From positions 4,864,001-4,928,000 of the forward strand of contig OZ242180.1 in NCBI GenBank assembly GCA_965205485.1: a DNA stretch of 64,000 bases. The letters are read 5' to 3'. The translations under genes were made by a program, and so were the position numbers. A model generated the notes under the pieces. It had not been told where the DNA came from and ran no database searches. It saw only the letters and a program-made list of their open reading frames with translations. Source of the DNA: Candidatus Latescibacterota bacterium (GTDB taxonomy: Bacteria > Latescibacterota > UBA2968 > GCA-2709665). Positions 1 to 64,000 of the stretch are shown one piece after another (position 1 is the stretch's first letter; the number at the start of each line of letters is the position of its first letter).

Positions 1-1
1 C

Positions 2-604
2 CCGCTTTGCTGCATTCGCCACGTCCGTCCAGACGAGAAACCCCGGATAATACCGCGCAAATGCGTCCAGAATCAACGCCGCCCGGCGGGCATATCGTTG
101 CCGGCCGGTGACCTGATACAGTTGACCGAGATCACGCGCGCGGTCCGCAAGGTAGAACCTCGCGCACCACCATGCCCTGGCGCGGAAGAAAAATCGTCTT
201 CCGGACCCATCCTCGTAAAACGGGTATTCGACTTCGATTCCAAATGGATTCAACAGGCGAAGGGTCCTGTTCTCCGCAAACCTGCACCCGGGATAAATCG
301 CTGCGCAATGGCGGCACCGGACGCGGAACGGGTCCTTGATCGTCCAGTCGAGTTGCCGTTCTCTGACGCCCGTACTGCAACCGGCGCACGCCACGTACCG
401 AAAACCCGTACGATCCGGAACCACGGCAACCAGTTCGTCCTCTGACATCGCCATCAGCGGCGCAACGGCCCGCTGCAGTCTTTCGAGGGATTCGGCCGAT
501 TGCGACACGCTGAAGACGGGCGGCGGGACACCGGAGGCCATACACCCGCGGGGCCGGAGCCAGCAAAGGACGAGAATGCCGACCAGAACACCGAATCCAT
601 CCAT
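2..604 (-). CDS. Secreted protein, heparinase II/III / alginate-lyase-like N-terminal region (partial, runs off left edge)
   Basis: Not in ORF track; own translation MDGFGVLVGILVLCWL...ACAGC...RCRHC...DLGQLYQVTGRQRYARRAALILDAFARYYP is open to the window edge; hydrophobic N-terminus; YxxTGxxxYAxxAxxIL motif of alpha/alpha-toroid lyases. Confidence 0.6.
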   Translation of the reverse strand, partial: MDGFGVLVGILVLCWLRPRGCMASGVPPPVFSVSQSAESLERLQRAVAPLMAMSEDELVAVVPDRTGFRYVACAGCSTGVRERQLDWTIKDPFRVRCRHCAAIYPGCRFAENRTLRLLNPFGIEVEYPFYEDGSGRRFFFRARAWWCARFYLADRARDLGQLYQVTGRQRYARRAALILDAFARYYPGFLVWTDVANAAKR

Positions 605-796
605 TGCCCAATCCAATCGCTATGGTTATCTTTGAGAGACGAATGCGGAAAGAGACCGTTCGCCAGGGTCGGGATGCCGAAACCCGAACGCTTCACCCGG
701 GCACCGGTCTCCGTTGAAATGATCCTGATCCGGAAGTGGTGACTCCCTGTACGGGTTTCCGCGGCCACGGCGGCGGCCGCAGAAAGGAGAACCACC

Positions 797-1669
797 ATGC
801 AAGCCGACGTACGAATCGACCCGAACGAAGAGATCGGTTTCATGAACCTGGACGAAACCGACTACGGCAGCCTTTCGACGGGAGAACGGATCCGGCGCCT
901 GGAGGTGGAGGGGTACGTCGTTCTACCGGACATCCTCGACGCGGAACACATGGACCGGATCAAACGCGAAATGGCCGATGCGCCGATGCAGACGAAGGAT
1001 TACAGCGACGCGCAGACCTTCTGTCTGGAGCCGCAGTGGCGCAGCCGGGCCCTGGCCGAACTGATCGCGCATCCACCCATGATCGCGTTCCTGGAAACGC
1101 TGCTCGGCGACGACATCGTGTTCACCCGGGGACTCTTCACAAGGACGCTCTCGGGTTCGCCGCCCATTTCGCTGCACACCGACGGCCAGCCGTTCGGATC
1201 TTCCATCTTCGGTTACGAGGGCAGCTGTCCGCGCCTGCTGCGTGTTCTGTACTACCTTGACGATCTGACGCCGGAGCGGGCGCCATTCCGCCTGGTTCCG
1301 CGATCCCACCTCTCGTTTCACGCCGAAGCGAACCCCTACGTGCGTTACAAGTACCATCCGGGCGAGGTCACACTGTGTGTAAAGGCGGGCACGGCGCTGG
1401 TTATCCCCATCAACCTGTTTCACGGCACCCATCCGAACAGATCGCGTTCCCAACGCACGCTGGTTCAACTGGGGTACCGGCCGGCGTGGGCGGGCCCCAT
1501 ACAACCGATGCCGGAATGGGACCCGGAACGCGTGTCCGCCGCGCCGGCGGCAACCAGGCGCTTTCTGCAGAGTCCCAACACAACCGGACTGGACTGGAAC
1601 CAGCCCCACAAACCCAGGGGCATGAAAACCGACGCAACCGCAATCGACCCGGGGCGATGGGACGGCTGA
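797..1669 (+). CDS. Phytanoyl-CoA dioxygenase (PhyH) family Fe/2OG dioxygenase
   Basis: EGYVVLPDIL; HTD...FHGT facial triad; LVPRSH; AGGAG SD. Confidence 0.85.
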   Translation: MQADVRIDPNEEIGFMNLDETDYGSLSTGERIRRLEVEGYVVLPDILDAEHMDRIKREMADAPMQTKDYSDAQTFCLEPQWRSRALAELIAHPPMIAFLETLLGDDIVFTRGLFTRTLSGSPPISLHTDGQPFGSSIFGYEGSCPRLLRVLYYLDDLTPERAPFRLVPRSHLSFHAEANPYVRYKYHPGEVTLCVKAGTALVIPINLFHGTHPNRSRSQRTLVQLGYRPAWAGPIQPMPEWDPERVSAAPAATRRFLQSPNTTGLDWNQPHKPRGMKTDATAIDPGRWDG

Positions 1670-1703
1670 TCCGGACCGAAATCAGAATTGAAGCTTCAGT
1701 AAT

Positions 1704-1743
1704 CGAAAAAGCCCGAAGCCATTGGTCTGGCCGGGCTTTTTCG
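1704..1743. terminator. Bidirectional intrinsic terminator
   Basis: CGAAAAAGCCCG...CGGGCTTTTTCG between convergent PhyH genes. Confidence 0.75.
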
Positions 1744-1769
1744 GTTTCGAGCCATGGACGGCCTGCCGG

Positions 1770-2585
1770 CTATCTCTTGTTAGGAAGGATCCAGACGTCC
1801 CTGAAGAACCTCTGACGCGCTTCTGCCATTCCGCCGATGACCACCGGATTCATGCAGGGTTTGGGTTCGTGGAACCGGACGGTGACGTAGTTGTAAGCAA
1901 TCAGCACAGCACAGCGGGGATTGTCCGGGTTCGTCCAGGCCGACCCCGTATGTCGCACCCCCTCCGAGAATACGACAAGACTCCCCCGCGGACACCCGTA
2001 GGTCTCCCAGAGTCCCGATTCAGGGTCGTCGGCCTCTTCCGGCCAGTTCCCGTCCTGAGCCGAAACCAGATTGGCCTTGTGCGACCCGGGCACCAGGCAC
2101 GTGCCGCCCTGGCCTTTCCTGACTTCGTTCAGTTCCCATACGATGCGCGTCATCCCGCTGTAGATCCGCCCGTTGTGAAAGCGGTAGGAAACGGACGGAT
2201 CGAGATTCGTGCCGCCCACGTGGGGACGCCACTGATTCGCGGTCGTCTCGGCCGATCGGGCCGAAACAAAGACGCTCTCCAGACGGATGCGATCGCGCTC
2301 GGGATGAATCACCTCCTGCAGAATCCCCATGACTCTGGGATGATCGATCAGGAATTCCGCGGGACCCGCAATGGGCGCCCTCAGGTGAGCCGCCAGGCTA
2401 TCCGGCTCTTTCATATAGACGTCGACGTGCTCGCGAACGCGCTGCACTTCATCCCCTGTTAGCACCCCGGGGATGACGAGAAAGCCCTTGAGGTCGAAGA
2501 GGAATTTTTCGTATTCCGTCATGGGATGAATGGGTGCGGATTCGACGGTTTCGCTTACGTCCGTTCGTCCGTTCGTGGTTTTCAT
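1770..2585 (-). CDS. PhyH family Fe/2OG oxygenase, HxG variant
   Basis: FLFDLKGFLVIPGVL; PHVGG in place of HxD; LVPGSHK; VRHTG. Confidence 0.85.
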   Translation of the reverse strand: MKTTNGRTDVSETVESAPIHPMTEYEKFLFDLKGFLVIPGVLTGDEVQRVREHVDVYMKEPDSLAAHLRAPIAGPAEFLIDHPRVMGILQEVIHPERDRIRLESVFVSARSAETTANQWRPHVGGTNLDPSVSYRFHNGRIYSGMTRIVWELNEVRKGQGGTCLVPGSHKANLVSAQDGNWPEEADDPESGLWETYGCPRGSLVVFSEGVRHTGSAWTNPDNPRCAVLIAYNYVTVRFHEPKPCMNPVVIGGMAEARQRFFRDVWILPNKR

Positions 2586-2731
2586 TGCAAGCGCTCCTCA
2601 CGGGGACGGGCGGGTTGCGGCCGGTTTATCATACAGGCCCGGCGCGAGCCGGATTCCGGAACCGAACGGAACCGGAATATCACGCGAAGGGATCAGGCGT
2701 CCCCCGTTTTCCTGAACAGAAAGATGTATTC

Positions 2732-2905
2732 ATGTCTGAAGACATAGAAGCCGCCGGCGAGGGCGCGGTAACGCCAGAGTTCCGCCTGGTTGCGCTTGGA
2801 CCGGGTCTCCTCGAAGTTCTTGACGACGATACTCTTCAATGCGAATGGTCTGCTGAGCACTTCGTTCATACAATAGAAACCCAGCGGTATGGTACTGAAT
2901 TGTGA
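2732..2905 (+). CDS. Small hypothetical protein (57 aa) or gene remnant
   Basis: MSEDIEAAGEG... in a lower-GC patch beside the tRNA; no recognisable motif. Confidence 0.25.
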   Translation: MSEDIEAAGEGAVTPEFRLVALGPGLLEVLDDDTLQCEWSAEHFVHTIETQRYGTEL

Positions 2906-2972
2906 CGGCTGATGCAAGAACAACAACGAAAACACCCGGACCCGGATGTAGCGTCGTCACCGATGAACATGC

Positions 2973-3005
2973 AAAAGGGGCCCGTGATGGATTCATCACA
3001 GGCCC
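2973..3005 (-). terminator. Terminator downstream of tRNA-Val
   Basis: Minus strand GGGCCTGTGATG-AATC-CATCACGGGCCC then CTTTT. Confidence 0.65.
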
Positions 3006-3026
3006 ATTAATATCAGCAATTTAAAA

Positions 3027-3103
3027 TGGTGGGCGATACTGGACTCGAACCAGTGACCTCTTGCATGTCAAGCAAGCACTCTAACCACCTGAGCTAATCG
3101 CCC
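3027..3103 (-). tRNA. tRNA-Val(GAC)
   Basis: GGGCGATTAGCTCAGGTGGTTAGAG...CTTGC-TT-GAC-AT-GCAAG...GGTTCGAGTCC...TCGCCC-ACCA; CCA encoded. Confidence 0.97.
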
Positions 3104-3134
3104 ATCCGCTTTCAACCCTCAATTCCGATTCGCA

Positions 3135-3163
3135 AATCTATACGAAACCATGGGCGAAGTCAA
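3135..3163 (-). promoter_or_regulatory. sigma70 promoter for tRNA-Val
   Basis: TTGACT-N17-TAGATT. Confidence 0.7.
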
Positions 3164-3262
3164 GCGGAATGTGGGATCGCGACGCCCAATCGGACCACCC
3201 CGGTTTAACCAGATGTCGCGCTCGCGAGCCTTGATGGTCGAATGGGGGCATCACGTCGTTTT

Positions 3263-4342
3263 TCAGGCGCTCCGCAACGCATCCTCCGCAAGCCGGGTTC
3301 CCTCCACCCGTGCGCGGATTTTCGCAAATGCCAGGTCGCGGGAGGTGGACAGGTCATCCGCAAAGGGCGAAAAACCGCAGTCGTCCGTCGTTCCCAGCTG
3401 CGCTGCCGGAATATGTCCAGCGGCCTCCAGGACGCGGTCTCTGACTTCCTCGGGCGACTCCACGCGGGGATCGATGGCATCAATAACGCCGATAAAGACG
3501 CGGTGACCCGGACGGATGAGCGTTCCAATGCGTTGCAGGGCCCCGCCCGGTTCTTTTTCGGAAGCCATGGCAATATAGAAATTACCCACCTCGATCTCGA
3601 ACAGGGTAGGCAGCAGGTCCATGTAGTCGACGTCCGCACTGTGCGTGGCATCCCAGTCGCCTCCCGGGCAGGTGTGAACCCCAAGCCTGTTACGCTCTTC
3701 GTCCGTAAAGGGTTCGAGGCTGGTATTCAGCAACGCCACAAAACTCCTGAGAAGCTCGCCCGAGGGATCCAGCTTAACAGCGAGACGCCCTTCCGTGAAG
3801 TCGATCTGTACCTTGTGCGCACCCGCGTCCAGGCACCGGCGCACCTCACCGACGTGCTCGCGGACGAGGTCCGCCATGAATCGCTCACGGGGATAATCTC
3901 CGATACCGTCTCCCGGATAGATCAGGCTGAGGAGTGAAGGCGAAATAACCGCCTGTTTAACTGGCGTCCGGGCCTGCTTCAATGCGGTTTCGAGATAACC
4001 GTCGGCACTTTCAGTATAGCGAAACGGCCCCTCTGTCAGTCGAGGCAATTGTCTGGAATGTCCATCGGAAAATCCGACTTCCACGCCGTCCGGAGCCAGA
4101 TTATCGGCGCCGTGCAGGCAATAGAAGGCGAAACCGCCGTACTTGCGCTGCTCGCCGTCGCTGATGACGGGGGAACCCGTCTCCTCGAATTCGCGTATGG
4201 TCTCTGTGGTCGCCCGTTTCGCGACAGCATGAAGCTCCTCATCACTGACCCTGCCTTCGCGGAACGCCTTGTCGGCGCGGACCAGCTCCTCGGTACGTGG
4301 AATGGAACCGATGGGTTCGGTGGGTATGGTAAAGTCGGACAT
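3263..4342 (-). CDS. Cobalamin-independent methionine synthase II family (single-barrel MetE-like)
   Basis: TEPIGSIPR, ISDGEQ, HTC and TDDCGF Zn ligands; start moved to MSDFTIP behind GGAGG SD. Confidence 0.88.
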   Translation of the reverse strand: MSDFTIPTEPIGSIPRTEELVRADKAFREGRVSDEELHAVAKRATTETIREFEETGSPVISDGEQRKYGGFAFYCLHGADNLAPDGVEVGFSDGHSRQLPRLTEGPFRYTESADGYLETALKQARTPVKQAVISPSLLSLIYPGDGIGDYPRERFMADLVREHVGEVRRCLDAGAHKVQIDFTEGRLAVKLDPSGELLRSFVALLNTSLEPFTDEERNRLGVHTCPGGDWDATHSADVDYMDLLPTLFEIEVGNFYIAMASEKEPGGALQRIGTLIRPGHRVFIGVIDAIDPRVESPEEVRDRVLEAAGHIPAAQLGTTDDCGFSPFADDLSTSRDLAFAKIRARVEGTRLAEDALRSA

Positions 4343-4632
4343 AGCGTTCCTCCGGATCTGCCTGGCTGGGATTATGGCTGCGCGGCGAAGAGATTCCCGT
4401 GAGAAATATAGCGCATTTTCGAACGGCTGACTCCGGGCGGCATTGGCGGTCCCTTTCTGTCGTTTGCCCTTGACATCACTGTTCGCAGGTCGAATATTAG
4501 CGACCCCGCACCACGATTGCGGCGGCCCGGACGGCAGGACGATCCTGTGCGGTGCGGAGTTGAGACGGGGTCCGCTGCGAATTTCAGTCACGGCTTACAG
4601 GAAACCCGTGGAAAAACAAGGACAGGTGGATC

Positions 4633-5709
4633 GTGAAAACCTATAGAGCAGCGCTGGTCGGATGCAGCAGAATGGGCGCCTTCATTGACAACGAAGTGCC
4701 GCATTCATTCGGCGCCTATTCGCATGCCGCGGGATACGAGGCGTGCGAGCGAACGGAACTGATCGCCTGTTCGGATTTGCGCACGGAAGCGATGAGACAG
4801 GTCGGTATCCGGTACGGGGTCCCTGAACACAGGCAGTACCTCGACTATAGAGAGATGATCGAACGCGAGCACCCGGATATCGTCAGCGTCGCCACCCAGC
4901 CCGAACATCGCGCCGAGATCGTCGTCTTTGCCGCTGAACGGGGGGTCCGCGCGATCTATGGCGAAAAGGCCATGGCCGCATCGCTCGACGAAGCCGACGC
5001 GATGGTGGAGGCGGTCGAGTCGGCGGGCGCGGTTTTCAATATGGGCACGAACCGGCGATGGCATCCGGGATACGACGCGATGGCGGACGTGATCGACAGC
5101 GGACGCATAGGCCGGTTGAGATCGCTGATCGTGCATCAGACGGGCCCGCTGTTCAATGGCGCCAGCCACAGCTTCGATCTGCTGATGAGGCTCAACGGCG
5201 ACAATCCCGTGGCGTGGGTCCAGGCCCACCTGCCGAACGGAGACCGGGTGATCGACGGCGAACGCCTGAACGAGGACCCGGTTGGACACGGGATCCTGCA
5301 GTTCGAAAACGGCGTCACCGCATACGCGCTCAATTCAGGGCGGGGCATGGAAGTGGAAGCGGTGGGCGACGCGGGCGTGGTCACGGGCCTGCTCAACGAC
5401 AAAGAGTGGCACCTGCGCGAACACGGCGCCCGGGACCACCGCGGACGGTCCGTGCTTGTGCCGGGGAAATTTCCGCCATTCGAGCGGGCCAGTTCAACCG
5501 TTCGGCTGATCGAAGACCTCGTGCGCTCGCTGGACACCGGAGAACCGCCGCGCGGGGGCGTCAGAACGGCGCGCGCCAATACCGAACTCATCTTCGCGTT
5601 TGTCGAGTCGCACGTCCGGGGCGGGGCAAGGGTGGCGTTACCGATAAGCGGCAGCCGGTACCGTCTCCAAAGAGACAGGCCGCCGCGAGAGCCGAAGTAC
5701 AAGCGGTAA
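4633..5709 (+). CDS. Gfo/Idh/MocA family oxidoreductase
   Basis: LVGCSRMG Rossmann, PDIVSVAT, EKAMA, NRRW, H-SFD. Confidence 0.88.
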   Translation: MKTYRAALVGCSRMGAFIDNEVPHSFGAYSHAAGYEACERTELIACSDLRTEAMRQVGIRYGVPEHRQYLDYREMIEREHPDIVSVATQPEHRAEIVVFAAERGVRAIYGEKAMAASLDEADAMVEAVESAGAVFNMGTNRRWHPGYDAMADVIDSGRIGRLRSLIVHQTGPLFNGASHSFDLLMRLNGDNPVAWVQAHLPNGDRVIDGERLNEDPVGHGILQFENGVTAYALNSGRGMEVEAVGDAGVVTGLLNDKEWHLREHGARDHRGRSVLVPGKFPPFERASSTVRLIEDLVRSLDTGEPPRGGVRTARANTELIFAFVESHVRGGARVALPISGSRYRLQRDRPPREPKYKR

Positions 5710-5766
5710 GGTTGAATTGGCTCTGCGCTGGTTTATTCACATGCCCGGACACGGAGAGACGCCCGG

Positions 5767-6150
5767 TCACAGTGGTTCAGGCCTGTAGACAATCTGCAAC
5801 AGATTGCCGTCCGGATCCGCCACGAAGTTGAAACGGGTCCCCGCGGACGTCTCCCGGTACGGCCCGACAAATGCGGCGCCGCGGTCCTCCAGCATCCTGC
5901 ACGCCGAATCGAAATCATCCACTTTCAGCGCAATGTGCCGGATGCCCGCGTCGTCGGCGGCGCAGACCGCGGGCGCCCTGTCGTTCGACGGCAGGAACTC
6001 CAGAATCCCTCCGCCCGGCAGGCGCACGAAATAGGTCTGACTCTCTTCGCTCTCGAGGATCATCTCAAAACCGAGGACGTCGCAGTACCACCGCGCGAGC
6101 GCTCCGGAGTCGGCCGAAACAATCGCGATATGCTCAATCGACTGGATCAT
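5767..6150 (-). CDS. VOC/glyoxalase family protein
   Basis: IEHIAI...WYCDVLGF...RHIALKVDD...DPDGNLLQI. Confidence 0.88.
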   Translation of the reverse strand: MIQSIEHIAIVSADSGALARWYCDVLGFEMILESEESQTYFVRLPGGGILEFLPSNDRAPAVCAADDAGIRHIALKVDDFDSACRMLEDRGAAFVGPYRETSAGTRFNFVADPDGNLLQIVYRPEPL

Positions 6151-7175
6151 ACGTCCCCCATCGTTGACATGCTGATTTCGCGGCCCGCTTCAAGCGAAGC
6201 ATCGACCGCGGATGCCACCCGGACGACCGCCAGCCCGTCCCGCGGCGTGATCAGCGGCTTCCACAGGTCCCGTACCACACCCGCGAAGTGGCGTATCAGC
6301 GAGCGCGACATCCCCTCGGTCTGCCCGTGGACGTCCGGCGCGACGGATGTGTCCGGATACGCGACGTCGCCGCCGCGGTAGACCGCAATACCGGTTTCGT
6401 ACGGAAGCACCTCCACCGCGCCGGCCGTGCCGCGTATGGTAAACAACTGGTTCTGCGGCCGTCCCGCCCCCGTCGGCGAACCCCATACGTTTTCGAGGAC
6501 GGCAACGGCGCCGCAGTCGAAGGTCATCACGACGACGATGAGGTCCTGCCGGCCGCGCCCGCCGGACCGGGCGTAGGCCCTCACCCGGTCGACCGCGCTG
6601 CCGTTCGTCCACAGCGCCAGATCGATGTCGTGGGGTAGCAGCCAGTACGCAAGGGGAAAACGGCCGAGTACCCGATCTACCGCTCCCGGCTGCGAGGACC
6701 TGCGGCTGTAGATATGGAGGACCTCGCCGACGTCGCCGCGGGCGACGGCCTGCCGCATTTCGGCGAAACGGGGGTCGAAACGCAGGCTGTGGCATACCAT
6801 GAGATGAACGCCGGCACGGCCCGCATCGTGAACCATCCGGACGGCATCTGAAGGAGACGTCGCCAGCGGCTTTTCCACCAGGACATGCTTCCCGGACGCC
6901 AGGCAGGCGCCAACCGGGTCGGCGTGCGCCCATTCGGACGTGGCAACGACGACCGCTTCGATCTGCGGATGGTCGGCGAGCATGTCGCGGTAACGCGCGC
7001 CGGTATAGAACGGCACCCGCAATTCCGTCGCGACGGCTCGGGCGGTGACCTCGCCATGACCGCATACGGCCACCAGCTTCGTCAGCGCGCACTGATCGAG
7101 GATCCGGGCATAAAGCCCGCCCATCCTGCCGGGGCCGATTACGGCGACGCCCAATGGTTCTGCCGGTTTTGCCAT
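6147..7175 (-). CDS. Gfo/Idh/MocA family oxidoreductase
   Basis: VIGPGRMG, GKHVLVEKPLA, RFDP, PHDID. Confidence 0.9.
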   Translation of the reverse strand: MAKPAEPLGVAVIGPGRMGGLYARILDQCALTKLVAVCGHGEVTARAVATELRVPFYTGARYRDMLADHPQIEAVVVATSEWAHADPVGACLASGKHVLVEKPLATSPSDAVRMVHDAGRAGVHLMVCHSLRFDPRFAEMRQAVARGDVGEVLHIYSRRSSQPGAVDRVLGRFPLAYWLLPHDIDLALWTNGSAVDRVRAYARSGGRGRQDLIVVVMTFDCGAVAVLENVWGSPTGAGRPQNQLFTIRGTAGAVEVLPYETGIAVYRGGDVAYPDTSVAPDVHGQTEGMSRSLIRHFAGVVRDLWKPLITPRDGLAVVRVASAVDASLEAGREISMSTMGDV

Positions 7176-7254
7176 AGGATTCCCGAGAATGCGTTGGAGT
7201 CACGTCGCGAGGGATGCTGAACGCGGTCTCTTCGACAACCCGTCAGGAGGGTTT

Positions 7255-8691
7255 ATGCTGCGCACGGCGATCGGCTTTCTGCTTTTCACCCTGTATGCAA
7301 ATGGCATAATCCCGGTTGCGGCCGACGAACCGTCGACCGACGGCCGGGCACTCTATGTCCAGTACTGCGCGACCTGTCACGGACAGAACCTGGAGGGCGT
7401 CACGGCGCCCAGTCTGATCGACGGTGTCTGGATCTACGGCGGACGGGGGAACATCGCCCGCAACATCATGTTCGGCATCGTCCAGCAGGGGATGCCCGCG
7501 TTCGGAGAAGCGCTCACGCGAAAGCAGATCAACGCCATCTCGGCATTCATCCGGGAGGCCGAAAAATCGGCGGGCGCCACAAAACCGCCCATTCCCGACA
7601 CACTCGACACCTACGACTACCGCATCCGCGTGGAACGCTGGGTTGAGGGCCTTCGGCTCCCATGGTCGATCGCGTTCCCGGACGCCGCCACCGCGCTCAT
7701 CACCGAGCGGCCCGGAAGGCTTCGCGTGGTGAGAAACGGCGTACTGCACCCCGATCCCGTCACAGATACGCCACCGGTTCTGCACCAGGGCCAGGGCGGC
7801 CTTATGGATGCGGCCGTCGATCCCGCCTATCCGGAAAACGGCTGGATCTACCTGTCTTACAGCCACGCGCTCGGGGATACCGCAGAAGGCGGCCGACCAC
7901 CGGCGATGACGCGCCTCGTACGGGGGCGAATGAAGGACAATGCCTGGATTGATCAGCAGGTCGTCTACGAAGCGCCGCACGAGACCTACGACAGGACCCG
8001 CCACCATTACGGCTGCCGCATCGTCTTCGATCCTGAGGGGTATCTCTATTTCCCCGTCGGAGACCGGGGAATTCCCCGGTACGCACAGGACCTGGGACAC
8101 CCCGGCGGCAAAATCCACCGTATCCACCGGGACGGTCGAATTCCCGATGACAACCCCTTTCTGAAACGGGAAGGCGCCCTTCCCAGCATTTACAGCTTCG
8201 GCCAGCGAAACCCGCAGGGCCTGGCCGTACATCCGGTTACAGGCGCGTTATGGGAGAGCGAGCACGGGCCGATGGGCGGCGATGAGATCAACCTGATAAG
8301 GGCCGGGATCAACTATGGCTGGCCGACGATCACCTACGGGCGAAACTACAACGGGACGCCTGTATCGGAATTCGAGAGCAAGCCCGGCCTGGAGCAACCC
8401 GTTCTGTTCTGGCGGCCCTCCATCGCGGTGTGCGGCATCGACTTCTATCGCGGCGACCTTTTTCCGAAGTGGAAGAACCGCCTGCTCGTGGGCGCTCTTG
8501 CTTTTGAGGAAGTTCGCCTCCTCACGATCGAGAACGACCGTGTGATCTACCAGGAAACCATCCTCAAGAATGCCGGCCGCGTGCGCGACGTGGCAAGCGG
8601 ACCCGACGGGGCCATCTACGTCGTTTTGAACAACCCCGGAACCGTACTACGCCTGACACCCGTCCAGCATGAAGACCCGAACGAATTCTGA
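7255..8691 (+). CDS. PQQ-dependent sugar dehydrogenase (GSDH) with N-terminal cytochrome c domain
   Basis: Signal peptide; CATCH heme motif; GQGGLMD, HHYGCRI, GQRNPQG, EHGPMGGDEIN, GRVRDV; AGGAGG SD. Confidence 0.9.
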   Translation: MLRTAIGFLLFTLYANGIIPVAADEPSTDGRALYVQYCATCHGQNLEGVTAPSLIDGVWIYGGRGNIARNIMFGIVQQGMPAFGEALTRKQINAISAFIREAEKSAGATKPPIPDTLDTYDYRIRVERWVEGLRLPWSIAFPDAATALITERPGRLRVVRNGVLHPDPVTDTPPVLHQGQGGLMDAAVDPAYPENGWIYLSYSHALGDTAEGGRPPAMTRLVRGRMKDNAWIDQQVVYEAPHETYDRTRHHYGCRIVFDPEGYLYFPVGDRGIPRYAQDLGHPGGKIHRIHRDGRIPDDNPFLKREGALPSIYSFGQRNPQGLAVHPVTGALWESEHGPMGGDEINLIRAGINYGWPTITYGRNYNGTPVSEFESKPGLEQPVLFWRPSIAVCGIDFYRGDLFPKWKNRLLVGALAFEEVRLLTIENDRVIYQETILKNAGRVRDVASGPDGAIYVVLNNPGTVLRLTPVQHEDPNEF

Positions 8692-8724
8692 ACCGGACGC
8701 CGATCCCGCGGAAGCCCTCGCGTT

Positions 8725-9552
8725 TCAACCCTCGGCCAGGCCTTCGAGAATACCCTTCAGGTAGCCGATGCTTCTTGCCGCAATCGTCTCCGGGTCCGGT
8801 TCGAAATCGAACACTTCAACCGACACATAGCCGCTGTAGTGCATTTCCCTGAGCTTCTTCAATATGGGGGCGAACTGAAGCTCGCCGAATCCCGGTCCGC
8901 GCAAATTGGGGTCGTTCACGTGCACGTGCCGCATCGCACTTCCCGCCCGGTCGATGACCTCGGGATGGGACATGGCCTCCGTAGAAGCCGCGCGGCAGTC
9001 CACCATGGTCTGAAAATTCGGATGCCCGACGGCCTCGACCAGCTTCAGAGCTTCGGCCACACCGGTCACGAAATTGGTCTCCTGGTCCGTCAGCGGCTCT
9101 ATACAATAGGTAACGCCCCTTTGTGCCATCAGATCAGCGCACCCGGCGAACAGCTCCGCGGCGCGGGCAAAGCAGTCGTCGGCGTTCCATCCCTCCTGAA
9201 TATTCCGCTGCTGCGGAGAGCCGTGAATCATCACGCGTCCTCCGAGGTCGCCGCAGAAATCGATCAGCGCTTTCACGTAATCCTGCGTGCGCTGCCACAC
9301 CCGGCGGTCCGGATGGTTGATGTACAGCCCGGCGGGTTTTACGAGCAGCCAGTGCAGCCCCACGATCTCCACGCCCGCCGCTTCCGCCGCCTGTCTGATG
9401 TCCCGCCGCCGGACCGATGAAATGTCGTGTGCGGACTCCGCCAGGGTGAATGGCGCGATCTCCACCCCGTCGCATCCGATCCGGGCGGCATAGTCGAACA
9501 CGCGCTCGATCTCCCAGCCCTCGAAAAACTCGTTGCAGACCGCAAGTTTCAT
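8725..9552 (-). CDS. Sugar phosphate isomerase/epimerase (ketose 3-epimerase-like TIM barrel)
   Basis: GVEIAPF, IEPL, MVD, HVHVND, SVEVF metal-binding motifs. Confidence 0.85.
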   Translation of the reverse strand: MKLAVCNEFFEGWEIERVFDYAARIGCDGVEIAPFTLAESAHDISSVRRRDIRQAAEAAGVEIVGLHWLLVKPAGLYINHPDRRVWQRTQDYVKALIDFCGDLGGRVMIHGSPQQRNIQEGWNADDCFARAAELFAGCADLMAQRGVTYCIEPLTDQETNFVTGVAEALKLVEAVGHPNFQTMVDCRAASTEAMSHPEVIDRAGSAMRHVHVNDPNLRGPGFGELQFAPILKKLREMHYSGYVSVEVFDFEPDPETIAARSIGYLKGILEGLAEG

Positions 9553-9636
9553 AGCCGGTACCTCCAGGGTTCGGGAACACAAACGGGGCGCGACGGCCGG
9601 GCCGGATTCCGCAACAGTTCGGCGCCGACAAAATCC

Positions 9637-9665
9637 TTGACAGAATACCCGGATTTCTCTAACAT
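9637..9665 (+). promoter_or_regulatory. sigma70 promoter for ABC ATPase
   Basis: TTGACA-N17-TAACAT. Confidence 0.6.
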
Positions 9666-9713
9666 AAACGGGCTATCATCAAAATTCAAGAAAAACGTTC
9701 AGGAGAAGCCGTT

Positions 9714-10502
9714 ATGGCGCAGGCGCCGGACCCCCGATCCGCAGATCAGGAAAACGAAGACCACATCATCGAGGTGCATGACGTCTGGAAAACCTACTCG
9801 ATGGGAGACCAGGAAGTCCACGCGCTTCGCGGCGTCTCGTTGAACGTCATCCGGGGCGAGTACCTCTCCATCATGGGTCCCTCCGGTTCCGGCAAGACAA
9901 CGCTTTTCAACATGGTTGGCGCCCTGGATCGCCCCTCCAGGGGTAATGTCGTCGTCAATGCAATCGAAATGGGATCGCTCAGCCAGGCGCAGATCGCCTA
10001 TCTGCGCTGCCACAATATCGGTTACATTTTCCAGAGCTTCAACCTGATCCCCGTAATGACCGCCCTGGAGAACGTCGCGCTCCCCATGGTTTTTTCAGGT
10101 ATGAAAAAGTCGGAATACGAAGAAAAGGCCGCTCACAAACTCACTCAGGTGGGTCTGGGTGAACGCCTGAAGCACAACCCTTACGAACTCTCGGGAGGGC
10201 AACAGCAGCGCGTGGCCATCGCCCGCGCCATTGCCAATGACCCGGACCTGGTACTGGCGGATGAACCCACGGGCAACCTGGACCTCAAGACCGGTCAGGA
10301 GATCATCGAGTTGCTGCAGAGACTCCAGTCCGACAGCGGTGTCACCATCGTCACGAACACGCACGACCACAAGATGCTGGTGGCGTCCGACCGGGTTGTG
10401 GACCTGCGGGACGGACAGGTGGAACTGGTGCGGAGGCGGGATGAGATCGACATTCAGGAAGGACGGATCGAAGGGCTGGATATCGAAGAATTGAGCAACT
10501 GA
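9714..10502 (+). CDS. ABC transporter ATP-binding protein, LolD/MacB/FtsE type
   Basis: Walker [43 protein letters not shown]. Confidence 0.95.
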
Positions 10503-10528
10503 GACACAGCGGAGCCCAACAAGAAACG

Positions 10529-10557
10529 AGGCGTTCGTCTGAACGACGAACGCCTTT
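10529..10557. terminator. Hairpin terminator between convergent genes
   Basis: AGGCGTTCGTC-TGAAC-GACGAACGCCT-TT. Confidence 0.65.
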
Positions 10558-10602
10558 CCTGTATACCGTTTTCCGCAGCGACTCGCAAAGCCGATCCGGG
10601 AG

Positions 10603-10794
10603 TCACTCCTCGGCCCGATCGCCGGCCGGGCCGTAAAGCAGGTCGTAGTAACCGTTCTGCTCGAGACGGCGGATCATTTCGCGAATAATGGCGGCGTCCA
10701 CGCGGAACATATCGGCAATCTCAGGCGGCGTCCGGCCTTCTCTGACCAGTTCGATCAGGCGGTCGCGGCTCACAATGAGTTCGGGAACGGCCAT
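10603..10794 (-). CDS. Small helix-turn-helix protein (63 aa)
   Basis: LIELVREGRTPPEIADMFRVDAAIIREMIRRL HTH pattern; the longer ORF-track version overlaps the tRNA. Confidence 0.6.
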   Translation of the reverse strand: MAVPELIVSRDRLIELVREGRTPPEIADMFRVDAAIIREMIRRLEQNGYYDLLYGPAGDRAEE

Positions 10795-10844
10795 CGACGT
10801 GCTCCGGATCCGTGGAACTATCAGGGTGTTATTGTGGAAACAAA

Positions 10845-10920
<76 letters not shown>

Positions 10921-10968
10921 TCCATTTCTCGGGAAAATGCATTGTTCCCGTTGTACGACAAAGGCGGG

Positions 10969-10997
10969 AATCTAACAAAACAAGGCACGGATGTCAA
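10969..10997 (-). promoter_or_regulatory. sigma70 promoter for tRNA-Phe
   Basis: TTGACA-N17-TAGATT. Confidence 0.75.
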
Positions 10998-11144
10998 GAC
11001 AGTTGCGATTGTTTAAGGCGGTATGGCCGTATGGTCAGGTCTGCGAATACGGACCACGCGCAACCGGTCCGCCCGACAGTTTGACGCGCATATCCGATCA
11101 CGTCATCAGGCCGGAACGAAGCCTGCTCGAGAGAGTGCCGATCG

Positions 11145-13151
11145 ATGGCCGGCGCTGAACGAACAGCCGAAGCAATTGAACCGAACGCGGCTCCCGCCGG
11201 GTCAGCGGGCGGGGTCACGGTCCGGTCCGTGGTTTCCGGCCTGTTGCTCGTCCTGGGGCTGGACGCCCTGGCGGTCCACCTCCGGTACGTCGTGCACGGC
11301 TCGCTGATGACGTACAGCCATGTGCCGATGGCCATGCTCATCGTGTTTGTACTGATGATCATGGCCGGCGCGCTCCTGGCGCGGATTTCCGGATGGAAGC
11401 CTGCACCGGCGGAATGGCACGTCATTCTGGCGATGGGCGTCGTCGGCGCGGCCGTTCCCGGCTTCGGTCTGAGCGGCTATCTGCTTGGGTACATCGCATC
11501 CCCGTACTATTTCGCGACCGAAGTCAACGAATGGCATATCTACCTGCATCCGTACATCAACACCTGGCTGATCCCTTCAGACGAAAACAAGGCCGTCACC
11601 TGGTTCTTCGAAGGCGCACCCAAAGGCGCGCAGGTCCCCTGGGATGCCTGGGTGCTTCCGCTGTTGTGGTGGACCACGTTCATCGTCGCGGCGTTCGTGG
11701 TTCTCGGATGCGTCGCCGTCGTCTTTCGCAGACAGTGGGTACAGAACGAACGACTGGCGTTTCCGGCGATGGCGCCCCTGATCCACATGGCGGAAGAACC
11801 CGGCAGCGGAAGATTCGCACTCCCTGATTTCACGAAGAACTACCTGTTCTGGATCGGCTTCGGGCTGGCCTTCGGAATGATCGCCTGGAACTGCATCAAC
11901 TATTTCCTGCCCGGCTTTCCACGGTTTCCGGTCTATCGGGGCCGTTGGCTCTGGATCGACCGCCAGCATCCGCCCGCCTATTTCTTCATCGGTCTGTTTA
12001 CCATCTTCTTCTCCTATTTCGCCAGCCTGGACGTTCTGTTCAGCATCTGGTTCTTCGACCTGCTGTTCATTTCCGAAGGCGGCTGGCTGCACCGCCGGGG
12101 GTTTACGGCCATATCGCCGTACTATTACCGCGGCGTTTATTACTGGCAGACCAAGGGCGCATTCGCCATGCTGGCCGCCTCGGTCTTCTGGGTTGCCAGA
12201 CGCCACATCATGGATGTGTTCCGCAAGGCCTGGAACCGGGATCATCCGATGGACGACCGGGACGAACCGCTCTCCTGCCGTACGGCCGTCGTCGCCCTGC
12301 TCGTTGGGCTCGCGTTCATGTGGCTCTGGCTCTGGCGCATCGGCTTCGACCCGCTTCTGGCGGCCCTGCTCCTTCCGGCGGTCATCTTCACGTATGTCGG
12401 CCTGGCCAAGATTCTCGCGGAGACCGGCATGCCGTACACCAACGTGCCGGCGGGTCCGTGGGGTCTCGTGTCGCCATTCATCGGGTCATCGACCGTCAAC
12501 GAAAGCACACGGGTCGCCCTCCGGTTCGCGTCCAGGATCACCTCCCACTTCAAGGGGCTCTTCCTTCCCGCCCTCGCACACGCCGGGCGCGTTGCGGAAG
12601 GCGTCCGGGGCGGCCGGCGGCGTCTTGCGTATGCCGTCGTCCTGGCCTTTCTGGTCAGTTGGATCGCGAGCGTGCTGCTCACGATCCAGCTGGGATACCG
12701 GGACGGCGCCTACAATTTCAACTCCTGGGAAATCGTGCGCGCGGGGCCCAAGCATTTCGAAGGCACCGCGACGTCCGTCAAGAACTTCCTTACTAAACCG
12801 CCCGATCCGCCCGTCTACCGCGAACATCCCGACTATATGGTGTTTTTCGGCCTGGGCGGCCTGGCCACGCTCCTGCTCATTTTTCTGCGTCACCGTTTCG
12901 TCTGGTGGCCGTTGCATCCCGTCGGACTGGCCATATCCGGTTCGTACCTGGCCCGGCGAACCAGCCTGACGATATTGCTGGCCTGGCTGGTCAAACTGGT
13001 CATGCTGAAGATGGGCGGTCCTTCCGTATACAGGAAATCACGTCCCCTGTTCATTGGCCTGCTCGCCGGCTATATACTCGGAGTCGCCCTCTCGGCCTTC
13101 ATCGACGTCCTGTGGTTCCCGGAACGGGGCCACAGCGTTCATCGCTTCTGA
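11145..13151 (+). CDS. Polytopic membrane protein, DUF6785/DUF6784-like (putative transporter)
   Basis: Many TM segments; RRQWVQNERLAFP and C-terminal WWPLHPVG...YRKSRPLFIGL motifs. Confidence 0.75.
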   Translation: MAGAERTAEAIEPNAAPAGSAGGVTVRSVVSGLLLVLGLDALAVHLRYVVHGSLMTYSHVPMAMLIVFVLMIMAGALLARISGWKPAPAEWHVILAMGVVGAAVPGFGLSGYLLGYIASPYYFATEVNEWHIYLHPYINTWLIPSDENKAVTWFFEGAPKGAQVPWDAWVLPLLWWTTFIVAAFVVLGCVAVVFRRQWVQNERLAFPAMAPLIHMAEEPGSGRFALPDFTKNYLFWIGFGLAFGMIAWNCINYFLPGFPRFPVYRGRWLWIDRQHPPAYFFIGLFTIFFSYFASLDVLFSIWFFDLLFISEGGWLHRRGFTAISPYYYRGVYYWQTKGAFAMLAASVFWVARRHIMDVFRKAWNRDHPMDDRDEPLSCRTAVVALLVGLAFMWLWLWRIGFDPLLAALLLPAVIFTYVGLAKILAETGMPYTNVPAGPWGLVSPFIGSSTVNESTRVALRFASRITSHFKGLFLPALAHAGRVAEGVRGGRRRLAYAVVLAFLVSWIASVLLTIQLGYRDGAYNFNSWEIVRAGPKHFEGTATSVKNFLTKPPDPPVYREHPDYMVFFGLGGLATLLLIFLRHRFVWWPLHPVGLAISGSYLARRTSLTILLAWLVKLVMLKMGGPSVYRKSRPLFIGLLAGYILGVALSAFIDVLWFPERGHSVHRF

Positions 13152-13238
13152 TCGGCGTCCGCCGGCGTATGTCCGGGATCGGAACCCGGGCACCCGCAAC
13201 GGTAGTGGTACTGCAGAAACCTTGATCAGGATGACTCA

Positions 13239-16200
13239 ATGAAAACCCGTACACGCATCGGTCTTGCACTGGCGCTTCTCTTCGCCGTCGGGGCCTTCGC
13301 CGGCCTTGCGGTGGGACCGGAACGCGTCAACCCCTACCTTGCCGCAATCCTTGGACTCCATGCGCCCGTTGCCCCACCGGCCCCTTCCGTTCCGGAAGCG
13401 AACGCCACTTCGGTTCGCGTACTCGATACCGTATCGGACGCCGGCGTGAGGTCGCACGTTGCCCGCTTTACGGAACACCGGTCGCGAGTTCCCGGATACC
13501 CCGGACACGCCGCTGCCGCGGAATACATCCGGCGCAGTTTCGAGAGCGCCGGTCTCCGGGACGTTCGCACCGAGCCGTTCGACGTCACCTCGCCCGTTGA
13601 CAAGGGCGGCAGCGTGTCGCTGTTGCGGGACAATGTCACGTTTCCCATCCACGCGATCTGGCCGAACCTCGTCAAAACCTCCACACTGCCGCGCGAAGGG
13701 GTCCGCACGCGGTTGATCTACGGCGCGACCGGGGAATTCGCCGACTTCAACGGTCATGCGCTCGAGGGCGCGGCCGTTCTCATGGAATTCAATACGCGGA
13801 ACAACTGGCTGAACGCGGCCACGCTGGGTGCGGGGCAGATCATCTTCATCGAACCGGATTCAACCTTCTATACCGAAGCCGAGCAGAAATTCCTGCAGGT
13901 GCCCAACAGCGTGGAACGATTCTGGATCGATAAAGCGTCGGGACAGGCTCTCAAGTCAATGCTCGAACAACGCGGCGAGATTGAAATCGAACTGCATGCG
14001 AGAATGGAGTGGGAGAAACAAACCGCCCACAATATTATGGGCTTCCTTCCGGGTTCCGATCCGATCCTGAAGGAACAGATCGTCGTGATCAACGCGTACT
14101 ACGACGCCATGTCCGTCGTCCCGGCACTGGCGCCCGGCGCCGAGATGGCCAGCGGCGCCGTCGCCCTGCTGGAGCTGGTCAACTATTTCAAACGATATCC
14201 CCCGAGGCGCACCGTGCTCTTTCTGGCCACTTCGGCCCACCACCTGGGCTTTCGCGGCATCTGCGATTTCCTGGGCCGCCACGCCAGAAAGGAGAGGCAT
14301 TTCGCGGCCCTGATGACCGACCCCATCGACATCCGGCTCTTCATCGGCCTGGACCTGTCGAGCCAGACCGCTCAAATCGGCGTCTGGAACAGTACGCGCA
14401 ACTTCTACTACAACCGGTTCTTCACACCCTTCGGAAAGAAATTCGTCCGCATCTCTCAGGCGATCGCACCCGCCTTCGGCCTCGACCCCGATCAGGCGCT
14501 GCTGGACGGCATCAATCCCACGGGCGGAATGACCTGGGACATGTTCATCCCCGGCGCGAACCTGAAGACCGACGGCGAAGTCGTCCTCGAAGCCGGCACG
14601 CTCGCCCTGTCCCTGGTCACGCTGAACGATGCCCGTTTCCGGGTCGATACGCCCCTGGACCGGCCGGAAGGGGTCAACTTCGGAAATCTCGCAAAACAGG
14701 TCCGCCTGATCACGGGCGTGCTGGATATCGCCCTGAACGACCCGACGCTGATCCCTGATTACCGGCTCAATCCCGACGACCGGATGCGCGGCCTGAAGGG
14801 GTTCGTGCGTACCTTTCCCAGGCGCAGCATCGTACCGGACCGGCCCAAGGCGGGCGCCATTGCCGCGCTCAGGATGGGCATCGACAAATCGGTCAAGGGC
14901 GTCCGGCGCATCTATTACGATCTTGCCGACGAAAACGGTGAATTCTACATGCCGGGAATCGCCGAACGCCGCGTCTCCGTCAGCGCCTACTTTCAGGATC
15001 CGGAGACCGGTGAGATCACGTACGCGCCGAACTACGGGCAGCAGGCGCGGATCTACCGCGGCGACTTCGACATGGACTGGTGGATCTCCAAGAGAAATAT
15101 CATCCTCTTTCCCTGTATCGCCACCGACTTCTACGATACGGTCGATCCGCGTTTCCTCACCAAACTCTCCCAGATCAGCGTCTACGGTAGCGGCAACGTC
15201 ACGCCGCAGGAATACGGGTACGCGATCGGCTTCGGCCCGACGGAACCCGTGGGTACCCTGTTCACGCGTCCGGGAGAGAGAATCAAGGTCGCGATGAGGG
15301 CCGGCGGCGTCGCGGCGGGCTCCGGCGACATCGGCATCCGCTTCCTGCTGCTCAATGCGACGAGCGCCGAGAGTGAAGAAATCGCCAGGGGCACGGGTTA
15401 TCCCACGCTCACCCACGGGTCGTTTGCGCGCACCTCCTTTCTGGCCGCGCGTGACATGTGGACCCTTAACGAAGCCCGGAAGCAGGAGATGCAGAAATAC
15501 GCCATTGAAAACCAGCGTCTGAACATGCTGCACGGCCAGGCCCGCCTCCACCTGGACATGGCCGAAGCCGCGATGTCCCAAAGTCGCTGGGACGTTTTCA
15601 TGAAACATACCCGCGCGGCCCTCGGCATCGAATCGCGCGCCTATCCGGACGTCAAGGACACGCAGAACGACGTGGTGCGCGGCGTCGTCTTTTTCATGGC
15701 CCTGGTCATCCCGTGCGCGTTCTTCGCCGAACGACTCATCTTCACCGCCGTGGACATCCGGCGACAGATCGCGGGATTTATCGGTATTTTCGTTCTCATC
15801 TGGGTCTTTCTTTCAAACGTGCATCCGGCGTTCGAGATCTCCAATCCCCTGGTCGTGCTGCTCGCCTTCGTCATTCTGGCGCTGGCGGTGTTCGTGATTT
15901 CCCTCGTTTTCAATCGTTTCAACGAAACCATGCGCCGGTTACGGGTCCCGGAAGTGCGTTTGCATGAAACCGACGTGGGTCGAATCTCCGCCTCCCTGGC
16001 GGCCTTTCAGCTCGGCATCGCAAACATGAAACGCCGCAAATTGCGCACGGCGCTTACGTTCACCACGCTCCTGCTCCTCACATTTACGGTTCTCTCGTTT
16101 ACGTCCATCACAACGGCTCTCGAATTTCGCCGGATTCCCCTGGGCACCGAGGGTCCGTACCCCGGAATGCTCATCCGCAGCAAGTTCTGGGGCCCGCTGG

Positions 16201-17774
16201 AAGACGTCGTCTACGATTATGCCGTTACCCACTTCCGGGAATCCGCGATAACGGCCCCTCGAAGCTGGTACTATACGCGGGAGAAGAAGATTATCCCGGT
16301 CGAGTCCGAAGACAGCTCAACTCACGTACTCGGCGTTCTGGGAATGACGCCTGAGGAGGCGGACGTGACCGGCATCCACAAGACACTGAAAGTCGGCAGG
16401 TGGTTCCGTCCGGGAGAATCCGCGTGCATACTGCCGGAAAAGATAGCGGATCTACTCGGCGTGGACCCGGGCCGCCTTGAAGCGTCACGCGTCCGGGTGT
16501 TCGGCGAGTCGCTGCCGGTGATCGGCCTGATCGACGCCGGGGCGTTCAGCGAACTCAAGGACCTCGATGAGGAACCCCTCAGTCCCGCCGACTTCAAGCT
16601 TACCGATGAGGAAGCCATCGAACAGATGACCACCCAGGAAACGCGGGAGAAACAGGGCCTGGAACAACCTGAAGTCGAAATCATGCCCTTCGAGCACATC
16701 AACCCCGACGACGTCCTGATCGTCCCGTACGCGTTCCTGCGCCAGGTGGGCAGCCCGCTCCAGTCGGTCGCCCTCCGGTTCGACGCCGGATCAGACGTGG
16801 AGAGCAATGTCAAGGAGCTTCTGTCCAGGCTCTCGGTTGTACTGTTCGCGGGTCTTCCGGACGCGGACGGTCGCGTCAACGTCTCGATTTTCAGTTCGCT
16901 GGGCGACACGTCGAGACGCGGGATGAGCGATCTCTTTATTCCCATCCTCATCGCCTCGCTCATCGTGCTGAATACCATGATGGGTTCCGTGTACGAACGG
17001 TTTCGGGAAATCGGCGTCTATTCCGCGGTGGGCCTGGCGCCGGTCCACGTCGCTTTCCTGTTTATCGCGGAAGCCTGCGTCTACGCCGTCCTCGGCACGG
17101 TGAGCGGCTACATGCTGGGCCAGGCCGCTGCCAAGCTGCTTCTCTGGCAGGGCTGGCTCTCGGGCGTCACGGTCAACTATTCCGCCCAGTCGGCCGTTGT
17201 TTCGTCCGCCCTGGTCATGGCCGTCGTCATCCTGTCAACCCTCTATCCTGCCAGGCAGGCATCCCGGATGGCCGTCCCGGACGTGTCCCGCCGCTGGAAG
17301 ATCCCCGAGCCGGAAGGCGACGACTGGCGTTTCGAATTCCCGTTTACGGTTGGCGGAAACGATGTATTCGGGCTCTGCGTGTTCCTGACGGACTACTTTG
17401 ACTCCCACAGCGGCGAAGCGATGGGGGCGTTCTACACGGACGGCGCCCATCTGTACGCGAAGGGCGGCGCCGGTGAGAGCGGATACGCAATCCGCACGAC
17501 CCTGTGGCTGGCGCCCTTCGATCTGGGCGTAAGCGAGGAGCTTCGCTTCGAGGCGGAACCCACCGGCCAATTCGATATCTATACCCTCACGCTCACCCTC
17601 AGGCGACGCTCGGGCGAAGTCGCGTCATGGCGGCGTGTCAACCAGGGTTTCATGAATACCCTCCGCAAGCAGTTTCTCATCTGGAGAACCGTGGACCCCG
17701 CCGAAAAAGCCGCATACCGGGAAAAAGGCATGCGGATGCTCGTCTCGGACGAACCGGAGGCGAAACCGGCCTGA
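13239..17774 (+). CDS. Large fusion: degenerate M28-peptidase-like domain + FtsX/MacB-type permease (1511 aa)
   Basis: Signal peptide; SRVPGYPG, NIMGFLPG, AYYD...APGAEMASG; ANMKRRKLRTALT; VYERFREIGVYSAVG; LYPARQASR. Confidence 0.8.
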   Translation: MKTRTRIGLALALLFAVGAFAGLAVGPERVNPYLAAILGLHAPVAPPAPSVPEANATSVRVLDTVSDAGVRSHVARFTEHRSRVPGYPGHAAAAEYIRRSFESAGLRDVRTEPFDVTSPVDKGGSVSLLRDNVTFPIHAIWPNLVKTSTLPREGVRTRLIYGATGEFADFNGHALEGAAVLMEFNTRNNWLNAATLGAGQIIFIEPDSTFYTEAEQKFLQVPNSVERFWIDKASGQALKSMLEQRGEIEIELHARMEWEKQTAHNIMGFLPGSDPILKEQIVVINAYYDAMSVVPALAPGAEMASGAVALLELVNYFKRYPPRRTVLFLATSAHHLGFRGICDFLGRHARKERHFAALMTDPIDIRLFIGLDLSSQTAQIGVWNSTRNFYYNRFFTPFGKKFVRISQAIAPAFGLDPDQALLDGINPTGGMTWDMFIPGANLKTDGEVVLEAGTLALSLVTLNDARFRVDTPLDRPEGVNFGNLAKQVRLITGVLDIALNDPTLIPDYRLNPDDRMRGLKGFVRTFPRRSIVPDRPKAGAIAALRMGIDKSVKGVRRIYYDLADENGEFYMPGIAERRVSVSAYFQDPETGEITYAPNYGQQARIYRGDFDMDWWISKRNIILFPCIATDFYDTVDPRFLTKLSQISVYGSGNVTPQEYGYAIGFGPTEPVGTLFTRPGERIKVAMRAGGVAAGSGDIGIRFLLLNATSAESEEIARGTGYPTLTHGSFARTSFLAARDMWTLNEARKQEMQKYAIENQRLNMLHGQARLHLDMAEAAMSQSRWDVFMKHTRAALGIESRAYPDVKDTQNDVVRGVVFFMALVIPCAFFAERLIFTAVDIRRQIAGFIGIFVLIWVFLSNVHPAFEISNPLVVLLAFVILALAVFVISLVFNRFNETMRRLRVPEVRLHETDVGRISASLAAFQLGIANMKRRKLRTALTFTTLLLLTFTVLSFTSITTALEFRRIPLGTEGPYPGMLIRSKFWGPLEDVVYDYAVTHFRESAITAPRSWYYTREKKIIPVESEDSSTHVLGVLGMTPEEADVTGIHKTLKVGRWFRPGESACILPEKIADLLGVDPGRLEASRVRVFGESLPVIGLIDAGAFSELKDLDEEPLSPADFKLTDEEAIEQMTTQETREKQGLEQPEVEIMPFEHINPDDVLIVPYAFLRQVGSPLQSVALRFDAGSDVESNVKELLSRLSVVLFAGLPDADGRVNVSIFSSLGDTSRRGMSDLFIPILIASLIVLNTMMGSVYERFREIGVYSAVGLAPVHVAFLFIAEACVYAVLGTVSGYMLGQAAAKLLLWQGWLSGVTVNYSAQSAVVSSALVMAVVILSTLYPARQASRMAVPDVSRRWKIPEPEGDDWRFEFPFTVGGNDVFGLCVFLTDYFDSHSGEAMGAFYTDGAHLYAKGGAGESGYAIRTTLWLAPFDLGVSEELRFEAEPTGQFDIYTLTLTLRRRSGEVASWRRVNQGFMNTLRKQFLIWRTVDPAEKAAYREKGMRMLVSDEPEAKPA

Positions 17775-17898
17775 GAAACGTCGCGATGCCGATGAACAGT
17801 CACGTTCTCCCGTTATTGCAGTCCGGAAATAGGCTTTGCAAAACGCTGCTTTGTTTGTATTTTTCAGGCCCTTAACCCCTACCACGCGTTGACGCTCT

Positions 17899-20319
17899 AT
17901 GGCCTTTCTCGATCGCATTCGCAGGCGGAAATCCAATCCGTACCAGGAAATCGAAGAGTACCGGGATCTGCTTGATGTCCCCAAGGAGTTCGAAGAGGGC
18001 TTCAACTCCAAGACGATCCTCGGCGCACTCTTCGTTTCCGTCATCATGGTTCCGGGCAACATCTACCTGGAACTCATGGTGGGACATTCCGTCGGCGCCG
18101 CCGCCCAGTGGGTGACCATCATCCTGTTTCTGGAACTGGCCAAGCGCTCGTTCACCGTGTTGAAGAAGCAGGAACTCTACCTGCTCTACTATGTCACCAG
18201 CGCCCTGGTCGCCCGCGAAACCGGAATGTTCGAAGGCCTGCTCTGGCAGCAATACTACGTTCAGTCTCCCGCAGCAAAGCAGTTCGGCATCTCCCACCTC
18301 ATCCCCCGATGGTGGGCGCCCCCGCCCGATTCTCCCGCGCTGATCGACCGGACTTTTCTGCATCAGGACTGGCTTCTGCCCATCTCCCTGCTTGTCCTTG
18401 GGATGATCATGGGGCGCATCCAGTGGTTTACCGCGAGCTACGTGCTCTTCCGGATCACCTCCGACTACGAGCGCCTGCCGTTTCCGTTCGCGCCGATCAA
18501 CGCCCAGGGCGCCATGGCGCTCGCGGAAGAAAGCAGCGGCCAGTACAGCTGGCGATGGCGGGTCTTCAGCATCGGCGCCGTGATCGGCGTGGTATTCGGC
18601 TCCGTCTACGTGGCGGTGCCCGCCATTACCGGCGCGTTTATGGAGAGCCCGCTTCAGCTCATCCCCATCCCATGGGTGGATTTCACCCAATACACGGGAT
18701 ATTTCCTGCCGGCCACGCCGCTGGGTTTCACGCTGCACCTGGCCCCCATCTTTGCCGGGCTGCTGGCGCCCTTCTGGGCCGTCATGGGCGCATTCATCGG
18801 CGTCGCCATCCACACCGCGGCGGGCCCCATCCTGTATTCCTACGGGTACATGCCCAACTGGTATATGGGCATGGATACGATCATGACCCACTTCGTCACG
18901 GGCATCGATTTCTGGATGAGCTTCGGGATCGGCATCACCTTCGCCATCGCGATTATTGGATTCTACCAGGTCTGGACCGGCGTCCGAACCGCGCGTGTCG
19001 AGAAAAAGGAAAAGGGCAGCTGGACGCCGCCGCCCGGCCGGGGAGACTTCCGGATCTGGATCTGCATCGTGCTCTTCTGTCTTGCGAGCCTCTATACCAT
19101 AATCCTCGCCAAGGTCCTCTTCCCTGACCTCGTGAGCACCGTGCTGCTCATGTTCTTCTTCGTCTTCGCGTTCGTCTATACGCCGCTGATCTCCTTCGTC
19201 AACGCCCGGCTGGACGGGCTGGTCGGACAGAACGTCAATATCCCCTATATCAGGGAAGCCACGATCTTTCTGAGCGGGTTCAGGGGTATCGAAATCTGGT
19301 TTGTGCCCTTCCCCCTGGCCAACTGGGGCGCACAGGCCGAAACGTTCCGTCAGATCGAACTCACGGGCTCGAAATTCACCGGTATCCTGAAGGCTGAGGT
19401 CTTCATGATCCCGCTGATCCTTCTGACCAGTTTCATGTACTGGTCCTATATCTGGAAGCTGGCGCCCATTCCCTCGTCCTCCTACCCCTACGTCCAGATG
19501 ATGTGGCCGCTGCGGGCGCTCCAGAGCAGCGTCTGGTACACCGGCACCATGCAGGGCGAGGTGGAGCACGACCCGTCCTCCGGAGCGGTATCCTTCCAGC
19601 CGAGCAATCTGCCCGACGGCAACTGGTGGTACTGGCGTGCCCGCGCCTCGGCCGACGCGCACATCGATGACCACGAACAACGCACTTACGGACCGTGGTC
19701 CCGCGTTGGGTATTTCTATACGAACTTCAAGAGTACCGAAAAGCCGCTCGTACCGTCGCTTCCGGTGGACCGGTCGGCGCCGGACATTTCCGAAGCGTTG
19801 CGGCTGGGCCTGCCTTCGGCGCCGGCGTTGCGGAGTCCCGATGACGGAAGCCACGCGGACAACCCAAACCCCAACCTGGTCGTGCTCGCCGCGCGGGACC
19901 CGGAAGGCCGGGAGCTCGTGTATCAGTTCGAAGTGGACCAGGTGCCCTCCTTCGACGGTTCCTTTCTGCAGAGTTCGGACGACGAGCCGATCCTGTTCGA
20001 AGCCATCAAGCCGGTTGTGATCGCCATCGGACTCGCCGTCGGCCTGGTCTCGTTCGTGGTTCTGTCCGTCCTGGGCCTGCCGGTCCTGCTCATCTTCGGA
20101 TACATACGGAGTCTGACGAGCATTCCCCACGTGATGATCACCGAGATCATCGGTGCGCTCCTCGCGCGGTACTATTTCTGGAAGCGCTTCGGCAGACAGC
20201 AATGGCGCCTCTACGCGGCGGTGTTGTACGTCGGATTCTCGGTGGGCATGTCCCTGGTGGGCATGGCCTCCGTCTCCATTGCAATGATACAAAAGGCCGT
20301 CTCGGTACTGTTGTTCTGA
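17899..20319 (+). CDS. OPT-like peptide transporter with inserted FN3/Ig-like domain
   Basis: FEEGFNSKTILGALF...AAQWVTIILFLE; SDYERLPFP; many TM helices; soluble insert at about 19594-19977. Confidence 0.7.
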   Translation: MAFLDRIRRRKSNPYQEIEEYRDLLDVPKEFEEGFNSKTILGALFVSVIMVPGNIYLELMVGHSVGAAAQWVTIILFLELAKRSFTVLKKQELYLLYYVTSALVARETGMFEGLLWQQYYVQSPAAKQFGISHLIPRWWAPPPDSPALIDRTFLHQDWLLPISLLVLGMIMGRIQWFTASYVLFRITSDYERLPFPFAPINAQGAMALAEESSGQYSWRWRVFSIGAVIGVVFGSVYVAVPAITGAFMESPLQLIPIPWVDFTQYTGYFLPATPLGFTLHLAPIFAGLLAPFWAVMGAFIGVAIHTAAGPILYSYGYMPNWYMGMDTIMTHFVTGIDFWMSFGIGITFAIAIIGFYQVWTGVRTARVEKKEKGSWTPPPGRGDFRIWICIVLFCLASLYTIILAKVLFPDLVSTVLLMFFFVFAFVYTPLISFVNARLDGLVGQNVNIPYIREATIFLSGFRGIEIWFVPFPLANWGAQAETFRQIELTGSKFTGILKAEVFMIPLILLTSFMYWSYIWKLAPIPSSSYPYVQMMWPLRALQSSVWYTGTMQGEVEHDPSSGAVSFQPSNLPDGNWWYWRARASADAHIDDHEQRTYGPWSRVGYFYTNFKSTEKPLVPSLPVDRSAPDISEALRLGLPSAPALRSPDDGSHADNPNPNLVVLAARDPEGRELVYQFEVDQVPSFDGSFLQSSDDEPILFEAIKPVVIAIGLAVGLVSFVVLSVLGLPVLLIFGYIRSLTSIPHVMITEIIGALLARYYFWKRFGRQQWRLYAAVLYVGFSVGMSLVGMASVSIAMIQKAVSVLLF

Positions 20320-20322
20320 GCA

Positions 20323-20351
20323 TTGGCTTTGGTTCCGCCCGCATCTATTAT
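20323..20351 (+). promoter_or_regulatory. Candidate promoter of BMC operon
   Basis: TTGGCT-N17-TATTAT. Confidence 0.5.
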
Positions 20352-20406
20352 GTCGGGTTGAATTGTCGCATCCGGACCGTTCGATCAAACACACCAGGAC
20401 GGCAGC

Positions 20407-20964
20407 ATGTCAGGCGCGATCGGCATGATCGAAGTCGAAGGCGTTGCCGGGATTATTCTCGCGTCGGACGCTGCTTGCAAGGCCGCCGGAGTGGACCTCC
20501 TGGGCTGGGAGTCCATCGGCGGATTCACCACAGTCTTTCTCGGCGGATCCATCAGCAGGGTGGCAACCGCGCTCAAGAGCGGCGAACAAGCAGCCAGAGA
20601 GGTGGCGGGGCACGTGGTGGCGGCGCCGATGACACACCCGGAACCCGCCTGCCGGGATTACGTTTCGAATGAAATCGCCACGGAGCGGCGCACGCCGACC
20701 GGCGCGCTGGGTCTGATCGAGACGAGAGGATACGGCGCGCACGTCACCGCCAACGACAATATGGTGAAGGCGGCCGACGTCCGGGTCTTCAACGTGCTCA
20801 CCGTACACAACCGGGTGGTCTGCTCCCTTATACTTGGGGACGTGGCTTCCTTGACCGAGGCCCTGCCCGCGGGTCGCGCGAGCGTCGAGACAGGAGAGAA
20901 TTTCCTCGGCGCCGCCCTCATCCCCAAGCCCCTGCCCGACGTCCTGCGGGCATTCGGCCCCTGA
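20407..20964 (+). CDS. BMC shell protein with two BMC (Pfam00936) domains
   Basis: AIGMIEVEG...DAACKAAGV and ALGLIETRG...DNMVKAADV...GDVASL...IPKP. Confidence 0.92.
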   Translation: MSGAIGMIEVEGVAGIILASDAACKAAGVDLLGWESIGGFTTVFLGGSISRVATALKSGEQAAREVAGHVVAAPMTHPEPACRDYVSNEIATERRTPTGALGLIETRGYGAHVTANDNMVKAADVRVFNVLTVHNRVVCSLILGDVASLTEALPAGRASVETGENFLGAALIPKPLPDVLRAFGP

Positions 20965-20972
20965 GCGCCGTC

Positions 20973-22133
20973 GTGTCCGCACGAAATCATGCCCTGGGGA
21001 TTCTGGAGACCCGCGGCATGACCGCGCTTGTCGCGGCCCTGGACGCCATGCTGAAAACCGTGGACGTCAGGGTCCTGGGGCGTCACGGCGTTGGATCCGG
21101 CTGGCTGACCGTCGTGATCGAAGGCGTCGTTTCGGACGTGGAGGCCGCCATTCGGATCGGGCGATCCGAGGCCGAGAACCACGGCGAGTTGATCAGCGCC
21201 GACGTGATCGCCGGCCCGGCCCCGGGCGCCCTCGCGTCGATGCCGCACATGGCGGGCGCGGGCACGTCGAAACCGGTCGGCTCGCAGGCGATGGGCATCC
21301 TCGAAACACGCGGAATGGTACCCCTCATCCGCGGCGCCGACGCCATGATCAAGAGCGCGCCCGTCCACGTCGCCGGCTGGACTTCCATTGGCGGCGCGCT
21401 GGTTCATCTCGTGGTCCGGGGCGATATATCCTCGGTCCAGACTGCCCTTCAGACCGGTAAAGCGTGTGCGGATGAAGTCGGGGAAGTCTACGCGACCCTG
21501 GCGATTCCCAGCCCTGAAGCGGGTATCGCCCCATTGCTTCCGGATCCGCCGATTTCAAACGGGCGCAAGGAAGACGCCGGGGCGCTCGGTATTCTTGAAA
21601 CAACGGGTTACGTGTCCGCGGTCGGCGGATCGGACGCGATGGTCAAAGCGGCCGACGTCGACCTTGTGCGCCTCGTCATCGCCAGCGGAGGCCGGGTGGA
21701 CGCGCTGGTGAAAGGCGAACTCGACGCGGTCCAGGCGGCCGTGGAAGCCGGTATCGATGGCGCGCGGGAGGCCGGGGAACTGAATGCCTCCTGTGTCGTT
21801 TCCCGCCCGTCTTCCGACATCATGGCCTGCTTCGGCGGGAACACCGTCAGGAATACGTCAGGCTTGCATCAGGCGATGGGACTGATCGAAACGCGCAGCA
21901 CCGTGGCCCTGGTCAAAGCCGTGGATCAGATGTTGAAGTCCGCGGACGTGGAATACGAGGGCCGGTACAAAGTGGGGTACTTTCTCACGGCAAGCGTCGT
22001 CCGGGGAGACGTCGGCGCGGTACGTGCCGCCCTGAATGTCGGCGCCGGGGAAGCGGAGAGGTACGGCGAACTGGTGTCTGCACACCTTATACCCCATCCC
22101 TATCCGGCGCTGGAAGAACGGCTGATCCACTGA
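20973..22133 (+). CDS. BMC shell protein with four tandem BMC domains
   Basis: Four repeats of A[LM]G[IL][LI]ET...D.M.K...G[DVE]...V.AA...P; GTG start without clear SD. Confidence 0.92.
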   Translation: MSARNHALGILETRGMTALVAALDAMLKTVDVRVLGRHGVGSGWLTVVIEGVVSDVEAAIRIGRSEAENHGELISADVIAGPAPGALASMPHMAGAGTSKPVGSQAMGILETRGMVPLIRGADAMIKSAPVHVAGWTSIGGALVHLVVRGDISSVQTALQTGKACADEVGEVYATLAIPSPEAGIAPLLPDPPISNGRKEDAGALGILETTGYVSAVGGSDAMVKAADVDLVRLVIASGGRVDALVKGELDAVQAAVEAGIDGAREAGELNASCVVSRPSSDIMACFGGNTVRNTSGLHQAMGLIETRSTVALVKAVDQMLKSADVEYEGRYKVGYFLTASVVRGDVGAVRAALNVGAGEAERYGELVSAHLIPHPYPALEERLIH

Positions 22134-22161
22134 TCGATCGCTGAATACCCGGGAATGATCG

Positions 22162-23331
22162 ATGATCCGTATTGACGATGCGGTTGTTACCGAACAATTG
22201 CTCAAGGACAGACTGGGCGCTGAGCGGGAAGTCGAAATCTGCCCGCGGGCGAAGCTGACGCCGCTGGCGCTGGACTATCTGGCGGCCAACCGGGTCCAGG
22301 TATCCAGAAGAGAGGCGGCGGCCGCCGGTCCGCGGACTTCAGCGCCGGCCGCCCGTCGGAAATCCGGCGAACGGAAAGAATTCAAGGGCATCTTCTGCCC
22401 CAATATCGTCATTTTCGACAGCAATGACCGGATCAACTACGCGGAAATGGAGCGATATGTCAACTGGCTCATCGAAGCCGGCATCCACGGGTTGTATCCC
22501 AATGGCAGCACGGGCGAATTCGTGCGTCTTTCCAGCGACGAGCGCAAGGAGGTCGTGCGCCTGGTCACGAACGTCAACCGTGGGCGCGTGCCCGTTCTGG
22601 CCGGCGCGAGCGAAGCCAACCTCCGCGACGTGCTCAGAATGAGCGAATACTACGCCGGCATCGACGTCGACGCCATTTCTCTCGTACCCCCGTACTATTA
22701 CGAGATCTCGGACACCAGCCTCTTCGAGTACTTCGCTGAGATCGCGAGACAGACGCCTCTCGACGTCCTGTTATACAATATCCCCCAGTTCACGCAGGAA
22801 CTCACGCTGGACATCATGGAACAGTTGCTTCCCTTCGAGCGAATCATGGGTACCAAAGATTCCAGCCGGGATATGCCGCGGCTGATCAACACCATGCATC
22901 GGCTGCGGGCGCAGCGCCCAGACTACGTGGTCCTGGTCGGCTGCGAGGAAATCCTGTGTCCATCCATTATGATGGGCGCCAGCGGGGGCACGATCGCGAC
23001 CTCCGGCATCATTCCCGAGGTCATTGTGGATATCTATGAAAAGACGCTTGCCGGCGACCTCGAGCGTGCACGCGGCATGCAATGCCGCATCCTGGACCTC
23101 ATCAACCTGATGCTGCTGGGTGTGAACTTTCCGGAGGGATTCAAAACCGGTGTGGCCGTGCGCGGATTCGACGTCGGACCTCCGCGGCAGGCCATGAGCG
23201 ACGAGGAAAAGGAATATCTCCTCAAGCTTGAGTCCCAGATCAGCTGCATCCTCAAGGATATGGGTTACGACGTGAATGGTGCGCGGGCGTGTCCCGTAAC
23301 CGACCTGCCGCCAATTGTCGACCGTACCTGA
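22162..23331 (+). CDS. DHDPS/NAL family class I aldolase/dehydratase with N- and C-terminal extensions (probable BMC cargo)
   Basis: GSTGE, PVLAG, PPYY, LYNIP, Schiff-base K in GTKDSS; extra N-terminal KLTPLALDYL domain. Confidence 0.85.
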   Translation: MIRIDDAVVTEQLLKDRLGAEREVEICPRAKLTPLALDYLAANRVQVSRREAAAAGPRTSAPAARRKSGERKEFKGIFCPNIVIFDSNDRINYAEMERYVNWLIEAGIHGLYPNGSTGEFVRLSSDERKEVVRLVTNVNRGRVPVLAGASEANLRDVLRMSEYYAGIDVDAISLVPPYYYEISDTSLFEYFAEIARQTPLDVLLYNIPQFTQELTLDIMEQLLPFERIMGTKDSSRDMPRLINTMHRLRAQRPDYVVLVGCEEILCPSIMMGASGGTIATSGIIPEVIVDIYEKTLAGDLERARGMQCRILDLINLMLLGVNFPEGFKTGVAVRGFDVGPPRQAMSDEEKEYLLKLESQISCILKDMGYDVNGARACPVTDLPPIVDRT

Positions 23332-23410
23332 CGCGACGGGTTGTTCCGCGGGGGCAATACCCGGAACCCGCCATGATTACATCAACTGAAGTCCTTAACG
23401 GAGAACCTCC

Positions 23411-24355
23411 ATGGCTGAAAACGCGCAGCGGCACAACCTCGTGGACCCGTTCAACCTGGATGCCGGCGACGGCTACGTCTGGCTGAAAGGCAACCTCCAC
23501 TCCCACACGACGAACTCCGACGGCAAGGCGTCGCCCCAGGAACGTCTGGACGGCTACGTGAGCCAGGGGTACGACTTCCTTTGTCTCTCGGACCACTACC
23601 GGATCACCCGGATCGATTCCGTGGATTGTCCGGACGACTTCGTGCTCATTCAGGGCGCCGAACTGCATCCGGACAATCCGTTCGGCGGACAGAAACACCA
23701 TTTTCTCTGCCTGAACATCCACGAGGACCTGGACTCGGAGAACATGCCGCCCCAGCACGTGATCGACGCGGTTCAGGAACAGGGGGGCAGCACGTGGCTT
23801 GCCCACCCGTACTGGAGTTCGGTCAACATCCTGAGGGACACCGTTCCGCTCACGGGATTTGCCGGCGTGGAGGTATTCAACACAACGTGCCGACGCGCGG
23901 GCAGAGGGGAATCCGGCGTTCATTGGGACGACTGGATGGACGTGGAGAACAGGCTGTATCCCGCCCTGGCCAACGACGACTCCCACGCCCTCGAATCGGA
24001 TCATCACGATACCTATGGGGGCTGGACGATGGTACGCGTGAAGGACCGGTCTCCAGGGGCCATTCTCGACGCGCTCGAACGGGGCGCGAGCTATTCGAGC
24101 ACCGGCGCCCAGATTCGGAACATCACCCTGCGAAGAAGCGACGAGGAGAAACGGCCGGTCGAGGCCGCCGTCGAATGCTCCGAGGCCAGGTGTATCCTGG
24201 CCGTTTGCGATACGTTCGGAACCGAATACAGGAATTCCGGCAAATCCTTTACGAGCGCCACGTTCAACCTGCGGCCGGGCGCACGCTGGGTACGTTTCGA
24301 AGTGATCGGAACGGACGGCTCGAAAGCCTGGTCCAACCCGTTCGACCTCACCTGA
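23411..24355 (+). CDS. PHP-family (CehA/McbA-like) metallohydrolase
   Basis: WLKGNLHSHTTNSDG, LSDH, GAE, AHPYWS, VEVFN, NDDSH, AWSNPF. Confidence 0.85.
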   Translation: MAENAQRHNLVDPFNLDAGDGYVWLKGNLHSHTTNSDGKASPQERLDGYVSQGYDFLCLSDHYRITRIDSVDCPDDFVLIQGAELHPDNPFGGQKHHFLCLNIHEDLDSENMPPQHVIDAVQEQGGSTWLAHPYWSSVNILRDTVPLTGFAGVEVFNTTCRRAGRGESGVHWDDWMDVENRLYPALANDDSHALESDHHDTYGGWTMVRVKDRSPGAILDALERGASYSSTGAQIRNITLRRSDEEKRPVEAAVECSEARCILAVCDTFGTEYRNSGKSFTSATFNLRPGARWVRFEVIGTDGSKAWSNPFDLT

Positions 24356-24368
24356 GGCTGGCGTCGCG

Positions 24369-25106
24369 ATGGGACTCATCCTGACACCCGAACAGGTGGC
24401 AGCGTACCGCAAGGACGGTTACTTACTGGTACCGGATCTGCTGACGCCGCCTGAAATCGACGCCTTCCTGGAAGCGCAGGCGGAAACGGTGGCGCCGGAA
24501 ATCCTGGAACTCGGCCTGCGCAGGCACACCGCGGATCCGCAATGGCGTTACCTGGCGTCGCATCCCCGTGTCTCCGGAATCGCGTCTCTGCTGCTGCAGG
24601 GTCCGGCGATGATCGTCCAGACCATGTACATGGAAAAGGCGCCGCGCGGGGGCACGGGTATCGCGCTCCATCAGGACGCACACTATATCAGGAACGAACC
24701 CGGCACGCTCATGGCGTGCTGGCTTGCGTTGAGCGATACCGACAGCAGCAACGGCGGGCTCTGCGTCGCCGCCGGCAGCCACCTGGCCCCCCTCCGGAAT
24801 ACCCGTCCCCCTCGAGACAGCAGCGAACACGCCTCCTGGGTGAAAGATTACGCCATGCGAGGACCCGACGGCACGGAGTGGGCCGAAACCATGCACTCGC
24901 ACGAGGTCGCCGGCGTAAGCCGCGATGAACTCACCTTCCTTACGGTTCCGCGAGGATCGGGCGTCTTCTTTACCGGCAGAACCATCCACGGCTCTTTCGC
25001 GAACCGGTCCATGGGCAGGCCCCGGCTTGCATTCGCCATCCACTATGTGAGAGAGGGTACGTGGGTGTTTCGCCGGGACATCCAGGACCTCGCGCCGGCA
25101 AACTGA
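24369..25106 (+). CDS. PhyH family dioxygenase
   Basis: YRKDGYL, LHQD, NGGLCVAAGSH, IHGSFANRS. Confidence 0.9.
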   Translation: MGLILTPEQVAAYRKDGYLLVPDLLTPPEIDAFLEAQAETVAPEILELGLRRHTADPQWRYLASHPRVSGIASLLLQGPAMIVQTMYMEKAPRGGTGIALHQDAHYIRNEPGTLMACWLALSDTDSSNGGLCVAAGSHLAPLRNTRPPRDSSEHASWVKDYAMRGPDGTEWAETMHSHEVAGVSRDELTFLTVPRGSGVFFTGRTIHGSFANRSMGRPRLAFAIHYVREGTWVFRRDIQDLAPAN

Positions 25107-25119
25107 AGGGACCTCCACC

Positions 25120-26088
25120 ATGAAACGCGTTGCAAAGCCGGAAGGCGAGTACAATATCGTCATCGAAGACGTCCCCGTACCTGAAGTCTCGCCCACGGAA
25201 GTGCTCATCCGGGCGGAGTGCAGTCTGATCAGCCGCGGTTCCGAGATCTGGCGGCGTTATATCCGTCCCGAAGCCATCGACCATCAAGCCATGGGCTACT
25301 CGTTCGTGGGAGACGTTGTCGAGGTCGGCGCCCGCGTGGACGGCTTCTCCATCGGCGACCGTGTGGCGGCTCTTGCGCCGCACGCGGAGTACGTGGCCGT
25401 CGAAGTCGTGGACTCACCCCACCGGGCCCCGGTTGTGCATCTTCCGGACGCGGTCTCCTCGGAAGCCGCGACGTTCTGGCCGCTGAGCACCAGTTCCGTT
25501 CTCTGGATGCGCGAAATCGAGGCCCGCAAGGAAGACACGGTGGCTATACTGGGTCAGGGTCTCGTCGGCTCGATCTGCATGCAGGCGCTGAACGCGGAAG
25601 TGAACCCCCGGGTGATCGCTGTCGACGCGCTTCCCCTCCGGTGCGAACTGGCCGCAAGCCTGGGGGCGGACCACGTGGTGGACGCATCGCGCGAGGATCC
25701 CGTAAGGGCCGTCAAAGATCTGACGGGCGGCGCAGGCGTGGAGATCGCGGTGGAGGCGGTGGGCGGCCGCGCCGGGGCGGCCGCGTTCGCGCAGGCGCAG
25801 GATATGGTGAAACGAAAAGGCCTGATCCAGGTGATCGGCCTGTATGAGGACGAGCCACTACCGCTCGACTCCGGAAAGATCCAGGGCCGGCGGATTGTCG
25901 GCGGGTACTCGGACGGCGGCAGACGTCCTTCGGGCTCCGACCGCGCCCTGCAGCTTCTCGCCCAGAATAAGATCCGCGCCGAAGCAATGATTTCCCACCG
26001 ATTCCCCTACCAGGAAGCGGCAGAGGCCTTCGACCTGCTGTATACGCGCCTGGGCGAAACGATGGGCGTCGTACTTGTATGGAAGTGA
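25120..26088 (+). CDS. MDR family (zinc-binding-type) dehydrogenase
   Basis: SLISRGSE, MGYS, GQGLVG, GADHVVD, ISHRFP. Confidence 0.85.
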   Translation: MKRVAKPEGEYNIVIEDVPVPEVSPTEVLIRAECSLISRGSEIWRRYIRPEAIDHQAMGYSFVGDVVEVGARVDGFSIGDRVAALAPHAEYVAVEVVDSPHRAPVVHLPDAVSSEAATFWPLSTSSVLWMREIEARKEDTVAILGQGLVGSICMQALNAEVNPRVIAVDALPLRCELAASLGADHVVDASREDPVRAVKDLTGGAGVEIAVEAVGGRAGAAAFAQAQDMVKRKGLIQVIGLYEDEPLPLDSGKIQGRRIVGGYSDGGRRPSGSDRALQLLAQNKIRAEAMISHRFPYQEAAEAFDLLYTRLGETMGVVLVWK

Positions 26089-26169
26089 CTGCAGGTGACG
26101 CTGGGCCGGGAAAATGCCGGCTTCCGACCCCGATCGGCCAGCCCATGCATGTCGTAATCCGGAGGTTTT

Positions 26170-27066
26170 GTGAAAAACGGCTTCTATAAGGGCCACGGTC
26201 TGGGCAACGACTACATCGTCATGGACCCGGCGGAACTGGAATTTGAACTCACGCCCGGCAATATCCGCAACATCTGCGATCGCAACCGCGGTATCGGCGG
26301 CGATGGCATCCTCACCCTGGAACCCGGGAATGGCGCCGACTTCGGCCTGCGCATCCTGAATCCCGACGGCAGCGAGGCCGAAAAGTCGGGCAACGGCCTG
26401 CGCATCTTCGCCAGGTTCCTCCACGCCACCGGTCGGACGCGAAAACGCGACTTCACGGTGGACACGATCGGCGGCCGCGTGGAGATCCGGGTGCACCTGG
26501 ACCATCACGGCGATGCCAGCCTCGCGACCGTCGAGATGGGACAGGCCGACTTCGATCCCGTCGCGCTGCCGTGTACGTTGACGGGGGGCGAGCTCATCGA
26601 ACGGCCGATCACCGCCGCCGGCCGCGAACTGAGATTCACGGGCGTCAGCGTGGGGAATCCCCACTGCGTTATCTTCAAAGCCGCGCACGAGTCCTGGACC
26701 CGCGACGACCTGCTCGAACTCGGCCCCGCCCTGGAGAATCACGAACTCTTTCCCAATCGCATCAACGTGCAACTGGCCGTACCCACGGGTCCGAAGGAAA
26801 TCTTCATCCTCATCTGGGAACGCGGCGCCGGCGAGACGCAGGCATCCGGTTCCTCGTCCTGCGCGGCGGCGAGCGCGGCTGTCCGGCTGGGTCTGGCGGC
26901 ATCTCCTGTAACCGTAAACGCGCCGGGCGGCGCCCTCCACGTCGCCGTCGACCCCCGGTTCCACCTGACCATGAAGGGGCCGGTCGCGGAGGTCGCCCTG
27001 GGGGCCCTGAGTCCGGCGTTCGTCAGGGAACTTCAGGACGACAACCGGGTTGACGCCTCCGGGTAA
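26170..27066 (+). CDS. dapF: Diaminopimelate epimerase family, Ser/Ser variant
   Basis: FYKGHGLGNDY, GIGGDG, NPDGSEAEKSGNGLR, VGNPH, FPNRINV, WERGAGETQASGS. Confidence 0.85.
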   Translation: MKNGFYKGHGLGNDYIVMDPAELEFELTPGNIRNICDRNRGIGGDGILTLEPGNGADFGLRILNPDGSEAEKSGNGLRIFARFLHATGRTRKRDFTVDTIGGRVEIRVHLDHHGDASLATVEMGQADFDPVALPCTLTGGELIERPITAAGRELRFTGVSVGNPHCVIFKAAHESWTRDDLLELGPALENHELFPNRINVQLAVPTGPKEIFILIWERGAGETQASGSSSCAAASAAVRLGLAASPVTVNAPGGALHVAVDPRFHLTMKGPVAEVALGALSPAFVRELQDDNRVDASG

Positions 27067-27077
27067 GGCGAAATTTC

Positions 27078-28190
27078 CTATGCCACCCGGTATTTCTCCA
27101 GGGTCTTCTCGTTGATGGTCACACCAAGACCGGGGCCCTCCGGCACAGCCACGTGTCCGTCGACGACTTCGAAGCGTTCGCGCGTCAGTTCGTGGCGCAG
27201 CGGCGATTCCGACATGCAATACTCGAACATCTCCCCGCCGGGCGCCGCGGCGAGCGCGTGAAGCGACGCGGCGATCGTAATCCCGCTCTTGAAACTGTGG
27301 TTCACGACCCTTGCATGGCAGCGGTGCGCCATCCTTCCCACCTCCACCATGGTCGAAATCCCGCACCGCCCAGGGTCGGGCTGTACCCAGTCCAGTCCGC
27401 CTTCCGCCACTAGACGCTCGAATGCGTCGAGCCGCGCTTCCGCTTCACCCGCCGCGATGGGAACGGGACTTTCCTCAGACAACCTCGCGTATCCGCGCAG
27501 GTCGGACGGGTGCAGCGGCTCTTCGAGCCAGAACGGACGGAACTCCGCGAACCGGCGCGCCCGCTTCAGGCCCGTCTTCCAGTCCCATACCTGCCCCGCG
27601 TCGATCAGCACGTCCACCCCGTCTCCGACGCCCCGGCGGGCCTCCCTGACCAGGGCGATATCGGTCTCCTCGTCCTCCCCCATCGGCCCCCAGCCGAACT
27701 TGACCGCGGTAAAGCCCTCCCCCGCAAACCTCCGACCGAGTTCTGCAGTCTGCGCGGGCGAATCGCCGAACAGAATCGAACAATACGCCCGGAAGCGCTT
27801 TTTGTAGGGCCCGCCCAGAAGCCGGTAGACCGGCACATCGCATGCCTTGCCTGCAATATCCCAGAGCGCCTGATTGACACCCGCCATGGCGTGCCGCCCC
27901 ACGCCATCGCCGCCGTAGTAGTTCGTCGCGTCCGTCATTCGTTGCATACACGCTTCCACCGCCAGCGGGTCCTCAAGGTAAAGCGCATTTGCCAGGCCGT
28001 TGCAGATCTGGTGCGACAGGGGCGCATCCACGACGGCCTTGACCGCGGTCGGACAGGAATCCACCTCTCCCCAGCCCGTGAGTCCGGCGTCTGTTTCGAC
28101 CTTGATCAAACAGGTATCCTGCGTACCGTCGCAGGTTTCCGTGACGTGAGGGAGCCGCAACACCATCGCGGTAACGCGAGTGATCTTCAT
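27078..28190 (-). CDS. Mandelate racemase/muconate lactonizing enzyme family (sugar-acid dehydratase-like)
   Basis: GLTGWGE, ALWDIAGK, D/E/E metal ligands in IDAG, LEEP, AGE; PGLGV. Confidence 0.9.
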   Translation of the reverse strand: MKITRVTAMVLRLPHVTETCDGTQDTCLIKVETDAGLTGWGEVDSCPTAVKAVVDAPLSHQICNGLANALYLEDPLAVEACMQRMTDATNYYGGDGVGRHAMAGVNQALWDIAGKACDVPVYRLLGGPYKKRFRAYCSILFGDSPAQTAELGRRFAGEGFTAVKFGWGPMGEDEETDIALVREARRGVGDGVDVLIDAGQVWDWKTGLKRARRFAEFRPFWLEEPLHPSDLRGYARLSEESPVPIAAGEAEARLDAFERLVAEGGLDWVQPDPGRCGISTMVEVGRMAHRCHARVVNHSFKSGITIAASLHALAAAPGGEMFEYCMSESPLRHELTRERFEVVDGHVAVPEGPGLGVTINEKTLEKYRVA

Positions 28191-28408
28191 TTCAAGCCTC
28201 CGGATTTCGAAATCGGTCCGCGCCACGGCGCCAATGCCGAGCGCAATCCCGGGTGTACAGCAGGTTCCGACTGCGCATGATACCCACCCCGCTTCGGCCT
28301 GTCAATCCCCATGCCGGGATTGTGCGCGGGCACCAGAAACGGGTTGCACGGGCGCGCCGTTCACCGTAGATTATCCGCGTCCTGCACTGCACCCTAGGGG
28401 ATGCCGCT

Positions 28409-29170
28409 ATGCCAGCCGTCCAGAACCTGAGCGAAACCTACGAAGCCAATGGCGTGCTGCCTCGAATCGACGTCTTCTCCGAATCCGAGATCGGCGCATT
28501 CAGGGCGCAGTTCGACGAACTCGAAGCCAGAGAAGGCAGAGACGTCTGCCAGGTGGGCCTGCAGTCCCGGCACTTCGACGAGGAATTCATCTGGCGACTG
28601 GCCGCGGACGCGCGCATTCTGGACGTCATGGAACAGGCCATGGGTGAAGACATCCTGCTGCTGGCCACGCACTTTTTCTGCAAGTACCCCGCCCGGGCCG
28701 AAAAGCACTTTGTCGCGTGGCACCAGGACGTCACGTACTGGGGCCTGAAGCCGCCGCTGGCGCATACGGCCTGGATCGCCATCGACGACAGCGACGCGGA
28801 AAACGGGTGCATGCGCGTCATCCCCGGGTCCCACAAGAGCGGGATCGTCACCCACGGCACATCGGAACGCGCGGGAAACCTGCTGAGCATCAACCAGGAA
28901 ATCCCGGACGAACTCGTCGACACCAGCCGCGCGATCGACCTGGAACTCAGCGCCGGCCAGATGTCGGTCCACAGCGGCCAGCTCTTCCACGCGAGCATGC
29001 CCAATACCTCGAACCGGCGGCGTTGCGGCCTTACCGTCCGCTTTATCCCGCCCGAAGCCAGGCAGGTCGAATCCAACTCGATCGGCCAGGACTGGCGGCC
29101 CATCCTGCTGCGCGGCGTGAACCGATACACGCACCATCCCCTCTTTCCCGTGCCGTTTCCAGTACCATAG
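28409..29170 (+). CDS. PhyH family dioxygenase
   Basis: FFCK, WHQDVTYW, ENGCMRVIPGSH, FHASMPNTS..RR. Confidence 0.9.
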   Translation: MPAVQNLSETYEANGVLPRIDVFSESEIGAFRAQFDELEAREGRDVCQVGLQSRHFDEEFIWRLAADARILDVMEQAMGEDILLLATHFFCKYPARAEKHFVAWHQDVTYWGLKPPLAHTAWIAIDDSDAENGCMRVIPGSHKSGIVTHGTSERAGNLLSINQEIPDELVDTSRAIDLELSAGQMSVHSGQLFHASMPNTSNRRRCGLTVRFIPPEARQVESNSIGQDWRPILLRGVNRYTHHPLFPVPFPVP

Positions 29171-29181
29171 AGAGAATCACG

Positions 29182-30051
29182 ATGGCGAAACGCAGGGTTG
29201 TCGTCACCGGCGCGGCCGGGTATATCGCCGGACGGAGTCTGCCGGTCCTCAGAGAGCGCTATGATCTCTGCCTGCTGGACGTGCGAGAGACGGACAGAAA
29301 CGGCAATGAGGTGGAGGACATCGTCCGGACCGACCTTCTCGACCGGGACCGGAATGCGTATCGGGAGCATTTTTCGGACACGGACGCGGTGATACACTGC
29401 GGTTTCACCCGTGCCAACGCGCCCGAGGACCAGTTCCGGGCGGAATCCGACAACATCGCCATGGCCTATAACGTCTACCAGACCTGTCTGGAAGCAAACG
29501 TCCGCAGGGTGGTCGTCATCAGCTCCAATCACGCCACCGACTTCTACGAGACGCTCATCTGGTCCGGCCGCATGGAATTCGTGACACCGGACATGCGCCC
29601 GCTTTCCGACAACTTCTACGGCTGGGCGAAGGCCTCGTACGAACTGCTGGGGTTCGCGTTTGCGGCGGGCAAGGTCGGAAACGGCAGGAAGCTTCAGAAC
29701 ATCCAGCTGCGGATCGGCGGTCCCCGAGACACCGTGGCCGATAATCTCAGGACGGACAACCTGAAAGGCATGCACCGCAGCCTCGGGGCGTATCTGAGCG
29801 CACGCGACCAGACCCAGCTTCTCATCAAGAGCATCGAGACCGAAAACATCGAAGACGAGAACGGCATCCCCTTTCAGATCTTCTACGGCATCAGCGGAAA
29901 CAGCCACAATTTCTGGAGTATCGCCAACGCCCGCAAGCTCATCGGCTACGAACCGGAAGACAACAGCCTGATCCGGTTTGCCGACAGGATCGCACCCGTT
30001 CTTGCTGCCGCGAAGCGGGACAAGGAAAGGGGCGTAAACGCCGACCAGTAA
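29182..30051 (+). CDS. NAD-dependent epimerase/dehydratase (uronate dehydrogenase-like)
   Basis: VVTGAAGYIA, ISSNHA, YGWAK, LRIG, FYGISGN; start trimmed to ATG 29182. Confidence 0.82.
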   Translation: MAKRRVVVTGAAGYIAGRSLPVLRERYDLCLLDVRETDRNGNEVEDIVRTDLLDRDRNAYREHFSDTDAVIHCGFTRANAPEDQFRAESDNIAMAYNVYQTCLEANVRRVVVISSNHATDFYETLIWSGRMEFVTPDMRPLSDNFYGWAKASYELLGFAFAAGKVGNGRKLQNIQLRIGGPRDTVADNLRTDNLKGMHRSLGAYLSARDQTQLLIKSIETENIEDENGIPFQIFYGISGNSHNFWSIANARKLIGYEPEDNSLIRFADRIAPVLAAAKRDKERGVNADQ

Positions 30052-30175
30052 GCCGCTCGGGTCTCCGTGTCGATCCGCGTGACAGGGAAGACCCCCGCGC
30101 ATGGCCCGGAAACCGATCCGGACATCCGGAAACCCGGATACGCGGGGTCGACGGGTTCCTTGAAAGGTCAATCGC

Positions 30176-31300
30176 ATGAAGATCACCCGCCTTGAAACCA
30201 TCCCTGTTGCACAACGGTTCCTTGTGCTGAAGATGCACACCGACGAGGGCGTCGTCGGCTATGGCGAACCCCTGGACTATACGCACTGGCGAATTGTCGC
30301 GCGGGCTGTCGACGACCTGGCCGAATACCTCATCGGCAAGAACCCGCTCCAGATCGAAGACCACTGGCAGACCTTCTTTCGTTCCACTTACAGCCGCAGC
30401 ATGCCGATCATCATTGGCGCGCTCAGTGGCGTGGACATGGCCATGTGGGACATCATGGGCAAGGTCCTGGATGTTCCCGTCTGGAGACTTCTCGGGGGCT
30501 CGGTCCGGGACCGGGTCCGGGTCTACGCCCACGCCGGGGGGAACACGCCGGAGTCCTGCGCGGAACAAGCACGCAAGCGGGTCGCAGACGGGTTCACGGC
30601 CATCAAGATGGGCGGCGCCGTCACGCCCGTCCGTTTCGTGGATACGGCACGAGCGGTCGACGAGATGGTCGCCCGGGTGGCCGCCGTCCGGGAGGCCGTT
30701 GGCGACGACGTGGACATTGCGGTCGATCTACACCGCCGCCTGAGCCCGCAGATGGCCGTTATCACCGTCAAGGCGCTCGAACCCTATCATCTGCTCTTTG
30801 CGGAAGAACCCTGCCATCCCGAAAACAACGACGCCCTGCTGACCCTCTCCCGATCCACGCCCACACCCATCGCAACCGGCGAACGCCACCTCACCCGATG
30901 GAGTTTCTGGGACATCGTGGAAAAGCAGGCCTGCGCGGTTCTGCAGCCGGATATCCGGCACGTCGGCGGCATCTCCGAAATGAAGAAAATCGCCATACTG
31001 GCGGAAATCAGGGACATTGCCATTGCGCCGCACAACGCCGCCGGACCCATCGGCGTTTCCGCGTCCATCCATACCATGGCCACGGTCCCCAATTTTCTCA
31101 TCTGCGAGGGCGGCACGACCCGGGGTGAAGGTCTTCTGACGCCGCCGCTCACGTTCAACAATGGCCATATCGAGCTTCCCGCGGGGCCGGGTCTCGGATT
31201 CGAGATTGACGACGACGCCCTCGATGCCATGCGGGACGAACGCTTTCGCTTCCGCGGCATGTGGCGCTCGGAAGAAGACGGGTCCTTCGCGGACTATTAG
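30176..31300 (+). CDS. dgoD: Galactonate dehydratase-like enolase-superfamily enzyme
   Basis: MKITRLET, LSGVDMAMWDIMGK, VDLHRR, EEP, ATGER, LQPD, APHN, WRSEEDGSFADY. Confidence 0.75.
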   Translation: MKITRLETIPVAQRFLVLKMHTDEGVVGYGEPLDYTHWRIVARAVDDLAEYLIGKNPLQIEDHWQTFFRSTYSRSMPIIIGALSGVDMAMWDIMGKVLDVPVWRLLGGSVRDRVRVYAHAGGNTPESCAEQARKRVADGFTAIKMGGAVTPVRFVDTARAVDEMVARVAAVREAVGDDVDIAVDLHRRLSPQMAVITVKALEPYHLLFAEEPCHPENNDALLTLSRSTPTPIATGERHLTRWSFWDIVEKQACAVLQPDIRHVGGISEMKKIAILAEIRDIAIAPHNAAGPIGVSASIHTMATVPNFLICEGGTTRGEGLLTPPLTFNNGHIELPAGPGLGFEIDDDALDAMRDERFRFRGMWRSEEDGSFADY

Positions 31301-31340
31301 CAAATAACGCAACCGAAAACGCACGCCAACGGACTCCGAC

Positions 31341-32606
31341 GTGTCAAAGACAGCCGACCCATACCGCTCGCGAAATCGATGGCTTGCCGTGCTCGCACTG
31401 TCCATTTCGTCTTTGCATGCGGCTGACGTTTCGGGCAATACGGATGACCGGACCGCGCGGGCCGACCGGAGCCCGCTATCCATTCGCCAGGAGTTCAACG
31501 CGGTCTCGGCGCAGATCGACAGTCTGATTCGCGTGATGAGCGCCGAAGACCCGGGAGCCATCGACAGGAAACGCCTGCCCGGAAACGCAGACGTCCTGCG
31601 TCTCCCGAAAGGGACCTCGGTTGTCTGCATCTTCTGGGCCGATGACGAGGCACGCGTGTGGCTCAATGACTTTCCCGTGGGCGAAACCCGCCTCACGCCC
31701 GTGGAAGTCGAGGTCCCGCACCTCTACCTGAGGAGCAGGAATCGGATCCGCGCCCGGTGCTGGGACACCGACCACGTGGAAAGCGGATTCCTCTTCGGTC
31801 TCTATCTGAAGCAGTCAAACGGCGCGCTGCACCCGATTCTGGTTTCCGACGAAAGCTGGCAGACCGAAAAAGGCCCAGCCGTTGAAATCACCTATGCGCA
31901 TCCCGTTCCCGACATCCCGTCTGCCCGTGTTATCTGGCATTCCATGATCTTCGGCCGGGCGGAATTCTCGAAGGGATTCACCCGGAGGGAAATCGAAAAC
32001 GCCCTGTCGAAACCGTCGCGTGCGCATGCGCCACGGACCCGGCAGAAACGCATGGACTACCACGGTTTTCTGCAGAATCTGGTTTCCCTGCAGGCAACAC
32101 GCGCCAGACTCAAGCGCCTGCTTCTGGATACAACGGATCCCGACGTTCAGACCGCTTATACAGGCCATCGGAATCCTGAAGTCAGCTTCACCCTGGGCAA
32201 GGCAGGTCCGCTCAAGGAAGAGACGTCGCTCACCTTCGCGAAGGAAGTCGAATCGTGGGCGCAGAAGCTGGCCGAGACGGAAAAGCGGCTCGTCTATCCC
32301 GAACGGCGGACGCTGAAGGGAGAAGACGCCGCCATCGAGGCCTCGAGACCATCGGCGCTCGGCACCAGGAGCGACGACCGGCGGGACGCCTACCGCCCAC
32401 CCGACGAACGGTCGACCGGTGAACAGACGGCTTCGCGAAGAAGCGGCAGGGAGGGCGAATCCGCCGCAGCGGAATCCAGCAGTCGCGGAGGATCCGGGGG
32501 GAGCGGCGGGCGCGGGTCGCGTGCGGGACTGCTGTTTCCCAGCATCATCCTCGCTGCCTATATCTGGTACGTCGTTTCCAAAGGAACGGATGGACTGCGA
32601 ATCTGA
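31341..32606 (+). CDS. Hypothetical exported protein with lectin/jelly-roll-like domain and C-terminal TM anchor
   Basis: Signal peptide; WADDEARVWLN...N.I...GFLFGL...VSDESWQ pattern; GGSGGSGG then hydrophobic tail. Confidence 0.6.
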   Translation: MSKTADPYRSRNRWLAVLALSISSLHAADVSGNTDDRTARADRSPLSIRQEFNAVSAQIDSLIRVMSAEDPGAIDRKRLPGNADVLRLPKGTSVVCIFWADDEARVWLNDFPVGETRLTPVEVEVPHLYLRSRNRIRARCWDTDHVESGFLFGLYLKQSNGALHPILVSDESWQTEKGPAVEITYAHPVPDIPSARVIWHSMIFGRAEFSKGFTRREIENALSKPSRAHAPRTRQKRMDYHGFLQNLVSLQATRARLKRLLLDTTDPDVQTAYTGHRNPEVSFTLGKAGPLKEETSLTFAKEVESWAQKLAETEKRLVYPERRTLKGEDAAIEASRPSALGTRSDDRRDAYRPPDERSTGEQTASRRSGREGESAAAESSSRGGSGGSGGRGSRAGLLFPSIILAAYIWYVVSKGTDGLRI

Positions 32607-32630
32607 TCATTTCCAACGTGAGGACAGGTC

Positions 32631-33428
32631 GTGACGCATTTGGTCTGGTATGAGATTCTGATTGTCGTAGTCTTCGCCTCCGGGTGCGCCATGGCAGGCG
32701 CGCTTACATTGATCCAGAAGATCGTTTTAATCTGCCGGGAAGAGTTGCGGTACGGGCTGCCGGAAAACCGGGCGAGACTCACGTGCGGCGTTCTGGGCGG
32801 CCTTGCGGGGTTCGGCGTCGCAGCGCTGGGCATTTACTACACCCTCTACGTTGCCCTGCCGGAAAGCTGGATCGAGTGGGTGGGCCGCTCTGCGTACGCG
32901 CTCATCCTGGCCGCCTCGACCGCGCACCTTTCCGTCATTGTCCACGTATGGAGACGGATTCGCGTCGAAGAGGAGGCCCTGAGTTCGGCGTCATCCGCCT
33001 CAGGGGCGCCCACCCTGCTTGCGCGCCGGCAGGCCGGCCTGCGAGACCTCAGGACCGAAACGGAGGCATTCACGGATCTGAAAGCCAGGGACGACGAACT
33101 GATCACAGACCTGATCGGGGTGATCGGCGAGCGGCTTCTGTCCGGGCATCGCGCTCTGAGCCGCATCCCCTTCTACGGCTATCTGGGCACGGTATGCGGT
33201 ATCCTGCTCATGGCGCAGGAACTGGGCCGGCTGGACGAAGCCACCGAGACGTTCAAAGTGCTCCGCGATATGGCCGATGGATTGACGCTGGCCTTCAAGA
33301 CCACGCTGATTGCCCTGCTGGCCTACCTGCCGTTGAGAAAGTGCGTCGACATTCTGATTGGACGGGTCGGCGCCCTCGAACGGGCGTGGCTGGCAATGAG
33401 AGACGACCAGGGGAGCGAATCAAGTTGA
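32631..33428 (+). CDS. MotA/TolQ/ExbB proton channel family protein
   Basis: IPFYGYLGTVCGILL...GLTLAFKTTLIALL. Confidence 0.8.
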   Translation: MTHLVWYEILIVVVFASGCAMAGALTLIQKIVLICREELRYGLPENRARLTCGVLGGLAGFGVAALGIYYTLYVALPESWIEWVGRSAYALILAASTAHLSVIVHVWRRIRVEEEALSSASSASGAPTLLARRQAGLRDLRTETEAFTDLKARDDELITDLIGVIGERLLSGHRALSRIPFYGYLGTVCGILLMAQELGRLDEATETFKVLRDMADGLTLAFKTTLIALLAYLPLRKCVDILIGRVGALERAWLAMRDDQGSESS

Positions 33429-33439
33429 GAAGCCGATTC

Positions 33440-33847
33440 ATGCAGCGCGCCGCCACGCAGGCGGAAGAACACGACGTCAGCAAGGAACTGTTCCTTGGAA
33501 TCATGATGCTCATGCTCACGCTGGGCATTATGATCCTGAACGTCGCGCAACCGGTCTGGCGGGTACATCACCACGACCCGCGGTCCGAGGACCTGGTCCT
33601 CATCTACACGGCAAAGGGCGCCGGGCTTTCGAGCGACGGAAAATCCGTAGACCGTCTCCTGCAGACGGGGGAGTTCGAACGCCTCACCGCCGGGCTTATC
33701 GCCCAGCCCGACCGCAATCTCCACCTCTTCCTCCGCGGCGGCAGCCGGGACTTCATGGTTAGACACGCCGCCTACGCAGATTCTCTCCTCTCCACGGCAC
33801 CGACGGGCAAGAAAGTGCGGCCCGCGGTTTTCGTACATATGTGGTAG
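33440..33847 (+). CDS. ExbD/MotB-like single-TM partner protein
   Basis: DVSKELFLGIMMLMLTLGIMIL N-terminal TM with acidic residue, directly after ExbB-like gene. Confidence 0.55.
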   Translation: MQRAATQAEEHDVSKELFLGIMMLMLTLGIMILNVAQPVWRVHHHDPRSEDLVLIYTAKGAGLSSDGKSVDRLLQTGEFERLTAGLIAQPDRNLHLFLRGGSRDFMVRHAAYADSLLSTAPTGKKVRPAVFVHMW

Positions 33848-33880
33848 GCTGCAGCCGCCTCATCGTCGACATCACTGAAT

Positions 33881-33915
33881 AAAAAAAACCGGCCGCGTCT
33901 ATGTACGGCCGGTTT
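33881..33915. terminator. Intrinsic terminator between convergent units
   Basis: A-run, AAACCGGCCG...CGGCCGGTTT. Confidence 0.7.
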
Positions 33916-33938
33916 GGGACTGGCTGCGTACGCTTCGC

Positions 33939-34805
33939 CTATTTTTTCTTTAACACCGCCAGCACGCGCTGCCCTATCAGCGTTGAGTCCCAGAAGGTGA
34001 CCATCGTCTGCCCCGCGGGCCCCTTGCTGGCCCGGTATTCCCTTCGTTTGCTCAACTTGCCGTGCCGGTCGCACAATGCCGCCAGTTCGCCCGGAACCGC
34101 GATGGTTTCACCGATAGACGCCCTCTTGATGGTATCCCGGCTCTGCTCATCGGTAACGTCCGGAAAGCCGACGAGTTTGTAGTTCTTCCTGATCGTGATC
34201 CCCCGTGACGTTTTCAGATAGCCTGCCTCTTTCAGTGCGTCTTCGGTGCCGACGTAGACCAGCACGGACGTTGCGGTTTCCTGCATGGTCTGCGCCTGTT
34301 CGACGGCCTCCTTCAGGCTGGACTCCAACCTGATCAGCCGGGTTGTCTTGTCGTGCAGCAGCTTGTTCAGCGTGTCGACCTCGATCTTCAACGTCCTGAC
34401 GGCCGCGGTCGCCTGGTCCTTCTCGCCTCTCAATTGTTTGAGTTCCGCAACCAGCCTTTCGTTCATCGCCTGTTGTTTCCTGTACAGCGCCTGATACTCC
34501 CTCATCTCGCTCGTAACCCTGTGCAGCGATGTCAGGAGCTTCCGGTTGGACACTCTCGCGCTGTCTACATGGGCGCGCATGGCATCGATTCGCGAGTCCA
34601 TTTCATCCACCAGCGCGTTCAACGAATCGATCTGGCCCGTATAGAGCTCGATATCGCTCTCCAGTTGCGCGACCTGCGGGTCGACTTCAGGAACGGTATC
34701 GGGCTTCCAGACCGTCAACAACAGAACAACCAGCAATGCAGCCAGAAAGCCGACGACGATAACGATACGTTTCCTGTCGCCGGACGGATCGGGTCCTTTG
34801 TTCAC
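33939..34805 (-). CDS. Membrane-anchored coiled-coil protein with C-terminal globular domain
   Basis: N-terminal TM, long heptad region, YVGTEDALKEAGYL motif reminiscent of Bacteroidota Cbp1-like proteins; GGAGG SD. Confidence 0.7.
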   Translation of the reverse strand: MNKGPDPSGDRKRIVIVVGFLAALLVVLLLTVWKPDTVPEVDPQVAQLESDIELYTGQIDSLNALVDEMDSRIDAMRAHVDSARVSNRKLLTSLHRVTSEMREYQALYRKQQAMNERLVAELKQLRGEKDQATAAVRTLKIEVDTLNKLLHDKTTRLIRLESSLKEAVEQAQTMQETATSVLVYVGTEDALKEAGYLKTSRGITIRKNYKLVGFPDVTDEQSRDTIKRASIGETIAVPGELAALCDRHGKLSKRREYRASKGPAGQTMVTFWDSTLIGQRVLAVLKKK

Positions 34806-34921
34806 GAGCCACCTCCGAATAAAGCGGATTCACGCCGGGTGAACCGAGGTTAATTGTCAGGCTGGATATTGCATCAGGTACCTGAACACCCGGAACGGGG
34901 TGTTTCCTGCCCGCGTTCAGG

Positions 34922-35707
34922 CTACGGCTTCCGGGGTCGTTTCATCACTTTGCCATAGATGGAGTCCACGGCGGACTGCAGGGTGTCAGCCGCCCTGCCC
35001 TGAATGATCATCGCGTCGATGAGTTCATTCTGCGCCGTTGCCGCGTTCTTCAGCGCTAGCCGAGCGCGCTGCTCCGCGCGTTGCAGGGATGTGCGCAACC
35101 GAGCTATTTCTTTCTCCTGCCTGCCGGCGCGCGCCTCCACGCCCGCGAGATTCTCGCGCGTACGGGCGAGACCTTCGAATGTCTTCTTACGGCGGGCCTC
35201 CTCCAGTGCGAGGCGCGTCTGCAAATCCCGTCTCAGCGCGCGTTCCGTATTCAGACTGTCTGAATAGGCGCCGCGGGCGTTCTCTTCTTCCTTCAGCTCC
35301 GCCTGCGTCTGCGCAAGCCGGGCGCGCATTTCCTTGAGATCGGCTTTTGTGCGCGCATGGCGCGACCGCTCGTCCTGCAGGTCTGCCCGCACTTCCCATT
35401 CCGACTTGGTCAGGTCCACCTTTTCCAGCGTCCGGTCCAGCAGTTTCGCGCCTTGCTCGTCCAGCTTCTCACGAAAGGTATCCACCGTCCGGTCCAGCCG
35501 TTCGCGCGTGTCTTTCATCGCCGCGTCCTGCTGCCGGAGGGCCGTCTGAATCACCAGGAAGACCATCAGACCCGATACGACGCTCACGTAGCCGCCAAAG
35601 CCCAGCAGGTGCTTCTGCGACAGCGGTTTCACCCAATGGATGAGCGCGAAGACCCCGCCCCATATCAAGATCAGGGCGCCAAGTATCGCGAGGAGTATGA
35701 TCTGCAC
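34922..35707 (-). CDS. Two-TM coiled-coil hypothetical protein
   Basis: Two hydrophobic helices then about 200 aa coiled coil; start uncertain (35707 GTG or 35812 ATG). Confidence 0.65.
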   Translation of the reverse strand: MQIILLAILGALILIWGGVFALIHWVKPLSQKHLLGFGGYVSVVSGLMVFLVIQTALRQQDAAMKDTRERLDRTVDTFREKLDEQGAKLLDRTLEKVDLTKSEWEVRADLQDERSRHARTKADLKEMRARLAQTQAELKEEENARGAYSDSLNTERALRRDLQTRLALEEARRKKTFEGLARTRENLAGVEARAGRQEKEIARLRTSLQRAEQRARLALKNAATAQNELIDAMIIQGRAADTLQSAVDSIYGKVMKRPRKP

Positions 35708-36042
35708 GGGAAGACGGCCTCGAGAAACCGGATTAAGAAGCTGTTTTAAAATTCCCGGTGAGTCCCGAGCGCGCGCGAAAATGTGTCGGTCAAGGCGGGC
35801 AAATTCGCCCATATACTAATGTATCGTGGCTGCGCGCCCCTCGCCACTCTTGGGTGGATTTGACCAACGCAGACCGACGCTTTTGCAGCCGCGCGAAGAC
35901 CGCTGGGGGGTTTTAAGACAGCTTCTAAGGGGTACGAATGAATATAAGTTGAAGCATTTGCTCGATTTCGTCAAGAGCAAACGTCCGGAAATCCGCGGAG
36001 CCGGACGAAACGAACGGACATTTCAGTGCAATCGTCCGCAAG

Positions 36043-36078
36043 AAAAAAGACGGGACACGGCGATGCCGCGACCCGTCT
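36043..36078 (-). terminator. Terminator after sigma factor gene
   Basis: Minus strand AGACGGG...CCCGTCT followed by T-run. Confidence 0.7.
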
Positions 36079-36130
36079 CAATGCACATTGGTTCCAGTTG
36101 TCTTTCTCCGGGGGCTTCCTCGATGCCACG

Positions 36131-36985
36131 CTACAGATACACTTCCAAACGCTTCCTTACCGACGGCTGCCTCAGCCTTCCGAAGGCGTCCTCCTTCAAT
36201 TGCCTCACCCGTTCCCGGCTGATACCCAGCCGGCGTCCGATCTCCTGGTAGGTCGTGGGTTCCTCGCCGTGCATGCCGAAATAGAGCACAATGACCTTTC
36301 TGTGACGTTCCGAAAGCGCTTCCAGCGTCTCCATAACGGCGCGGGACCGGCATTCCTCGACGAGCGCCTCTTCCGCCGACACGACCTGCCGGTCCGGAAG
36401 CGTCTCCTCAAAACTGAGGCCGGCGTCCGTACCAACGGAATCGAGTGACACGGCGCTTGCGCCACCGTCCAGGCAGCGGTCGAGCCTCTTGACGGGCAAA
36501 CCGGAACAGGCGGCGATTTCCTCCGGCGCGGGGCTTCGATCCAGGCGCTGCATCAGACGATCTTCGGTCTTTCGCATTCGGCCGATGTCGTTCAAAACGC
36601 TGGCGGGCACACGGACGGTTCGGGTCTGGACGTCCAGCGCCTTCAGAATGTGCTGCCGGATCCACCAGACCGCGTATGTAATGAACCTGCATCCCCTGCT
36701 CCGGTCGAATTTCCTGGCAGCGCTAAACAGCCCGCAATTGCCCTCGTTGATGAGATCTCCCAGCGGCAGGCCCTGGTTCTGGTATCCTCTGGCGATGTGA
36801 ATGACAAAACGAAGATTCGCATTCACGAGCGCCGCAATTGCGGATTCATCCCCCGCTTCCGCCCTGGCCGCGAGGGCCCGTTCTTCGGCCGGATCGATCC
36901 GCGGATGTCGATCGACCTCCTTGTAGTAGTATTTCAGCGATCTGTCTTCAAACGTGGCACGACCTTCATGCATTCCGGCAATCAT
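36131..36985 (-). CDS. Alternative sigma70 factor, RpoD/SigA-like lacking region 1.1
   Basis: LVNANLRFVIHIARGYQNQGLPLGDLINEGN, RFITYAVWWIRQ, TYQEIGRRLGISRERVRQ; GGAGG SD. Confidence 0.93.
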   Translation of the reverse strand: MIAGMHEGRATFEDRSLKYYYKEVDRHPRIDPAEERALAARAEAGDESAIAALVNANLRFVIHIARGYQNQGLPLGDLINEGNCGLFSAARKFDRSRGCRFITYAVWWIRQHILKALDVQTRTVRVPASVLNDIGRMRKTEDRLMQRLDRSPAPEEIAACSGLPVKRLDRCLDGGASAVSLDSVGTDAGLSFEETLPDRQVVSAEEALVEECRSRAVMETLEALSERHRKVIVLYFGMHGEEPTTYQEIGRRLGISRERVRQLKEDAFGRLRQPSVRKRLEVYL

Positions 36986-37072
36986 CGCTCAACCTCCGTG
37001 AACTGAAGGTACCCAACCGATTGAGAATTGTTGACGCACCCTGGAAAATTGCAGTGTCCTCCAGTACACGGA

Positions 37073-37101
37073 AATATACTGAACATATGTTCAGTATTCA
37101 A
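37073..37101 (-). promoter_or_regulatory. Promoter of sigma gene with embedded 22-bp palindromic (SOS-box-like) operator
   Basis: TTGAAT-N17-TATATT; ATACTGAACATATGTTCAGTAT at 37076-37097 fills the spacer. Confidence 0.8.
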
Positions 37102-37218
37102 GTAGAAACTTCTTGTCCCGGTAATTTTTTTTTAATACTTTTCGTCCTCTGAACCGCAGGGAAGCCCCTGCATTCCTGGCCGAGCTTTTTTATTGTCGTG
37201 TTTACCGGGAGAGTTGCA

Positions 37219-38238
37219 ATGAATAAAATACGAGTCGGACTGGTCCGCTGCGACATGCACGGGATGTATTACGGCGCGCTGATGGCCGAACACGCGCCGC
37301 TGCGGCTCCAGAGCCCCATGGAAGACAGCGCCGGCGCGCCATACTCGTGGATGAGCGGCGGGGCCCACTTTTATTTTTACACGTTCTACAGCGACCCCAC
37401 CCGCATGACCGTACCGGGTCTGCACGAATTCGAAATCGCCCGCGTCTGGGACGAACATCCCGGTGTCGGGGACGTCTTTGCACGAGTCTTCACCTCCAGA
37501 CCGCGGGTTTGCGATCAATTCCACGAAGTCTCTGACGACGTGGACCTGGTTCTGGTGGCAGACTGCAATTACGACGGCGCCGACCACCTGGAACTTGCAA
37601 GGCCCAGCCTGGAAAAAGGAGTGCCCACCTTCATCGACAAGCCGCTTGCGAACAATCTGGACAATGCGAACGCCATCGTCAGCCTGGCCAGGAATCACAA
37701 TGCCCCTCTGCTTTCGCGTTCTATTCTGAATACGCTCCCTCAGGCCAAGCAATTCGCCGCCCGCTTTCCGGAAGTCGGCAACCTGGAGTTCGTCTCCATC
37801 CGGGGGGGAGGCTCCTCCCTCGCGGGCCAGATCCATGCCATCTGCCTGGCGCAGAGCTTCTTCGGACCCGGCGTGCGCGCCGTGGAATCCATGGGGGAAA
37901 ACACCGGCGGCTTCATGCACCTCGTCTACCCGGACGAACCCCGCTTTCCCCGATGCGGCGCCATGCTCAGCTGCGACACCGGCGAAACCTACCACTGCGC
38001 GTTCTACGCCAGCGCTTACGGGAACATGGGCGACATTCACTCGGCCCCCCTTGGCGACTATGTTTTCCCGTACGGCGCGTACGAGAACATCAAACTGATG
38101 AAAACGATGGTCGAATCCCGACAGGCCCCGGTTCCCTACCCTGAAATACTGGAAAGCGTCGCGGTTTCCACCGCTGCTGCCAAAGCGCACAATACCGGAA
38201 GGCGGATCTCGCTGCGGGACGTCGGATACGAACCCTGA
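37219..38238 (+). CDS. Gfo/Idh/MocA-like oxidoreductase
   Basis: IRVGLV, DVDLVLV, HLELARPSLEKGVPTFIDKPLA. Confidence 0.78.
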   Translation: MNKIRVGLVRCDMHGMYYGALMAEHAPLRLQSPMEDSAGAPYSWMSGGAHFYFYTFYSDPTRMTVPGLHEFEIARVWDEHPGVGDVFARVFTSRPRVCDQFHEVSDDVDLVLVADCNYDGADHLELARPSLEKGVPTFIDKPLANNLDNANAIVSLARNHNAPLLSRSILNTLPQAKQFAARFPEVGNLEFVSIRGGGSSLAGQIHAICLAQSFFGPGVRAVESMGENTGGFMHLVYPDEPRFPRCGAMLSCDTGETYHCAFYASAYGNMGDIHSAPLGDYVFPYGAYENIKLMKTMVESRQAPVPYPEILESVAVSTAAAKAHNTGRRISLRDVGYEP

Positions 38239-38244
38239 CACAAG

Positions 38245-38280
38245 ACACGAGGGGCGCAACGTCAGTTGCGCCCCTCGTGT
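38245..38280. terminator. 16-bp perfect hairpin between convergent genes
   Basis: ACACGAGGGGCGCAAC-GTCA-GTTGCGCCCCTCGTGT. Confidence 0.65.
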
Positions 38281-38307
38281 GCTGACCGCGCCCCGGTCGC
38301 CCGCCGC

Positions 38308-39081
38308 TCAGATTTTCACAATAAAGCGGGTCAGGTCCTTTGCCCGATCCGAAAGAGAATCGTACATGGACCGGGGCAGGGGGTGTTCCTTCCTGAGCCA
38401 AACGAACCACGGCGCCGAATATCCCACGCTCGTCATCGCACGAATCTCATCCGACCGGTTGGCCGTGCCCCCGTGCCAGCAACGGATGTCGCGAATAACC
38501 GCCCCGCCGGCCGGTCCGCATACGATCGACCGCTTCATCCAGTCCGGCTCCTCCTCCAGCCCGGGCGCCGGGTCCCGATTGCGGTGGGTGCCGGGCACAA
38601 ACCGCGTCGCGCCATTGATCTCCGTAAAATCCACCATGGGGAAATTCACCACGATGACCGGGGTCGGCAGGTCGAATACATTCACCCGCCCCTGGGGGTC
38701 GCGGAGCATATCCGTGATATCCGCGTGCAGTTTCTGAATCCTTGCGCCGGGCAGCGAATAATCTCCTCCGGCGCCCCAGCAATGGAAGTCACGGCTCGTC
38801 CAGATCGCTTCCAGGACCGGTAAAACCGTCTGCAAATCAATCAGTTGGGCCCACTCCGGGTGGTGGATCTGCTGTCCGAAGGAATAGCGCGCGTACCCGC
38901 GATTCGCATCCTCCAATGGAATGGCGGCCGTCTGCTGCGCGACCACGCGGTCCGCCCCCGACCGCGCATAGGCAAGCTGCTCTGCTGTCAATGCGTTTCG
39001 CATCACGACAAGCCCGTCCCGATGGAATATCCGCGCCGCCTTCTCCACTTCCGACGGTTCCACTAACTCGACGTCCATCAT
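38308..39081 (-). CDS. PhyH family dioxygenase
   Basis: FHRDGLVV, QKLHAD, NGATRFVPGTH, WHGGTANRS. Confidence 0.9.
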   Translation of the reverse strand: MMDVELVEPSEVEKAARIFHRDGLVVMRNALTAEQLAYARSGADRVVAQQTAAIPLEDANRGYARYSFGQQIHHPEWAQLIDLQTVLPVLEAIWTSRDFHCWGAGGDYSLPGARIQKLHADITDMLRDPQGRVNVFDLPTPVIVVNFPMVDFTEINGATRFVPGTHRNRDPAPGLEEEPDWMKRSIVCGPAGGAVIRDIRCWHGGTANRSDEIRAMTSVGYSAPWFVWLRKEHPLPRSMYDSLSDRAKDLTRFIVKI

Positions 39082-39110
39082 GTGTTCGCCCCTTCGATTG
39101 GTTTGGGGAT

Positions 39111-39248
39111 AAAAAAAGCGCCTAACCTACCAGGCGCCGAAAATTATTGACGAAGTTCCACAGTAACCTGTGGAATAACTTCCGGTTGGGTCACCCTTAT
39201 GTAGATTCAAGGCACTTTTAGAGGTTGAATCCGCAGGATTCAGCCTCC
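39111..39248 (-). ncRNA. Candidate structured small RNA / leader (about 138 nt)
   Basis: Promoter TTGCGT-N17-TATATT (39283-39255), hairpins, terminator GGCGCCUGG-UAGG-UUAGGCGC-U7. Confidence 0.6.
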
Positions 39249-39312
39249 AAGGAAAATATAAGCATTCCGGATTGAAAACGCAAGCGGAACTATGAACATC
39301 GCCCGTGCCGGC

Positions 39313-39341
39313 TTGACTTCCTTCCGTCGCCTGCATACATT
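39313..39341 (+). promoter_or_regulatory. sigma70 promoter for hisN
   Basis: TTGACT-N17-TACATT. Confidence 0.6.
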
Positions 39342-39439
39342 CCAGCCACGAAAGGCCCATCTCAGGCTCATTTCCGCCGTGCGACGGCGGACCACGTCAC
39401 ACGGTCAATGCACCTTGCAGTACAGAGAAAGGAACGCCC

Positions 39440-40210
39440 ATGGCAGAGCCTTCTCTCCAGGATCTTCTGGCCTTCAGCACCCACGCGGCCTGGCAGGCCG
39501 GGCGCATTACCCTTCGCTACTTTCAGACCGGCGTCCAGGTTGACAGGAAATCGGACGACAGCCCCGTTACCGAAGCCGACCGGGCCGCGGAGCGCAGGAT
39601 CGCCGGGCTGATACAGGGCCGTTTTCCGGATGATGCCATCGTCGGAGAAGAATTCGGCGACCGGGACGGCCGGACCGGCCGTCGCTGGATTATCGACCCG
39701 ATCGATGGAACGAAGTCCTTCGTCCACGGCGTGCCGCTCTACGGCGTGATGATCTGCGTGGAGATCGACGGCGTCCCGTCCGTTGGCGTGGTCCACCTTC
39801 CCGCTTTGAATGAGATGGTCTGCGCCGCCAGGGGCTCGGGCTGCGCGTGGAACGGCCGCCCGGCGAGCGTCTCCACGGTCTCGCGCCTGGAAGACGCCCT
39901 GCTCTGCGCAACCGATTTCGAATCGTTCGCCGAGTTCGGAAGGGATGGCGCGTACAGAAACCTGGCGGGACGGGTCGCTTCCTGCCGGGGATGGGGGGAC
40001 TGTTATGGGCACATCCTCGTCGCCACGGGCCGTGCGGAAATCATGCTGGACCCCATCATGGCCGTGTGGGACTGCGCCGCGTTGCAGCCGATACTGGAAG
40101 AAGCGGGCGGCACGTTTACGGACTGGCGCGGAAACCCCACCATCCGGGGCGGCGAGGCGGTTTCCACCAACGGGGTCCTGTTCGACGAGGTGATGCGGAG
40201 CGTCGCATAG
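39440..40210 (+). CDS. hisN: Histidinol-phosphatase, inositol monophosphatase family
   Basis: KSDDSPVTEAD, GEEFG, WIIDPIDGTKSF, RGWGDCY, WDCAAL. Confidence 0.85.
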   Translation: MAEPSLQDLLAFSTHAAWQAGRITLRYFQTGVQVDRKSDDSPVTEADRAAERRIAGLIQGRFPDDAIVGEEFGDRDGRTGRRWIIDPIDGTKSFVHGVPLYGVMICVEIDGVPSVGVVHLPALNEMVCAARGSGCAWNGRPASVSTVSRLEDALLCATDFESFAEFGRDGAYRNLAGRVASCRGWGDCYGHILVATGRAEIMLDPIMAVWDCAALQPILEEAGGTFTDWRGNPTIRGGEAVSTNGVLFDEVMRSVA

Positions 40211-40276
40211 TTCCGCGTGCAATTCATCCAGGTCTACGCCTGGAAGGCCTCCCGGAAAAACGGGATTCCGGCTTTC

Positions 40277-41773
40277 TCAATAGTAATACCCGAGCATGAT
40301 GCACATCTCGTCGTTCTCGGCCGTGAATCCGAACCGGATGGTGAAGTCCTTGTCGTCGTTTTCGTGGGTGCACTCGAATCGCAGGGTTTGTCCAGCCCTC
40401 ACTTCGAGTGCAGGATTGTACAGATTTGTCACCGGTTCGTCCCACTCATCGCTGCGATAGATCCTTTCATCATCCAGGAAGATATCGAATCGCCGGCCGT
40501 GGCGATGCATGTGCGACGACAGCATGACGAGGTTGACATCTCGTCGAAGGGTCCAGTCGCGGCCGGCGGTCACAGTCTGACCCGGCGGAACCTGGATGGG
40601 GAAGAAGCTCTCAAAGATGGGTTTTGCGGCCACCCTGACGCTGTCGGCGGGCATCGAGTGCAGGTTGACGTAGACTTCGCCGATAAGCGTGTTCTCCCCC
40701 GACGTGTTCACGAAATGAGAGTTCAATTCGTAGACCGCATCGGCAGGCATCGGGATCGCGATGCCGTCCGGAAAATCGAATACCGCCTCTGGCGACTGGC
40801 TGCCCACGACAAACCTTTTCCGGAAGATACCGAGCGCCTCGACCGGATCCAGATCGCGAATTCCCGGAGGGGGCGGGTTATCGTTGGTCGACTGATAGAG
40901 GATGAAGTGATGGCTGCCTTCCGGTTGGAACACTTCGATTTTGTTCACCATCAGGTCTTCCGCGACCCTCAGCCGCGTCGTCGAGAAAATCTCCCGTTCC
41001 GACCGCGGCGCGATCGCAAAGGGTTTCAGGTGAAGCTGTATGCCCCGCGCGGGCGGCGCCGGCGGCTGAAAATAAAACTCCGTATTGTGCAGGATCCGAT
41101 CCAGGTCGGGCGCATCCGGCACAACGCTGTCGCGGGGCGCCCCGGCCGCGATCCACGCCCGGATCGCATCGATCGCGACACCGCTCAGGCTGGAATACGA
41201 CCTGGGCATCCGATCGCCGTACCCCACACCGGAACCGGTCAGCTTCGTCATCAGAAAACTCTTTCCGGGATCCCCTGCCGTGACCAGCAGCATCCCCTCC
41301 TCCCGCGCCTTCGCGTTCTGCGGCACCCGCCCTACGAGCTGCTCGTATGCCACGTCGGGTTCAAGCGAAAGTCCCGCGGCAGCCCAGGCCGAGCTGTGGC
41401 AGGAACTGCTGATGCAGCTCTCATTGAAAATATGGTCCTGTATCGCCTCGAACGTGGAGCGGACGCCGCCGACGCCGGTCTCTCCCTCTTCGTGGGTGAC
41501 CTTGCCGAAGTCCCCCGCAAACTGCAGGAAGTCCTCGAAGTCCACCCGCCCGTCGTCGTTCAGATCGAACCGGACGTTCGTGGAACCGTACGCTTCGGCG
41601 AACAGCAGGAAATCCGAAAATCCAACCTGCCCGTCCCCGTCGAAATCCGCCCCGAGACTGTGGGACAGGGCCGCAATGGGAATCAGCAGGAAAACCGTTG
41701 CGGCCAGGGTGATGCGACGACGCAAATCCAGTCGCCGTCGAACAATCTGCTTATGATGTGCTCTCCGAATCAT
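40277..41773 (-). CDS. Exported EF-hand/dockerin + cytochrome-c-like + Cu type II (PHM/DBH-like) monooxygenase fusion
   Basis: DFDGDGQVGFSDF and DLNDDGRVDFEDF; CISSSCH...RMP...WIAAGA; GSHHF, NSHF, SHMH, DEMC; start uncertain. Confidence 0.75.
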   Translation of the reverse strand: MIRRAHHKQIVRRRLDLRRRITLAATVFLLIPIAALSHSLGADFDGDGQVGFSDFLLFAEAYGSTNVRFDLNDDGRVDFEDFLQFAGDFGKVTHEEGETGVGGVRSTFEAIQDHIFNESCISSSCHSSAWAAAGLSLEPDVAYEQLVGRVPQNAKAREEGMLLVTAGDPGKSFLMTKLTGSGVGYGDRMPRSYSSLSGVAIDAIRAWIAAGAPRDSVVPDAPDLDRILHNTEFYFQPPAPPARGIQLHLKPFAIAPRSEREIFSTTRLRVAEDLMVNKIEVFQPEGSHHFILYQSTNDNPPPPGIRDLDPVEALGIFRKRFVVGSQSPEAVFDFPDGIAIPMPADAVYELNSHFVNTSGENTLIGEVYVNLHSMPADSVRVAAKPIFESFFPIQVPPGQTVTAGRDWTLRRDVNLVMLSSHMHRHGRRFDIFLDDERIYRSDEWDEPVTNLYNPALEVRAGQTLRFECTHENDDKDFTIRFGFTAENDEMCIMLGYYY

Positions 41774-41806
41774 GTATATCGCCTGTGTCGAGCCTGTCGA
41801 AGCCAC

Positions 41807-42550
41807 TCAGTTTTCCGTCGATCCGTATTCTCGCCTCGCCCGCTCCAGGGTCTCGGGATTTCCGATATCGATCGCCGTTCCGCGAAGCCTGTGCGCATAC
41901 ACGGGTTCCACGTGACAGAGCCATTCCACGAAGTGGCCGGGCGCATCCGGCGTCCGGCCGCTCTCGATGTATTCGTCGAACCGCTTCAACGTGGATGCCG
42001 GGTAGACGTAAAAAGCGGCCGAACCCCATGACGACGCCGGGATTTCGGGCTTTTCGTCGAACTGTAACACCCGGTCCTCCGCATCCAGAACTGCGATGCC
42101 GCGTCGGCGGCGGTCCTCCGGGTCGTCCACGTGACAGACGCAGATGTGGGCTGCCGGATTGGCGCGGAAGTCCGCCACCAGATCCTTCAGGCGAAACCGA
42201 AACAGATTGTCGGAGCCGCATACCAGGACGTCATCTGAAATATCCCGTGTCCGAATGGCGAACCGGATGTCCCCGACCGCACCCAGGCGGTTCTCGTTGG
42301 ACGTGGTCCCGTCGTCGATCACGTCGACGTCCAGGCGGCCGTTTCGTCCGGCCGCCCACCGCTCGTAATGGCCCGCGAACCGGTTGTTGGTTACCAGATA
42401 TACCCCATCGACGTCCGGAACGGTCTCGATCTGGTCCATCAGATAGTCCACGATCGCGCGCCCGCCCACCTTGAGCAGCCCCTTCGGAAAATTCAGGGTC
42501 AGGGGGTACAGCCGGGTGGCGTAACCCGCCGCAATGACGATCGCTTTCAT
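41807..42550 (-). CDS. Sugar-phosphate nucleotidyltransferase family
   Basis: MKAIVIAAGYATRLYPLT..PK, RLGAVGD, FDEKP, DIGN. Confidence 0.9.
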   Translation of the reverse strand: MKAIVIAAGYATRLYPLTLNFPKGLLKVGGRAIVDYLMDQIETVPDVDGVYLVTNNRFAGHYERWAAGRNGRLDVDVIDDGTTSNENRLGAVGDIRFAIRTRDISDDVLVCGSDNLFRFRLKDLVADFRANPAAHICVCHVDDPEDRRRRGIAVLDAEDRVLQFDEKPEIPASSWGSAAFYVYPASTLKRFDEYIESGRTPDAPGHFVEWLCHVEPVYAHRLRGTAIDIGNPETLERARREYGSTEN

Positions 42551-42782
42551 CTACCTCTCCGTGCCGGAGCTCGACGATACAACGAACGGATCTCAGACGA
42601 TACGCTGACGCAACCGCGCCGTCACCCCTCCTGTTTGTTCATCGGCCTGGCCGAAATCTGCTGACATTCAGGACCGGGTTAATTATATATAGGAAAGATT
42701 GCAGGGGCAAGGGATTATCCGGAAAAACGCCCGTGCCGGTCATATCCTGAATGCGCGATTCGCCCCATCCAGGAGACGTGCG

Positions 42783-43616
42783 ATGACGCCTTCCGAACTG
42801 ACGGACCGCTTGAAGCCTGCCTGCCCCGCACTTGACGTCCACGTGCATCCGCTGGACTGTTTCGGTCTCTACAGGATCGCCGACGCCAGCGAAGACGCAC
42901 GCCTCATTATCGACTCCGCCGCGCGCGCGGGGGTGGAAAAGATGTGCCTGTTCTCACTTTACACAACCTGCCCTAGAGAGCCGTCGGTTGAAGAGTTCAG
43001 GCAGGCAAACGACTACGCACTCTCCATGCGGGACCTGGCGCCGGATATCTTCATCCCCTTCTGCTACGTGAATCCGATGTACCCCGCGGAGTCCGTTGCG
43101 GAAATAGACCGCTGCATCGAAAGCGAGCGTATGGGCGGAATCAAGCTGTGGGTCGCGCGCCGCGCCACCGATCCGGGCCTGGACCCCATCCTGGGACGCG
43201 CGGTACAGTTCGGTGTTCCTGTCCTGCAGCACGCGTGGATCAAGACGGACGGCAATCTTGTGGGCGAATCCTTTCCGGCCGACGTGGCTCACCTGGCGCG
43301 GCGCCACCCGGACGCGAACATCATCATGGCTCACATGAATGGCTGCGGCCTTGCCGGCATGGAAGACGTGGCGGACTGTCCGAACATCTACGTCGATACG
43401 TCCGGAGGAGACCCGGACAGCGGTATCGTCGAAGCGGCCGTATCGACCATCGGACCCGATCGCATCGTCTACGGCTCCGACGCTCCGATCCGCCATTTCG
43501 GCGTGCAACTCGGCAAGACGCTCGGAACCGATCTTCCGGAAGCGGTCAAGAAAGAGATCCTCTGGAACAACACCGCCCGCCTCCTGCCGGCGTGGTCCGG
43601 CGTCCGGACACTCTGA
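42783..43616 (+). CDS. Amidohydrolase_2 family protein
   Basis: LDVHVHP, GIKLW, PVLQH, IMAHM, YVDTSG, YGSD; AGGAG SD. Confidence 0.88.
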   Translation: MTPSELTDRLKPACPALDVHVHPLDCFGLYRIADASEDARLIIDSAARAGVEKMCLFSLYTTCPREPSVEEFRQANDYALSMRDLAPDIFIPFCYVNPMYPAESVAEIDRCIESERMGGIKLWVARRATDPGLDPILGRAVQFGVPVLQHAWIKTDGNLVGESFPADVAHLARRHPDANIIMAHMNGCGLAGMEDVADCPNIYVDTSGGDPDSGIVEAAVSTIGPDRIVYGSDAPIRHFGVQLGKTLGTDLPEAVKKEILWNNTARLLPAWSGVRTL

Positions 43617-43691
43617 CCGATCGCGCCAGGGTCCGGAACGGCGTGCCTGAATCGCGCGAATCGAAATCGATATGCGCCAGGGAGAACTGAC

Positions 43692-44444
43692 ATGATTGTC
43701 GACATCAACGCCTACACCGGACACTGGCCCTCCCATCCTGTCGAAGGGGCCCTTGACTCCGTTCGCGCCTCCCTCAGGGAATACGGCGTGGAACGCATGT
43801 GCGTTTCGCCCCTGGACGCCGCGTGGTGCCGCAACCCGCACCGGTTCAACGACAGTCTCTACGCCGCATCGGTCGTGACGGACGACATCTGGCCCGTACC
43901 CGTTCTGGATCCGACCATCGCCACCTGGCGCGACGAACTCCAGCGTGCGGAAGCGCAGCCCCGGGTCCGCCTGGTCAAACTCCTTCCCGCCTATTGCGGA
44001 TACGATCTGGACTTCGCGTCCGGCTTGTTCGCGGCCCTCGCACGCGCCGGTCTCGGCGTCATCGTGCAGACGAGGCTCGAAGACCCGCGAAGGCAGCATC
44101 CACTCGCCCAGGTACCCGACGTCCCCGCGGCCGAAATCGCGGACGCCGCAAAGCGCCACCCCGGCCTTCTCACCATCATCGGAGGGCCGCGCACGGGTGA
44201 AATCAGGGGGCTTAGAGACAGGATTCTGGAGCTACCCAACCTCTACGCGGACGTCTCCCAGTCGGACGGGATGGATGCCGTCAAGGTGCTGGTGGATGAC
44301 GGGCTGAAAGACAAACTGCTGTTCGGCTCTCATGCGCCGCTCTTCATCCCCTATTCAGCGATTTCGCGTGTCGTCACCGATCTCTCCGACGACGACGCGG
44401 CCGCCATCCTCGGGGGGAACGCCGGACGAATCGTCAACTGGTAA
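43692..44444 (+). CDS. Amidohydrolase-fold protein with degenerate metal site
   Basis: VDINAYTGHWP (no HxH), KLLPAY, LLFGSHAPLF, ILGGNA. Confidence 0.78.
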   Translation: MIVDINAYTGHWPSHPVEGALDSVRASLREYGVERMCVSPLDAAWCRNPHRFNDSLYAASVVTDDIWPVPVLDPTIATWRDELQRAEAQPRVRLVKLLPAYCGYDLDFASGLFAALARAGLGVIVQTRLEDPRRQHPLAQVPDVPAAEIADAAKRHPGLLTIIGGPRTGEIRGLRDRILELPNLYADVSQSDGMDAVKVLVDDGLKDKLLFGSHAPLFIPYSAISRVVTDLSDDDAAAILGGNAGRIVNW

Positions 44445-44455
44445 CGGGCTTTACC

Positions 44456-45292
44456 GTGAACCTGACCACGTTGAGAGAGAGACTCAAGCCGCCCTGCGAC
44501 GTGCTGGACGTGCACGTCCACCCGCTCGGCACGGGCGCGGCATCCGTAAAGGCCGACGCCAGCAGGATCCTGGACGCCGCCGGACGCGCGGGCATCACGA
44601 AGATGTGCATCTTTCTGCTGCATCCCGAATCGGGCGCCGGCAGCCGCCTCCATGAGCCGGCGATGCGACACTGCCGGGACGGCAACGACTACAATCTGCG
44701 GATGCGCGATCAGGCCCCGGACGCCTTTCTTCCGTTCTGCTACGTCAATCCCGCCTGGCCCGACGCTTCCGTCGACGAGATCGACCGGTGCATCGTTGCA
44801 GAGCGCATGTGCGGAATCAAGCTGTGGGTGGCGCGCCGGGCGACCGATGCCGGCCTGGATCCGATTATGCGGCGCGCCGTCGACCTCGGCGTGCCCGTTC
44901 TGCAGCACGCGTGGGACAAGACCACCGGAAACCTGCCTGGCGAGTCCTTTCCGCACGACGTGGCCGACCTGGCGCGCAGGCACTCCGACGCCAGAATCAT
45001 CATGGCCCACCTCAACGGGTGCGGGCTCCGTGGAATCGAGCACGTCGCGGACTGCCAGAACCTGGTGGTGGACACCGGCGGCGGGGATCCTGAGACCGGT
45101 ATCGTCGACGCCGCCGTTGGCGCGCTGGGAGGCCGTCGCGTCGTCTTCGCGTCGGACCTGCCGGTCCGCCTGTTCGGCCAATGTCTCGGGAAAACCCTGG
45201 GCGCCGATCTTTCCGATGCAACCAAAAGGGACATCCTCTGGAACAACGCCGCCAGGCTCCTTCCCGAGTGGGCCGGTGTCAAGCCGCAGTGA
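44456..45292 (+). CDS. Amidohydrolase_2 family protein (paralogue of 42783..43616)
   Basis: LDVHVHP, GIKLWVARRATD, IMAHLNGCG, FASD. Confidence 0.88.
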   Translation: MNLTTLRERLKPPCDVLDVHVHPLGTGAASVKADASRILDAAGRAGITKMCIFLLHPESGAGSRLHEPAMRHCRDGNDYNLRMRDQAPDAFLPFCYVNPAWPDASVDEIDRCIVAERMCGIKLWVARRATDAGLDPIMRRAVDLGVPVLQHAWDKTTGNLPGESFPHDVADLARRHSDARIIMAHLNGCGLRGIEHVADCQNLVVDTGGGDPETGIVDAAVGALGGRRVVFASDLPVRLFGQCLGKTLGADLSDATKRDILWNNAARLLPEWAGVKPQ

Positions 45293-45350
45293 GCGTCGGC
45301 CAGATGGGAGCGCCTCGTGGCCGGGCAGACCGTTAGACGAAAGGTGTAAC

Positions 45351-46073
45351 GTGCGGAAAAAAGAAATCCTCATCACAGGCGCGGCCGGAAGAATCGGACG
45401 GGTCCTGCGAGAGGGATTGAAGGAAGACTACCGCCTCAGACTGCTCTATCACAACACCGTTCTCCCGGCACGTCCCGGCGAAGAGGTGCATGTTTCCAGC
45501 ATTACCGATATGGATCGGGTCATCGCGGCGGTGAAGGGCGTGGACGCCGTGGTCCACATGGCCGGGAATCCCAACGGGAGCGCTTCTTTCGAAGAAATCC
45601 TCGAAGCGAATATCCGTGGAACCTACACCGTTTACGAGGCGGCCCGCCGAAACGACGTCGACCGCGTCGTGTTCGCCAGCAGCAACCACGTGACCGGGTA
45701 TTACGAAAAGAACGGCATCGGTACCACGACCGAGGTGAACGCGCGGCCGGACAGCTTCTACGGGGCCAGCAAGGCGTACGGCGAGGACCTGGGGCGGTAC
45801 TACGCGGATGCATTCGGGCTATCGGTGATCTGCCTGCGGATCGGATCCTTTCAGCCCGCCGACTCGGTCATCAACCGCACGAGCGACAGGATCCTCGCGT
45901 CCTGGCTCAGCCACCGCGATACCGTTCAACTCGTGCGTTGCAGCATCGAGACCGGCGTCCGTTTCGGCATCTATTACGGCATATCGAACAATACGCGCGC
46001 GTACTGGGACCTCCGAAACGCCCGTGAGGAACTCGGGTACGCCCCTGAAGACGACGCGGAGACCTACGCCTGA
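45351..46073 (+). CDS. Uronate dehydrogenase-like NAD-dependent oxidoreductase
   Basis: ILITGAAGRIG, FASSNHVTG, RPDSFYGASK, CLRIGS, WLSHRD. Confidence 0.85.
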   Translation: MRKKEILITGAAGRIGRVLREGLKEDYRLRLLYHNTVLPARPGEEVHVSSITDMDRVIAAVKGVDAVVHMAGNPNGSASFEEILEANIRGTYTVYEAARRNDVDRVVFASSNHVTGYYEKNGIGTTTEVNARPDSFYGASKAYGEDLGRYYADAFGLSVICLRIGSFQPADSVINRTSDRILASWLSHRDTVQLVRCSIETGVRFGIYYGISNNTRAYWDLRNAREELGYAPEDDAETYA

Positions 46074-46120
46074 TGGATGGAACAATAACGGGGCCCCGGG
46101 TTGCCCGGCCGCCGCCGGTT

Positions 46121-46801
46121 TCAGAAATGCCGCTTCGCTTCGGACAGCCCGCCCAGAATGAAATCGGCCTCGGCGTGCCGCTGGCGCGCGGTGAAGAAAT
46201 TCGGCACCGCAAACACGGTCATCCCCGCGGCCTTGCCGGCTCTCACGCCCGCCTCGCTGTCTTCGATTACCGCACACCGGTCCGGTTCGACGTTCATTTT
46301 TCCTGCAGCCATCAGGAAGATGTCCGGCGCCGGTTTCAGCCGTTCCACGTCGCTGCCTGACAGCATCACGTCGAACACCTCGCCCAGGTCATGCACGCCA
46401 TCCATTCTGGACAGCAGGCCGCTGTTCAGCGTCTTCATCATCCGGTCCCGCTGCGTGGACGACGCCAGCGCCAGCGGGTAACCGCGGTTCCCGACGTGCG
46501 CCAAAAGCTCCAAAATTCCCGGTATCAGCAACACCCGGTCGGGATTCGAGATCGCTTTCTCGAATCGATTCATCCAGACCTGGCGGAATTCATCGGGCGC
46601 CACGTCCAACCCGTATCGTTCCACGGCGTACGCGCTGTTTTCCTCGACGGGATGGCCCACGCAGACCGCATAGTCCTCCCGGCTGATTCCGGCGCCGTAA
46701 TCTCCCAGCGTCGCGTTGAACGTCTCGCAGTAAACCGCTTCCGAGCCCACGATCACGCCATCGACATCGAAGATTACGGCATCATAGGTTCGATCCATCA
46801 C
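46121..46801 (-). CDS. HAD family phosphatase
   Basis: IFDVDGV, ASS, KPAPDIF, IEDSEAG. Confidence 0.92.
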   Translation of the reverse strand: MMDRTYDAVIFDVDGVIVGSEAVYCETFNATLGDYGAGISREDYAVCVGHPVEENSAYAVERYGLDVAPDEFRQVWMNRFEKAISNPDRVLLIPGILELLAHVGNRGYPLALASSTQRDRMMKTLNSGLLSRMDGVHDLGEVFDVMLSGSDVERLKPAPDIFLMAAGKMNVEPDRCAVIEDSEAGVRAGKAAGMTVFAVPNFFTARQRHAEADFILGGLSEAKRHF

Positions 46802-47040
46802 GCGACGACCCTAAACGACTCCGCCGACCCGCCTGCGGGAGCGCCGGCAGTGAGAAAGCAAACAAAAAACGGAGCGTTCCCCTTTGGATGCCCCGAACGG
46901 TCGTCAATATTTAAGCGGCGGTGGACGAAGTCAAGGATTTTCCTTGTCTCATGTCCCGGTTTTCCATTATTTCAAATTGCTCGACACAATCCCGTTACGC
47001 CCGACGCCCGGAGCCCGTCTTGTCCCCCAGAGACCCCGAA

Positions 47041-47673
47041 ATGCTGGAAGGCATCCCGCACGCGCCCGCCGACCGGATGCCGCTTTGGCGCGAAGACGGC
47101 CGGACGCTGCAGGTGAACGAGATCTTCTACTCCATAGAAGGTGAAGGCCTGCGCGTCGGGCAGCCAACCACCTTTGTGCGCCTCGCCAGATGCAATCTGC
47201 GCTGCTTCTTCTGCGACACCGAATTCGATACGTACACTGAACTCGATATCGGCGAAATCCTGGCTGAAGTCGGCCGCTACTCCGCCTCCTGGGTCTGCCT
47301 GACCGGTGGAGAACCCCTGGGCCAGAACATCGGACCGCTCTGCCGGGAACTCCGGTCCGGAGATTACCGTATTCACATCGAGACCAACGGCGCGATCGAT
47401 CCGGACCCGGACCTCTACAACCTCATCGAACACTGGACCGTCTCTCCCAAGAGAAAGTCCATCGCCGGTGGTCTACGTTACATTACGGAGCTTAAGTACG
47501 TGGTCGGAAGACACTTCGAGGAGGGCATGGTAGCAGAAGACCGTGCCGAGTATGTCTACCTCCAACCCGAGTCGAGCAAGCCTGAATACATCAGGAAGGC
47601 CCTCGGCATCCTCAAACGGCACCCCGCATGGCGGCTTTCCTGCAGGATCCACAAAATGCTCGACCTCCCGTAA
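47041..47673 (+). CDS. queE: 7-carboxy-7-deazaguanine synthase (radical SAM)
   Basis: EIFYSIEGEG, CNLRCFFCDT, LTGGEP, IETNG, VSPK, LQPE; start uncertain. Confidence 0.9.
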   Translation: MLEGIPHAPADRMPLWREDGRTLQVNEIFYSIEGEGLRVGQPTTFVRLARCNLRCFFCDTEFDTYTELDIGEILAEVGRYSASWVCLTGGEPLGQNIGPLCRELRSGDYRIHIETNGAIDPDPDLYNLIEHWTVSPKRKSIAGGLRYITELKYVVGRHFEEGMVAEDRAEYVYLQPESSKPEYIRKALGILKRHPAWRLSCRIHKMLDLP

Positions 47674-47803
47674 CAACAGCGCAGGCAGCGCAAAAGGAGC
47701 GGCGCGGAGGCGCACGAGCCGTTGCCCGAAACGGCGGTCCCGGCGGGCCGTTCGCGTGCGACGAAATCACATTGAATCGCGCTGCGGAAACAGGAGTTTT
47801 CGC

Positions 47804-47832
47804 TTGACAATGCTTTCAGGATAGTATAAATT
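47804..47832 (+). promoter_or_regulatory. sigma70 promoter upstream of thrS leader
   Basis: TTGACA-N17-TAAATT. Confidence 0.75.
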
Positions 47833-47863
47833 GATCTGATGTTCTAAGTATATGCACATCAAC

Positions 47864-47955
47864 CTACTTGCGGAGGAGTGTCAACGGAAGGGGTCGTTTG
47901 TCACCAGGTGCTTTGCCGAATGCCACGCGCAAGTAGAAGGGTCGCGCGTTTTTTT
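47864..47955 (+). promoter_or_regulatory. Structured leader with overlapping stem and terminator (attenuator-like) or sRNA
   Basis: CTACTTGCG/CGCAAGTAG stem overlaps ACGCGC/GCGCGT-T-run. Confidence 0.45.
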
Positions 47956-48070
47956 ATTATACAGAAGCGAGGTCCGGCGTCCTCGAAGTGCCGGCACTCG
48001 CAATGCGCCCGCGCCGCTCCTTTCCGGAAAGCCGCCCGTTTGTTGTGATTGACGTCTCCGCAGCATCTTC

Positions 48071-50020
48071 ATGTCAGAACCGATGCCCCGAACAGGCAAC
48101 ATAACCGTCACCCTGCCGGACGGCTCTCGAAAGGACTTCCGGGAGGGCGTCACCATCCTGCAGGTGGCCGAATCCATCGGCTCCGGCCTTGCGCGCGCTG
48201 CGCTGGCCGGCAAGGTCAACGGCCGGGCCGTAGATCTCAGCTGTACGCTTCATGACGACGCCGAACTGGAGGTCCTCACCTTCTCCAGCGATGCAGGCAA
48301 GGAAGTGTACTGGCACAGCACCGCCCATATTATGGCGCAGGCGGTGCAGGACCTGTTTCCGGACGTCAAAGTCACGCTGGGGCCGCCCATCGAGAATGGC
48401 TTCTATTACGACTTCGATCGGGAACAGCCGTTCACGCCGGACGAATTGCGCAGAATCGAAGCCAGAATGCGGGAACTCATCGCGGAGGCCCAAGCCTTCG
48501 AGCGCCAGGAAGTCACCCGCGAGGCCGCGATCGATCTGTTCCGGGAACGAGGCGAGACCTATAAGCTGGAAATCCTGGAGGAGATCGAACCCGGCGAGAT
48601 CATCAGCATCTACAGGAATGCCGACAGGTGGCTGGACCTGTGCCGGGGGCCGCATGTTCCCGACACCGGCCGCATAAAGGCCGTAAGACTGCTGAGTTCT
48701 TCGGGCGCATACTGGCGGGGCGACGAAAACAACGTGATGCTCCAGCGCATCTACGGCATTTCCTTTCCGGGACAGAAGGATCTCAACGCCTATCTCGAGT
48801 ACCTGGAAGAAGCAAGGAACAGAGACCACAGGACCCTTGGCCGGCAGCTCGACCTCTTCTCGATCAACGATACGGCCGGCCCCGGTCTGGTTCTCTGGCA
48901 CCCCAACGGGGCGCGCATCAGGAACCAGATTGAAGATTTCTGGCGCGAAGCGCATTACGGCGGCGGCTATGACCTGGTGGGTTCGCCCCACATCGGCAGG
49001 TCCCGTCTCTGGGAAACCAGCGGACACCTGGATTTCTTTCGCGAGAACATGTACCCCCCAATGGACATCGACGGCCAGGCGTATTTCGCCAAGCCGATGA
49101 ATTGTCCATTCCACAGCCTCATCTACAAATCCCGCAGGCGCAGCTACAGAGAGCTTCCCTTCCGCTGGGCCGAACTGGGTACTGTCTACCGCTACGAAAT
49201 GGTCGGCACGCTGCACGGCCTGTTACGGGTGCGCGGTTTCACTCAGGACGACGCGCACATCTTCTGTCGTCCGGATCAGGTGGAGGACGAAGTCTCGCGG
49301 GTTATCGACTTTACGCTGTTCATCCTCAAGTCGTTCGGTTTCGAAGACTTTAACGTCTACATCTCAACCCGCCCCGAGAAAGCGGTTGGAGATCCAGCCG
49401 ATTGGCAACGAGCCACCGACGCGCTCAAGCGCGCCGTCGACGCCCAGAAGCTGCCGTACCGGATCGACGAAGGCGCCGGCGCGTTCTACGGTCCGAAGAT
49501 CGACGTGACGATCAACGATGCCCTGAACAGGGAATGGCAGTGCACGACCATACAGTTCGACTTCAACCTTCCGGAACGATTCGACCTCAGCTATGTCGGG
49601 TCAGACGGGAAGTTCCACCGGCCGTACATGGTTCACCGCGCCCTTCTGGGGGCCATGGAACGGTTCTTCGGCCTGCTGATCGAACACTATGCGGGAAACT
49701 TCCCGCTCTGGCTGGCTCCGGTGCAGGCCGTCGTACTTCCGATATCCGATCCGTTTGCCAACTACGCCGGCGAGGTTGCCAGCCAGCTCAACGGCGCAGG
49801 TCTCCGCGCAGAAGTGGACACGCAGGACGCCAGGTTGGGTTTCAAGATCCGCGAGGCTGAAATCCGGAAAATCCCTTATATGGTCATTGTGGGGAAGCAG
49901 GAAGCCGACGCGCAGTCGATCTCGGTCCGCAGGCATGGCGCCGGTGACCTGGGAAGCATGTCCACGCTCGACCTCATTGCCAGGATGCACAAGGAAGTCC
50001 AGACGAAAAGCGCGGAGTAG
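48071..50020 (+). CDS. thrS: Threonine--tRNA ligase
   Basis: TGS domain, HSTAH, DLCRGPH, RDHR, KPMNCP, RVRGFTQDDAH, FYGPKID. Confidence 0.98.
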   Translation: MSEPMPRTGNITVTLPDGSRKDFREGVTILQVAESIGSGLARAALAGKVNGRAVDLSCTLHDDAELEVLTFSSDAGKEVYWHSTAHIMAQAVQDLFPDVKVTLGPPIENGFYYDFDREQPFTPDELRRIEARMRELIAEAQAFERQEVTREAAIDLFRERGETYKLEILEEIEPGEIISIYRNADRWLDLCRGPHVPDTGRIKAVRLLSSSGAYWRGDENNVMLQRIYGISFPGQKDLNAYLEYLEEARNRDHRTLGRQLDLFSINDTAGPGLVLWHPNGARIRNQIEDFWREAHYGGGYDLVGSPHIGRSRLWETSGHLDFFRENMYPPMDIDGQAYFAKPMNCPFHSLIYKSRRRSYRELPFRWAELGTVYRYEMVGTLHGLLRVRGFTQDDAHIFCRPDQVEDEVSRVIDFTLFILKSFGFEDFNVYISTRPEKAVGDPADWQRATDALKRAVDAQKLPYRIDEGAGAFYGPKIDVTINDALNREWQCTTIQFDFNLPERFDLSYVGSDGKFHRPYMVHRALLGAMERFFGLLIEHYAGNFPLWLAPVQAVVLPISDPFANYAGEVASQLNGAGLRAEVDTQDARLGFKIREAEIRKIPYMVIVGKQEADAQSISVRRHGAGDLGSMSTLDLIARMHKEVQTKSAE

Positions 50021-50080
50021 TCCCCTCTATTCTCCAATCAGGCCCGACCGCGGCCCGGATCAAATTCGGAGGTGATCGGT

Positions 50081-50617
50081 ATCAACAGAGGTCCAAGAGT
50101 TTTCAGAGATCGAAAGCAGGAACGAGCGCCCCGCGTCAACGAACAGATTCGAATACCCCAGATCCGGCTTGTCGACAAGGATGGCGAGCAGGTCGGCATC
50201 GTGGAAACCAGGAAGGCGATGGAAATGGCAATGGAGGCCGACCTCGACCTGGTCGAAGTCGCTCCTAACGCCCGTCCGCCGGTCTGCCGGATCATGAACT
50301 ACGGCAAGTACAGGTATGAGCAGAGCAAGAAGCAGAAGAAAGGCAAGAAGACCGGATCGCAGCTGAAAGAGATCCGCCTCGGTCCCAGAATCAGCGATCA
50401 CGATTACGAATTCAAGATACGCCACGCCGAAAACTTCCTGAAACACCGACACAAGGTCAGAATCACCGTGGAATTTCGCGGCCGTCAGAATATGTACCGA
50501 ATGCAGGGCAGAGAGTTGCTGGAACGGGCTGAAGAGGACCTTCGTGAGATCGGCGCGGCCGAAATGCCCATCAGGGACGAGGGTCGAAACATCGTCGTCA
50601 TTCTTGCGCCGAAGTAA
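50081..50617 (+). CDS. infC: Translation initiation factor IF-3 (probable ATC start)
   Basis: RVNEQIR, DLVEVAPNARPPVCRIMNYGKY, FRGRQ; SD GGAGGTGA precedes in-frame ATC. Confidence 0.95.
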   Translation: MNRGPRVFRDRKQERAPRVNEQIRIPQIRLVDKDGEQVGIVETRKAMEMAMEADLDLVEVAPNARPPVCRIMNYGKYRYEQSKKQKKGKKTGSQLKEIRLGPRISDHDYEFKIRHAENFLKHRHKVRITVEFRGRQNMYRMQGRELLERAEEDLREIGAAEMPIRDEGRNIVVILAPK

Positions 50618-50692
50618 GTTCCGCCGAGCGGCCCGGCTGCCGGTTTCCAAACTCAGTGCGCCACAAAAACGAGCCTTTCCAAGGAGTTGAAC

Positions 50693-50887
50693 GTGCCCAA
50701 AATGAAAACCCACCGAGGAGCGGCGAAACGGTTCAAACGCCGGAAATCCGGCGTTATCGGCCGCGGGAAGTCAACGGTCACGCATAATCTGACAAGCAAG
50801 AGCAGCAAACGCAAAATGCATCTGCGCAAACCCACCGTGGTGCATAAATCCGATCAGGACCGGGTTCAGCGCCTGCTACCCAACTGA
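50693..50887 (+). CDS. rpmI: 50S ribosomal protein L35
   Basis: [26 protein letters not shown] start. Confidence 0.96.
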
Positions 50888-51016
50888 CGGACCGAACCGA
50901 TTTCAAGTTGGAAGCGCCGTTCCATCGTACCTTCACCGGCTCTCGGATTCAGCCCGTACCGGACAGGACGCAGACGCAGCGCGCACAACTTGCAGGCGTA
51001 CCAGGAGACCATCGAC

Positions 51017-51370
51017 ATGCCAAGAACGACGAACAGCGTCGCTTCGCGACGCAGGCGAAAGAAAGTACTGAAGGCCGCTCGCGGGTACCGGGGAGGGCGA
51101 AGCAAGCTGTATCGCACCGCGGACGACGCCGTCAACCGCGCCCTTTCCTATGCATACAGGGACCGTCGTCAGAAAAAGAGAAATTTCAGATCTTTGTGGA
51201 TCGTTCGAATCAATGCCGCCGCACGGCTGAACGGCCTCTCGTACAGCTGCCTGATCAACGGCCTGAAAAAGGCCGATATTTCCGTCGACAGAAAGGTCCT
51301 GGCCAACCTCGCCGTCACAGATCCGGCGGCGTTCTCCGCGTTGGCCCAACAAGCCCGCCAACACGTGTAA
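51017..51370 (+). CDS. rplT: 50S ribosomal protein L20
   Basis: MPR...[38 protein letters not shown]. Confidence 0.98.
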
Positions 51371-51465
51371 TCTGCCCGCCAGGGCCGACGGAACCCATCG
51401 CTGCATCGCCCCCTCGAATCGCTTCCGAATTCGTTCCCGCCCCCCTTGCGTACGGTATCCCGTCC

Positions 51466-51494
51466 TTGACTTTACGCCATGGACGTGTTACATT
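51466..51494 (+). promoter_or_regulatory. sigma70 promoter for zapB-like/zapA
   Basis: TTGACT-N17-TACATT. Confidence 0.65.
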
Positions 51495-51566
51495 GCGTAG
51501 TACGCTGTATTGTCGCCTCAATGCACGACTTTCTGAGAACTGTGTCTGCAAGGAAAGGGTGAGAAT

Positions 51567-52130
51567 ATGGAAGCGCAAGATCCGGTAAACAAACAATTGG
51601 ATTCGGAAGCCAGTGACGCCGCACCCTTCGTATCTGTCAATGAACCGGAGGAGCCGTTGGAATCGGATGGCCCGGAAGAAGGTCAGCTCGATTTGCAGGA
51701 TCAGCAGAGCGGTTCCTTTGAATCCCCCGGCGCGACAGACGAACCGCAGGAACCGGATGGCCGGGAAGATCCACAGATTGAACTTGACGACCGGGTAGAC
51801 GGAGAACCGGGAGCCGATGACGTGGAAGACGACCGGCTGGAGTCGGAAAGCCTCGTTTCCGATCAGCTGGATCTGCTTTTTGGCGAGATCGATCGCGCAG
51901 TCGGCGTTATCGGACAGTTACGTGAGGAAATCGCCGAACTCGAGCGGAGAAACGGGGAACTCCAGCAGCGGCTGGAAGCGCAGGATCAGGTTATCAACGG
52001 GTTGCAGGCCGAACGGGAACGTCTCCGGTCTATTTACGACAGAAATGCTTCACTGATTGAGAACAGGGAGGAGATCCAACGCAAAATCGAAACCATGATC
52101 TCGCGTCTGGATTCAGTGAACACAGCGTAA
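51567..52130 (+). CDS. ZapB-like coiled-coil protein with long acidic N-terminal extension
   Basis: C-terminal heptads ending REEIQRKIETMISRLD; position directly before zapA. Confidence 0.65.
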   Translation: MEAQDPVNKQLDSEASDAAPFVSVNEPEEPLESDGPEEGQLDLQDQQSGSFESPGATDEPQEPDGREDPQIELDDRVDGEPGADDVEDDRLESESLVSDQLDLLFGEIDRAVGVIGQLREEIAELERRNGELQQRLEAQDQVINGLQAERERLRSIYDRNASLIENREEIQRKIETMISRLDSVNTA

Positions 52131-52197
52131 AACAGCAACGTCGACATCCACACGGAACCACATCGTTTCACATCGCCACCGGATGTCTAGAGGACTC

Positions 52198-52482
52198 ATG
52201 TCTGAACAACCGGCAATACGCGTCCAGATCTTCGGCACCGAATACAACATCCACGCTGAAGGCGACCCGGACCATGCCCGGACCGTCGCTCGATACGTGG
52301 ACCGGAAAATGCGTGATGTCGCAAACTACATTTCACTTCGTTCGGTTGCCAAAATCGCAGTCGTTGCGGCCGTGAATCTTGCGCACGAACTGCTCAGAGA
52401 GGAAGAAGCCAGTCGGAACATGGGAAAGACCCTGACCGAACAGACCCAGAATCTGGCGACTTTCACAAACCGGATCGCGTAG
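52198..52482 (+). CDS. zapA: Cell division protein ZapA
   Basis: IRVQIFGTEYNI, VARYVDRKMR, KIAVVAAVNLAHEL. Confidence 0.9.
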   Translation: MSEQPAIRVQIFGTEYNIHAEGDPDHARTVARYVDRKMRDVANYISLRSVAKIAVVAAVNLAHELLREEEASRNMGKTLTEQTQNLATFTNRIA

Positions 52483-52552
52483 AGACGACCTCAAACAAAA
52501 AGGGCGTGCCGGCGGTCGCGGGCACCCCTGCCGGATAATCGATTCCGGTGTT

Positions 52553-52642
52553 GCCTGCTGCGTTCATCTGTAACCATCCGGAGCGGACACTCCTGCCCGG
52601 ACGGGATGTACGGAACCGGATGAATGCAAGCGGGTTTTTTTT
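52553..52642 (+). ncRNA. ssrS: Short 6S-like RNA
   Basis: Closing stem CCUGCUGCGUUCAUCUG/CGGAUGAAUGCAAGCGGG, internal bubble, inner stem, U-run; zapA-rny position. Confidence 0.6.
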
Positions 52643-52676
52643 ATGCGCGTGGTACCTATAATGCGGGGAGACCAGA

Positions 52677-54263
52677 ATGAACCTGCCGATAGACACGACC
52701 ATGGAAGTCGTGACCGTTCTCATGCTGTCGGCCGGCCTGCTCATACTGGGATTTATCCTGGGATGGCTGATCAGCGGCAAGATCGGGCAAAGCAAGATCC
52801 ATCGCGCCGAACTATCCGCGGAAAAGATCCTCGAAGATGCCCAGACCGAGGCGGACGCGATGAAGCGGACCGCAGTCCTCGAAGCCAAAGACAGGATACA
52901 GCAGGAGCAGCTCCGGTTCGAACAGGAACTCGAAGAAAAACGCGATCGGTCCGCGCGGGAGGAAATGAAGCTGAGCAGTCTCAGAAGGCAGCTTGACAAA
53001 CGTGCGGACCTGTTGAACGACAAGGAGAAACTGGCAACCGAGAAAAACGAGCAGCTCCGGCAGCTGGAGGAGCAACTCGCCGGTCGGGAACGGGATCTCG
53101 AACAGAGCCGGCTGGTGCAGAACAGGCGTCTGGAACAAATCGCGGGTCTCACGAAGGACGAAGCAAAACGCGTCCTGATGGCCAACATGGAAGAGGAGGC
53201 GGAACGCGATGCGGAATGGCGTCTCAAGGAAATCCGCGACGACGCGCTCGTCCGCGCCAACGACGAGGCCCGGGAGATTATAGCCGGCGCGATTCAGCGA
53301 TTGGCCGCCGACCACACGATCGAATCTACCGTTGCGGTCGTACGGCTTCCTTCCGACGAGATGAAGGGGCGAATCATCGGCCGCGAGGGGCGGAACATCC
53401 GTGCCTTTGAAATGGCGACCGGCGTGGATGTCACGATAGACGACACCCCGGAAGCAGTCATCCTGTCGGGGTTCGATCCCATACGCCGCGCCATCGCCCA
53501 GATCGCCATGGAGCAACTCATTCTGGACGGTCGCATCCACCCGGGCCGAATCGAGGAAATCGTCCAGAAATCGCGGGAGTCCATTCAGGAAGTGATGCAC
53601 GATGCCGGCGTTCAGGCGGCATTCGACGCCGGCGTACCGGGCCTGCACGATCGCCTCGTTGCCTGTCTGGGCCGCCTCAAATACCGGACGAGCTACGGCC
53701 AGAACGTGCTGAATCACAGTAAGGAGGTGGCCTTCCTTACCGGCATGATGGCCACCTCGCTCGGCCTCGACGCCCAATTGGCCAAACGCGCGGGACTGCT
53801 TCACGATATCGGAAAGGGGCTGGCGCACGAGGCCGAGGGCACGTACGGAGAAAATGGCGCCGACCTGGCGCGCAAATACGGCGAAGACGCAATCGTTATC
53901 AACGCGATCGAAGCCCATCATGGAGACTCGGACCCCGTTTCACCGGTCGCCGTACTTGTGGACGCCGCCGATTCCATATCCCGGTCCCGGCCGGGCGCCC
54001 AGCGTGAACAGATCGAGAATTACGTCCGGCGACTGGAACGCCTGGAGTCCATCGCCAAGATGGTACAGGGCGTGGAATCCGTCTTCGCCATCAAGGCGGG
54101 ACAGGAGGTCCGGGTGGTTGCGGATTCCGATATGATGAGCGACGCAGACACCGAACGCCTGGCGACGCAGATCGTATCGCGCCTCACCGAGGACGCCACC
54201 TGCCCGGGTCCGGTCAAGGTCACCGTCATCAGAGAAACGCGCTCGGTGGATTTCGCGCGCTGA
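52677..54263 (+). CDS. rny: Ribonuclease Y
   Basis: N-terminal TM, coiled coil, KH domain MKGRIIGREGRNIR, HD domain LLHDIGK. Confidence 0.97.
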   Translation: MNLPIDTTMEVVTVLMLSAGLLILGFILGWLISGKIGQSKIHRAELSAEKILEDAQTEADAMKRTAVLEAKDRIQQEQLRFEQELEEKRDRSAREEMKLSSLRRQLDKRADLLNDKEKLATEKNEQLRQLEEQLAGRERDLEQSRLVQNRRLEQIAGLTKDEAKRVLMANMEEEAERDAEWRLKEIRDDALVRANDEAREIIAGAIQRLAADHTIESTVAVVRLPSDEMKGRIIGREGRNIRAFEMATGVDVTIDDTPEAVILSGFDPIRRAIAQIAMEQLILDGRIHPGRIEEIVQKSRESIQEVMHDAGVQAAFDAGVPGLHDRLVACLGRLKYRTSYGQNVLNHSKEVAFLTGMMATSLGLDAQLAKRAGLLHDIGKGLAHEAEGTYGENGADLARKYGEDAIVINAIEAHHGDSDPVSPVAVLVDAADSISRSRPGAQREQIENYVRRLERLESIAKMVQGVESVFAIKAGQEVRVVADSDMMSDADTERLATQIVSRLTEDATCPGPVKVTVIRETRSVDFAR

Positions 54264-54427
54264 ACCGGCCGGCGCGACTCCGGTCGCATTCCGGGCGTTC
54301 TTTCCCGCGGCATCAGCAACCCGGGCGTCCGCACGGGCCGTTCCGGAGTTGCCTCGGGGCGACAGACAATTTACCGGCGTTCGTTTTGCGCACCGTCAAT
54401 CGTTGATTGCTCTTTGTGGGTTTCCTT

Positions 54428-55216
54428 TTGAATATCCTGTTTGTTGGCGATATCTACGGCAGGCCCGGCAGAAAGGCGGCCGCCGACCTGATTCCCCGGC
54501 TCAGGGAGAGTCACCGGATCGATTTTTGCATTGCCAACGGCGAAAACGCCGCGGGCGGTTTCGGCATCACCGAGAACATCGCCAAGAAACTCTTCGCCTA
54601 CGGGGCGGATGTAATCACCACGGGAAACCATGTCTGGGACCGCAAAGACGCCATCCCATACATCTTCGGAGCCGACCGCGTTCTGCGCCCCGCTAATTTT
54701 CCGGATAGCGTCGGCGGCGCCGGCTACGGCATCTTCAACGCCTCAAACGGCGCCCCGGTCGGCGTCGTCTGCATGCAAGGCCGGGTAAATATGCTCGACC
54801 TGGACTGCCCCTTCCGCGTCGGAAGGGATATCGTGGACTGTCTGAGACAACGGACCACGGCGATCGTCGTCGATTTTCACGCAGAAGCGAGTTCCGAAAA
54901 AATCGCGTACGGATGGTTTATGGACGGCCGCGCCAGCGCCGTACTTGGCACGCATACCCACGTACAGACAGCCGATGAGCGTATTCTGCCGGGCGGTACG
55001 GCCTACGTGTCCGACGCCGGCATGACCGGCCCTCACGACTCCGTGATCGGCGCCCGGAAGGAGGCTGTCATCCAGCGGTTTCTGGACCGGACGCCTGTGC
55101 GGTTCGAACCGGCTGAAAACGATATCAAGCTATGCGGCGTCGTCGTGGAAGTCGAAGAAGAAACCGGGAAAGCGACACGCATTGAAAGATTGCGCGTCGA
55201 CTGGCAGGAGGCCTGA
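54428..55216 (+). CDS. ymdB: TIGR00282/YmdB family metallophosphoesterase
   Basis: ILFVGDIYG, NGENAAGG, TGNH, DFHAEASSEK, GTHTHVQTAD; TTG start. Confidence 0.93.
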   Translation: MNILFVGDIYGRPGRKAAADLIPRLRESHRIDFCIANGENAAGGFGITENIAKKLFAYGADVITTGNHVWDRKDAIPYIFGADRVLRPANFPDSVGGAGYGIFNASNGAPVGVVCMQGRVNMLDLDCPFRVGRDIVDCLRQRTTAIVVDFHAEASSEKIAYGWFMDGRASAVLGTHTHVQTADERILPGGTAYVSDAGMTGPHDSVIGARKEAVIQRFLDRTPVRFEPAENDIKLCGVVVEVEEETGKATRIERLRVDWQEA

Positions 55217-55218
55217 AC

Positions 55219-56430
55219 GTGGCGGAGCGCCCATACACCGTAACCGAGATAACGCAGGCCATTCGACAGAATCTGGAAGCGGAGTTCCCGGTCCTCTGGA
55301 TCGTCGGTGAAATCTCGCAATACAACCAGGCGGCTTCCGGCCACCGTTATTTCACCCTCATCGATCAGAACTGCCAGCTTCGCTGTGTGATGTGGCGGTC
55401 AGTCAAGCCGGCCTTCAGGCCCGAAACCGGTGTAAAGGTACTCGCCCGGGGACGGATTACGGTCTACGAACGCAGCGGCGAGTACCAGTTGAACGTCGGC
55501 CAGCTCTTCCCGGCCGGCAGCGGTCAGCAGCAACTCGCCCTGGAAGCGCTGAAACTCAAACTTCGAGAGGAAGGTCTGTTCGACCAGGTGCGGAAGCGCC
55601 CGCTGCCGGCGTTCCCGCTTTCTGTCGGCGTGGTCACCTCGCGCACGGGGGCGGCGATCCGGGACATTCTGCACGTGCTGGAAAGGAGGTTCCGCGGGGT
55701 CAACATCGTCGTCCGGCCCACCCTGGTTCAGGGCGCCGGAGCCCCCGAAGACATCGCGCTGGCCGTCGACGAATTGAACGCTTACGGCAAGGTCGACGTC
55801 CTGATCGTGGGGCGCGGCGGGGGTTCCGCGGAAGACCTGGCCGCGTTCAACACCGAAATCGTCGTCCGGGCCATCCGCGGTTCCGGAATCCCGGTGATTT
55901 CCGCCGTAGGCCATGAAATCGACGTCACCCTTGCGGACCTTGCCGCGGACTGCAGGGCGCCCACGCCATCCGCGGCGGCCGAACTGGCCGTTCGCGACGC
56001 AGGCGAGTTGCGCGCCCGGATTCAGAACCTCGCGGGGAGGTCGTACGCCGCCCTCAATCGCTATCTGAAAGAAAACCAGGATCTGCTCGACAGCTATCTC
56101 GGCCGATACGGCTTACGGAAGGTCGAAGACAACATCCACCAGAGCATTCAGGCTGTCGACGAGCTTCAGAAGGGCCTTCAGAACGGTGTGAGGCGCATAT
56201 TCGACAAACGCCTGGCGTCGTACCGCCGGCACACTGGCGAACTCGGGGCGCTGAGCCCGCTCTCCGTCCTGAGCCGCGGATACAGCCTCACGCACCGGGT
56301 GGACAACAATGAACTGGTCACCCGCGCCGGGTCCCTCGTCGAGGACGATCGGGTCCGCGTTCGACTGTCGGAAGGCGAAATCACCTGCACGGTCGACGGT
56401 ATTCAGGCCACGAGCCCCGCAGATCGTTGA
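55219..56430 (+). CDS. xseA: Exodeoxyribonuclease VII large subunit
   Basis: GEIS, SGHRYFTL, RGGGSAEDL, SAVGHEID, PTPSAAAE. Confidence 0.97.
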   Translation: MAERPYTVTEITQAIRQNLEAEFPVLWIVGEISQYNQAASGHRYFTLIDQNCQLRCVMWRSVKPAFRPETGVKVLARGRITVYERSGEYQLNVGQLFPAGSGQQQLALEALKLKLREEGLFDQVRKRPLPAFPLSVGVVTSRTGAAIRDILHVLERRFRGVNIVVRPTLVQGAGAPEDIALAVDELNAYGKVDVLIVGRGGGSAEDLAAFNTEIVVRAIRGSGIPVISAVGHEIDVTLADLAADCRAPTPSAAAELAVRDAGELRARIQNLAGRSYAALNRYLKENQDLLDSYLGRYGLRKVEDNIHQSIQAVDELQKGLQNGVRRIFDKRLASYRRHTGELGALSPLSVLSRGYSLTHRVDNNELVTRAGSLVEDDRVRVRLSEGEITCTVDGIQATSPADR

Positions 56431-56461
56431 AAAGGCTTTTTTTAACCCAATGAGGAGTCAA

Positions 56462-56710
56462 ATGGCGGAAGGTGAACCCACGTTCGAAGATGCGCTCAAG
56501 CAGCTGGAGTCCGCGGTTGGAACCCTGGAATCCGGAAACCTGCCCCTGGCGGATGCGCTCCGCCTCTTCGAAGAGGGACTGAGAGCGTCCAACCTCTGTC
56601 GCGCCCGGCTGGAAGAGGCGAAGCAGCGCGTTGAAGTCCTGGCCGCCGAGAGCGGGAACGAGTTCAGGCTCACCGACCTGGATGCCGGTGAAGAACAACG
56701 GGCAGAGTAA
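56462..56710 (+). CDS. xseB: Exodeoxyribonuclease VII small subunit
   Basis: TFEDALKQLE...LESGNLPL...FEEG. Confidence 0.95.
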   Translation: MAEGEPTFEDALKQLESAVGTLESGNLPLADALRLFEEGLRASNLCRARLEEAKQRVEVLAAESGNEFRLTDLDAGEEQRAE

Positions 56711-56795
56711 CACCCATTGCGAGATTCAGCTATTCAGGATACATTTATAAAACCAGGGTGGGTTTTTCACGAAGACCGTTGATTGTTGGGTTGTT

Positions 56796-57039
56796 ATCCT
56801 GCTTCTGGTTTCTCATCCTGCACAATCCTGTCAATCCTGATCGGTTTTGATCTTGCTCTTTGGTTCTATTCCCGTTAATCCTGTTCGTTCCTGGCTCTTA
56901 TCCTGCATAAGGTTCTAATCCTGTTTCTTGCTTTTCGATCCTGCAGTCGGTTCTGATCCTGTTTTTGCCTTTAATCCTGCTTAATCCTGTTTTTGCCTTT
57001 TAATCCTGTCAATCCTGGTCGGTTTTGGTTTCTATCCTG
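56796..57039 (+). repeat. AT-rich tract with 14 direct copies of ATCCTG
   Basis: Copies counted at 56796, 56815, 56825, 56834, 56878, 56900, 56918, 56938, 56956, 56974, 56984, 57003, 57012, 57034. Confidence 0.9.
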
Positions 57040-57042
57040 TTT

Positions 57043-57909
57043 ATGAAACGAATTGGCATACTTGCATATATCGAACGGGACGGCATCGGTCCCATCATCC
57101 GGAACTTCGTGCGGCTCGCGCACGATCAGGACATCGATCTCATTCTGGAGGAACCGCTGCGGAAAATCCAGGGTTTCAACGGGGTGACCTTTCGTCCGGC
57201 CTCCGACCTCGCCCGCTATTCGGATATTGTCGTTGCGCTGGGCGGGGACGGCACAATACTCAGGGCAGCCAGACTGGTCGAGACCACGCAGAAACCCATT
57301 CTTGGCGTCAATCTCGGCCGCCTGGGGTTTCTGGCCGGAGCCGCGCCCGAAGAGTTGCGGGAAAGTCTGGGCAGATTGAAGCGGGGGGAATACCAGCTTG
57401 AAGAACGCATGGTCCTGGAAGCCGAGATCGGAAACAGGACCTTCTTTGCGCTCAATGAGTTCGTCATCGAAAAGGCCGTACTCGCCCGCCTGGTCCAGGT
57501 GAAGTCCTGGGTCTCCGAGACGCAGTTCAGTTCCTTTTTCGGAAACGGCATTATCGTCTCGACACCGACGGGTTCAACCAGCTACAACCTTTCCGCGGGA
57601 GGGCCCATACTCCATCCGGACCTGCGCGCGTTCGTTGTCACGCCCATATGCGCGCATTCGCTCTCGCTGCGCCCCGCGGTTATTCCGGGCAGTCAGTCGA
57701 TCACCGTTCAGGTTATCGCCGAACACACCGATATCATGGTCACCGCCGACGGCACGATCGTCTCACCCATCCAGCCCGAGGAACGCGTTCAGATCCGACA
57801 GGCCGACCACAACACCCGTCTGATCAACCTCCAGGGACTGTCCTTTTACGAGCTGCTCAGTCGCAAGCTGGACTGGAGCCTGGACCGGCGCGAACCGCAG
57901 GAGTCCTGA
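57043..57909 (+). CDS. nadK: NAD kinase
   Basis: LGGDGTIL, GVNLGRLGFL, ALNE, STPTGSTSYNLSAGGP. Confidence 0.96.
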   Translation: MKRIGILAYIERDGIGPIIRNFVRLAHDQDIDLILEEPLRKIQGFNGVTFRPASDLARYSDIVVALGGDGTILRAARLVETTQKPILGVNLGRLGFLAGAAPEELRESLGRLKRGEYQLEERMVLEAEIGNRTFFALNEFVIEKAVLARLVQVKSWVSETQFSSFFGNGIIVSTPTGSTSYNLSAGGPILHPDLRAFVVTPICAHSLSLRPAVIPGSQSITVQVIAEHTDIMVTADGTIVSPIQPEERVQIRQADHNTRLINLQGLSFYELLSRKLDWSLDRREPQES

Positions 57910-57911
57910 CC

Positions 57912-59612
57912 GTGCTTTGCCGACTGCTGGTGGTCAACTACGCGTTGATCGACAGGATTGAAGTCGAATTCGGACCCGGGCTGAACATCATCACTGGAGA
58001 GACCGGCGCGGGAAAATCCATCCTCATCGGCGCTCTGGGCCTTGTTCTCGGAATGCGTGCGAGCCCGGAATTGGTCCGGACCCGCGAGAAGCGGTGTCTC
58101 GTGGAAGCCATCATCCGGTTGTGCCCCGATCACCGGTGTCTGCGCCTTCTGGACGCCATGGGTATCGACGCCGATCAGGGGGAACTGATCATTCGCAGGG
58201 AGGTCGTGGCGAATGGCCGAAGCCGCAGTTTCGTCAACGGCCTCGCCGTGCCCCTCCGCAGCCTGCTCGATCTGGCCGGAGCGCTGGTCGACCTGCACGG
58301 ACAGCACGATCACCAGTCACTTCTTTATACCGATCGGCACATCGACTTTCTGGACGGTTTCGCCGGCCTTGGAGCGCGCCGGGAGTCGGTCGGCGCGGCC
58401 CACCGTCGTCTGTCGGAACTTCTGGAAAGGCGGGAAAACGCGGACGACGAAGCCCGGAGGGCCCGTGACCGGAGGGAACTTCTGGAGTTCCAGGTTGAGG
58501 AAATCTCCTCGGCAGATCCGGAACCGGACGAGGACGAGCGACTCCTGCAGGAACAATCGCTGCTTACCCATGCCGAACGCCTGATCGAAACCGCCATGCA
58601 CCTCGAAGCCCTGCTCTACCAGGGGGACGACTCGATCGTGGATCGTCTGGGCGCGGCCGAGCAACTCCTGAAAGACGCCGTCAGGATGGACGAAACGCTC
58701 GCCCATCAAGCCGATGAACTTACCGGCCAGCGCTACGCGATTGAGGAACTTGCCCGATTCTTCGCGGATTACGCGCGCGGCGTCGAGCATAACCCGGAAC
58801 GCCTGGCGGAAGTCACCGGTCGCCTGGACCTCCTGGCGCACCTGAAGAAGAAATACGGAGGCAGCCTTCAGACAGTGCTCGAGTACCGGGAGAATGCGGA
58901 AGAGGAACTGGCGCAGTCCGAGCGTCTGGACCGTTCGCTTGCGAAAATCGAAGGAGAGATCGACGCCGCCCGCGCAAATCTGGCGGACCTGTGCGCCGGG
59001 CTCTCAGAAGCGCGTGAAGCCGCCGCCCGCGACCTCTCCAGGGAGACGACGGATGCGCTCGGCGACCTGGGGATTCCGAGGGCCGAGTTTCACGTTGAGC
59101 TTATCCGGGAAGAATCGCCCGACGGTTGGGTGAGCCTGGAAGGGCGGCAGTATCGAGCGGGACCCAAGGGCATCGAGCGCGTGGAATTCCATATCTCCAC
59201 GAACCCCGGCGAGGCCCTCAGGCCGCTGGTCAAGGTGGCTTCCGGCGGCGAAGTGTCCCGGATTATGCTTGCTCTGAAGTCCGTGCTCTCCCAATCCGAT
59301 CCGGTACAGGTCCTCATCTTCGACGAGATCGATATCGGTATCTCCGGCCGTATCGCGGACGTGGTGGGACGGAAACTCAAGAGCCTTTCGCGCGCGCGCC
59401 AGACCATCTGCATTACCCACCTGCCGCAGATCGCAAGAATGGCGGACACCCATCTGGCCGTGCACAAGGACGTATCGAACGGCCGCACCGTCACGCGGGT
59501 GATCCACCTGGGCGACGAAGACCGCGCCAGGGAACTTGCAAAGCTGCTGGGCGGAGAAAAAATCTCGGCCGTTACCATGGAACACGCCCGCGAACTGCTC
59601 AGTCAAAATTAA
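57912..59612 (+). CDS. recN: DNA repair protein RecN
   Basis: TGETGAGKS, LHGQHDHQ, ASGGEVSR, FDEID, ITHLPQ; GTG start. Confidence 0.97.
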   Translation: MLCRLLVVNYALIDRIEVEFGPGLNIITGETGAGKSILIGALGLVLGMRASPELVRTREKRCLVEAIIRLCPDHRCLRLLDAMGIDADQGELIIRREVVANGRSRSFVNGLAVPLRSLLDLAGALVDLHGQHDHQSLLYTDRHIDFLDGFAGLGARRESVGAAHRRLSELLERRENADDEARRARDRRELLEFQVEEISSADPEPDEDERLLQEQSLLTHAERLIETAMHLEALLYQGDDSIVDRLGAAEQLLKDAVRMDETLAHQADELTGQRYAIEELARFFADYARGVEHNPERLAEVTGRLDLLAHLKKKYGGSLQTVLEYRENAEEELAQSERLDRSLAKIEGEIDAARANLADLCAGLSEAREAAARDLSRETTDALGDLGIPRAEFHVELIREESPDGWVSLEGRQYRAGPKGIERVEFHISTNPGEALRPLVKVASGGEVSRIMLALKSVLSQSDPVQVLIFDEIDIGISGRIADVVGRKLKSLSRARQTICITHLPQIARMADTHLAVHKDVSNGRTVTRVIHLGDEDRARELAKLLGGEKISAVTMEHARELLSQN

Positions 59613-59660
59613 AGGCCCAACGGCGGAACCGCGCCGACCGGGTCGCTGCCGCAGCCGTAG

Positions 59661-59820
59661 CAGTCCGTTGATAAAGTCGCTCTGCAGGCGAGGCCGAGCC
59701 ATTGTGGCCGAAGACAAGGCGCGCGACCGAGTCCCATCCTGCGATTCGGCGAGGGAGCGCAACGCAGTATTTCGACCGCCAGGGCCGGCCGCAGCCCGGA
59801 TGGACTTTTTCAACGGGCTG
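59661..59820. mobile_element. MITE-like element (160 bp) with 18-bp imperfect terminal inverted repeats
   Basis: CAGTCCGTTGATAAAGTC ... GACTTTTTCAACGGGCTG (16/18 match), no coding capacity. Confidence 0.7.
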
Positions 59821-59834
59821 GAAGGGAATGCCGT

Positions 59835-60986
59835 ATGAAACCGAAGATTCCAGCCGAACTCCACGACGTCTACGAGAAAGTCCTCGCCGGCGAACGCCTT
59901 TCCGCCGCCGACGGCATGCGCCTTTACGATACGGCGAATCTCAACGCCGTGGGATACATGGCCAATATCGTCCGGGAGCGTCTCTGCGGGAACGTGGCCT
60001 GGTACGTGCGCAATCAGCACATCAACTACACCAACATCTGCAACAAGCTCTGCAGATTCTGCTCCTTCTACGTGCCGCCGAAGGACAGCCGGGGATATGT
60101 GCTCTCCCCTGAAGACATTCAGGAACGCGTAAGACAATATCTGCACATCCCCATCACCGAAATCCACATGGTCGCGGGAATCAACCCCAAACTGCCCTAT
60201 TCCTACTATATCGATATCGTCCGCGCGGTCAAGGACGTCCGTCCGGAGGTCGCCGTCAAAGCCTTTACCGCGATCGAGTGGGTGCAGATCGCCAGAGCCG
60301 CAAAGAAAACGCTTCGTGAGGTCATGCTGGAACTCAAGGCAGCGGGCGTCTCGTCGATTCCCGGCGGCGGCGCCGAAGTCTTCAGCGATCGTGTGCAGGC
60401 GGAGATGTTCTGGACGAAGGCAGACTCCGACGAATGGATGCGCGTTGCCCGCACAGCGCACGAAGTCGGCCTGCCCACCAACGCCACGATGCTTTACGGC
60501 CACATCGAGAATCCTGACGAACGGGTGCAGCATCTTGTCAGCCTTCGGGAACTCCAGGACGAAACCCGCGGCTTTCTGGCGTACATCCCGCTTTCCTTCC
60601 ACCCCGAACGCACCGAACTGGAGGACCTGCCGGCGCCCACCGGCGAAGCCGACCTGCGCGAGATCGCCGTCGCACGTCTCATGCTGGACAACTTCCCGCA
60701 TATCAAGTCGTTCTGGATCATGAACACCATCGAAATCTCACAGGTCGCCCTGTGGTACGGCGCGGACGACATCGACGGCACGATCCAGGAATACGAAATC
60801 ACGAGGCGCACGTACGAGGAGACCCGTCAGGTGCTCACCCGGAAACAGCTGGTGGAACGCATCATCGAAGCCGGTCGGGTGCCCGCGGAACGCGACAATC
60901 TCTACAACGAACTCCGCACGGGGCCGGACGTCGCCGTAGACCGGGACCCTGTGGCCGTACCCGGCGAGTTGCCCGTGCTTCCGTGA
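59835..60986 (+). CDS. mqnE: Aminofutalosine synthase (radical SAM)
   Basis: HINYTNICNKLCRFCSF, EIHMVAG, KAFTAIE, PGGGAE, NATMLYGH, HIKSFW, GADDIDGT. Confidence 0.92.
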   Translation: MKPKIPAELHDVYEKVLAGERLSAADGMRLYDTANLNAVGYMANIVRERLCGNVAWYVRNQHINYTNICNKLCRFCSFYVPPKDSRGYVLSPEDIQERVRQYLHIPITEIHMVAGINPKLPYSYYIDIVRAVKDVRPEVAVKAFTAIEWVQIARAAKKTLREVMLELKAAGVSSIPGGGAEVFSDRVQAEMFWTKADSDEWMRVARTAHEVGLPTNATMLYGHIENPDERVQHLVSLRELQDETRGFLAYIPLSFHPERTELEDLPAPTGEADLREIAVARLMLDNFPHIKSFWIMNTIEISQVALWYGADDIDGTIQEYEITRRTYEETRQVLTRKQLVERIIEAGRVPAERDNLYNELRTGPDVAVDRDPVAVPGELPVLP

Positions 60987-61041
60987 AGCAGCCCGCGGGA
61001 TTACGGCGTTTCGACCCACGTCGGTTTGCACCGTTACCTAC

Positions 61042-61065
61042 TGTGCCTTTTGTGCTTTTTGTGGC
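61042..61065 (+). repeat. 9-bp periodic repeat
   Basis: TGTGCCTTT-TGTGCTTTT-TGTGGC between mqnE and mqnC. Confidence 0.6.
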
Positions 61066-61127
61066 CAATGAAACGGTTATCTTCTTTGTCATGAAGCTGC
61101 GCATGGTCGGGCCCGGAGAATGGATCG

Positions 61128-62228
61128 ATGATCGACGATATCGCCAATAAGATCGACGCGGAAGAACGTATCTCGGTGGAAGACGCCCGCCGGCTGATGG
61201 CGCATCCCAACGTGACGGAACTGGGCATGCTGGCGGACGCCGTGCGCAGGCGCAAATGGCCGGCGGACGTGGTCACCTACAACATCGGCCGCAACATCAA
61301 CTATACGAACGTCTGCTGGGTGCGATGCGACTTCTGCGCGTTCTACCGCCCGCCCGGATCCGGCGAAGGGTACGTCCTGCCCCGGGAGGAGATTTTCCGT
61401 AAGATCGACGAACTGGTGGCCGCGGGGGGGCAGATTCTCAAATCCAACGAGATTCTCATGCAGGGCGGCCTGAATCCCAAGCTGCGCATCGACTACTACG
61501 AAGACCTCTTCTCCAGCATAAGGGAGCGCTATCCGTCGGTCCACCAGCATTGCCTGTCCGCCACCGAGATCATCTATATCGCGCACATCTCGCGGCTGTC
61601 CATCCCGGACTGTATCCGGCGCCTGCGGGACGCCGGCCTGGACTCCATTCCCGGCGCCGGGGCCGAGATCCTGTCGGACGACGTCCGGGACATCATCGGC
61701 TTCCGCAAGGACCGCGTGCACGAGTGGCTGGCGGTGCATCGCGCCGCGCATGAGCTGGGCATGCGCACCACCGCCACCATGATGTACGGCCACGTCGAAT
61801 CCGTCGATCAACGCCTCGAACACCTGAAACACATCCGGGACCTCCAGGACGACACCGGCGGTCTGACGGCATTCATTGCGTGGAATTTCCAGCCGGACGA
61901 TACCGATCTGGCAGCCGACAACACCCGCTGGAACGGCAGGATGGCCACCGGGTACGATTACCTGCGTACCATTGCGGTCTCCCGCATGTTCCTGGACAAC
62001 GTTTCCAGTTTTCAGGCCTCGTGGGTGACCCAGGGACCCAAGATCGCCCAGGTCGGCCTCAAATACGGCGTCAACGACTTCGGCAGCACCATGATGGAGG
62101 AAAACGTCGTCTCCGCCGCTGGTACCAGCCACACGGACGACATGAACCTTCCCACGATGTTACGCCTCATCCGGGGCGCCGGCTACCGGCCGGCAAGACG
62201 CGACACCCGGTACGAAATGGTGAACTGA
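61128..62228 (+). CDS. mqnC: Cyclic dehypoxanthinyl futalosine synthase (radical SAM)
   Basis: RNINYTNVCWVRCDFCAFYR, LMQGG, FQASWVTQG, NDFGSTMMEENVV. Confidence 0.93.
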   Translation: MIDDIANKIDAEERISVEDARRLMAHPNVTELGMLADAVRRRKWPADVVTYNIGRNINYTNVCWVRCDFCAFYRPPGSGEGYVLPREEIFRKIDELVAAGGQILKSNEILMQGGLNPKLRIDYYEDLFSSIRERYPSVHQHCLSATEIIYIAHISRLSIPDCIRRLRDAGLDSIPGAGAEILSDDVRDIIGFRKDRVHEWLAVHRAAHELGMRTTATMMYGHVESVDQRLEHLKHIRDLQDDTGGLTAFIAWNFQPDDTDLAADNTRWNGRMATGYDYLRTIAVSRMFLDNVSSFQASWVTQGPKIAQVGLKYGVNDFGSTMMEENVVSAAGTSHTDDMNLPTMLRLIRGAGYRPARRDTRYEMVN

Positions 62229-62239
62229 AAGCCGTGCGA

Positions 62240-63040
62240 ATGGCAACCCGCCTCGCTGTGGTCTCGTTCCTGAACACCCGTCCCCTGGTGCATGCCCTGG
62301 AGACCGGCCGAATCGAACATCGCTTCGATCTTGCCTACGACGTGCCCTCCCGCTGCGCGGAACGCCTTCACAGCGGCGATGCCGACGTTGCCCTCATCCC
62401 CTCCATCGAAGTCGCCCGCGGGCCCGTTCCATACCGCGTGGTGCCCGAAGTCAGTATTTCCTCCCTGGGGCCGGTCCGGAGCGTACTGCTCCTGCACCGC
62501 AAAGACCCGGCCGATATACGGACGCTCGCCCTCGACGTCAACTCCCGGACGTCCGCCGTCCTCAGCCGCATTCTATTGCAGAAGAGATTCGGGTGCAGGC
62601 CCGATATCCTCCACCTGCCTCCCGACGCCGGACGCATGCTGGATCGCGCCGATGCAGCCGTCATCATCGGAGACGCAGCCCTTGCCGTGGATGTGACGTC
62701 CTGTTCCGTGATCGATCTGGGCGAAGCATGGACCGGGCTGACGGGCCTTCCGTTCGTGTACGCCTGCTGGGCAGGCCGGTCCGATGCGCTGGATCCCGGT
62801 CAAACACGGCAGCTGATCCGGGCGAAGGCGCTGGGGGTCCGGGAGATCCCCGCGATAGCGGCGGATTGCGCGTCGTCCCATTCGGGTTCGGCTGAATTCT
62901 ATGCCGACTTCATGGGCAACCGGATCCGTTACGACTTTGGCGAGGCTGAAATGAAGGGCCTGAACCTCTTTTACAGATACGCACGCGAGTTGGGCAGTAT
63001 CGGAAACATCCCCAAAATTCGTTTCTACGCGCAATCCTGA
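62240..63040 (+). CDS. mqnA: Chorismate dehydratase (futalosine pathway)
   Basis: VSFLNTRPL, GPVRSV, SRTS, IIGDAAL, DLGEAW..LTGLPFVYA. Confidence 0.92.
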   Translation: MATRLAVVSFLNTRPLVHALETGRIEHRFDLAYDVPSRCAERLHSGDADVALIPSIEVARGPVPYRVVPEVSISSLGPVRSVLLLHRKDPADIRTLALDVNSRTSAVLSRILLQKRFGCRPDILHLPPDAGRMLDRADAAVIIGDAALAVDVTSCSVIDLGEAWTGLTGLPFVYACWAGRSDALDPGQTRQLIRAKALGVREIPAIAADCASSHSGSAEFYADFMGNRIRYDFGEAEMKGLNLFYRYARELGSIGNIPKIRFYAQS

Positions 63041-63076
63041 CACATCCGGCCGAACGTCGGAGGGAGGGCCTTTCCC

Positions 63077-64000
63077 ATGCCCAGAACCGGTCGTGCTTCG
63101 GTTCTCGTTGGCGAACGCTTTGAAGTCCGCGAGTATCCCGTCCCCGAACCCGCGCCGGGCACCGTCCTGTTGAGGCAGGAACTGGCCGGCATCTGCGGCA
63201 CCGACCTGCACAACTGGGAATACCAGAGACTGGCAGACGAGATGATCCTGGGACACGAAAACGTCGGAATCGTCGACACACTCGGCGAGGGCGTGACCCA
63301 CGACCACCTGGGGCGTCCCGTCAGAACCGGCGACCGGATCGCACTGGTGCCCGGAACGTCCCAGGGCGCATACGGATTCATCCCGGCTGAAGAACAGCCC
63401 TTTCTCCGGGGCGGTTTCGGCGAATACATCTATCTCTGGAACCCGGAGACCGTTTTCTTCAAGACCGATCTCCCGGCCGAAGTCGCCGTCCTGCTGGAGC
63501 CCTTCACAATCGGCGTACACGGCGTGATGCGGGCCGGCATTCAATTCGGAGACACCGTCGTCGTTCAGGGTTCGGGCGCGATCGGCCTCGTTACCCTCAT
63601 CTGCGCCAAAGTCAGCGGCGCCGGCCGGCTGATCATGGTCGGCGGACCGCCCGGACGCCTGGACCTCGCCCGCGAAATCGGCGCGGACGTCACCGTCGAC
63701 ATCGCCGAAGTGCCTGACCCGGAAGAACGAAAACGCGTGGTCAGAGACAGCACGCCCGGAGGGGCCGGAGCCGACGTTGTCTTTGAATGCGCAGGCTTTC
63801 TGCAGGCCCTGCCCGAGGGTCTGGACTACCTTCGCCAGGACGCCACCTACGTCGAAATGGGCCATTTCGTGGACGTCGGGTCTTTCGAATGCAACCCGAA
63901 CCGGATGTTCATGCGCAAGAATCTGCGCTTGGAAGCCGTCTGGGCGAGTTCACCCGACCATTTCGTGCGGGGCCTTCCCATCCTTGAGAAGAACGAATTC
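63077..64000 (+). CDS. Zinc-dependent alcohol dehydrogenase (partial, runs off right edge)
   Basis: Not in ORF track; MPRTGRA...GICGTDLH...ILGHENVG...VQGSGAIG; GGGAGGG SD. Confidence 0.9.
   Translation, partial: MPRTGRASVLVGERFEVREYPVPEPAPGTVLLRQELAGICGTDLHNWEYQRLADEMILGHENVGIVDTLGEGVTHDHLGRPVRTGDRIALVPGTSQGAYGFIPAEEQPFLRGGFGEYIYLWNPETVFFKTDLPAEVAVLLEPFTIGVHGVMRAGIQFGDTVVVQGSGAIGLVTLICAKVSGAGRLIMVGGPPGRLDLAREIGADVTVDIAEVPDPEERKRVVRDSTPGGAGADVVFECAGFLQALPEGLDYLRQDATYVEMGHFVDVGSFECNPNRMFMRKNLRLEAVWASSPDHFVRGLPILEKNEF

Follow-up and report, generated by a model that had tools for sequence, protein, structure and literature searches.

A stretch of DNA from a Candidatus Latescibacterota bacterium encodes an ABC ATPase and, a short distance downstream, three large membrane proteins. 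Do these genes belong to one machine and, if so, what would the machine do? We refer to the whole 64,000-nucleotide stretch as the window.

Organisation of the locus

The four open reading frames listed in a preliminary description of the locus were confirmed, together with their positions on the + strand. The first encodes the ATPase (9714-10502; 262 aa; Pfam ABC_tran). The other three encode proteins that we call A (11145-13151; 668 aa; Pfam DUF6785 and DUF6784), B (13239-17774; 1511 aa; Pfam Peptidase_M28 and FtsX) and C (17899-20319; 806 aa; no real Pfam family). Two small genes separate the ATPase gene from A. One specifies a 63 aa HTH-like protein (10603-10794; HTH_23, E 3e-4, below the cut-off) that is at most a candidate member of the system. 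The other is tRNA-Phe(GAA) (10845-10920), which is divergent from A and a bystander. Both are on the − strand, opposite to the ATPase, A, B and C, a point on which the preliminary description was silent.

The convergent ATPase and HTH genes are separated by an 11-bp hairpin (10529-10555; z −4.44, 0/200 shuffles) that is a likely terminator; one listing enters it on the − strand. Because this strong hairpin is immediately 3′ of the ATPase gene, the ATPase is probably outside the A-B-C transcript and likely forms its own transcription unit. Upstream of the ATPase gene is a σ70-like promoter match, TTGACA-17-TAACAT (9637-9665, + strand). This is a consensus match only, and the scanned region held five such matches where 3.3 were expected. 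At the other end of the locus, microcompartment genes occur 3′ of C in 13/13 close relatives whose contig reaches that far. They were rejected as members of the system, being absent after C in genomes G072, G082 and G024 and in the other operons read.

Protein B has an altered peptidase head and a MacB-type module

Protein B begins with an anchor, followed by a PA-domain M28-like head. After an unassigned middle region, three extra transmembrane (TM) helices (812-890) precede a MacB-type module that comprises a TM helix (939-957), an outer domain and further TM helices (1233-1336). A C-terminal domain of ~165 aa completes the protein. The hydrophobic helices of the FtsX module lie at 939, 1233, 1271 and 1318. 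B aligns to MacB in both parts of the module and matches Pfam FtsX; its homologue at locus L143 matches MacB_PCD. By sequence, B thus has the layout of a type VII 4-TM module: TM1 and TM2 enclose a large outer domain, and a coupling helix connects TM2 with TM3. The middle region, outer domain and C-terminal domain had no real Pfam match.

The alignment of the head with profiles of PA-domain M28 proteins covers ~300 profile positions and takes in the PA insert (E 6e-19). Among these relatives are aminopeptidases (YwaD, 2ek8) and two M28-fold non-enzymes that are matched weakly, nicalin (E 4e-6) and the transferrin receptor (E 3e-8). Unlike any of them, the head of B is fused to a type VII permease. 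The aminopeptidase motifs HYD, EE and YHTP read YYD, HH (only the first His conserved) and VDTP in B. By comparison with YwaD, 2ek8 and 2anp, the first His is replaced by Tyr or Phe in 21/22 B proteins, the Glu-Glu pair by His334 and a variable residue, and the last His by Asp, Gly or another residue. The two-zinc ligand set and catalytic Glu of an active M28 metallopeptidase, the roles assigned to these residues, are not retained. These changes support the earlier suggestion of a pseudo-peptidase. Even so altered, the head has residues H334, Y288, D289, R466, T471 and P472 invariant in 28 B proteins. Archaeal look-alikes of B appear only below 0.9 in the Atlas.

A and C have a predicted Yellow Stripe 1 fold

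Structure models place A and C in the same fold. The model of A (pLDDT 87.4) matches barley YS1, a member of the OPT/YSL family (TC 2.A.67; PDB 7wsr and 7wst), with E 3.5e-9 for 7wsr. The two align at full length over 545 residues (Z 22.9, rmsd 4.3). For C (pLDDT 81.9) the corresponding values are E 2.1e-6 and 544 residues, again full length (Z 18.1, rmsd 4.8). In both comparisons, the next unrelated structures reach only Z 5-6. Hence, A and C are predicted to share the core and scaffold of the OPT/Yellow Stripe elevator fold, and DUF6785/6784 gains a predicted fold. In C, a ~145-aa β-sandwich is inserted (550-694). It is weakly similar to Ig folds (Z about 6) and had no real Pfam match.

At the level of sequence the kinship with OPT/YSL proteins is remote. 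Identity is 10-13%, Pfam OPT matched neither A, C nor four C homologues, and profiles of A and C matched no solved sequence in the PDB. C is therefore OPT-like, as first proposed, by predicted fold and not by sequence. Both motifs that had prompted the idea that A and C share ancestry are present, QNERLAFP at 200 in A and DYERLPFP at 189 in C. They are in register within a 201-202-column hhalign alignment that is weakly significant (probabilities 43% and 56%; E 2.5e-4 and 1.2e-4). The case for common ancestry is made better by the match of both models to YS1. In YS1, the proton-coupling acidic residues of the core are D446, D490 and D494. Between positions 375 and 650 of A only one alignment column is mostly acidic, E426 (71%), and C keeps E453, E487 and E500 in the long-form alignment; these are at most candidate counterparts.

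The system has further components

Elsewhere in the same genome are genes for a small FtsX protein, F, a first ATPase, a PqqD-like protein and a ~300-aa soluble protein, X, which had no real Pfam match. F matches FtsX and has four helices. Operons from other genomes show that these parts belong with A, B and C, so that the four-component machine originally envisaged was too small. Three genomes (G005, G011 and G016) have the order A-(TPR)-B-C-gap-PqqD-like-F-ATPase and a fourth, G003, has TPR-B-C-gap-PqqD-like-F-ATPase; X is called in the gap of the G011 operon. Such single operons occur in Desulfobacterota and in Latescibacterota families other than that of the window.

Among 80 metagenome loci picked by F, nine hold all of F, ATPase, B, A and C. 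The ATPase is directly 3′ of F in 47/49 loci of sufficient length, and 8/26 long loci show F and ATPase alone. By name, the sources include Desulfobacterota, Armatimonadota, Lentisphaeria and Hydrogenedentota. The compact F-ATPase-B-A-C operons showed neither X nor the PqqD-like protein. C proteins of Desulfocastanea catecholica and Desulfofustis fall in the 90% cluster of a C from a compact five-gene operon; plasmid records yielded no C homologue. Eight loci from a second phylum (L019-L026) have B without A or C within 10 kb. We found no description of the system in searches of the main texts of freely accessible papers.

The proteins resemble type VII ABC systems (MacB, LolCDE, FtsEX, YtrEF and YbbAP-TesA) in several respects. 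The ATPase is of the LolD/MacB type; the FtsX module has four TM helices, the first of which is followed by a long outer domain; B and F carry a coupling-helix motif, YERFREIG and SVTERFREIG, respectively; and a heterodimer is likely, as in LolC/LolE. There are also differences. B adds the M28-like head, three extra helices and C-terminal domain. In F, only ~40 residues separate helices one and two, which leaves almost no outer domain. The partners conserved with this module are membrane proteins of the OPT fold, and none was found described for type VII.

Distribution and gene dosage

Neighbourhoods across phyla, the check first proposed for this locus, indicate one conserved system, and co-occurrence agrees. 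B is present in 138/151 genomes and all 13 that lack it are from one family, f10, in which DUF6784 is also missing (0/13). In 32 genomes, hand-chosen with the distribution of B already known, the clade ATPase, F, C and PqqD-like protein are each found in 24/24 genomes outside f10 and 0/8 inside. Since the absence within the phylum is confined to one clade, it counts as one event.

The genome studied here has 23 copies of A, four of B, two of C, one of F and two of the ATPase. G003 has 21 DUF6785 matches and one each of B, C, F and the ATPase. The A:F ratios of 23:1 and 21:1 fit one motor serving many carriers. Some genomes multiply B to four or five, and there a copy often has an A or C of its own next to it. 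The tree intermixes the 19 A genes that have no B nearby with the B-linked ones, which forces at least five changes. Of the 45 positions conserved in B-linked A, these scattered genes retain 90% on average, although fold constraint alone may account for this. Five proteins (2105-2134 aa) consist of a whole B followed by A. They are 58-90% identical and may stem from one origin. A search for longer, fused forms of C among proteins of 1412-4030 aa yielded none, which is weak evidence.

Most neighbours of scattered A genes, in a hand-picked sample with no control, are catabolic: PhyH, amidohydrolases, Gfo/Idh/MocA, xylose-isomerase-like, heparinase II/III and GH-like proteins. A glycosyltransferase trio is directly 3′ of an SBP_bac_5 ABC importer in 3/4 alphaproteobacterial plasmid loci read. 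Homologues of these glycosyltransferases are beside F-ATPase, with the system genes following, at 10/80 F loci, where no SBP or permease homologue was in view. At L143, an ABC_membrane gene is 3′ of C.

A second ATPase paralogue in the window

The window ATPase has intact Walker A, Walker B, Q-loop, LSGGQ and H-loop motifs. Its best NCBIfam matches, LolD, YbbA and FtsE, are all below their cut-offs. Phylogeny nests it inside an ATPase clade specific to the system (support 100/99). The genome carries two ATPases of this clade, and the window gene is the second, or orphan, paralogue. Its sister adjoins F. Pairing of the ATPase with another permease elsewhere had been named as an argument against a common system; this applies only in half, as the sister does have a permease gene next to it but that permease, F, belongs to the same system.

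The second copy is kept in 15/24 genomes. Across 14 close relatives the window ATPase shows 91-99% identity, more than the flanking enzymes do, and it adjoins A-B-C in 14/14 of them. The same arrangement is found at only 1/13 more distant second-copy loci, with one decayed remnant surviving in another family. A strict tie of the second ATPase to the window-type B failed in G062; there, the window-type ATPase persists and the neighbouring A-B-C has been deleted, leaving only an A-C remnant.

Discussion

We propose, with a probability of about 50%, that the system is an ATP-energised nutrient importer in which one shared MacB-type motor serves swappable OPT-fold carriers. B and F would pair like LolC and LolE and bind two ATPases. 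The window ATPase may join this B-F motor in trans, either by itself or together with its sister. A would be an exchangeable, substrate-specific subunit and C a fixed, carrier-like one, and the two would associate via their scaffold domains in the way that YS1 protomers do. The altered M28 head of B could be a tethered capture domain, so that no free binding protein is needed, and loading or resetting of the elevator would be the task of the ATP cycle. In favour of import, OPTs are described as uptake porters (PMC3061005), the sampled neighbours of scattered A genes are mostly catabolic, and the glycosyltransferase trio adjoins an ABC importer on alphaproteobacterial plasmids. Small organic breakdown products are the probable cargo, and each A paralogue would take different ones; peptides or glycans were suggested originally and nothing found here selects either.

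The logic of such an importer has a precedent. Group II ECF importers consist of EcfAA′T with exchangeable S components. As proposed here, one ATP module serves many scattered, substrate-specific membrane subunits; in our case copy numbers would fit such sharing. Both lack a free binding protein and sometimes have two different ATPases. The resemblance would be in logic only, because the folds are unrelated. No EcfT-type coupling protein or S-component fold was found; the partners are FtsX-type and YS1-fold, with a MacB-type module in place of EcfT and ~660-aa elevator-fold carriers in place of small S components.

Other explanations deserve weight. YS1 is a stand-alone proton symporter and a homodimer (PMC9691689), so A may need no ATP. 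The A proteins could be ordinary ion-driven OPT carriers, for which B, F, the ATPase and possibly C provide an ATP-driven assembly, quality-control or gating factor and not the power stroke. We regard this as unlikely, even though one motor with many carriers and strict co-occurrence fit it equally well. The weak matches of the B head to M28-fold non-enzymes are also in its favour: nicalin is a membrane-protein biogenesis factor, which the dead-peptidase head would resemble. The tie of A and C to an ABC motor, by operon and by fusion, sets them apart from YS1. However, a permanent B-A fusion is more readily understood as joining working partners than as attaching a transient chaperone, and the multiplication of B, often each copy with its own A or C, also argues for a working partner.

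Alternatively, and this seems rather unlikely, the machine could act on an envelope molecule much as LolCDE, FtsEX or BceAB do, by exporting, remodelling or sensing it. The OPT-fold proteins would then flip or present the substrate and the motor would work in the periplasm via the M28 head. Every characterised type VII system acts outside the membrane and moves no substrate across the inner membrane (PMC5985334). The glycosyltransferases that precede the genes at some F loci, the ABC_membrane gene at L143 and the six invariant head residues, which imply a pocket kept for something, would all agree. Conversely, 23 A paralogues among catabolic genes are hard to square with one envelope substrate, and the same glycosyltransferase trio adjoins a classic importer in rhizobia. 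Nor were an adaptor, outer-membrane exit duct or two-component genes noticed, by inspection, beside the operons read. It is very unlikely that, of the four genes, only A-B-C are in the system and that the window ATPase is a spare paralogue by tRNA-Phe, no longer serving. Its separate promoter-like site and hairpin, the loss of adjacency at 11/13 distant second-copy loci and the 9/24 genomes without a second copy would be expected in this case. Placement in the system clade, intact motifs, high identity among close relatives, retention in most genomes surveyed and the age of the adjacency, of which a remnant survives in another family, argue otherwise.

More tentatively, and at somewhat less than even odds, we suggest a new class of primary active importer. 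In this class a MacB-type mechanotransducer would use ATP to drive OPT-fold carriers of the elevator type, up to about two dozen exchangeable ones per cell, and the tethered pseudo-peptidase would be the receptor. Among type VII ABC systems such a machine would be the first to power inner-membrane uptake, and its OPT-fold carriers would be the first to be run by ATP. It would unite two transporter classes regarded as separate, mechanotransducers driven by ATP and elevator carriers driven by ions. With up to 23 carriers per genome, the system points to a main uptake route in Latescibacterota and several other poorly cultured groups.

Gene content of the locus and of the source genome

The preliminary description placed an ATPase and three large membrane proteins in a composite four-component machine. 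Reading of the window confirmed open reading frames at all four positions named: a LolD/MacB-type ATPase (9714–10502; Pfam ABC_tran), A (11145–13151; DUF6785 and DUF6784), B (13239–17774; Peptidase_M28 and FtsX) and C (17899–20319), which matches no real Pfam family. A tRNA-Phe and a small HTH gene, sited between the ATPase and A, run on the opposite strand. The ATPase gene is preceded by a promoter-like site and followed by a strong hairpin. It is therefore probably transcribed separately. Directly 3' of C is a microcompartment cluster (20407–23331) with, by Pfam, 2-domain and 4-domain BMC shell proteins and a DHDPS-family aldolase bearing an N-terminal extension. The cluster is retained in close relatives, most of which are labelled Candidatus Latescibacterota, but not at family level.

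The source genome has 23 A, 4 B, 2 C and 2 ATPases of the same clade, with single copies of F (a small FtsX protein), a PqqD-like protein and X (a soluble protein of ~300 amino acids with no Pfam match). The B loci are arranged A-B-C (the window), A-B, A-B-A and B-C. The A-B-A locus (1.01–1.03 Mb; L002, L083) heads two ~1200-aa propeller-containing enzyme-like genes. F and the sister ATPase lie at 2.73 Mb. X and the stand-alone PqqD-like gene lie at 4.24 Mb (L068 9354–10768), where no adjacent radical SAM or precursor gene was noticed. The families do form one conserved system, but it has more than four components: F, the sister ATPase, the PqqD-like protein and X also belong to it and are encoded elsewhere.

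The 19 scattered A genes of the source genome interleave with B-linked A genes and keep, on average, 90% of 45 positions conserved in the latter (three near-duplicate rows excluded). Their neighbours, in a hand-picked sample without control, are mostly catabolic enzymes. Genome G003 has 21 DUF6785 matches versus one B, one C, one F and one ATPase. In G009 (L067 6558–15050), broken A and B paralogues adjoin insertion-sequence genes.

The components occur together across genomes and phyla

Conserved co-occurrence had been set as a check on the proposed machine, and it was found. Among 32 genomes chosen by hand, the clade ATPase, F, C and the PqqD-like protein were each present in 24/24 outside one Latescibacterota family, f10, and 0/8 inside it. 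Every genome with F had a single copy, immediately followed by one clade ATPase. Across the phylum, B was found in 138 of 151 genomes, with all 13 misses in f10; DUF6784 was found in 0/13 f10 genomes and 6/6 others. The absence from f10 is a single loss, not a set of independent losses. Four genomes, from three families other than that of the source, were compared for gene order. Three (G005, G011 and G016) have A-(TPR)-B-C-gap-PqqD-like-F-ATPase; G003 has the same order but no adjacent A. In a second phylum, F was present in 25/26 genomes, and at 8 B loci neither A nor C lay within 10 kb.

Scanning metagenomes with an F profile gave 80 loci. The ATPase directly followed F in 47 of the 49 loci of sufficient length, 18 of the 26 loci with 3 kb on each side showed a further component, and all of F, ATPase, B, A and C were present in 9/80. 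Named sources (9/10 proteins found; organism names on 4 clusters) were Desulfofustis, Desulfocastanea catecholica, Desulforhopalus, Desulfocapsa, Armatimonadota, Lentisphaeria and Hydrogenedentota. In five proteins of 2105–2134 aa, which may share one origin, the whole of B is fused to A. Many F homologues span 300–820 aa, and one (P0122) has a DUF7408/ThuA/GATase-like domain ahead of its FtsX part.

Homologues of a glycosyltransferase trio lie beside F-ATPase in 10/80 loci; on these short contigs, no SBP or permease homologue was in view. One such cluster (L166) is seen whole, flanked by opposite-strand genes. The trio follows an SBP-dependent ABC importer in 3/4 alphaproteobacterial plasmid loci. 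The arrangement beside F-ATPase looks like one importer in place of another, but these contigs are short. The trio (GT28-like, GT4-like, GT28-like; L143 4781–9086, L169 4408–18961) is common to Desulfobacterota-type loci and rhizobial plasmids; rhizobia add adenylate cyclase, an ABC exporter and a cNMP protein.

Predicted folds of A and C, and domains of B

AlphaFold models of A (pLDDT 87.4; 29 sequences) and C (pLDDT 81.9; 65 sequences) had a sole structural match, barley Yellow Stripe 1 (YS1), of the OPT family. For A, the Foldseek E-value was 3.5e-9 (Z 22.9, rmsd 4.3, 545 residues) and for C 2.1e-6 (Z 18.1, rmsd 4.8, 544 residues). The OPT-like character proposed for C is therefore borne out by its predicted fold. 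Conversely, neither A nor C reached OPT by sequence, using Pfam or profiles against PDB sequences. The ERLxFP motif reported in both aligns in register, within a weak A–C alignment. Residues 550–694 of C are a beta-sandwich insert, absent from short forms; the G003 homologue (L060 7842–10718) has a Reg_prop beta-propeller at that site. The outer loop of C seems to accept exchangeable domains.

In alignments, the head of B matches PA-domain M28 aminopeptidases (E 6e-19); its matches to transferrin receptor and nicalin are weaker. Compared with the aminopeptidases, B has YYD for HYD, His334 and a variable residue for the Glu-Glu pair, and VDTP for YHTP; Tyr or Phe occupies the first-His position in 21/22 B proteins. 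We take these positions to have the roles that they have in M28 enzymes, and the head has probably lost catalysis. Three extra hydrophobic helices and then a MacB-type module follow.

Origin of the window ATPase

In a tree with long branches flagged among the outgroups, the window ATPase falls inside a clade (support 100/99) otherwise made of ATPases encoded next to F. It is 62% identical to its F-linked sister. A second copy occurs in 15 of 24 hand-picked genomes outside f10. The window-type gene adjoins A-B in 14/14 close relatives, and also in G072. In G062 (L173 6533–12986), the ATPase is followed by the HTH gene, tRNA-Phe, A residues 40–69 and C residues 668–806; this is a decayed, deleted A-B-C copy of the window locus. 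In the remaining 11 of the 13 distant loci read for a second copy, no system gene was in view. The ATPase is therefore linked to the system through descent and an ancient neighbourhood rather than through membership of one operon. That it is a spare is most improbable; the protein retains all catalytic motifs.

A putative shared-motor importer

The best reading is a putative importer with a shared motor. B and F would pair as LolC and LolE do, with two ATPases bound to them. Of the OPT-fold subunits, C would stay fixed and A would be exchangeable, and the B head would capture cargo. Sharing of the motor is suggested by the excess of DUF6785 matches in G003, and by the interleaving of scattered A with B-linked A and the conserved positions that scattered A keeps. 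Import is suggested by the catabolic neighbours, by the trio's importer context and by OPTs being uptake porters, according to PMC3061005; a role in export or sensing is unlikely. The shared-motor importer is weakened by two reports: known type VII (MacB/LolCDE-like) systems do not move substrate across the inner membrane (PMC5985334), and YS1, a homodimeric, proton-coupled elevator carrier, has no ATP requirement (PMC9691689). The alternative, in which ion-driven carriers need the motor for their assembly or gating, is rather unlikely.

All testable type VII features were found in the motor. The literature found, subscription papers and supplements aside, does not describe the combination, and the text on Latescibacteria transporters in PMC4454575 does not mention it. 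Taken together, the system is real, conserved and apparently undescribed; it is a new type of variant among type VII ABC systems, and there is a fair chance that it represents a new class of importer.

Follow-up and report, generated by a model that had tools for sequence, protein, structure and literature searches.

Two adjacent genes in the window (the whole 64,000-nucleotide stretch analysed here) of a Candidatus Latescibacterota genome encode two and four BMC domains, respectively, and their products would together make up one hexagonal tile in the shell of a bacterial microcompartment. The best explanation overall, and one that we consider probable, is a 1:1 tile of six domains that acts as a MUF2/PVM-like accessory and travels with an aldolase. 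Domain content, strict pairing, position-specific conservation and locus context are direct observations on these genes and their relatives; the 1:1 ring itself is what we infer, and it is well supported. The features concerned, with the domains lettered a to f along the two chains, are:

20323..20351, + strand: weak promoter-like site (TTGGCT, 17-nt spacer, TATTAT; 9/12 matches), inside the 87-nt gap 5' of the two-domain gene
20407..20964, + strand: two-domain shell protein gene, 185 aa, ATG start, domains a and b
20413..20670, + strand: domain a, residues 3-88, edge motif DAACK, pore loop ESIGG
20701..20961, + strand: domain b, residues 99-185, edge motif DNMVK, pore loop TVHNR with invariant R136
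20973..22133, + strand: four-domain shell protein gene, 386 aa, GTG start, domains c, d, e and f
20985..21242, + strand: domain c, residues 5-90, edge motif DAMLK, pore loop GVGSG
21282..21539, + strand: domain d, residues 104-189, edge motif DAMIK, pore loop SIGGA
21576..21836, + strand: domain e, residues 202-288, edge motif DAMVK, pore loop IASGG followed by invariant R241
21867..22130, + strand: domain f, residues 299-386, edge motif DQMLK, pore loop KVGYF, conserved C-terminal tail

The original prediction placed two BMC domains in the first gene and four in the next, and Pfam agrees, with PF00936 matching the 185-residue protein in two stretches (E 6.8e-32, 109.7 bits) and the 386-residue protein in four (E 4.7e-77, 254.4 bits), both against a cut-off of 24.5 bits. 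The possibility, raised together with that prediction, that fewer than four BMC domains of the longer chain are real can thus be set aside. A six-frame scan of the genome recovered the same six domains, each over the cut-off. The matches run in sequence through all 75 profile positions (1-75), and the domains therefore lack the circular permutation by which BMC-H(p), BMC-T(sp) and BMC-T(dp) are recognised; exactly two non-permuted domains per chain, as in BMC-T(s), are present in the 185-residue protein and not in the 386-residue one, which has four. In NCBIfam, the best partial matches of the shell proteins are to CcmO, EutM, CsoS1 and PduT, all under their respective cut-offs. We also considered whether the 386-residue reading frame could be an artefact of a GC-rich open frame (486 codons are open), and rejected this because the GTG start, the length and the four domains are kept in relatives down to 48% identity. 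Homologues of this protein number at least 370 at E <= 1e-10.

When modelled alone with AlphaFold2, the four-domain chain forms one body (pLDDT 89.4, pTM 0.88) in which the canonical strand-helix-strand-strand-helix-strand order is repeated four times. Its domains e and f superpose on the tandem-domain chain 6ner_b over 177 residues (Z 28.1, rmsd 1.1 Å), and PduT structures are likewise among its fold matches.

The six edge motifs quoted in the original prediction, and the six pore loops that it called different from one another, are all found in the translations, and both sets are strongly conserved by position. The Asp-x-x-x-Lys motif mediates tile-tile contacts, and its Asp and Lys are invariant in 21 sequences, both in the two-domain protein (D21/K25, D117/K121; family alignment A2, with 50-96% identity) and in the four-domain protein (D24/K28, D123/K127, D221/K225, D318/K322). 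The pore loops of the 21 relatives share invariant residues that differ between domains: W34, S36, G38 and G39 in a, R136 in b, G41, G43 and W44 in c, G140, L143 and H145 in d, S238, G239, G240 and R241 in e, and G335, L338 and T339 in f. In line with this, each domain position forms its own monophyletic clade, containing all 21 of the 21 loci, with supports between 0.89 and 1.0 (a 1.0, b 0.999, c 0.979, d 0.894, e 0.987, f 0.998).

The pairing of the two genes is equally strict. After leaving out five of the 69 related loci gathered, which are cut by a contig end, 64 complete loci remained, and in all 64 a two-domain gene lies directly upstream, on the same strand, of the complete four-domain reading frame. 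Four-domain homologues without a two-domain neighbour, which if common would have spoken against the predicted pair, are thus not seen among the 64. The genes overlap by 1-13 nt in 44 pairs, are spaced by 1-14 nt in 19 and by 175 nt in one, and they are never fused. Given this overlap in relatives and the gap of only 8 nt between the reading frames here, the pair is probably co-transcribed; promoter-like sites in the region as a whole show no excess, with 2 found against 2.3 expected from shuffles. Across 168 genomes of the phylum, 84 carry a two-domain match (E <= 1e-30) and 83 of the same genomes a four-domain match (E <= 1e-60), the lone genome without the latter (G095) being one in which a contig end cuts the match off at residue 160. 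The paired matches are adjacent on one contig in 80 of the 83 and on different contigs in three fragmented assemblies. This co-occurrence (83/84), the overlapping frames and the six position-specific clades fit one obligate pair. A single six-domain ('Rosetta stone') chain was found neither among the 120 best homologues (the longest of 424 aa), nor among the 150 best cluster representatives, where matches of 569 and 661 aa carry two and one BMC domains, nor in the 64 loci. Three-domain BMC proteins do occur among the best 150 cluster representatives, so unusual domain numbers need not always require a second gene.

Modelling of the 1:1 complex gave a score of 0.77, against 0.00 for the best of three controls with unrelated proteins. 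Among 157 solved complexes, 116 attain the mark set for this score, as do 2 of 215 mismatched pairs; these counts are only approximate here because the alignments were made for this analysis. At least 94% of the contacts agree between runs, with a partner pLDDT of at least 88, and they connect domain a (7-85) to domain f (308-365) and domain b (107-138) to domain c (8-92). In the model, the two-domain chain would bridge the first and last domains of the four-domain chain, and the contacts would correspond to closure of the ring in a single direction, in the order a-b-c-d-e-f. BMC domain-domain contacts are, however, abundant in solved structures, so the method may arrange any BMC domains in a ring as learnt from those structures, and the score may only mirror likeness to solved BMC hexamers and trimers. 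Conservation is higher at the predicted inter-chain interface than in the remainder of each protein (0.76 vs 0.59 and 0.74 vs 0.61; permutation p about 0.0002 and 0.008), a difference that would be expected equally for homomeric rings.

Taken together, one two-domain chain (a-b) and one four-domain chain (c-d-e-f) would close a single ring. As the lysine for tile-tile contacts is kept on all six edges, this ring could sit in a facet like any hexamer. Its central pore would be lined by six different, individually conserved loops, to which the opposing domains b and e each contribute an invariant arginine and domain f the aromatic pair Tyr-Phe, and this pore might serve anionic substrates or products of the aldolase. 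Pairing, clades and complex model thus all agree with the predicted 1:1 pseudo-hexamer, an assembly to which they point indirectly. The accompanying claim of full asymmetry needs nuance in that the domains retain a vestigial two-fold pattern of likeness, with a resembling d, b resembling e and c resembling f. This pattern suggests the duplication of a tandem-plus-single (T+H) module, from which the ring may descend with H-T-H having become fused.

Three other arrangements were weighed against the 1:1 ring. The two proteins could assemble separately, the two-domain protein, whose architecture is that of a standard tandem shell protein, as a BMC-T homotrimer, and three four-domain chains as twelve domains in two rings; these would lie either side by side, stapling neighbouring tiles covalently, or stacked, the introduction of the 2021 BMC catalog (PMC8217296) describing stacked double rings for BMC-T(dp). 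We regard this as unlikely: there would be no need for the two genes to co-occur so strictly or for their reading frames to overlap, six distinct conserved loops would yield mixed, undefined pores, and the domains are non-permuted, unlike those of the stacking BMC-T(dp). Moreover, all four inter-domain linkers are similar and equally short, at about 20 residues, none of them looking in sequence like a special inter-tile link, and the complex model puts the two-domain chain exactly into the gap between c and f.

Alternatively, the two proteins could be promiscuous components, the four-domain chain combining with two BMC-H subunits, or the two-domain chain with four, into variable tiles. The genome does encode two BMC-H proteins in its main locus, domains c and f have their highest similarity to the single-domain H in related loci, and mixed hexamers of the BMC-H paralogues CcmK3 and CcmK4 provide a precedent; yet 63 genomes of the phylum carry BMC-P (and presumably BMC-H too) but neither gene of the pair, the pair is acquired or lost as a unit, and the b-c and f-a contacts have signature residues that never vary and are specific to their positions, which leaves such mixing only a slim chance. 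Similarly, BMC-H proteins expressed alone form sheets and tubes, and the locus lies 2.2 Mb from the genes for BMC-P and the core enzymes, so that sheets, tubes or a scaffold organising the aldolase outside the compartment might be envisaged. With all six edge lysines invariant, BMC-P present in 83 of the 84 genomes with the pair (the exception being 78% complete), and the pair located in many related loci inside the main locus, by AldDh, PduL, BMC-P, BMC-T and BMC-H, we hold such a non-facet role to be highly improbable.

The 1:1 ring would belong to a compartment whose other parts are encoded elsewhere. Apart from the pair, the genome encodes just two single-domain BMC-H and three BMC-P, at 2.64 Mb, and no other BMC protein of several domains. 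The main locus there (L081, 2.63-2.65 Mb) encodes PF06130, PF00171, PF00596, three PF03319 and two PF00936 proteins and an acetate kinase, and comprises the AldDh, PTAC (PduL), pfam00596 aldolase and BMC-P triplet that mark the MUF2 locus type described in the supplement of the catalog (PMC8217296). The window is a satellite of a MUF2-type metabolosome, and the tile would be an optional accessory of this MUF2/PVM-like, aldehyde-oxidising metabolosome, with the core encoded 2.2 Mb away.

Directly downstream of the pair lies an aldolase gene:

22162..23331, + strand: class I aldolase of the DHDPS/NAL family (PF00701), with an N-terminal extra domain and linker
22162..22320, + strand: N-terminal domain of the aldolase, about 50 residues, conserved in the alignment and followed by a variable Pro/Ala-rich linker

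The PF00701 match spans residues 74-361 (E 1.3e-55), and the nearest solved relatives are YagE, KDG aldolases, DHDPS and NAL, while all matches to NCBIfam equivalogs are under their cut-offs. K232, within a GTKDSS motif, is invariant in 17 sequences and is, by analogy, presumably the Schiff-base catalytic lysine. Such an aldolase directly follows the pair in 58 of the 62 loci with room for it, and is likely the cargo or partner of the tile. Its N-terminal domain has no match in Pfam even at E 10, and a search of its own genome found nothing beyond the copy in the aldolase itself. As the AlphaFold2 model of this enzyme is poor (pLDDT 61.2, pTM 0.49, 17-row alignment), only its N-terminal secondary structure was used, cautiously: a small strand-helix-strand-helix-strand unit (block-mean pLDDT 65-77) followed by residues 51-71 at a pLDDT below 50. 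Over 48 residues, this domain is 44% identical to the N-terminus of a Cys-rich 148-residue protein encoded just upstream of the shell pair in a related locus (L027). Indeed, a gene with one such small N-terminal domain flanks the pair in 64 of 64 loci. Its carriers are the class I aldolase here and a Cys-rich protein with an encapsulation peptide in related loci.

Several features of this system have counterparts among known shell proteins. Like the BMC-T(s) proteins of the PduT and CcmO type, both chains carry non-permuted PF00936 domains head-to-tail and would contribute to a pseudohexamer; BMC-T(s), however, have two domains and form homotrimers with three-fold symmetry, whereas here four are fused, the ring would need two different chains, and the symmetry would be lost. 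The best structural match is 6NER, an engineered shell of Haliangium ochraceum, whose chains of 182-186 residues each match a pair of neighbouring model domains (Foldseek TMt 0.89-0.91, 38-42% identity). Its tandem chain, which we take to be a synthetic BMC-H duplication, is an engineered fusion of two identical domains, while here six diverged domains occur naturally on two chains. In beta-carboxysomes, the BMC-H paralogues CcmK3 and CcmK4 form mixed hexamers of single-domain subunits in variable ratios. They, too, would make one tile from more than one gene product, are encoded in a satellite locus and have been proposed to tune permeability; the satellite-locus idea is found in the catalog (PMC8217296). 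In the tile described here, by contrast, covalent linkage would set both the order and the stoichiometry.

Closest of all are proteins in the 2021 catalog, so that the quadruple fusion is not new: in its available parts, the supplement, though not the main text, mentions 'very unusual quadruple linear fusions' and gives no assembly model for them (PMC8217296). In a literature search that stopped short of subscription journals and bioRxiv supplements, this was the only source found for four- or six-domain or hetero-pseudohexameric BMC tiles. The MUF2 proteins it lists come from the same phyletic group (Gemmatimonadetes), with Ts_hazel entries of 187-194 aa, and their loci likewise contain AldDh, PTAC, the pfam00596 aldolase and a BMC-P triplet, as well as a pfam00701 aldolase whose N-terminal domain is common to a Cys-rich protein. 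The locus tag of one homologue (P0099, 56% identical) adjoins one listed there under Ts_hazel. Architectures, sizes, phylum and N-terminal domain all fit the double (Ts_hazel) and quadruple (large H_blurple) proteins of the catalog, an assignment by description only. The available parts list the two proteins, and leave unstated their constant pairing, the sum of two and four to six, and the single tile (PMC8217296).

A further reading, possible but rather doubtful, is that the asymmetric ring is a single-site adaptor between one cargo enzyme and a single tailored pore lined with arginine. If true, its unique face would dock the small N-terminal domain in one copy only, and the ancestral T+H gene pair of MUF2 loci would form mixed 2:2 rings. 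Fixed-order heteromeric tiles would then represent a wider, so far unrecognised principle of shell construction, of which three-domain BMC proteins could be a dimeric version.

To our knowledge, all structurally characterised microcompartment tiles are homo-oligomers with six-, three- or five-fold symmetry, so that their pores and faces are repeats of one sequence. If the 1:1 ring is correct, every pore-lining loop and every face is open to separate adjustment by evolution, and shell engineers would gain a scaffold whose six positions can be addressed one by one, for instance to place one cargo anchor or designed gate per tile, which synthetic tandem fusions have barely begun to approach. As the tile travels with a specific aldolase, it would also be of help in finding out what the MUF2 metabolosomes of Gemmatimonadota and Latescibacterota do.

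The two shell protein genes stand in tandem, their ORFs separated by a gap of 8 nt, and are followed directly by an aldolase gene:

20407..20964, + strand, two-domain shell protein gene (ORF, 185 aa; Pfam PF00936 twice, E 6.8e-32)
20973..22133, + strand, four-domain shell protein gene (ORF, 386 aa; Pfam PF00936 four times, E 4.7e-77)
22162..23331, aldolase gene, directly downstream of the pair (Pfam PF00701)

The original prediction of two BMC domains in the first gene and four in the next was borne out by Pfam (PF00936, 2 + 4), and the same six domains each exceeded the curated cut-off in a six-frame scan of the whole genome; all edge motifs and pore-loop strings that it had quoted were found in the translations. 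We refer to the domains of the 185-aa protein as a and b and to those of the 386-aa protein as c, d, e and f. Their PF00936 matches span profile positions 1-75 in order, and the canonical element order recurs four times in an AlphaFold2 model of the four-domain chain, so circular permutation of the domains is absent.

Homologues of the four-domain protein number at least 370 at E <= 1e-10; among the 120 listed, lengths range from 366 to 424 aa and the named sources are metagenome-assembled genomes of Gemmatimonadota and Latescibacterota. Clustering at 50% reduces the family to essentially one representative plus fragments. Scanning a single genome for every species gave 69 related loci, of which 64 remain once those with contig ends inside genes (L063, L076, L078, L079 and L080) are left out. 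The expectation that a four-domain gene always sits beside a two-domain gene held throughout, the latter lying directly upstream on the same strand in 64/64 loci, and no fusion of the two was found among them. In 44 loci the two frames share 1-13 nt, while 19 pairs are spaced by 1-14 nt and one by 175 nt, which, judged from gene arrangement, is the pattern expected of equimolar partners whose translation is coupled. Of 168 genomes in the phylum, 84 have a two-domain match and 83 of these have a four-domain match as well, the single exception being G095 (85% complete), whose match ends at residue 160, cut by the contig end. The two matches adjoin on one contig in 80 of the 83 genomes and fall on separate contigs in three fragmented assemblies (G044, G123 and G160); in one genome, G096 (7% contamination), a short contig bears a further two-domain match.

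A tree built from 170 domain sequences separates the six domain positions into clades of their own (21/21 members each, support 0.89-1.0). Family alignments show the Asp and Lys of the edge motif to be invariant in all six domains, together with much of every pore loop, including R136 in b, R241 in e, G41, G43 and W44 in c, and G335 in f, next to which Y336 is nearly invariant. Purifying selection thus acts on every one of the six different loops at its fixed position, which would be expected for a ring of fixed order and appears hard to reconcile with interchangeable subunits.

Modelled alone, the four-domain chain forms one confident body (pLDDT 89.4, pTM 0.88), whose best structural match is a chain of 182-186 residues from the synthetic Haliangium ochraceum shell 6NER (Foldseek TMt 0.89-0.91). 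In a second structural comparison this chain superposes on model residues 201-386 with Z 28.1 and an rmsd of 1.1 A over 177 residues, so that at least domains e and f are placed relative to each other as neighbours in a real tile are. The complex model of the 1:1 pair, for which each chain was given an alignment of 21 relatives, scored 0.77, against 0.00 for the best of three controls, and thereby passed a mark that was attained by 116 of 157 solved complexes and by 2 of 215 mismatched pairs, counts that are rough because our own alignments were used. At least 94% of contacts are shared between runs, with partner pLDDT of at least 88. Domain a (residues 7-85) contacts f (308-365) and domain b (107-138) contacts c (8-92), and at both contacts the beginning of helix 1 in one domain meets the strand 2-3 face of the following one, which closes the ring as a-b-c-d-e-f in a single direction. 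The model thus supports a predicted binding of the two chains; as the controls were unrelated proteins rather than other BMC proteins, and as BMC hexamers and trimers abound among solved structures, its pass may also reflect likeness to these. Residues of the predicted inter-chain interfaces are better conserved than the others (0.76 vs 0.59 and 0.74 vs 0.61; permutation p about 0.0002 and 0.008), as would likewise be the case in homomeric rings.

Other assemblies of the two products are conceivable. They could form separate homo-oligomers, the two-domain protein as a trimer and three four-domain chains as two rings. Alternatively, BMC-H monomers could complete the rings, or the pair could build an assembly other than a shell. 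Each of the three is less likely given that the two genes are strictly present or absent together, that conservation is fixed and position-specific, that the linkers are equal and short, and that the model shows bridging contacts. The proposed 1:1 pseudo-hexamer of six different domains, in which both products together make one BMC shell tile, is supported by pairing, position-specific conservation and bridging contacts, but unproven. Such a hexagonal tile would insert into a facet through its six conserved edges, and its pore would carry an invariant arginine from each of the opposite domains b and e, as well as a Tyr-Phe pair from f; as far as can be read from sequence, this would suit small anions, such as pyruvate or keto-deoxy sugar acids that the aldolase may handle.

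The PF00701 aldolase occupies the same position in 58 of 62 loci that extend far enough and, at 65-100% identity among relatives, shows stronger conservation than the shell proteins do. The solved structures closest to it are YagE-type 2-keto-3-deoxy-sugar-acid aldolases, DHDPS and N-acetylneuraminate lyases, and all NCBIfam equivalogs score below their cut-offs. In the alignment it begins with a conserved domain of ~50 residues without a Pfam match, followed by a variable Pro/Ala-rich linker; with modest confidence, this domain is predicted to fold as a small alpha/beta unit and not as one amphipathic helix. It also heads (44% identity over 48 residues) a Cys-rich protein, exemplified by the related locus L027:

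L027:5545-5991, 148-aa Cys-rich protein gene, directly upstream of the two-domain gene (46/64 loci)

This protein, which has no Pfam match and is absent from the window's genome, continues with a Cys-rich middle and a helical C-terminus. The 46 loci include all four without the aldolase; therefore at least one gene with the domain flanks the pair in 64/64 loci, and a functional tie between the domain and the tile is a putative one that we infer. In those four (L031, L040, L071 and L074), the aldolase gene is replaced, just downstream of the four-domain gene, by another, whose product begins with a GxGxxG-type dinucleotide-binding motif and is probably an FAD/NAD-dependent oxidoreductase.

Further genes lie around the pair in the window:

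11145-13151, + strand, 668-aa protein with DUF6785 and DUF6784 domains
13239-17774, + strand, 1511-aa protein with a peptidase M28 match and an FtsX-like permease domain
17899-20319, + strand, 806-aa multi-pass membrane-like protein without a Pfam match
23411-31300, downstream cluster: CehA/McbA-type metallohydrolase, two PhyH-family dioxygenases, Zn-dependent dehydrogenase, DAP-epimerase-fold protein and two enolase-superfamily (MR/MLE) enzymes

The 1511-aa and 806-aa genes are kept upstream of the pair in the closest relatives only (13-14 loci), and the downstream cluster, which may represent a catabolic route for acid sugars or amino-acid derivatives that supplies the aldolase, in close relatives only (12-16 loci).

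The genome encodes only eight BMC domains, the pair's six and two BMC-H (2.638 and 2.645 Mb), along with three BMC-P at 2.642-2.645 Mb. The 2.64-Mb region, in which no BMC-T was found, encodes PduL (PF06130), an aldehyde dehydrogenase, a class II aldolase (PF00596) and an acetate kinase. It thus codes for an aldehyde-oxidising metabolosome, of which the window locus is a satellite. One of the BMC-H (L081:7648-8094 in this main locus, 2.638 Mb, minus strand; 148 aa) bears a C-terminal extension of about 60 residues and is possibly the 'H_darkrose' type of the 2021 catalog supplement (PMC8217296). The system fits the MUF2 type as described in supplementary file 4, where one N-terminal domain is common to the pfam00701 class I aldolase and to an uncharacterised Cys-rich protein that ends in an encapsulation peptide at its C-terminus (PMC8217296); the 148-aa protein of L027 fits the latter. 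The catalog's main text lists six shell-protein types and no more, and is silent on the fusion (PMC8217296). The components are known from the 2021 supplement, while the assembly logic, with the double and quadruple proteins as partners or as one tile, was found in no paper outside subscription journals. The tile is optional: BMC-P occurs in 146 of the 168 genomes, 83 with the pair and 63 without, and one pair-bearing genome (78% complete) has no BMC-P match.

The closest relatives of the six domains are encoded a little upstream of the pair in related loci:

L027:4705-5540, tandem (T1-T2) BMC gene, then single-domain BMC-H (Hs) gene (equivalent places in 46/64 loci)

This gene pair is absent from the window's genome. 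By profile-profile scores and tree, a pairs with d (support 0.954) and b with e (0.873), and c and f are most alike each other and a single-domain BMC-H; among T1, T2 and Hs, the best matches are T1 for a and d, T2 for b and e, and Hs for c and f (scores 143 and 148, identity 51% and 49%). Three PF00936 domains are found in fourteen cluster representatives of about 283-330 aa (P0127, P0129, P0133, P0134, P0136-P0140, P0146, P0164 and P0169-P0171), two copies of which could possibly give six domains in a two-fold pseudohexamer. The simplest reading of the domain pairing, in a tree whose deep nodes are weak (0.37-0.83), is duplication of a T+H module (T-H-T-H) followed by fusion of its last three genes, giving 2 + 4. 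If this origin is true, a vestige of two-fold order would persist in the ring, where a and d, b and e, and c and f would lie opposite each other.
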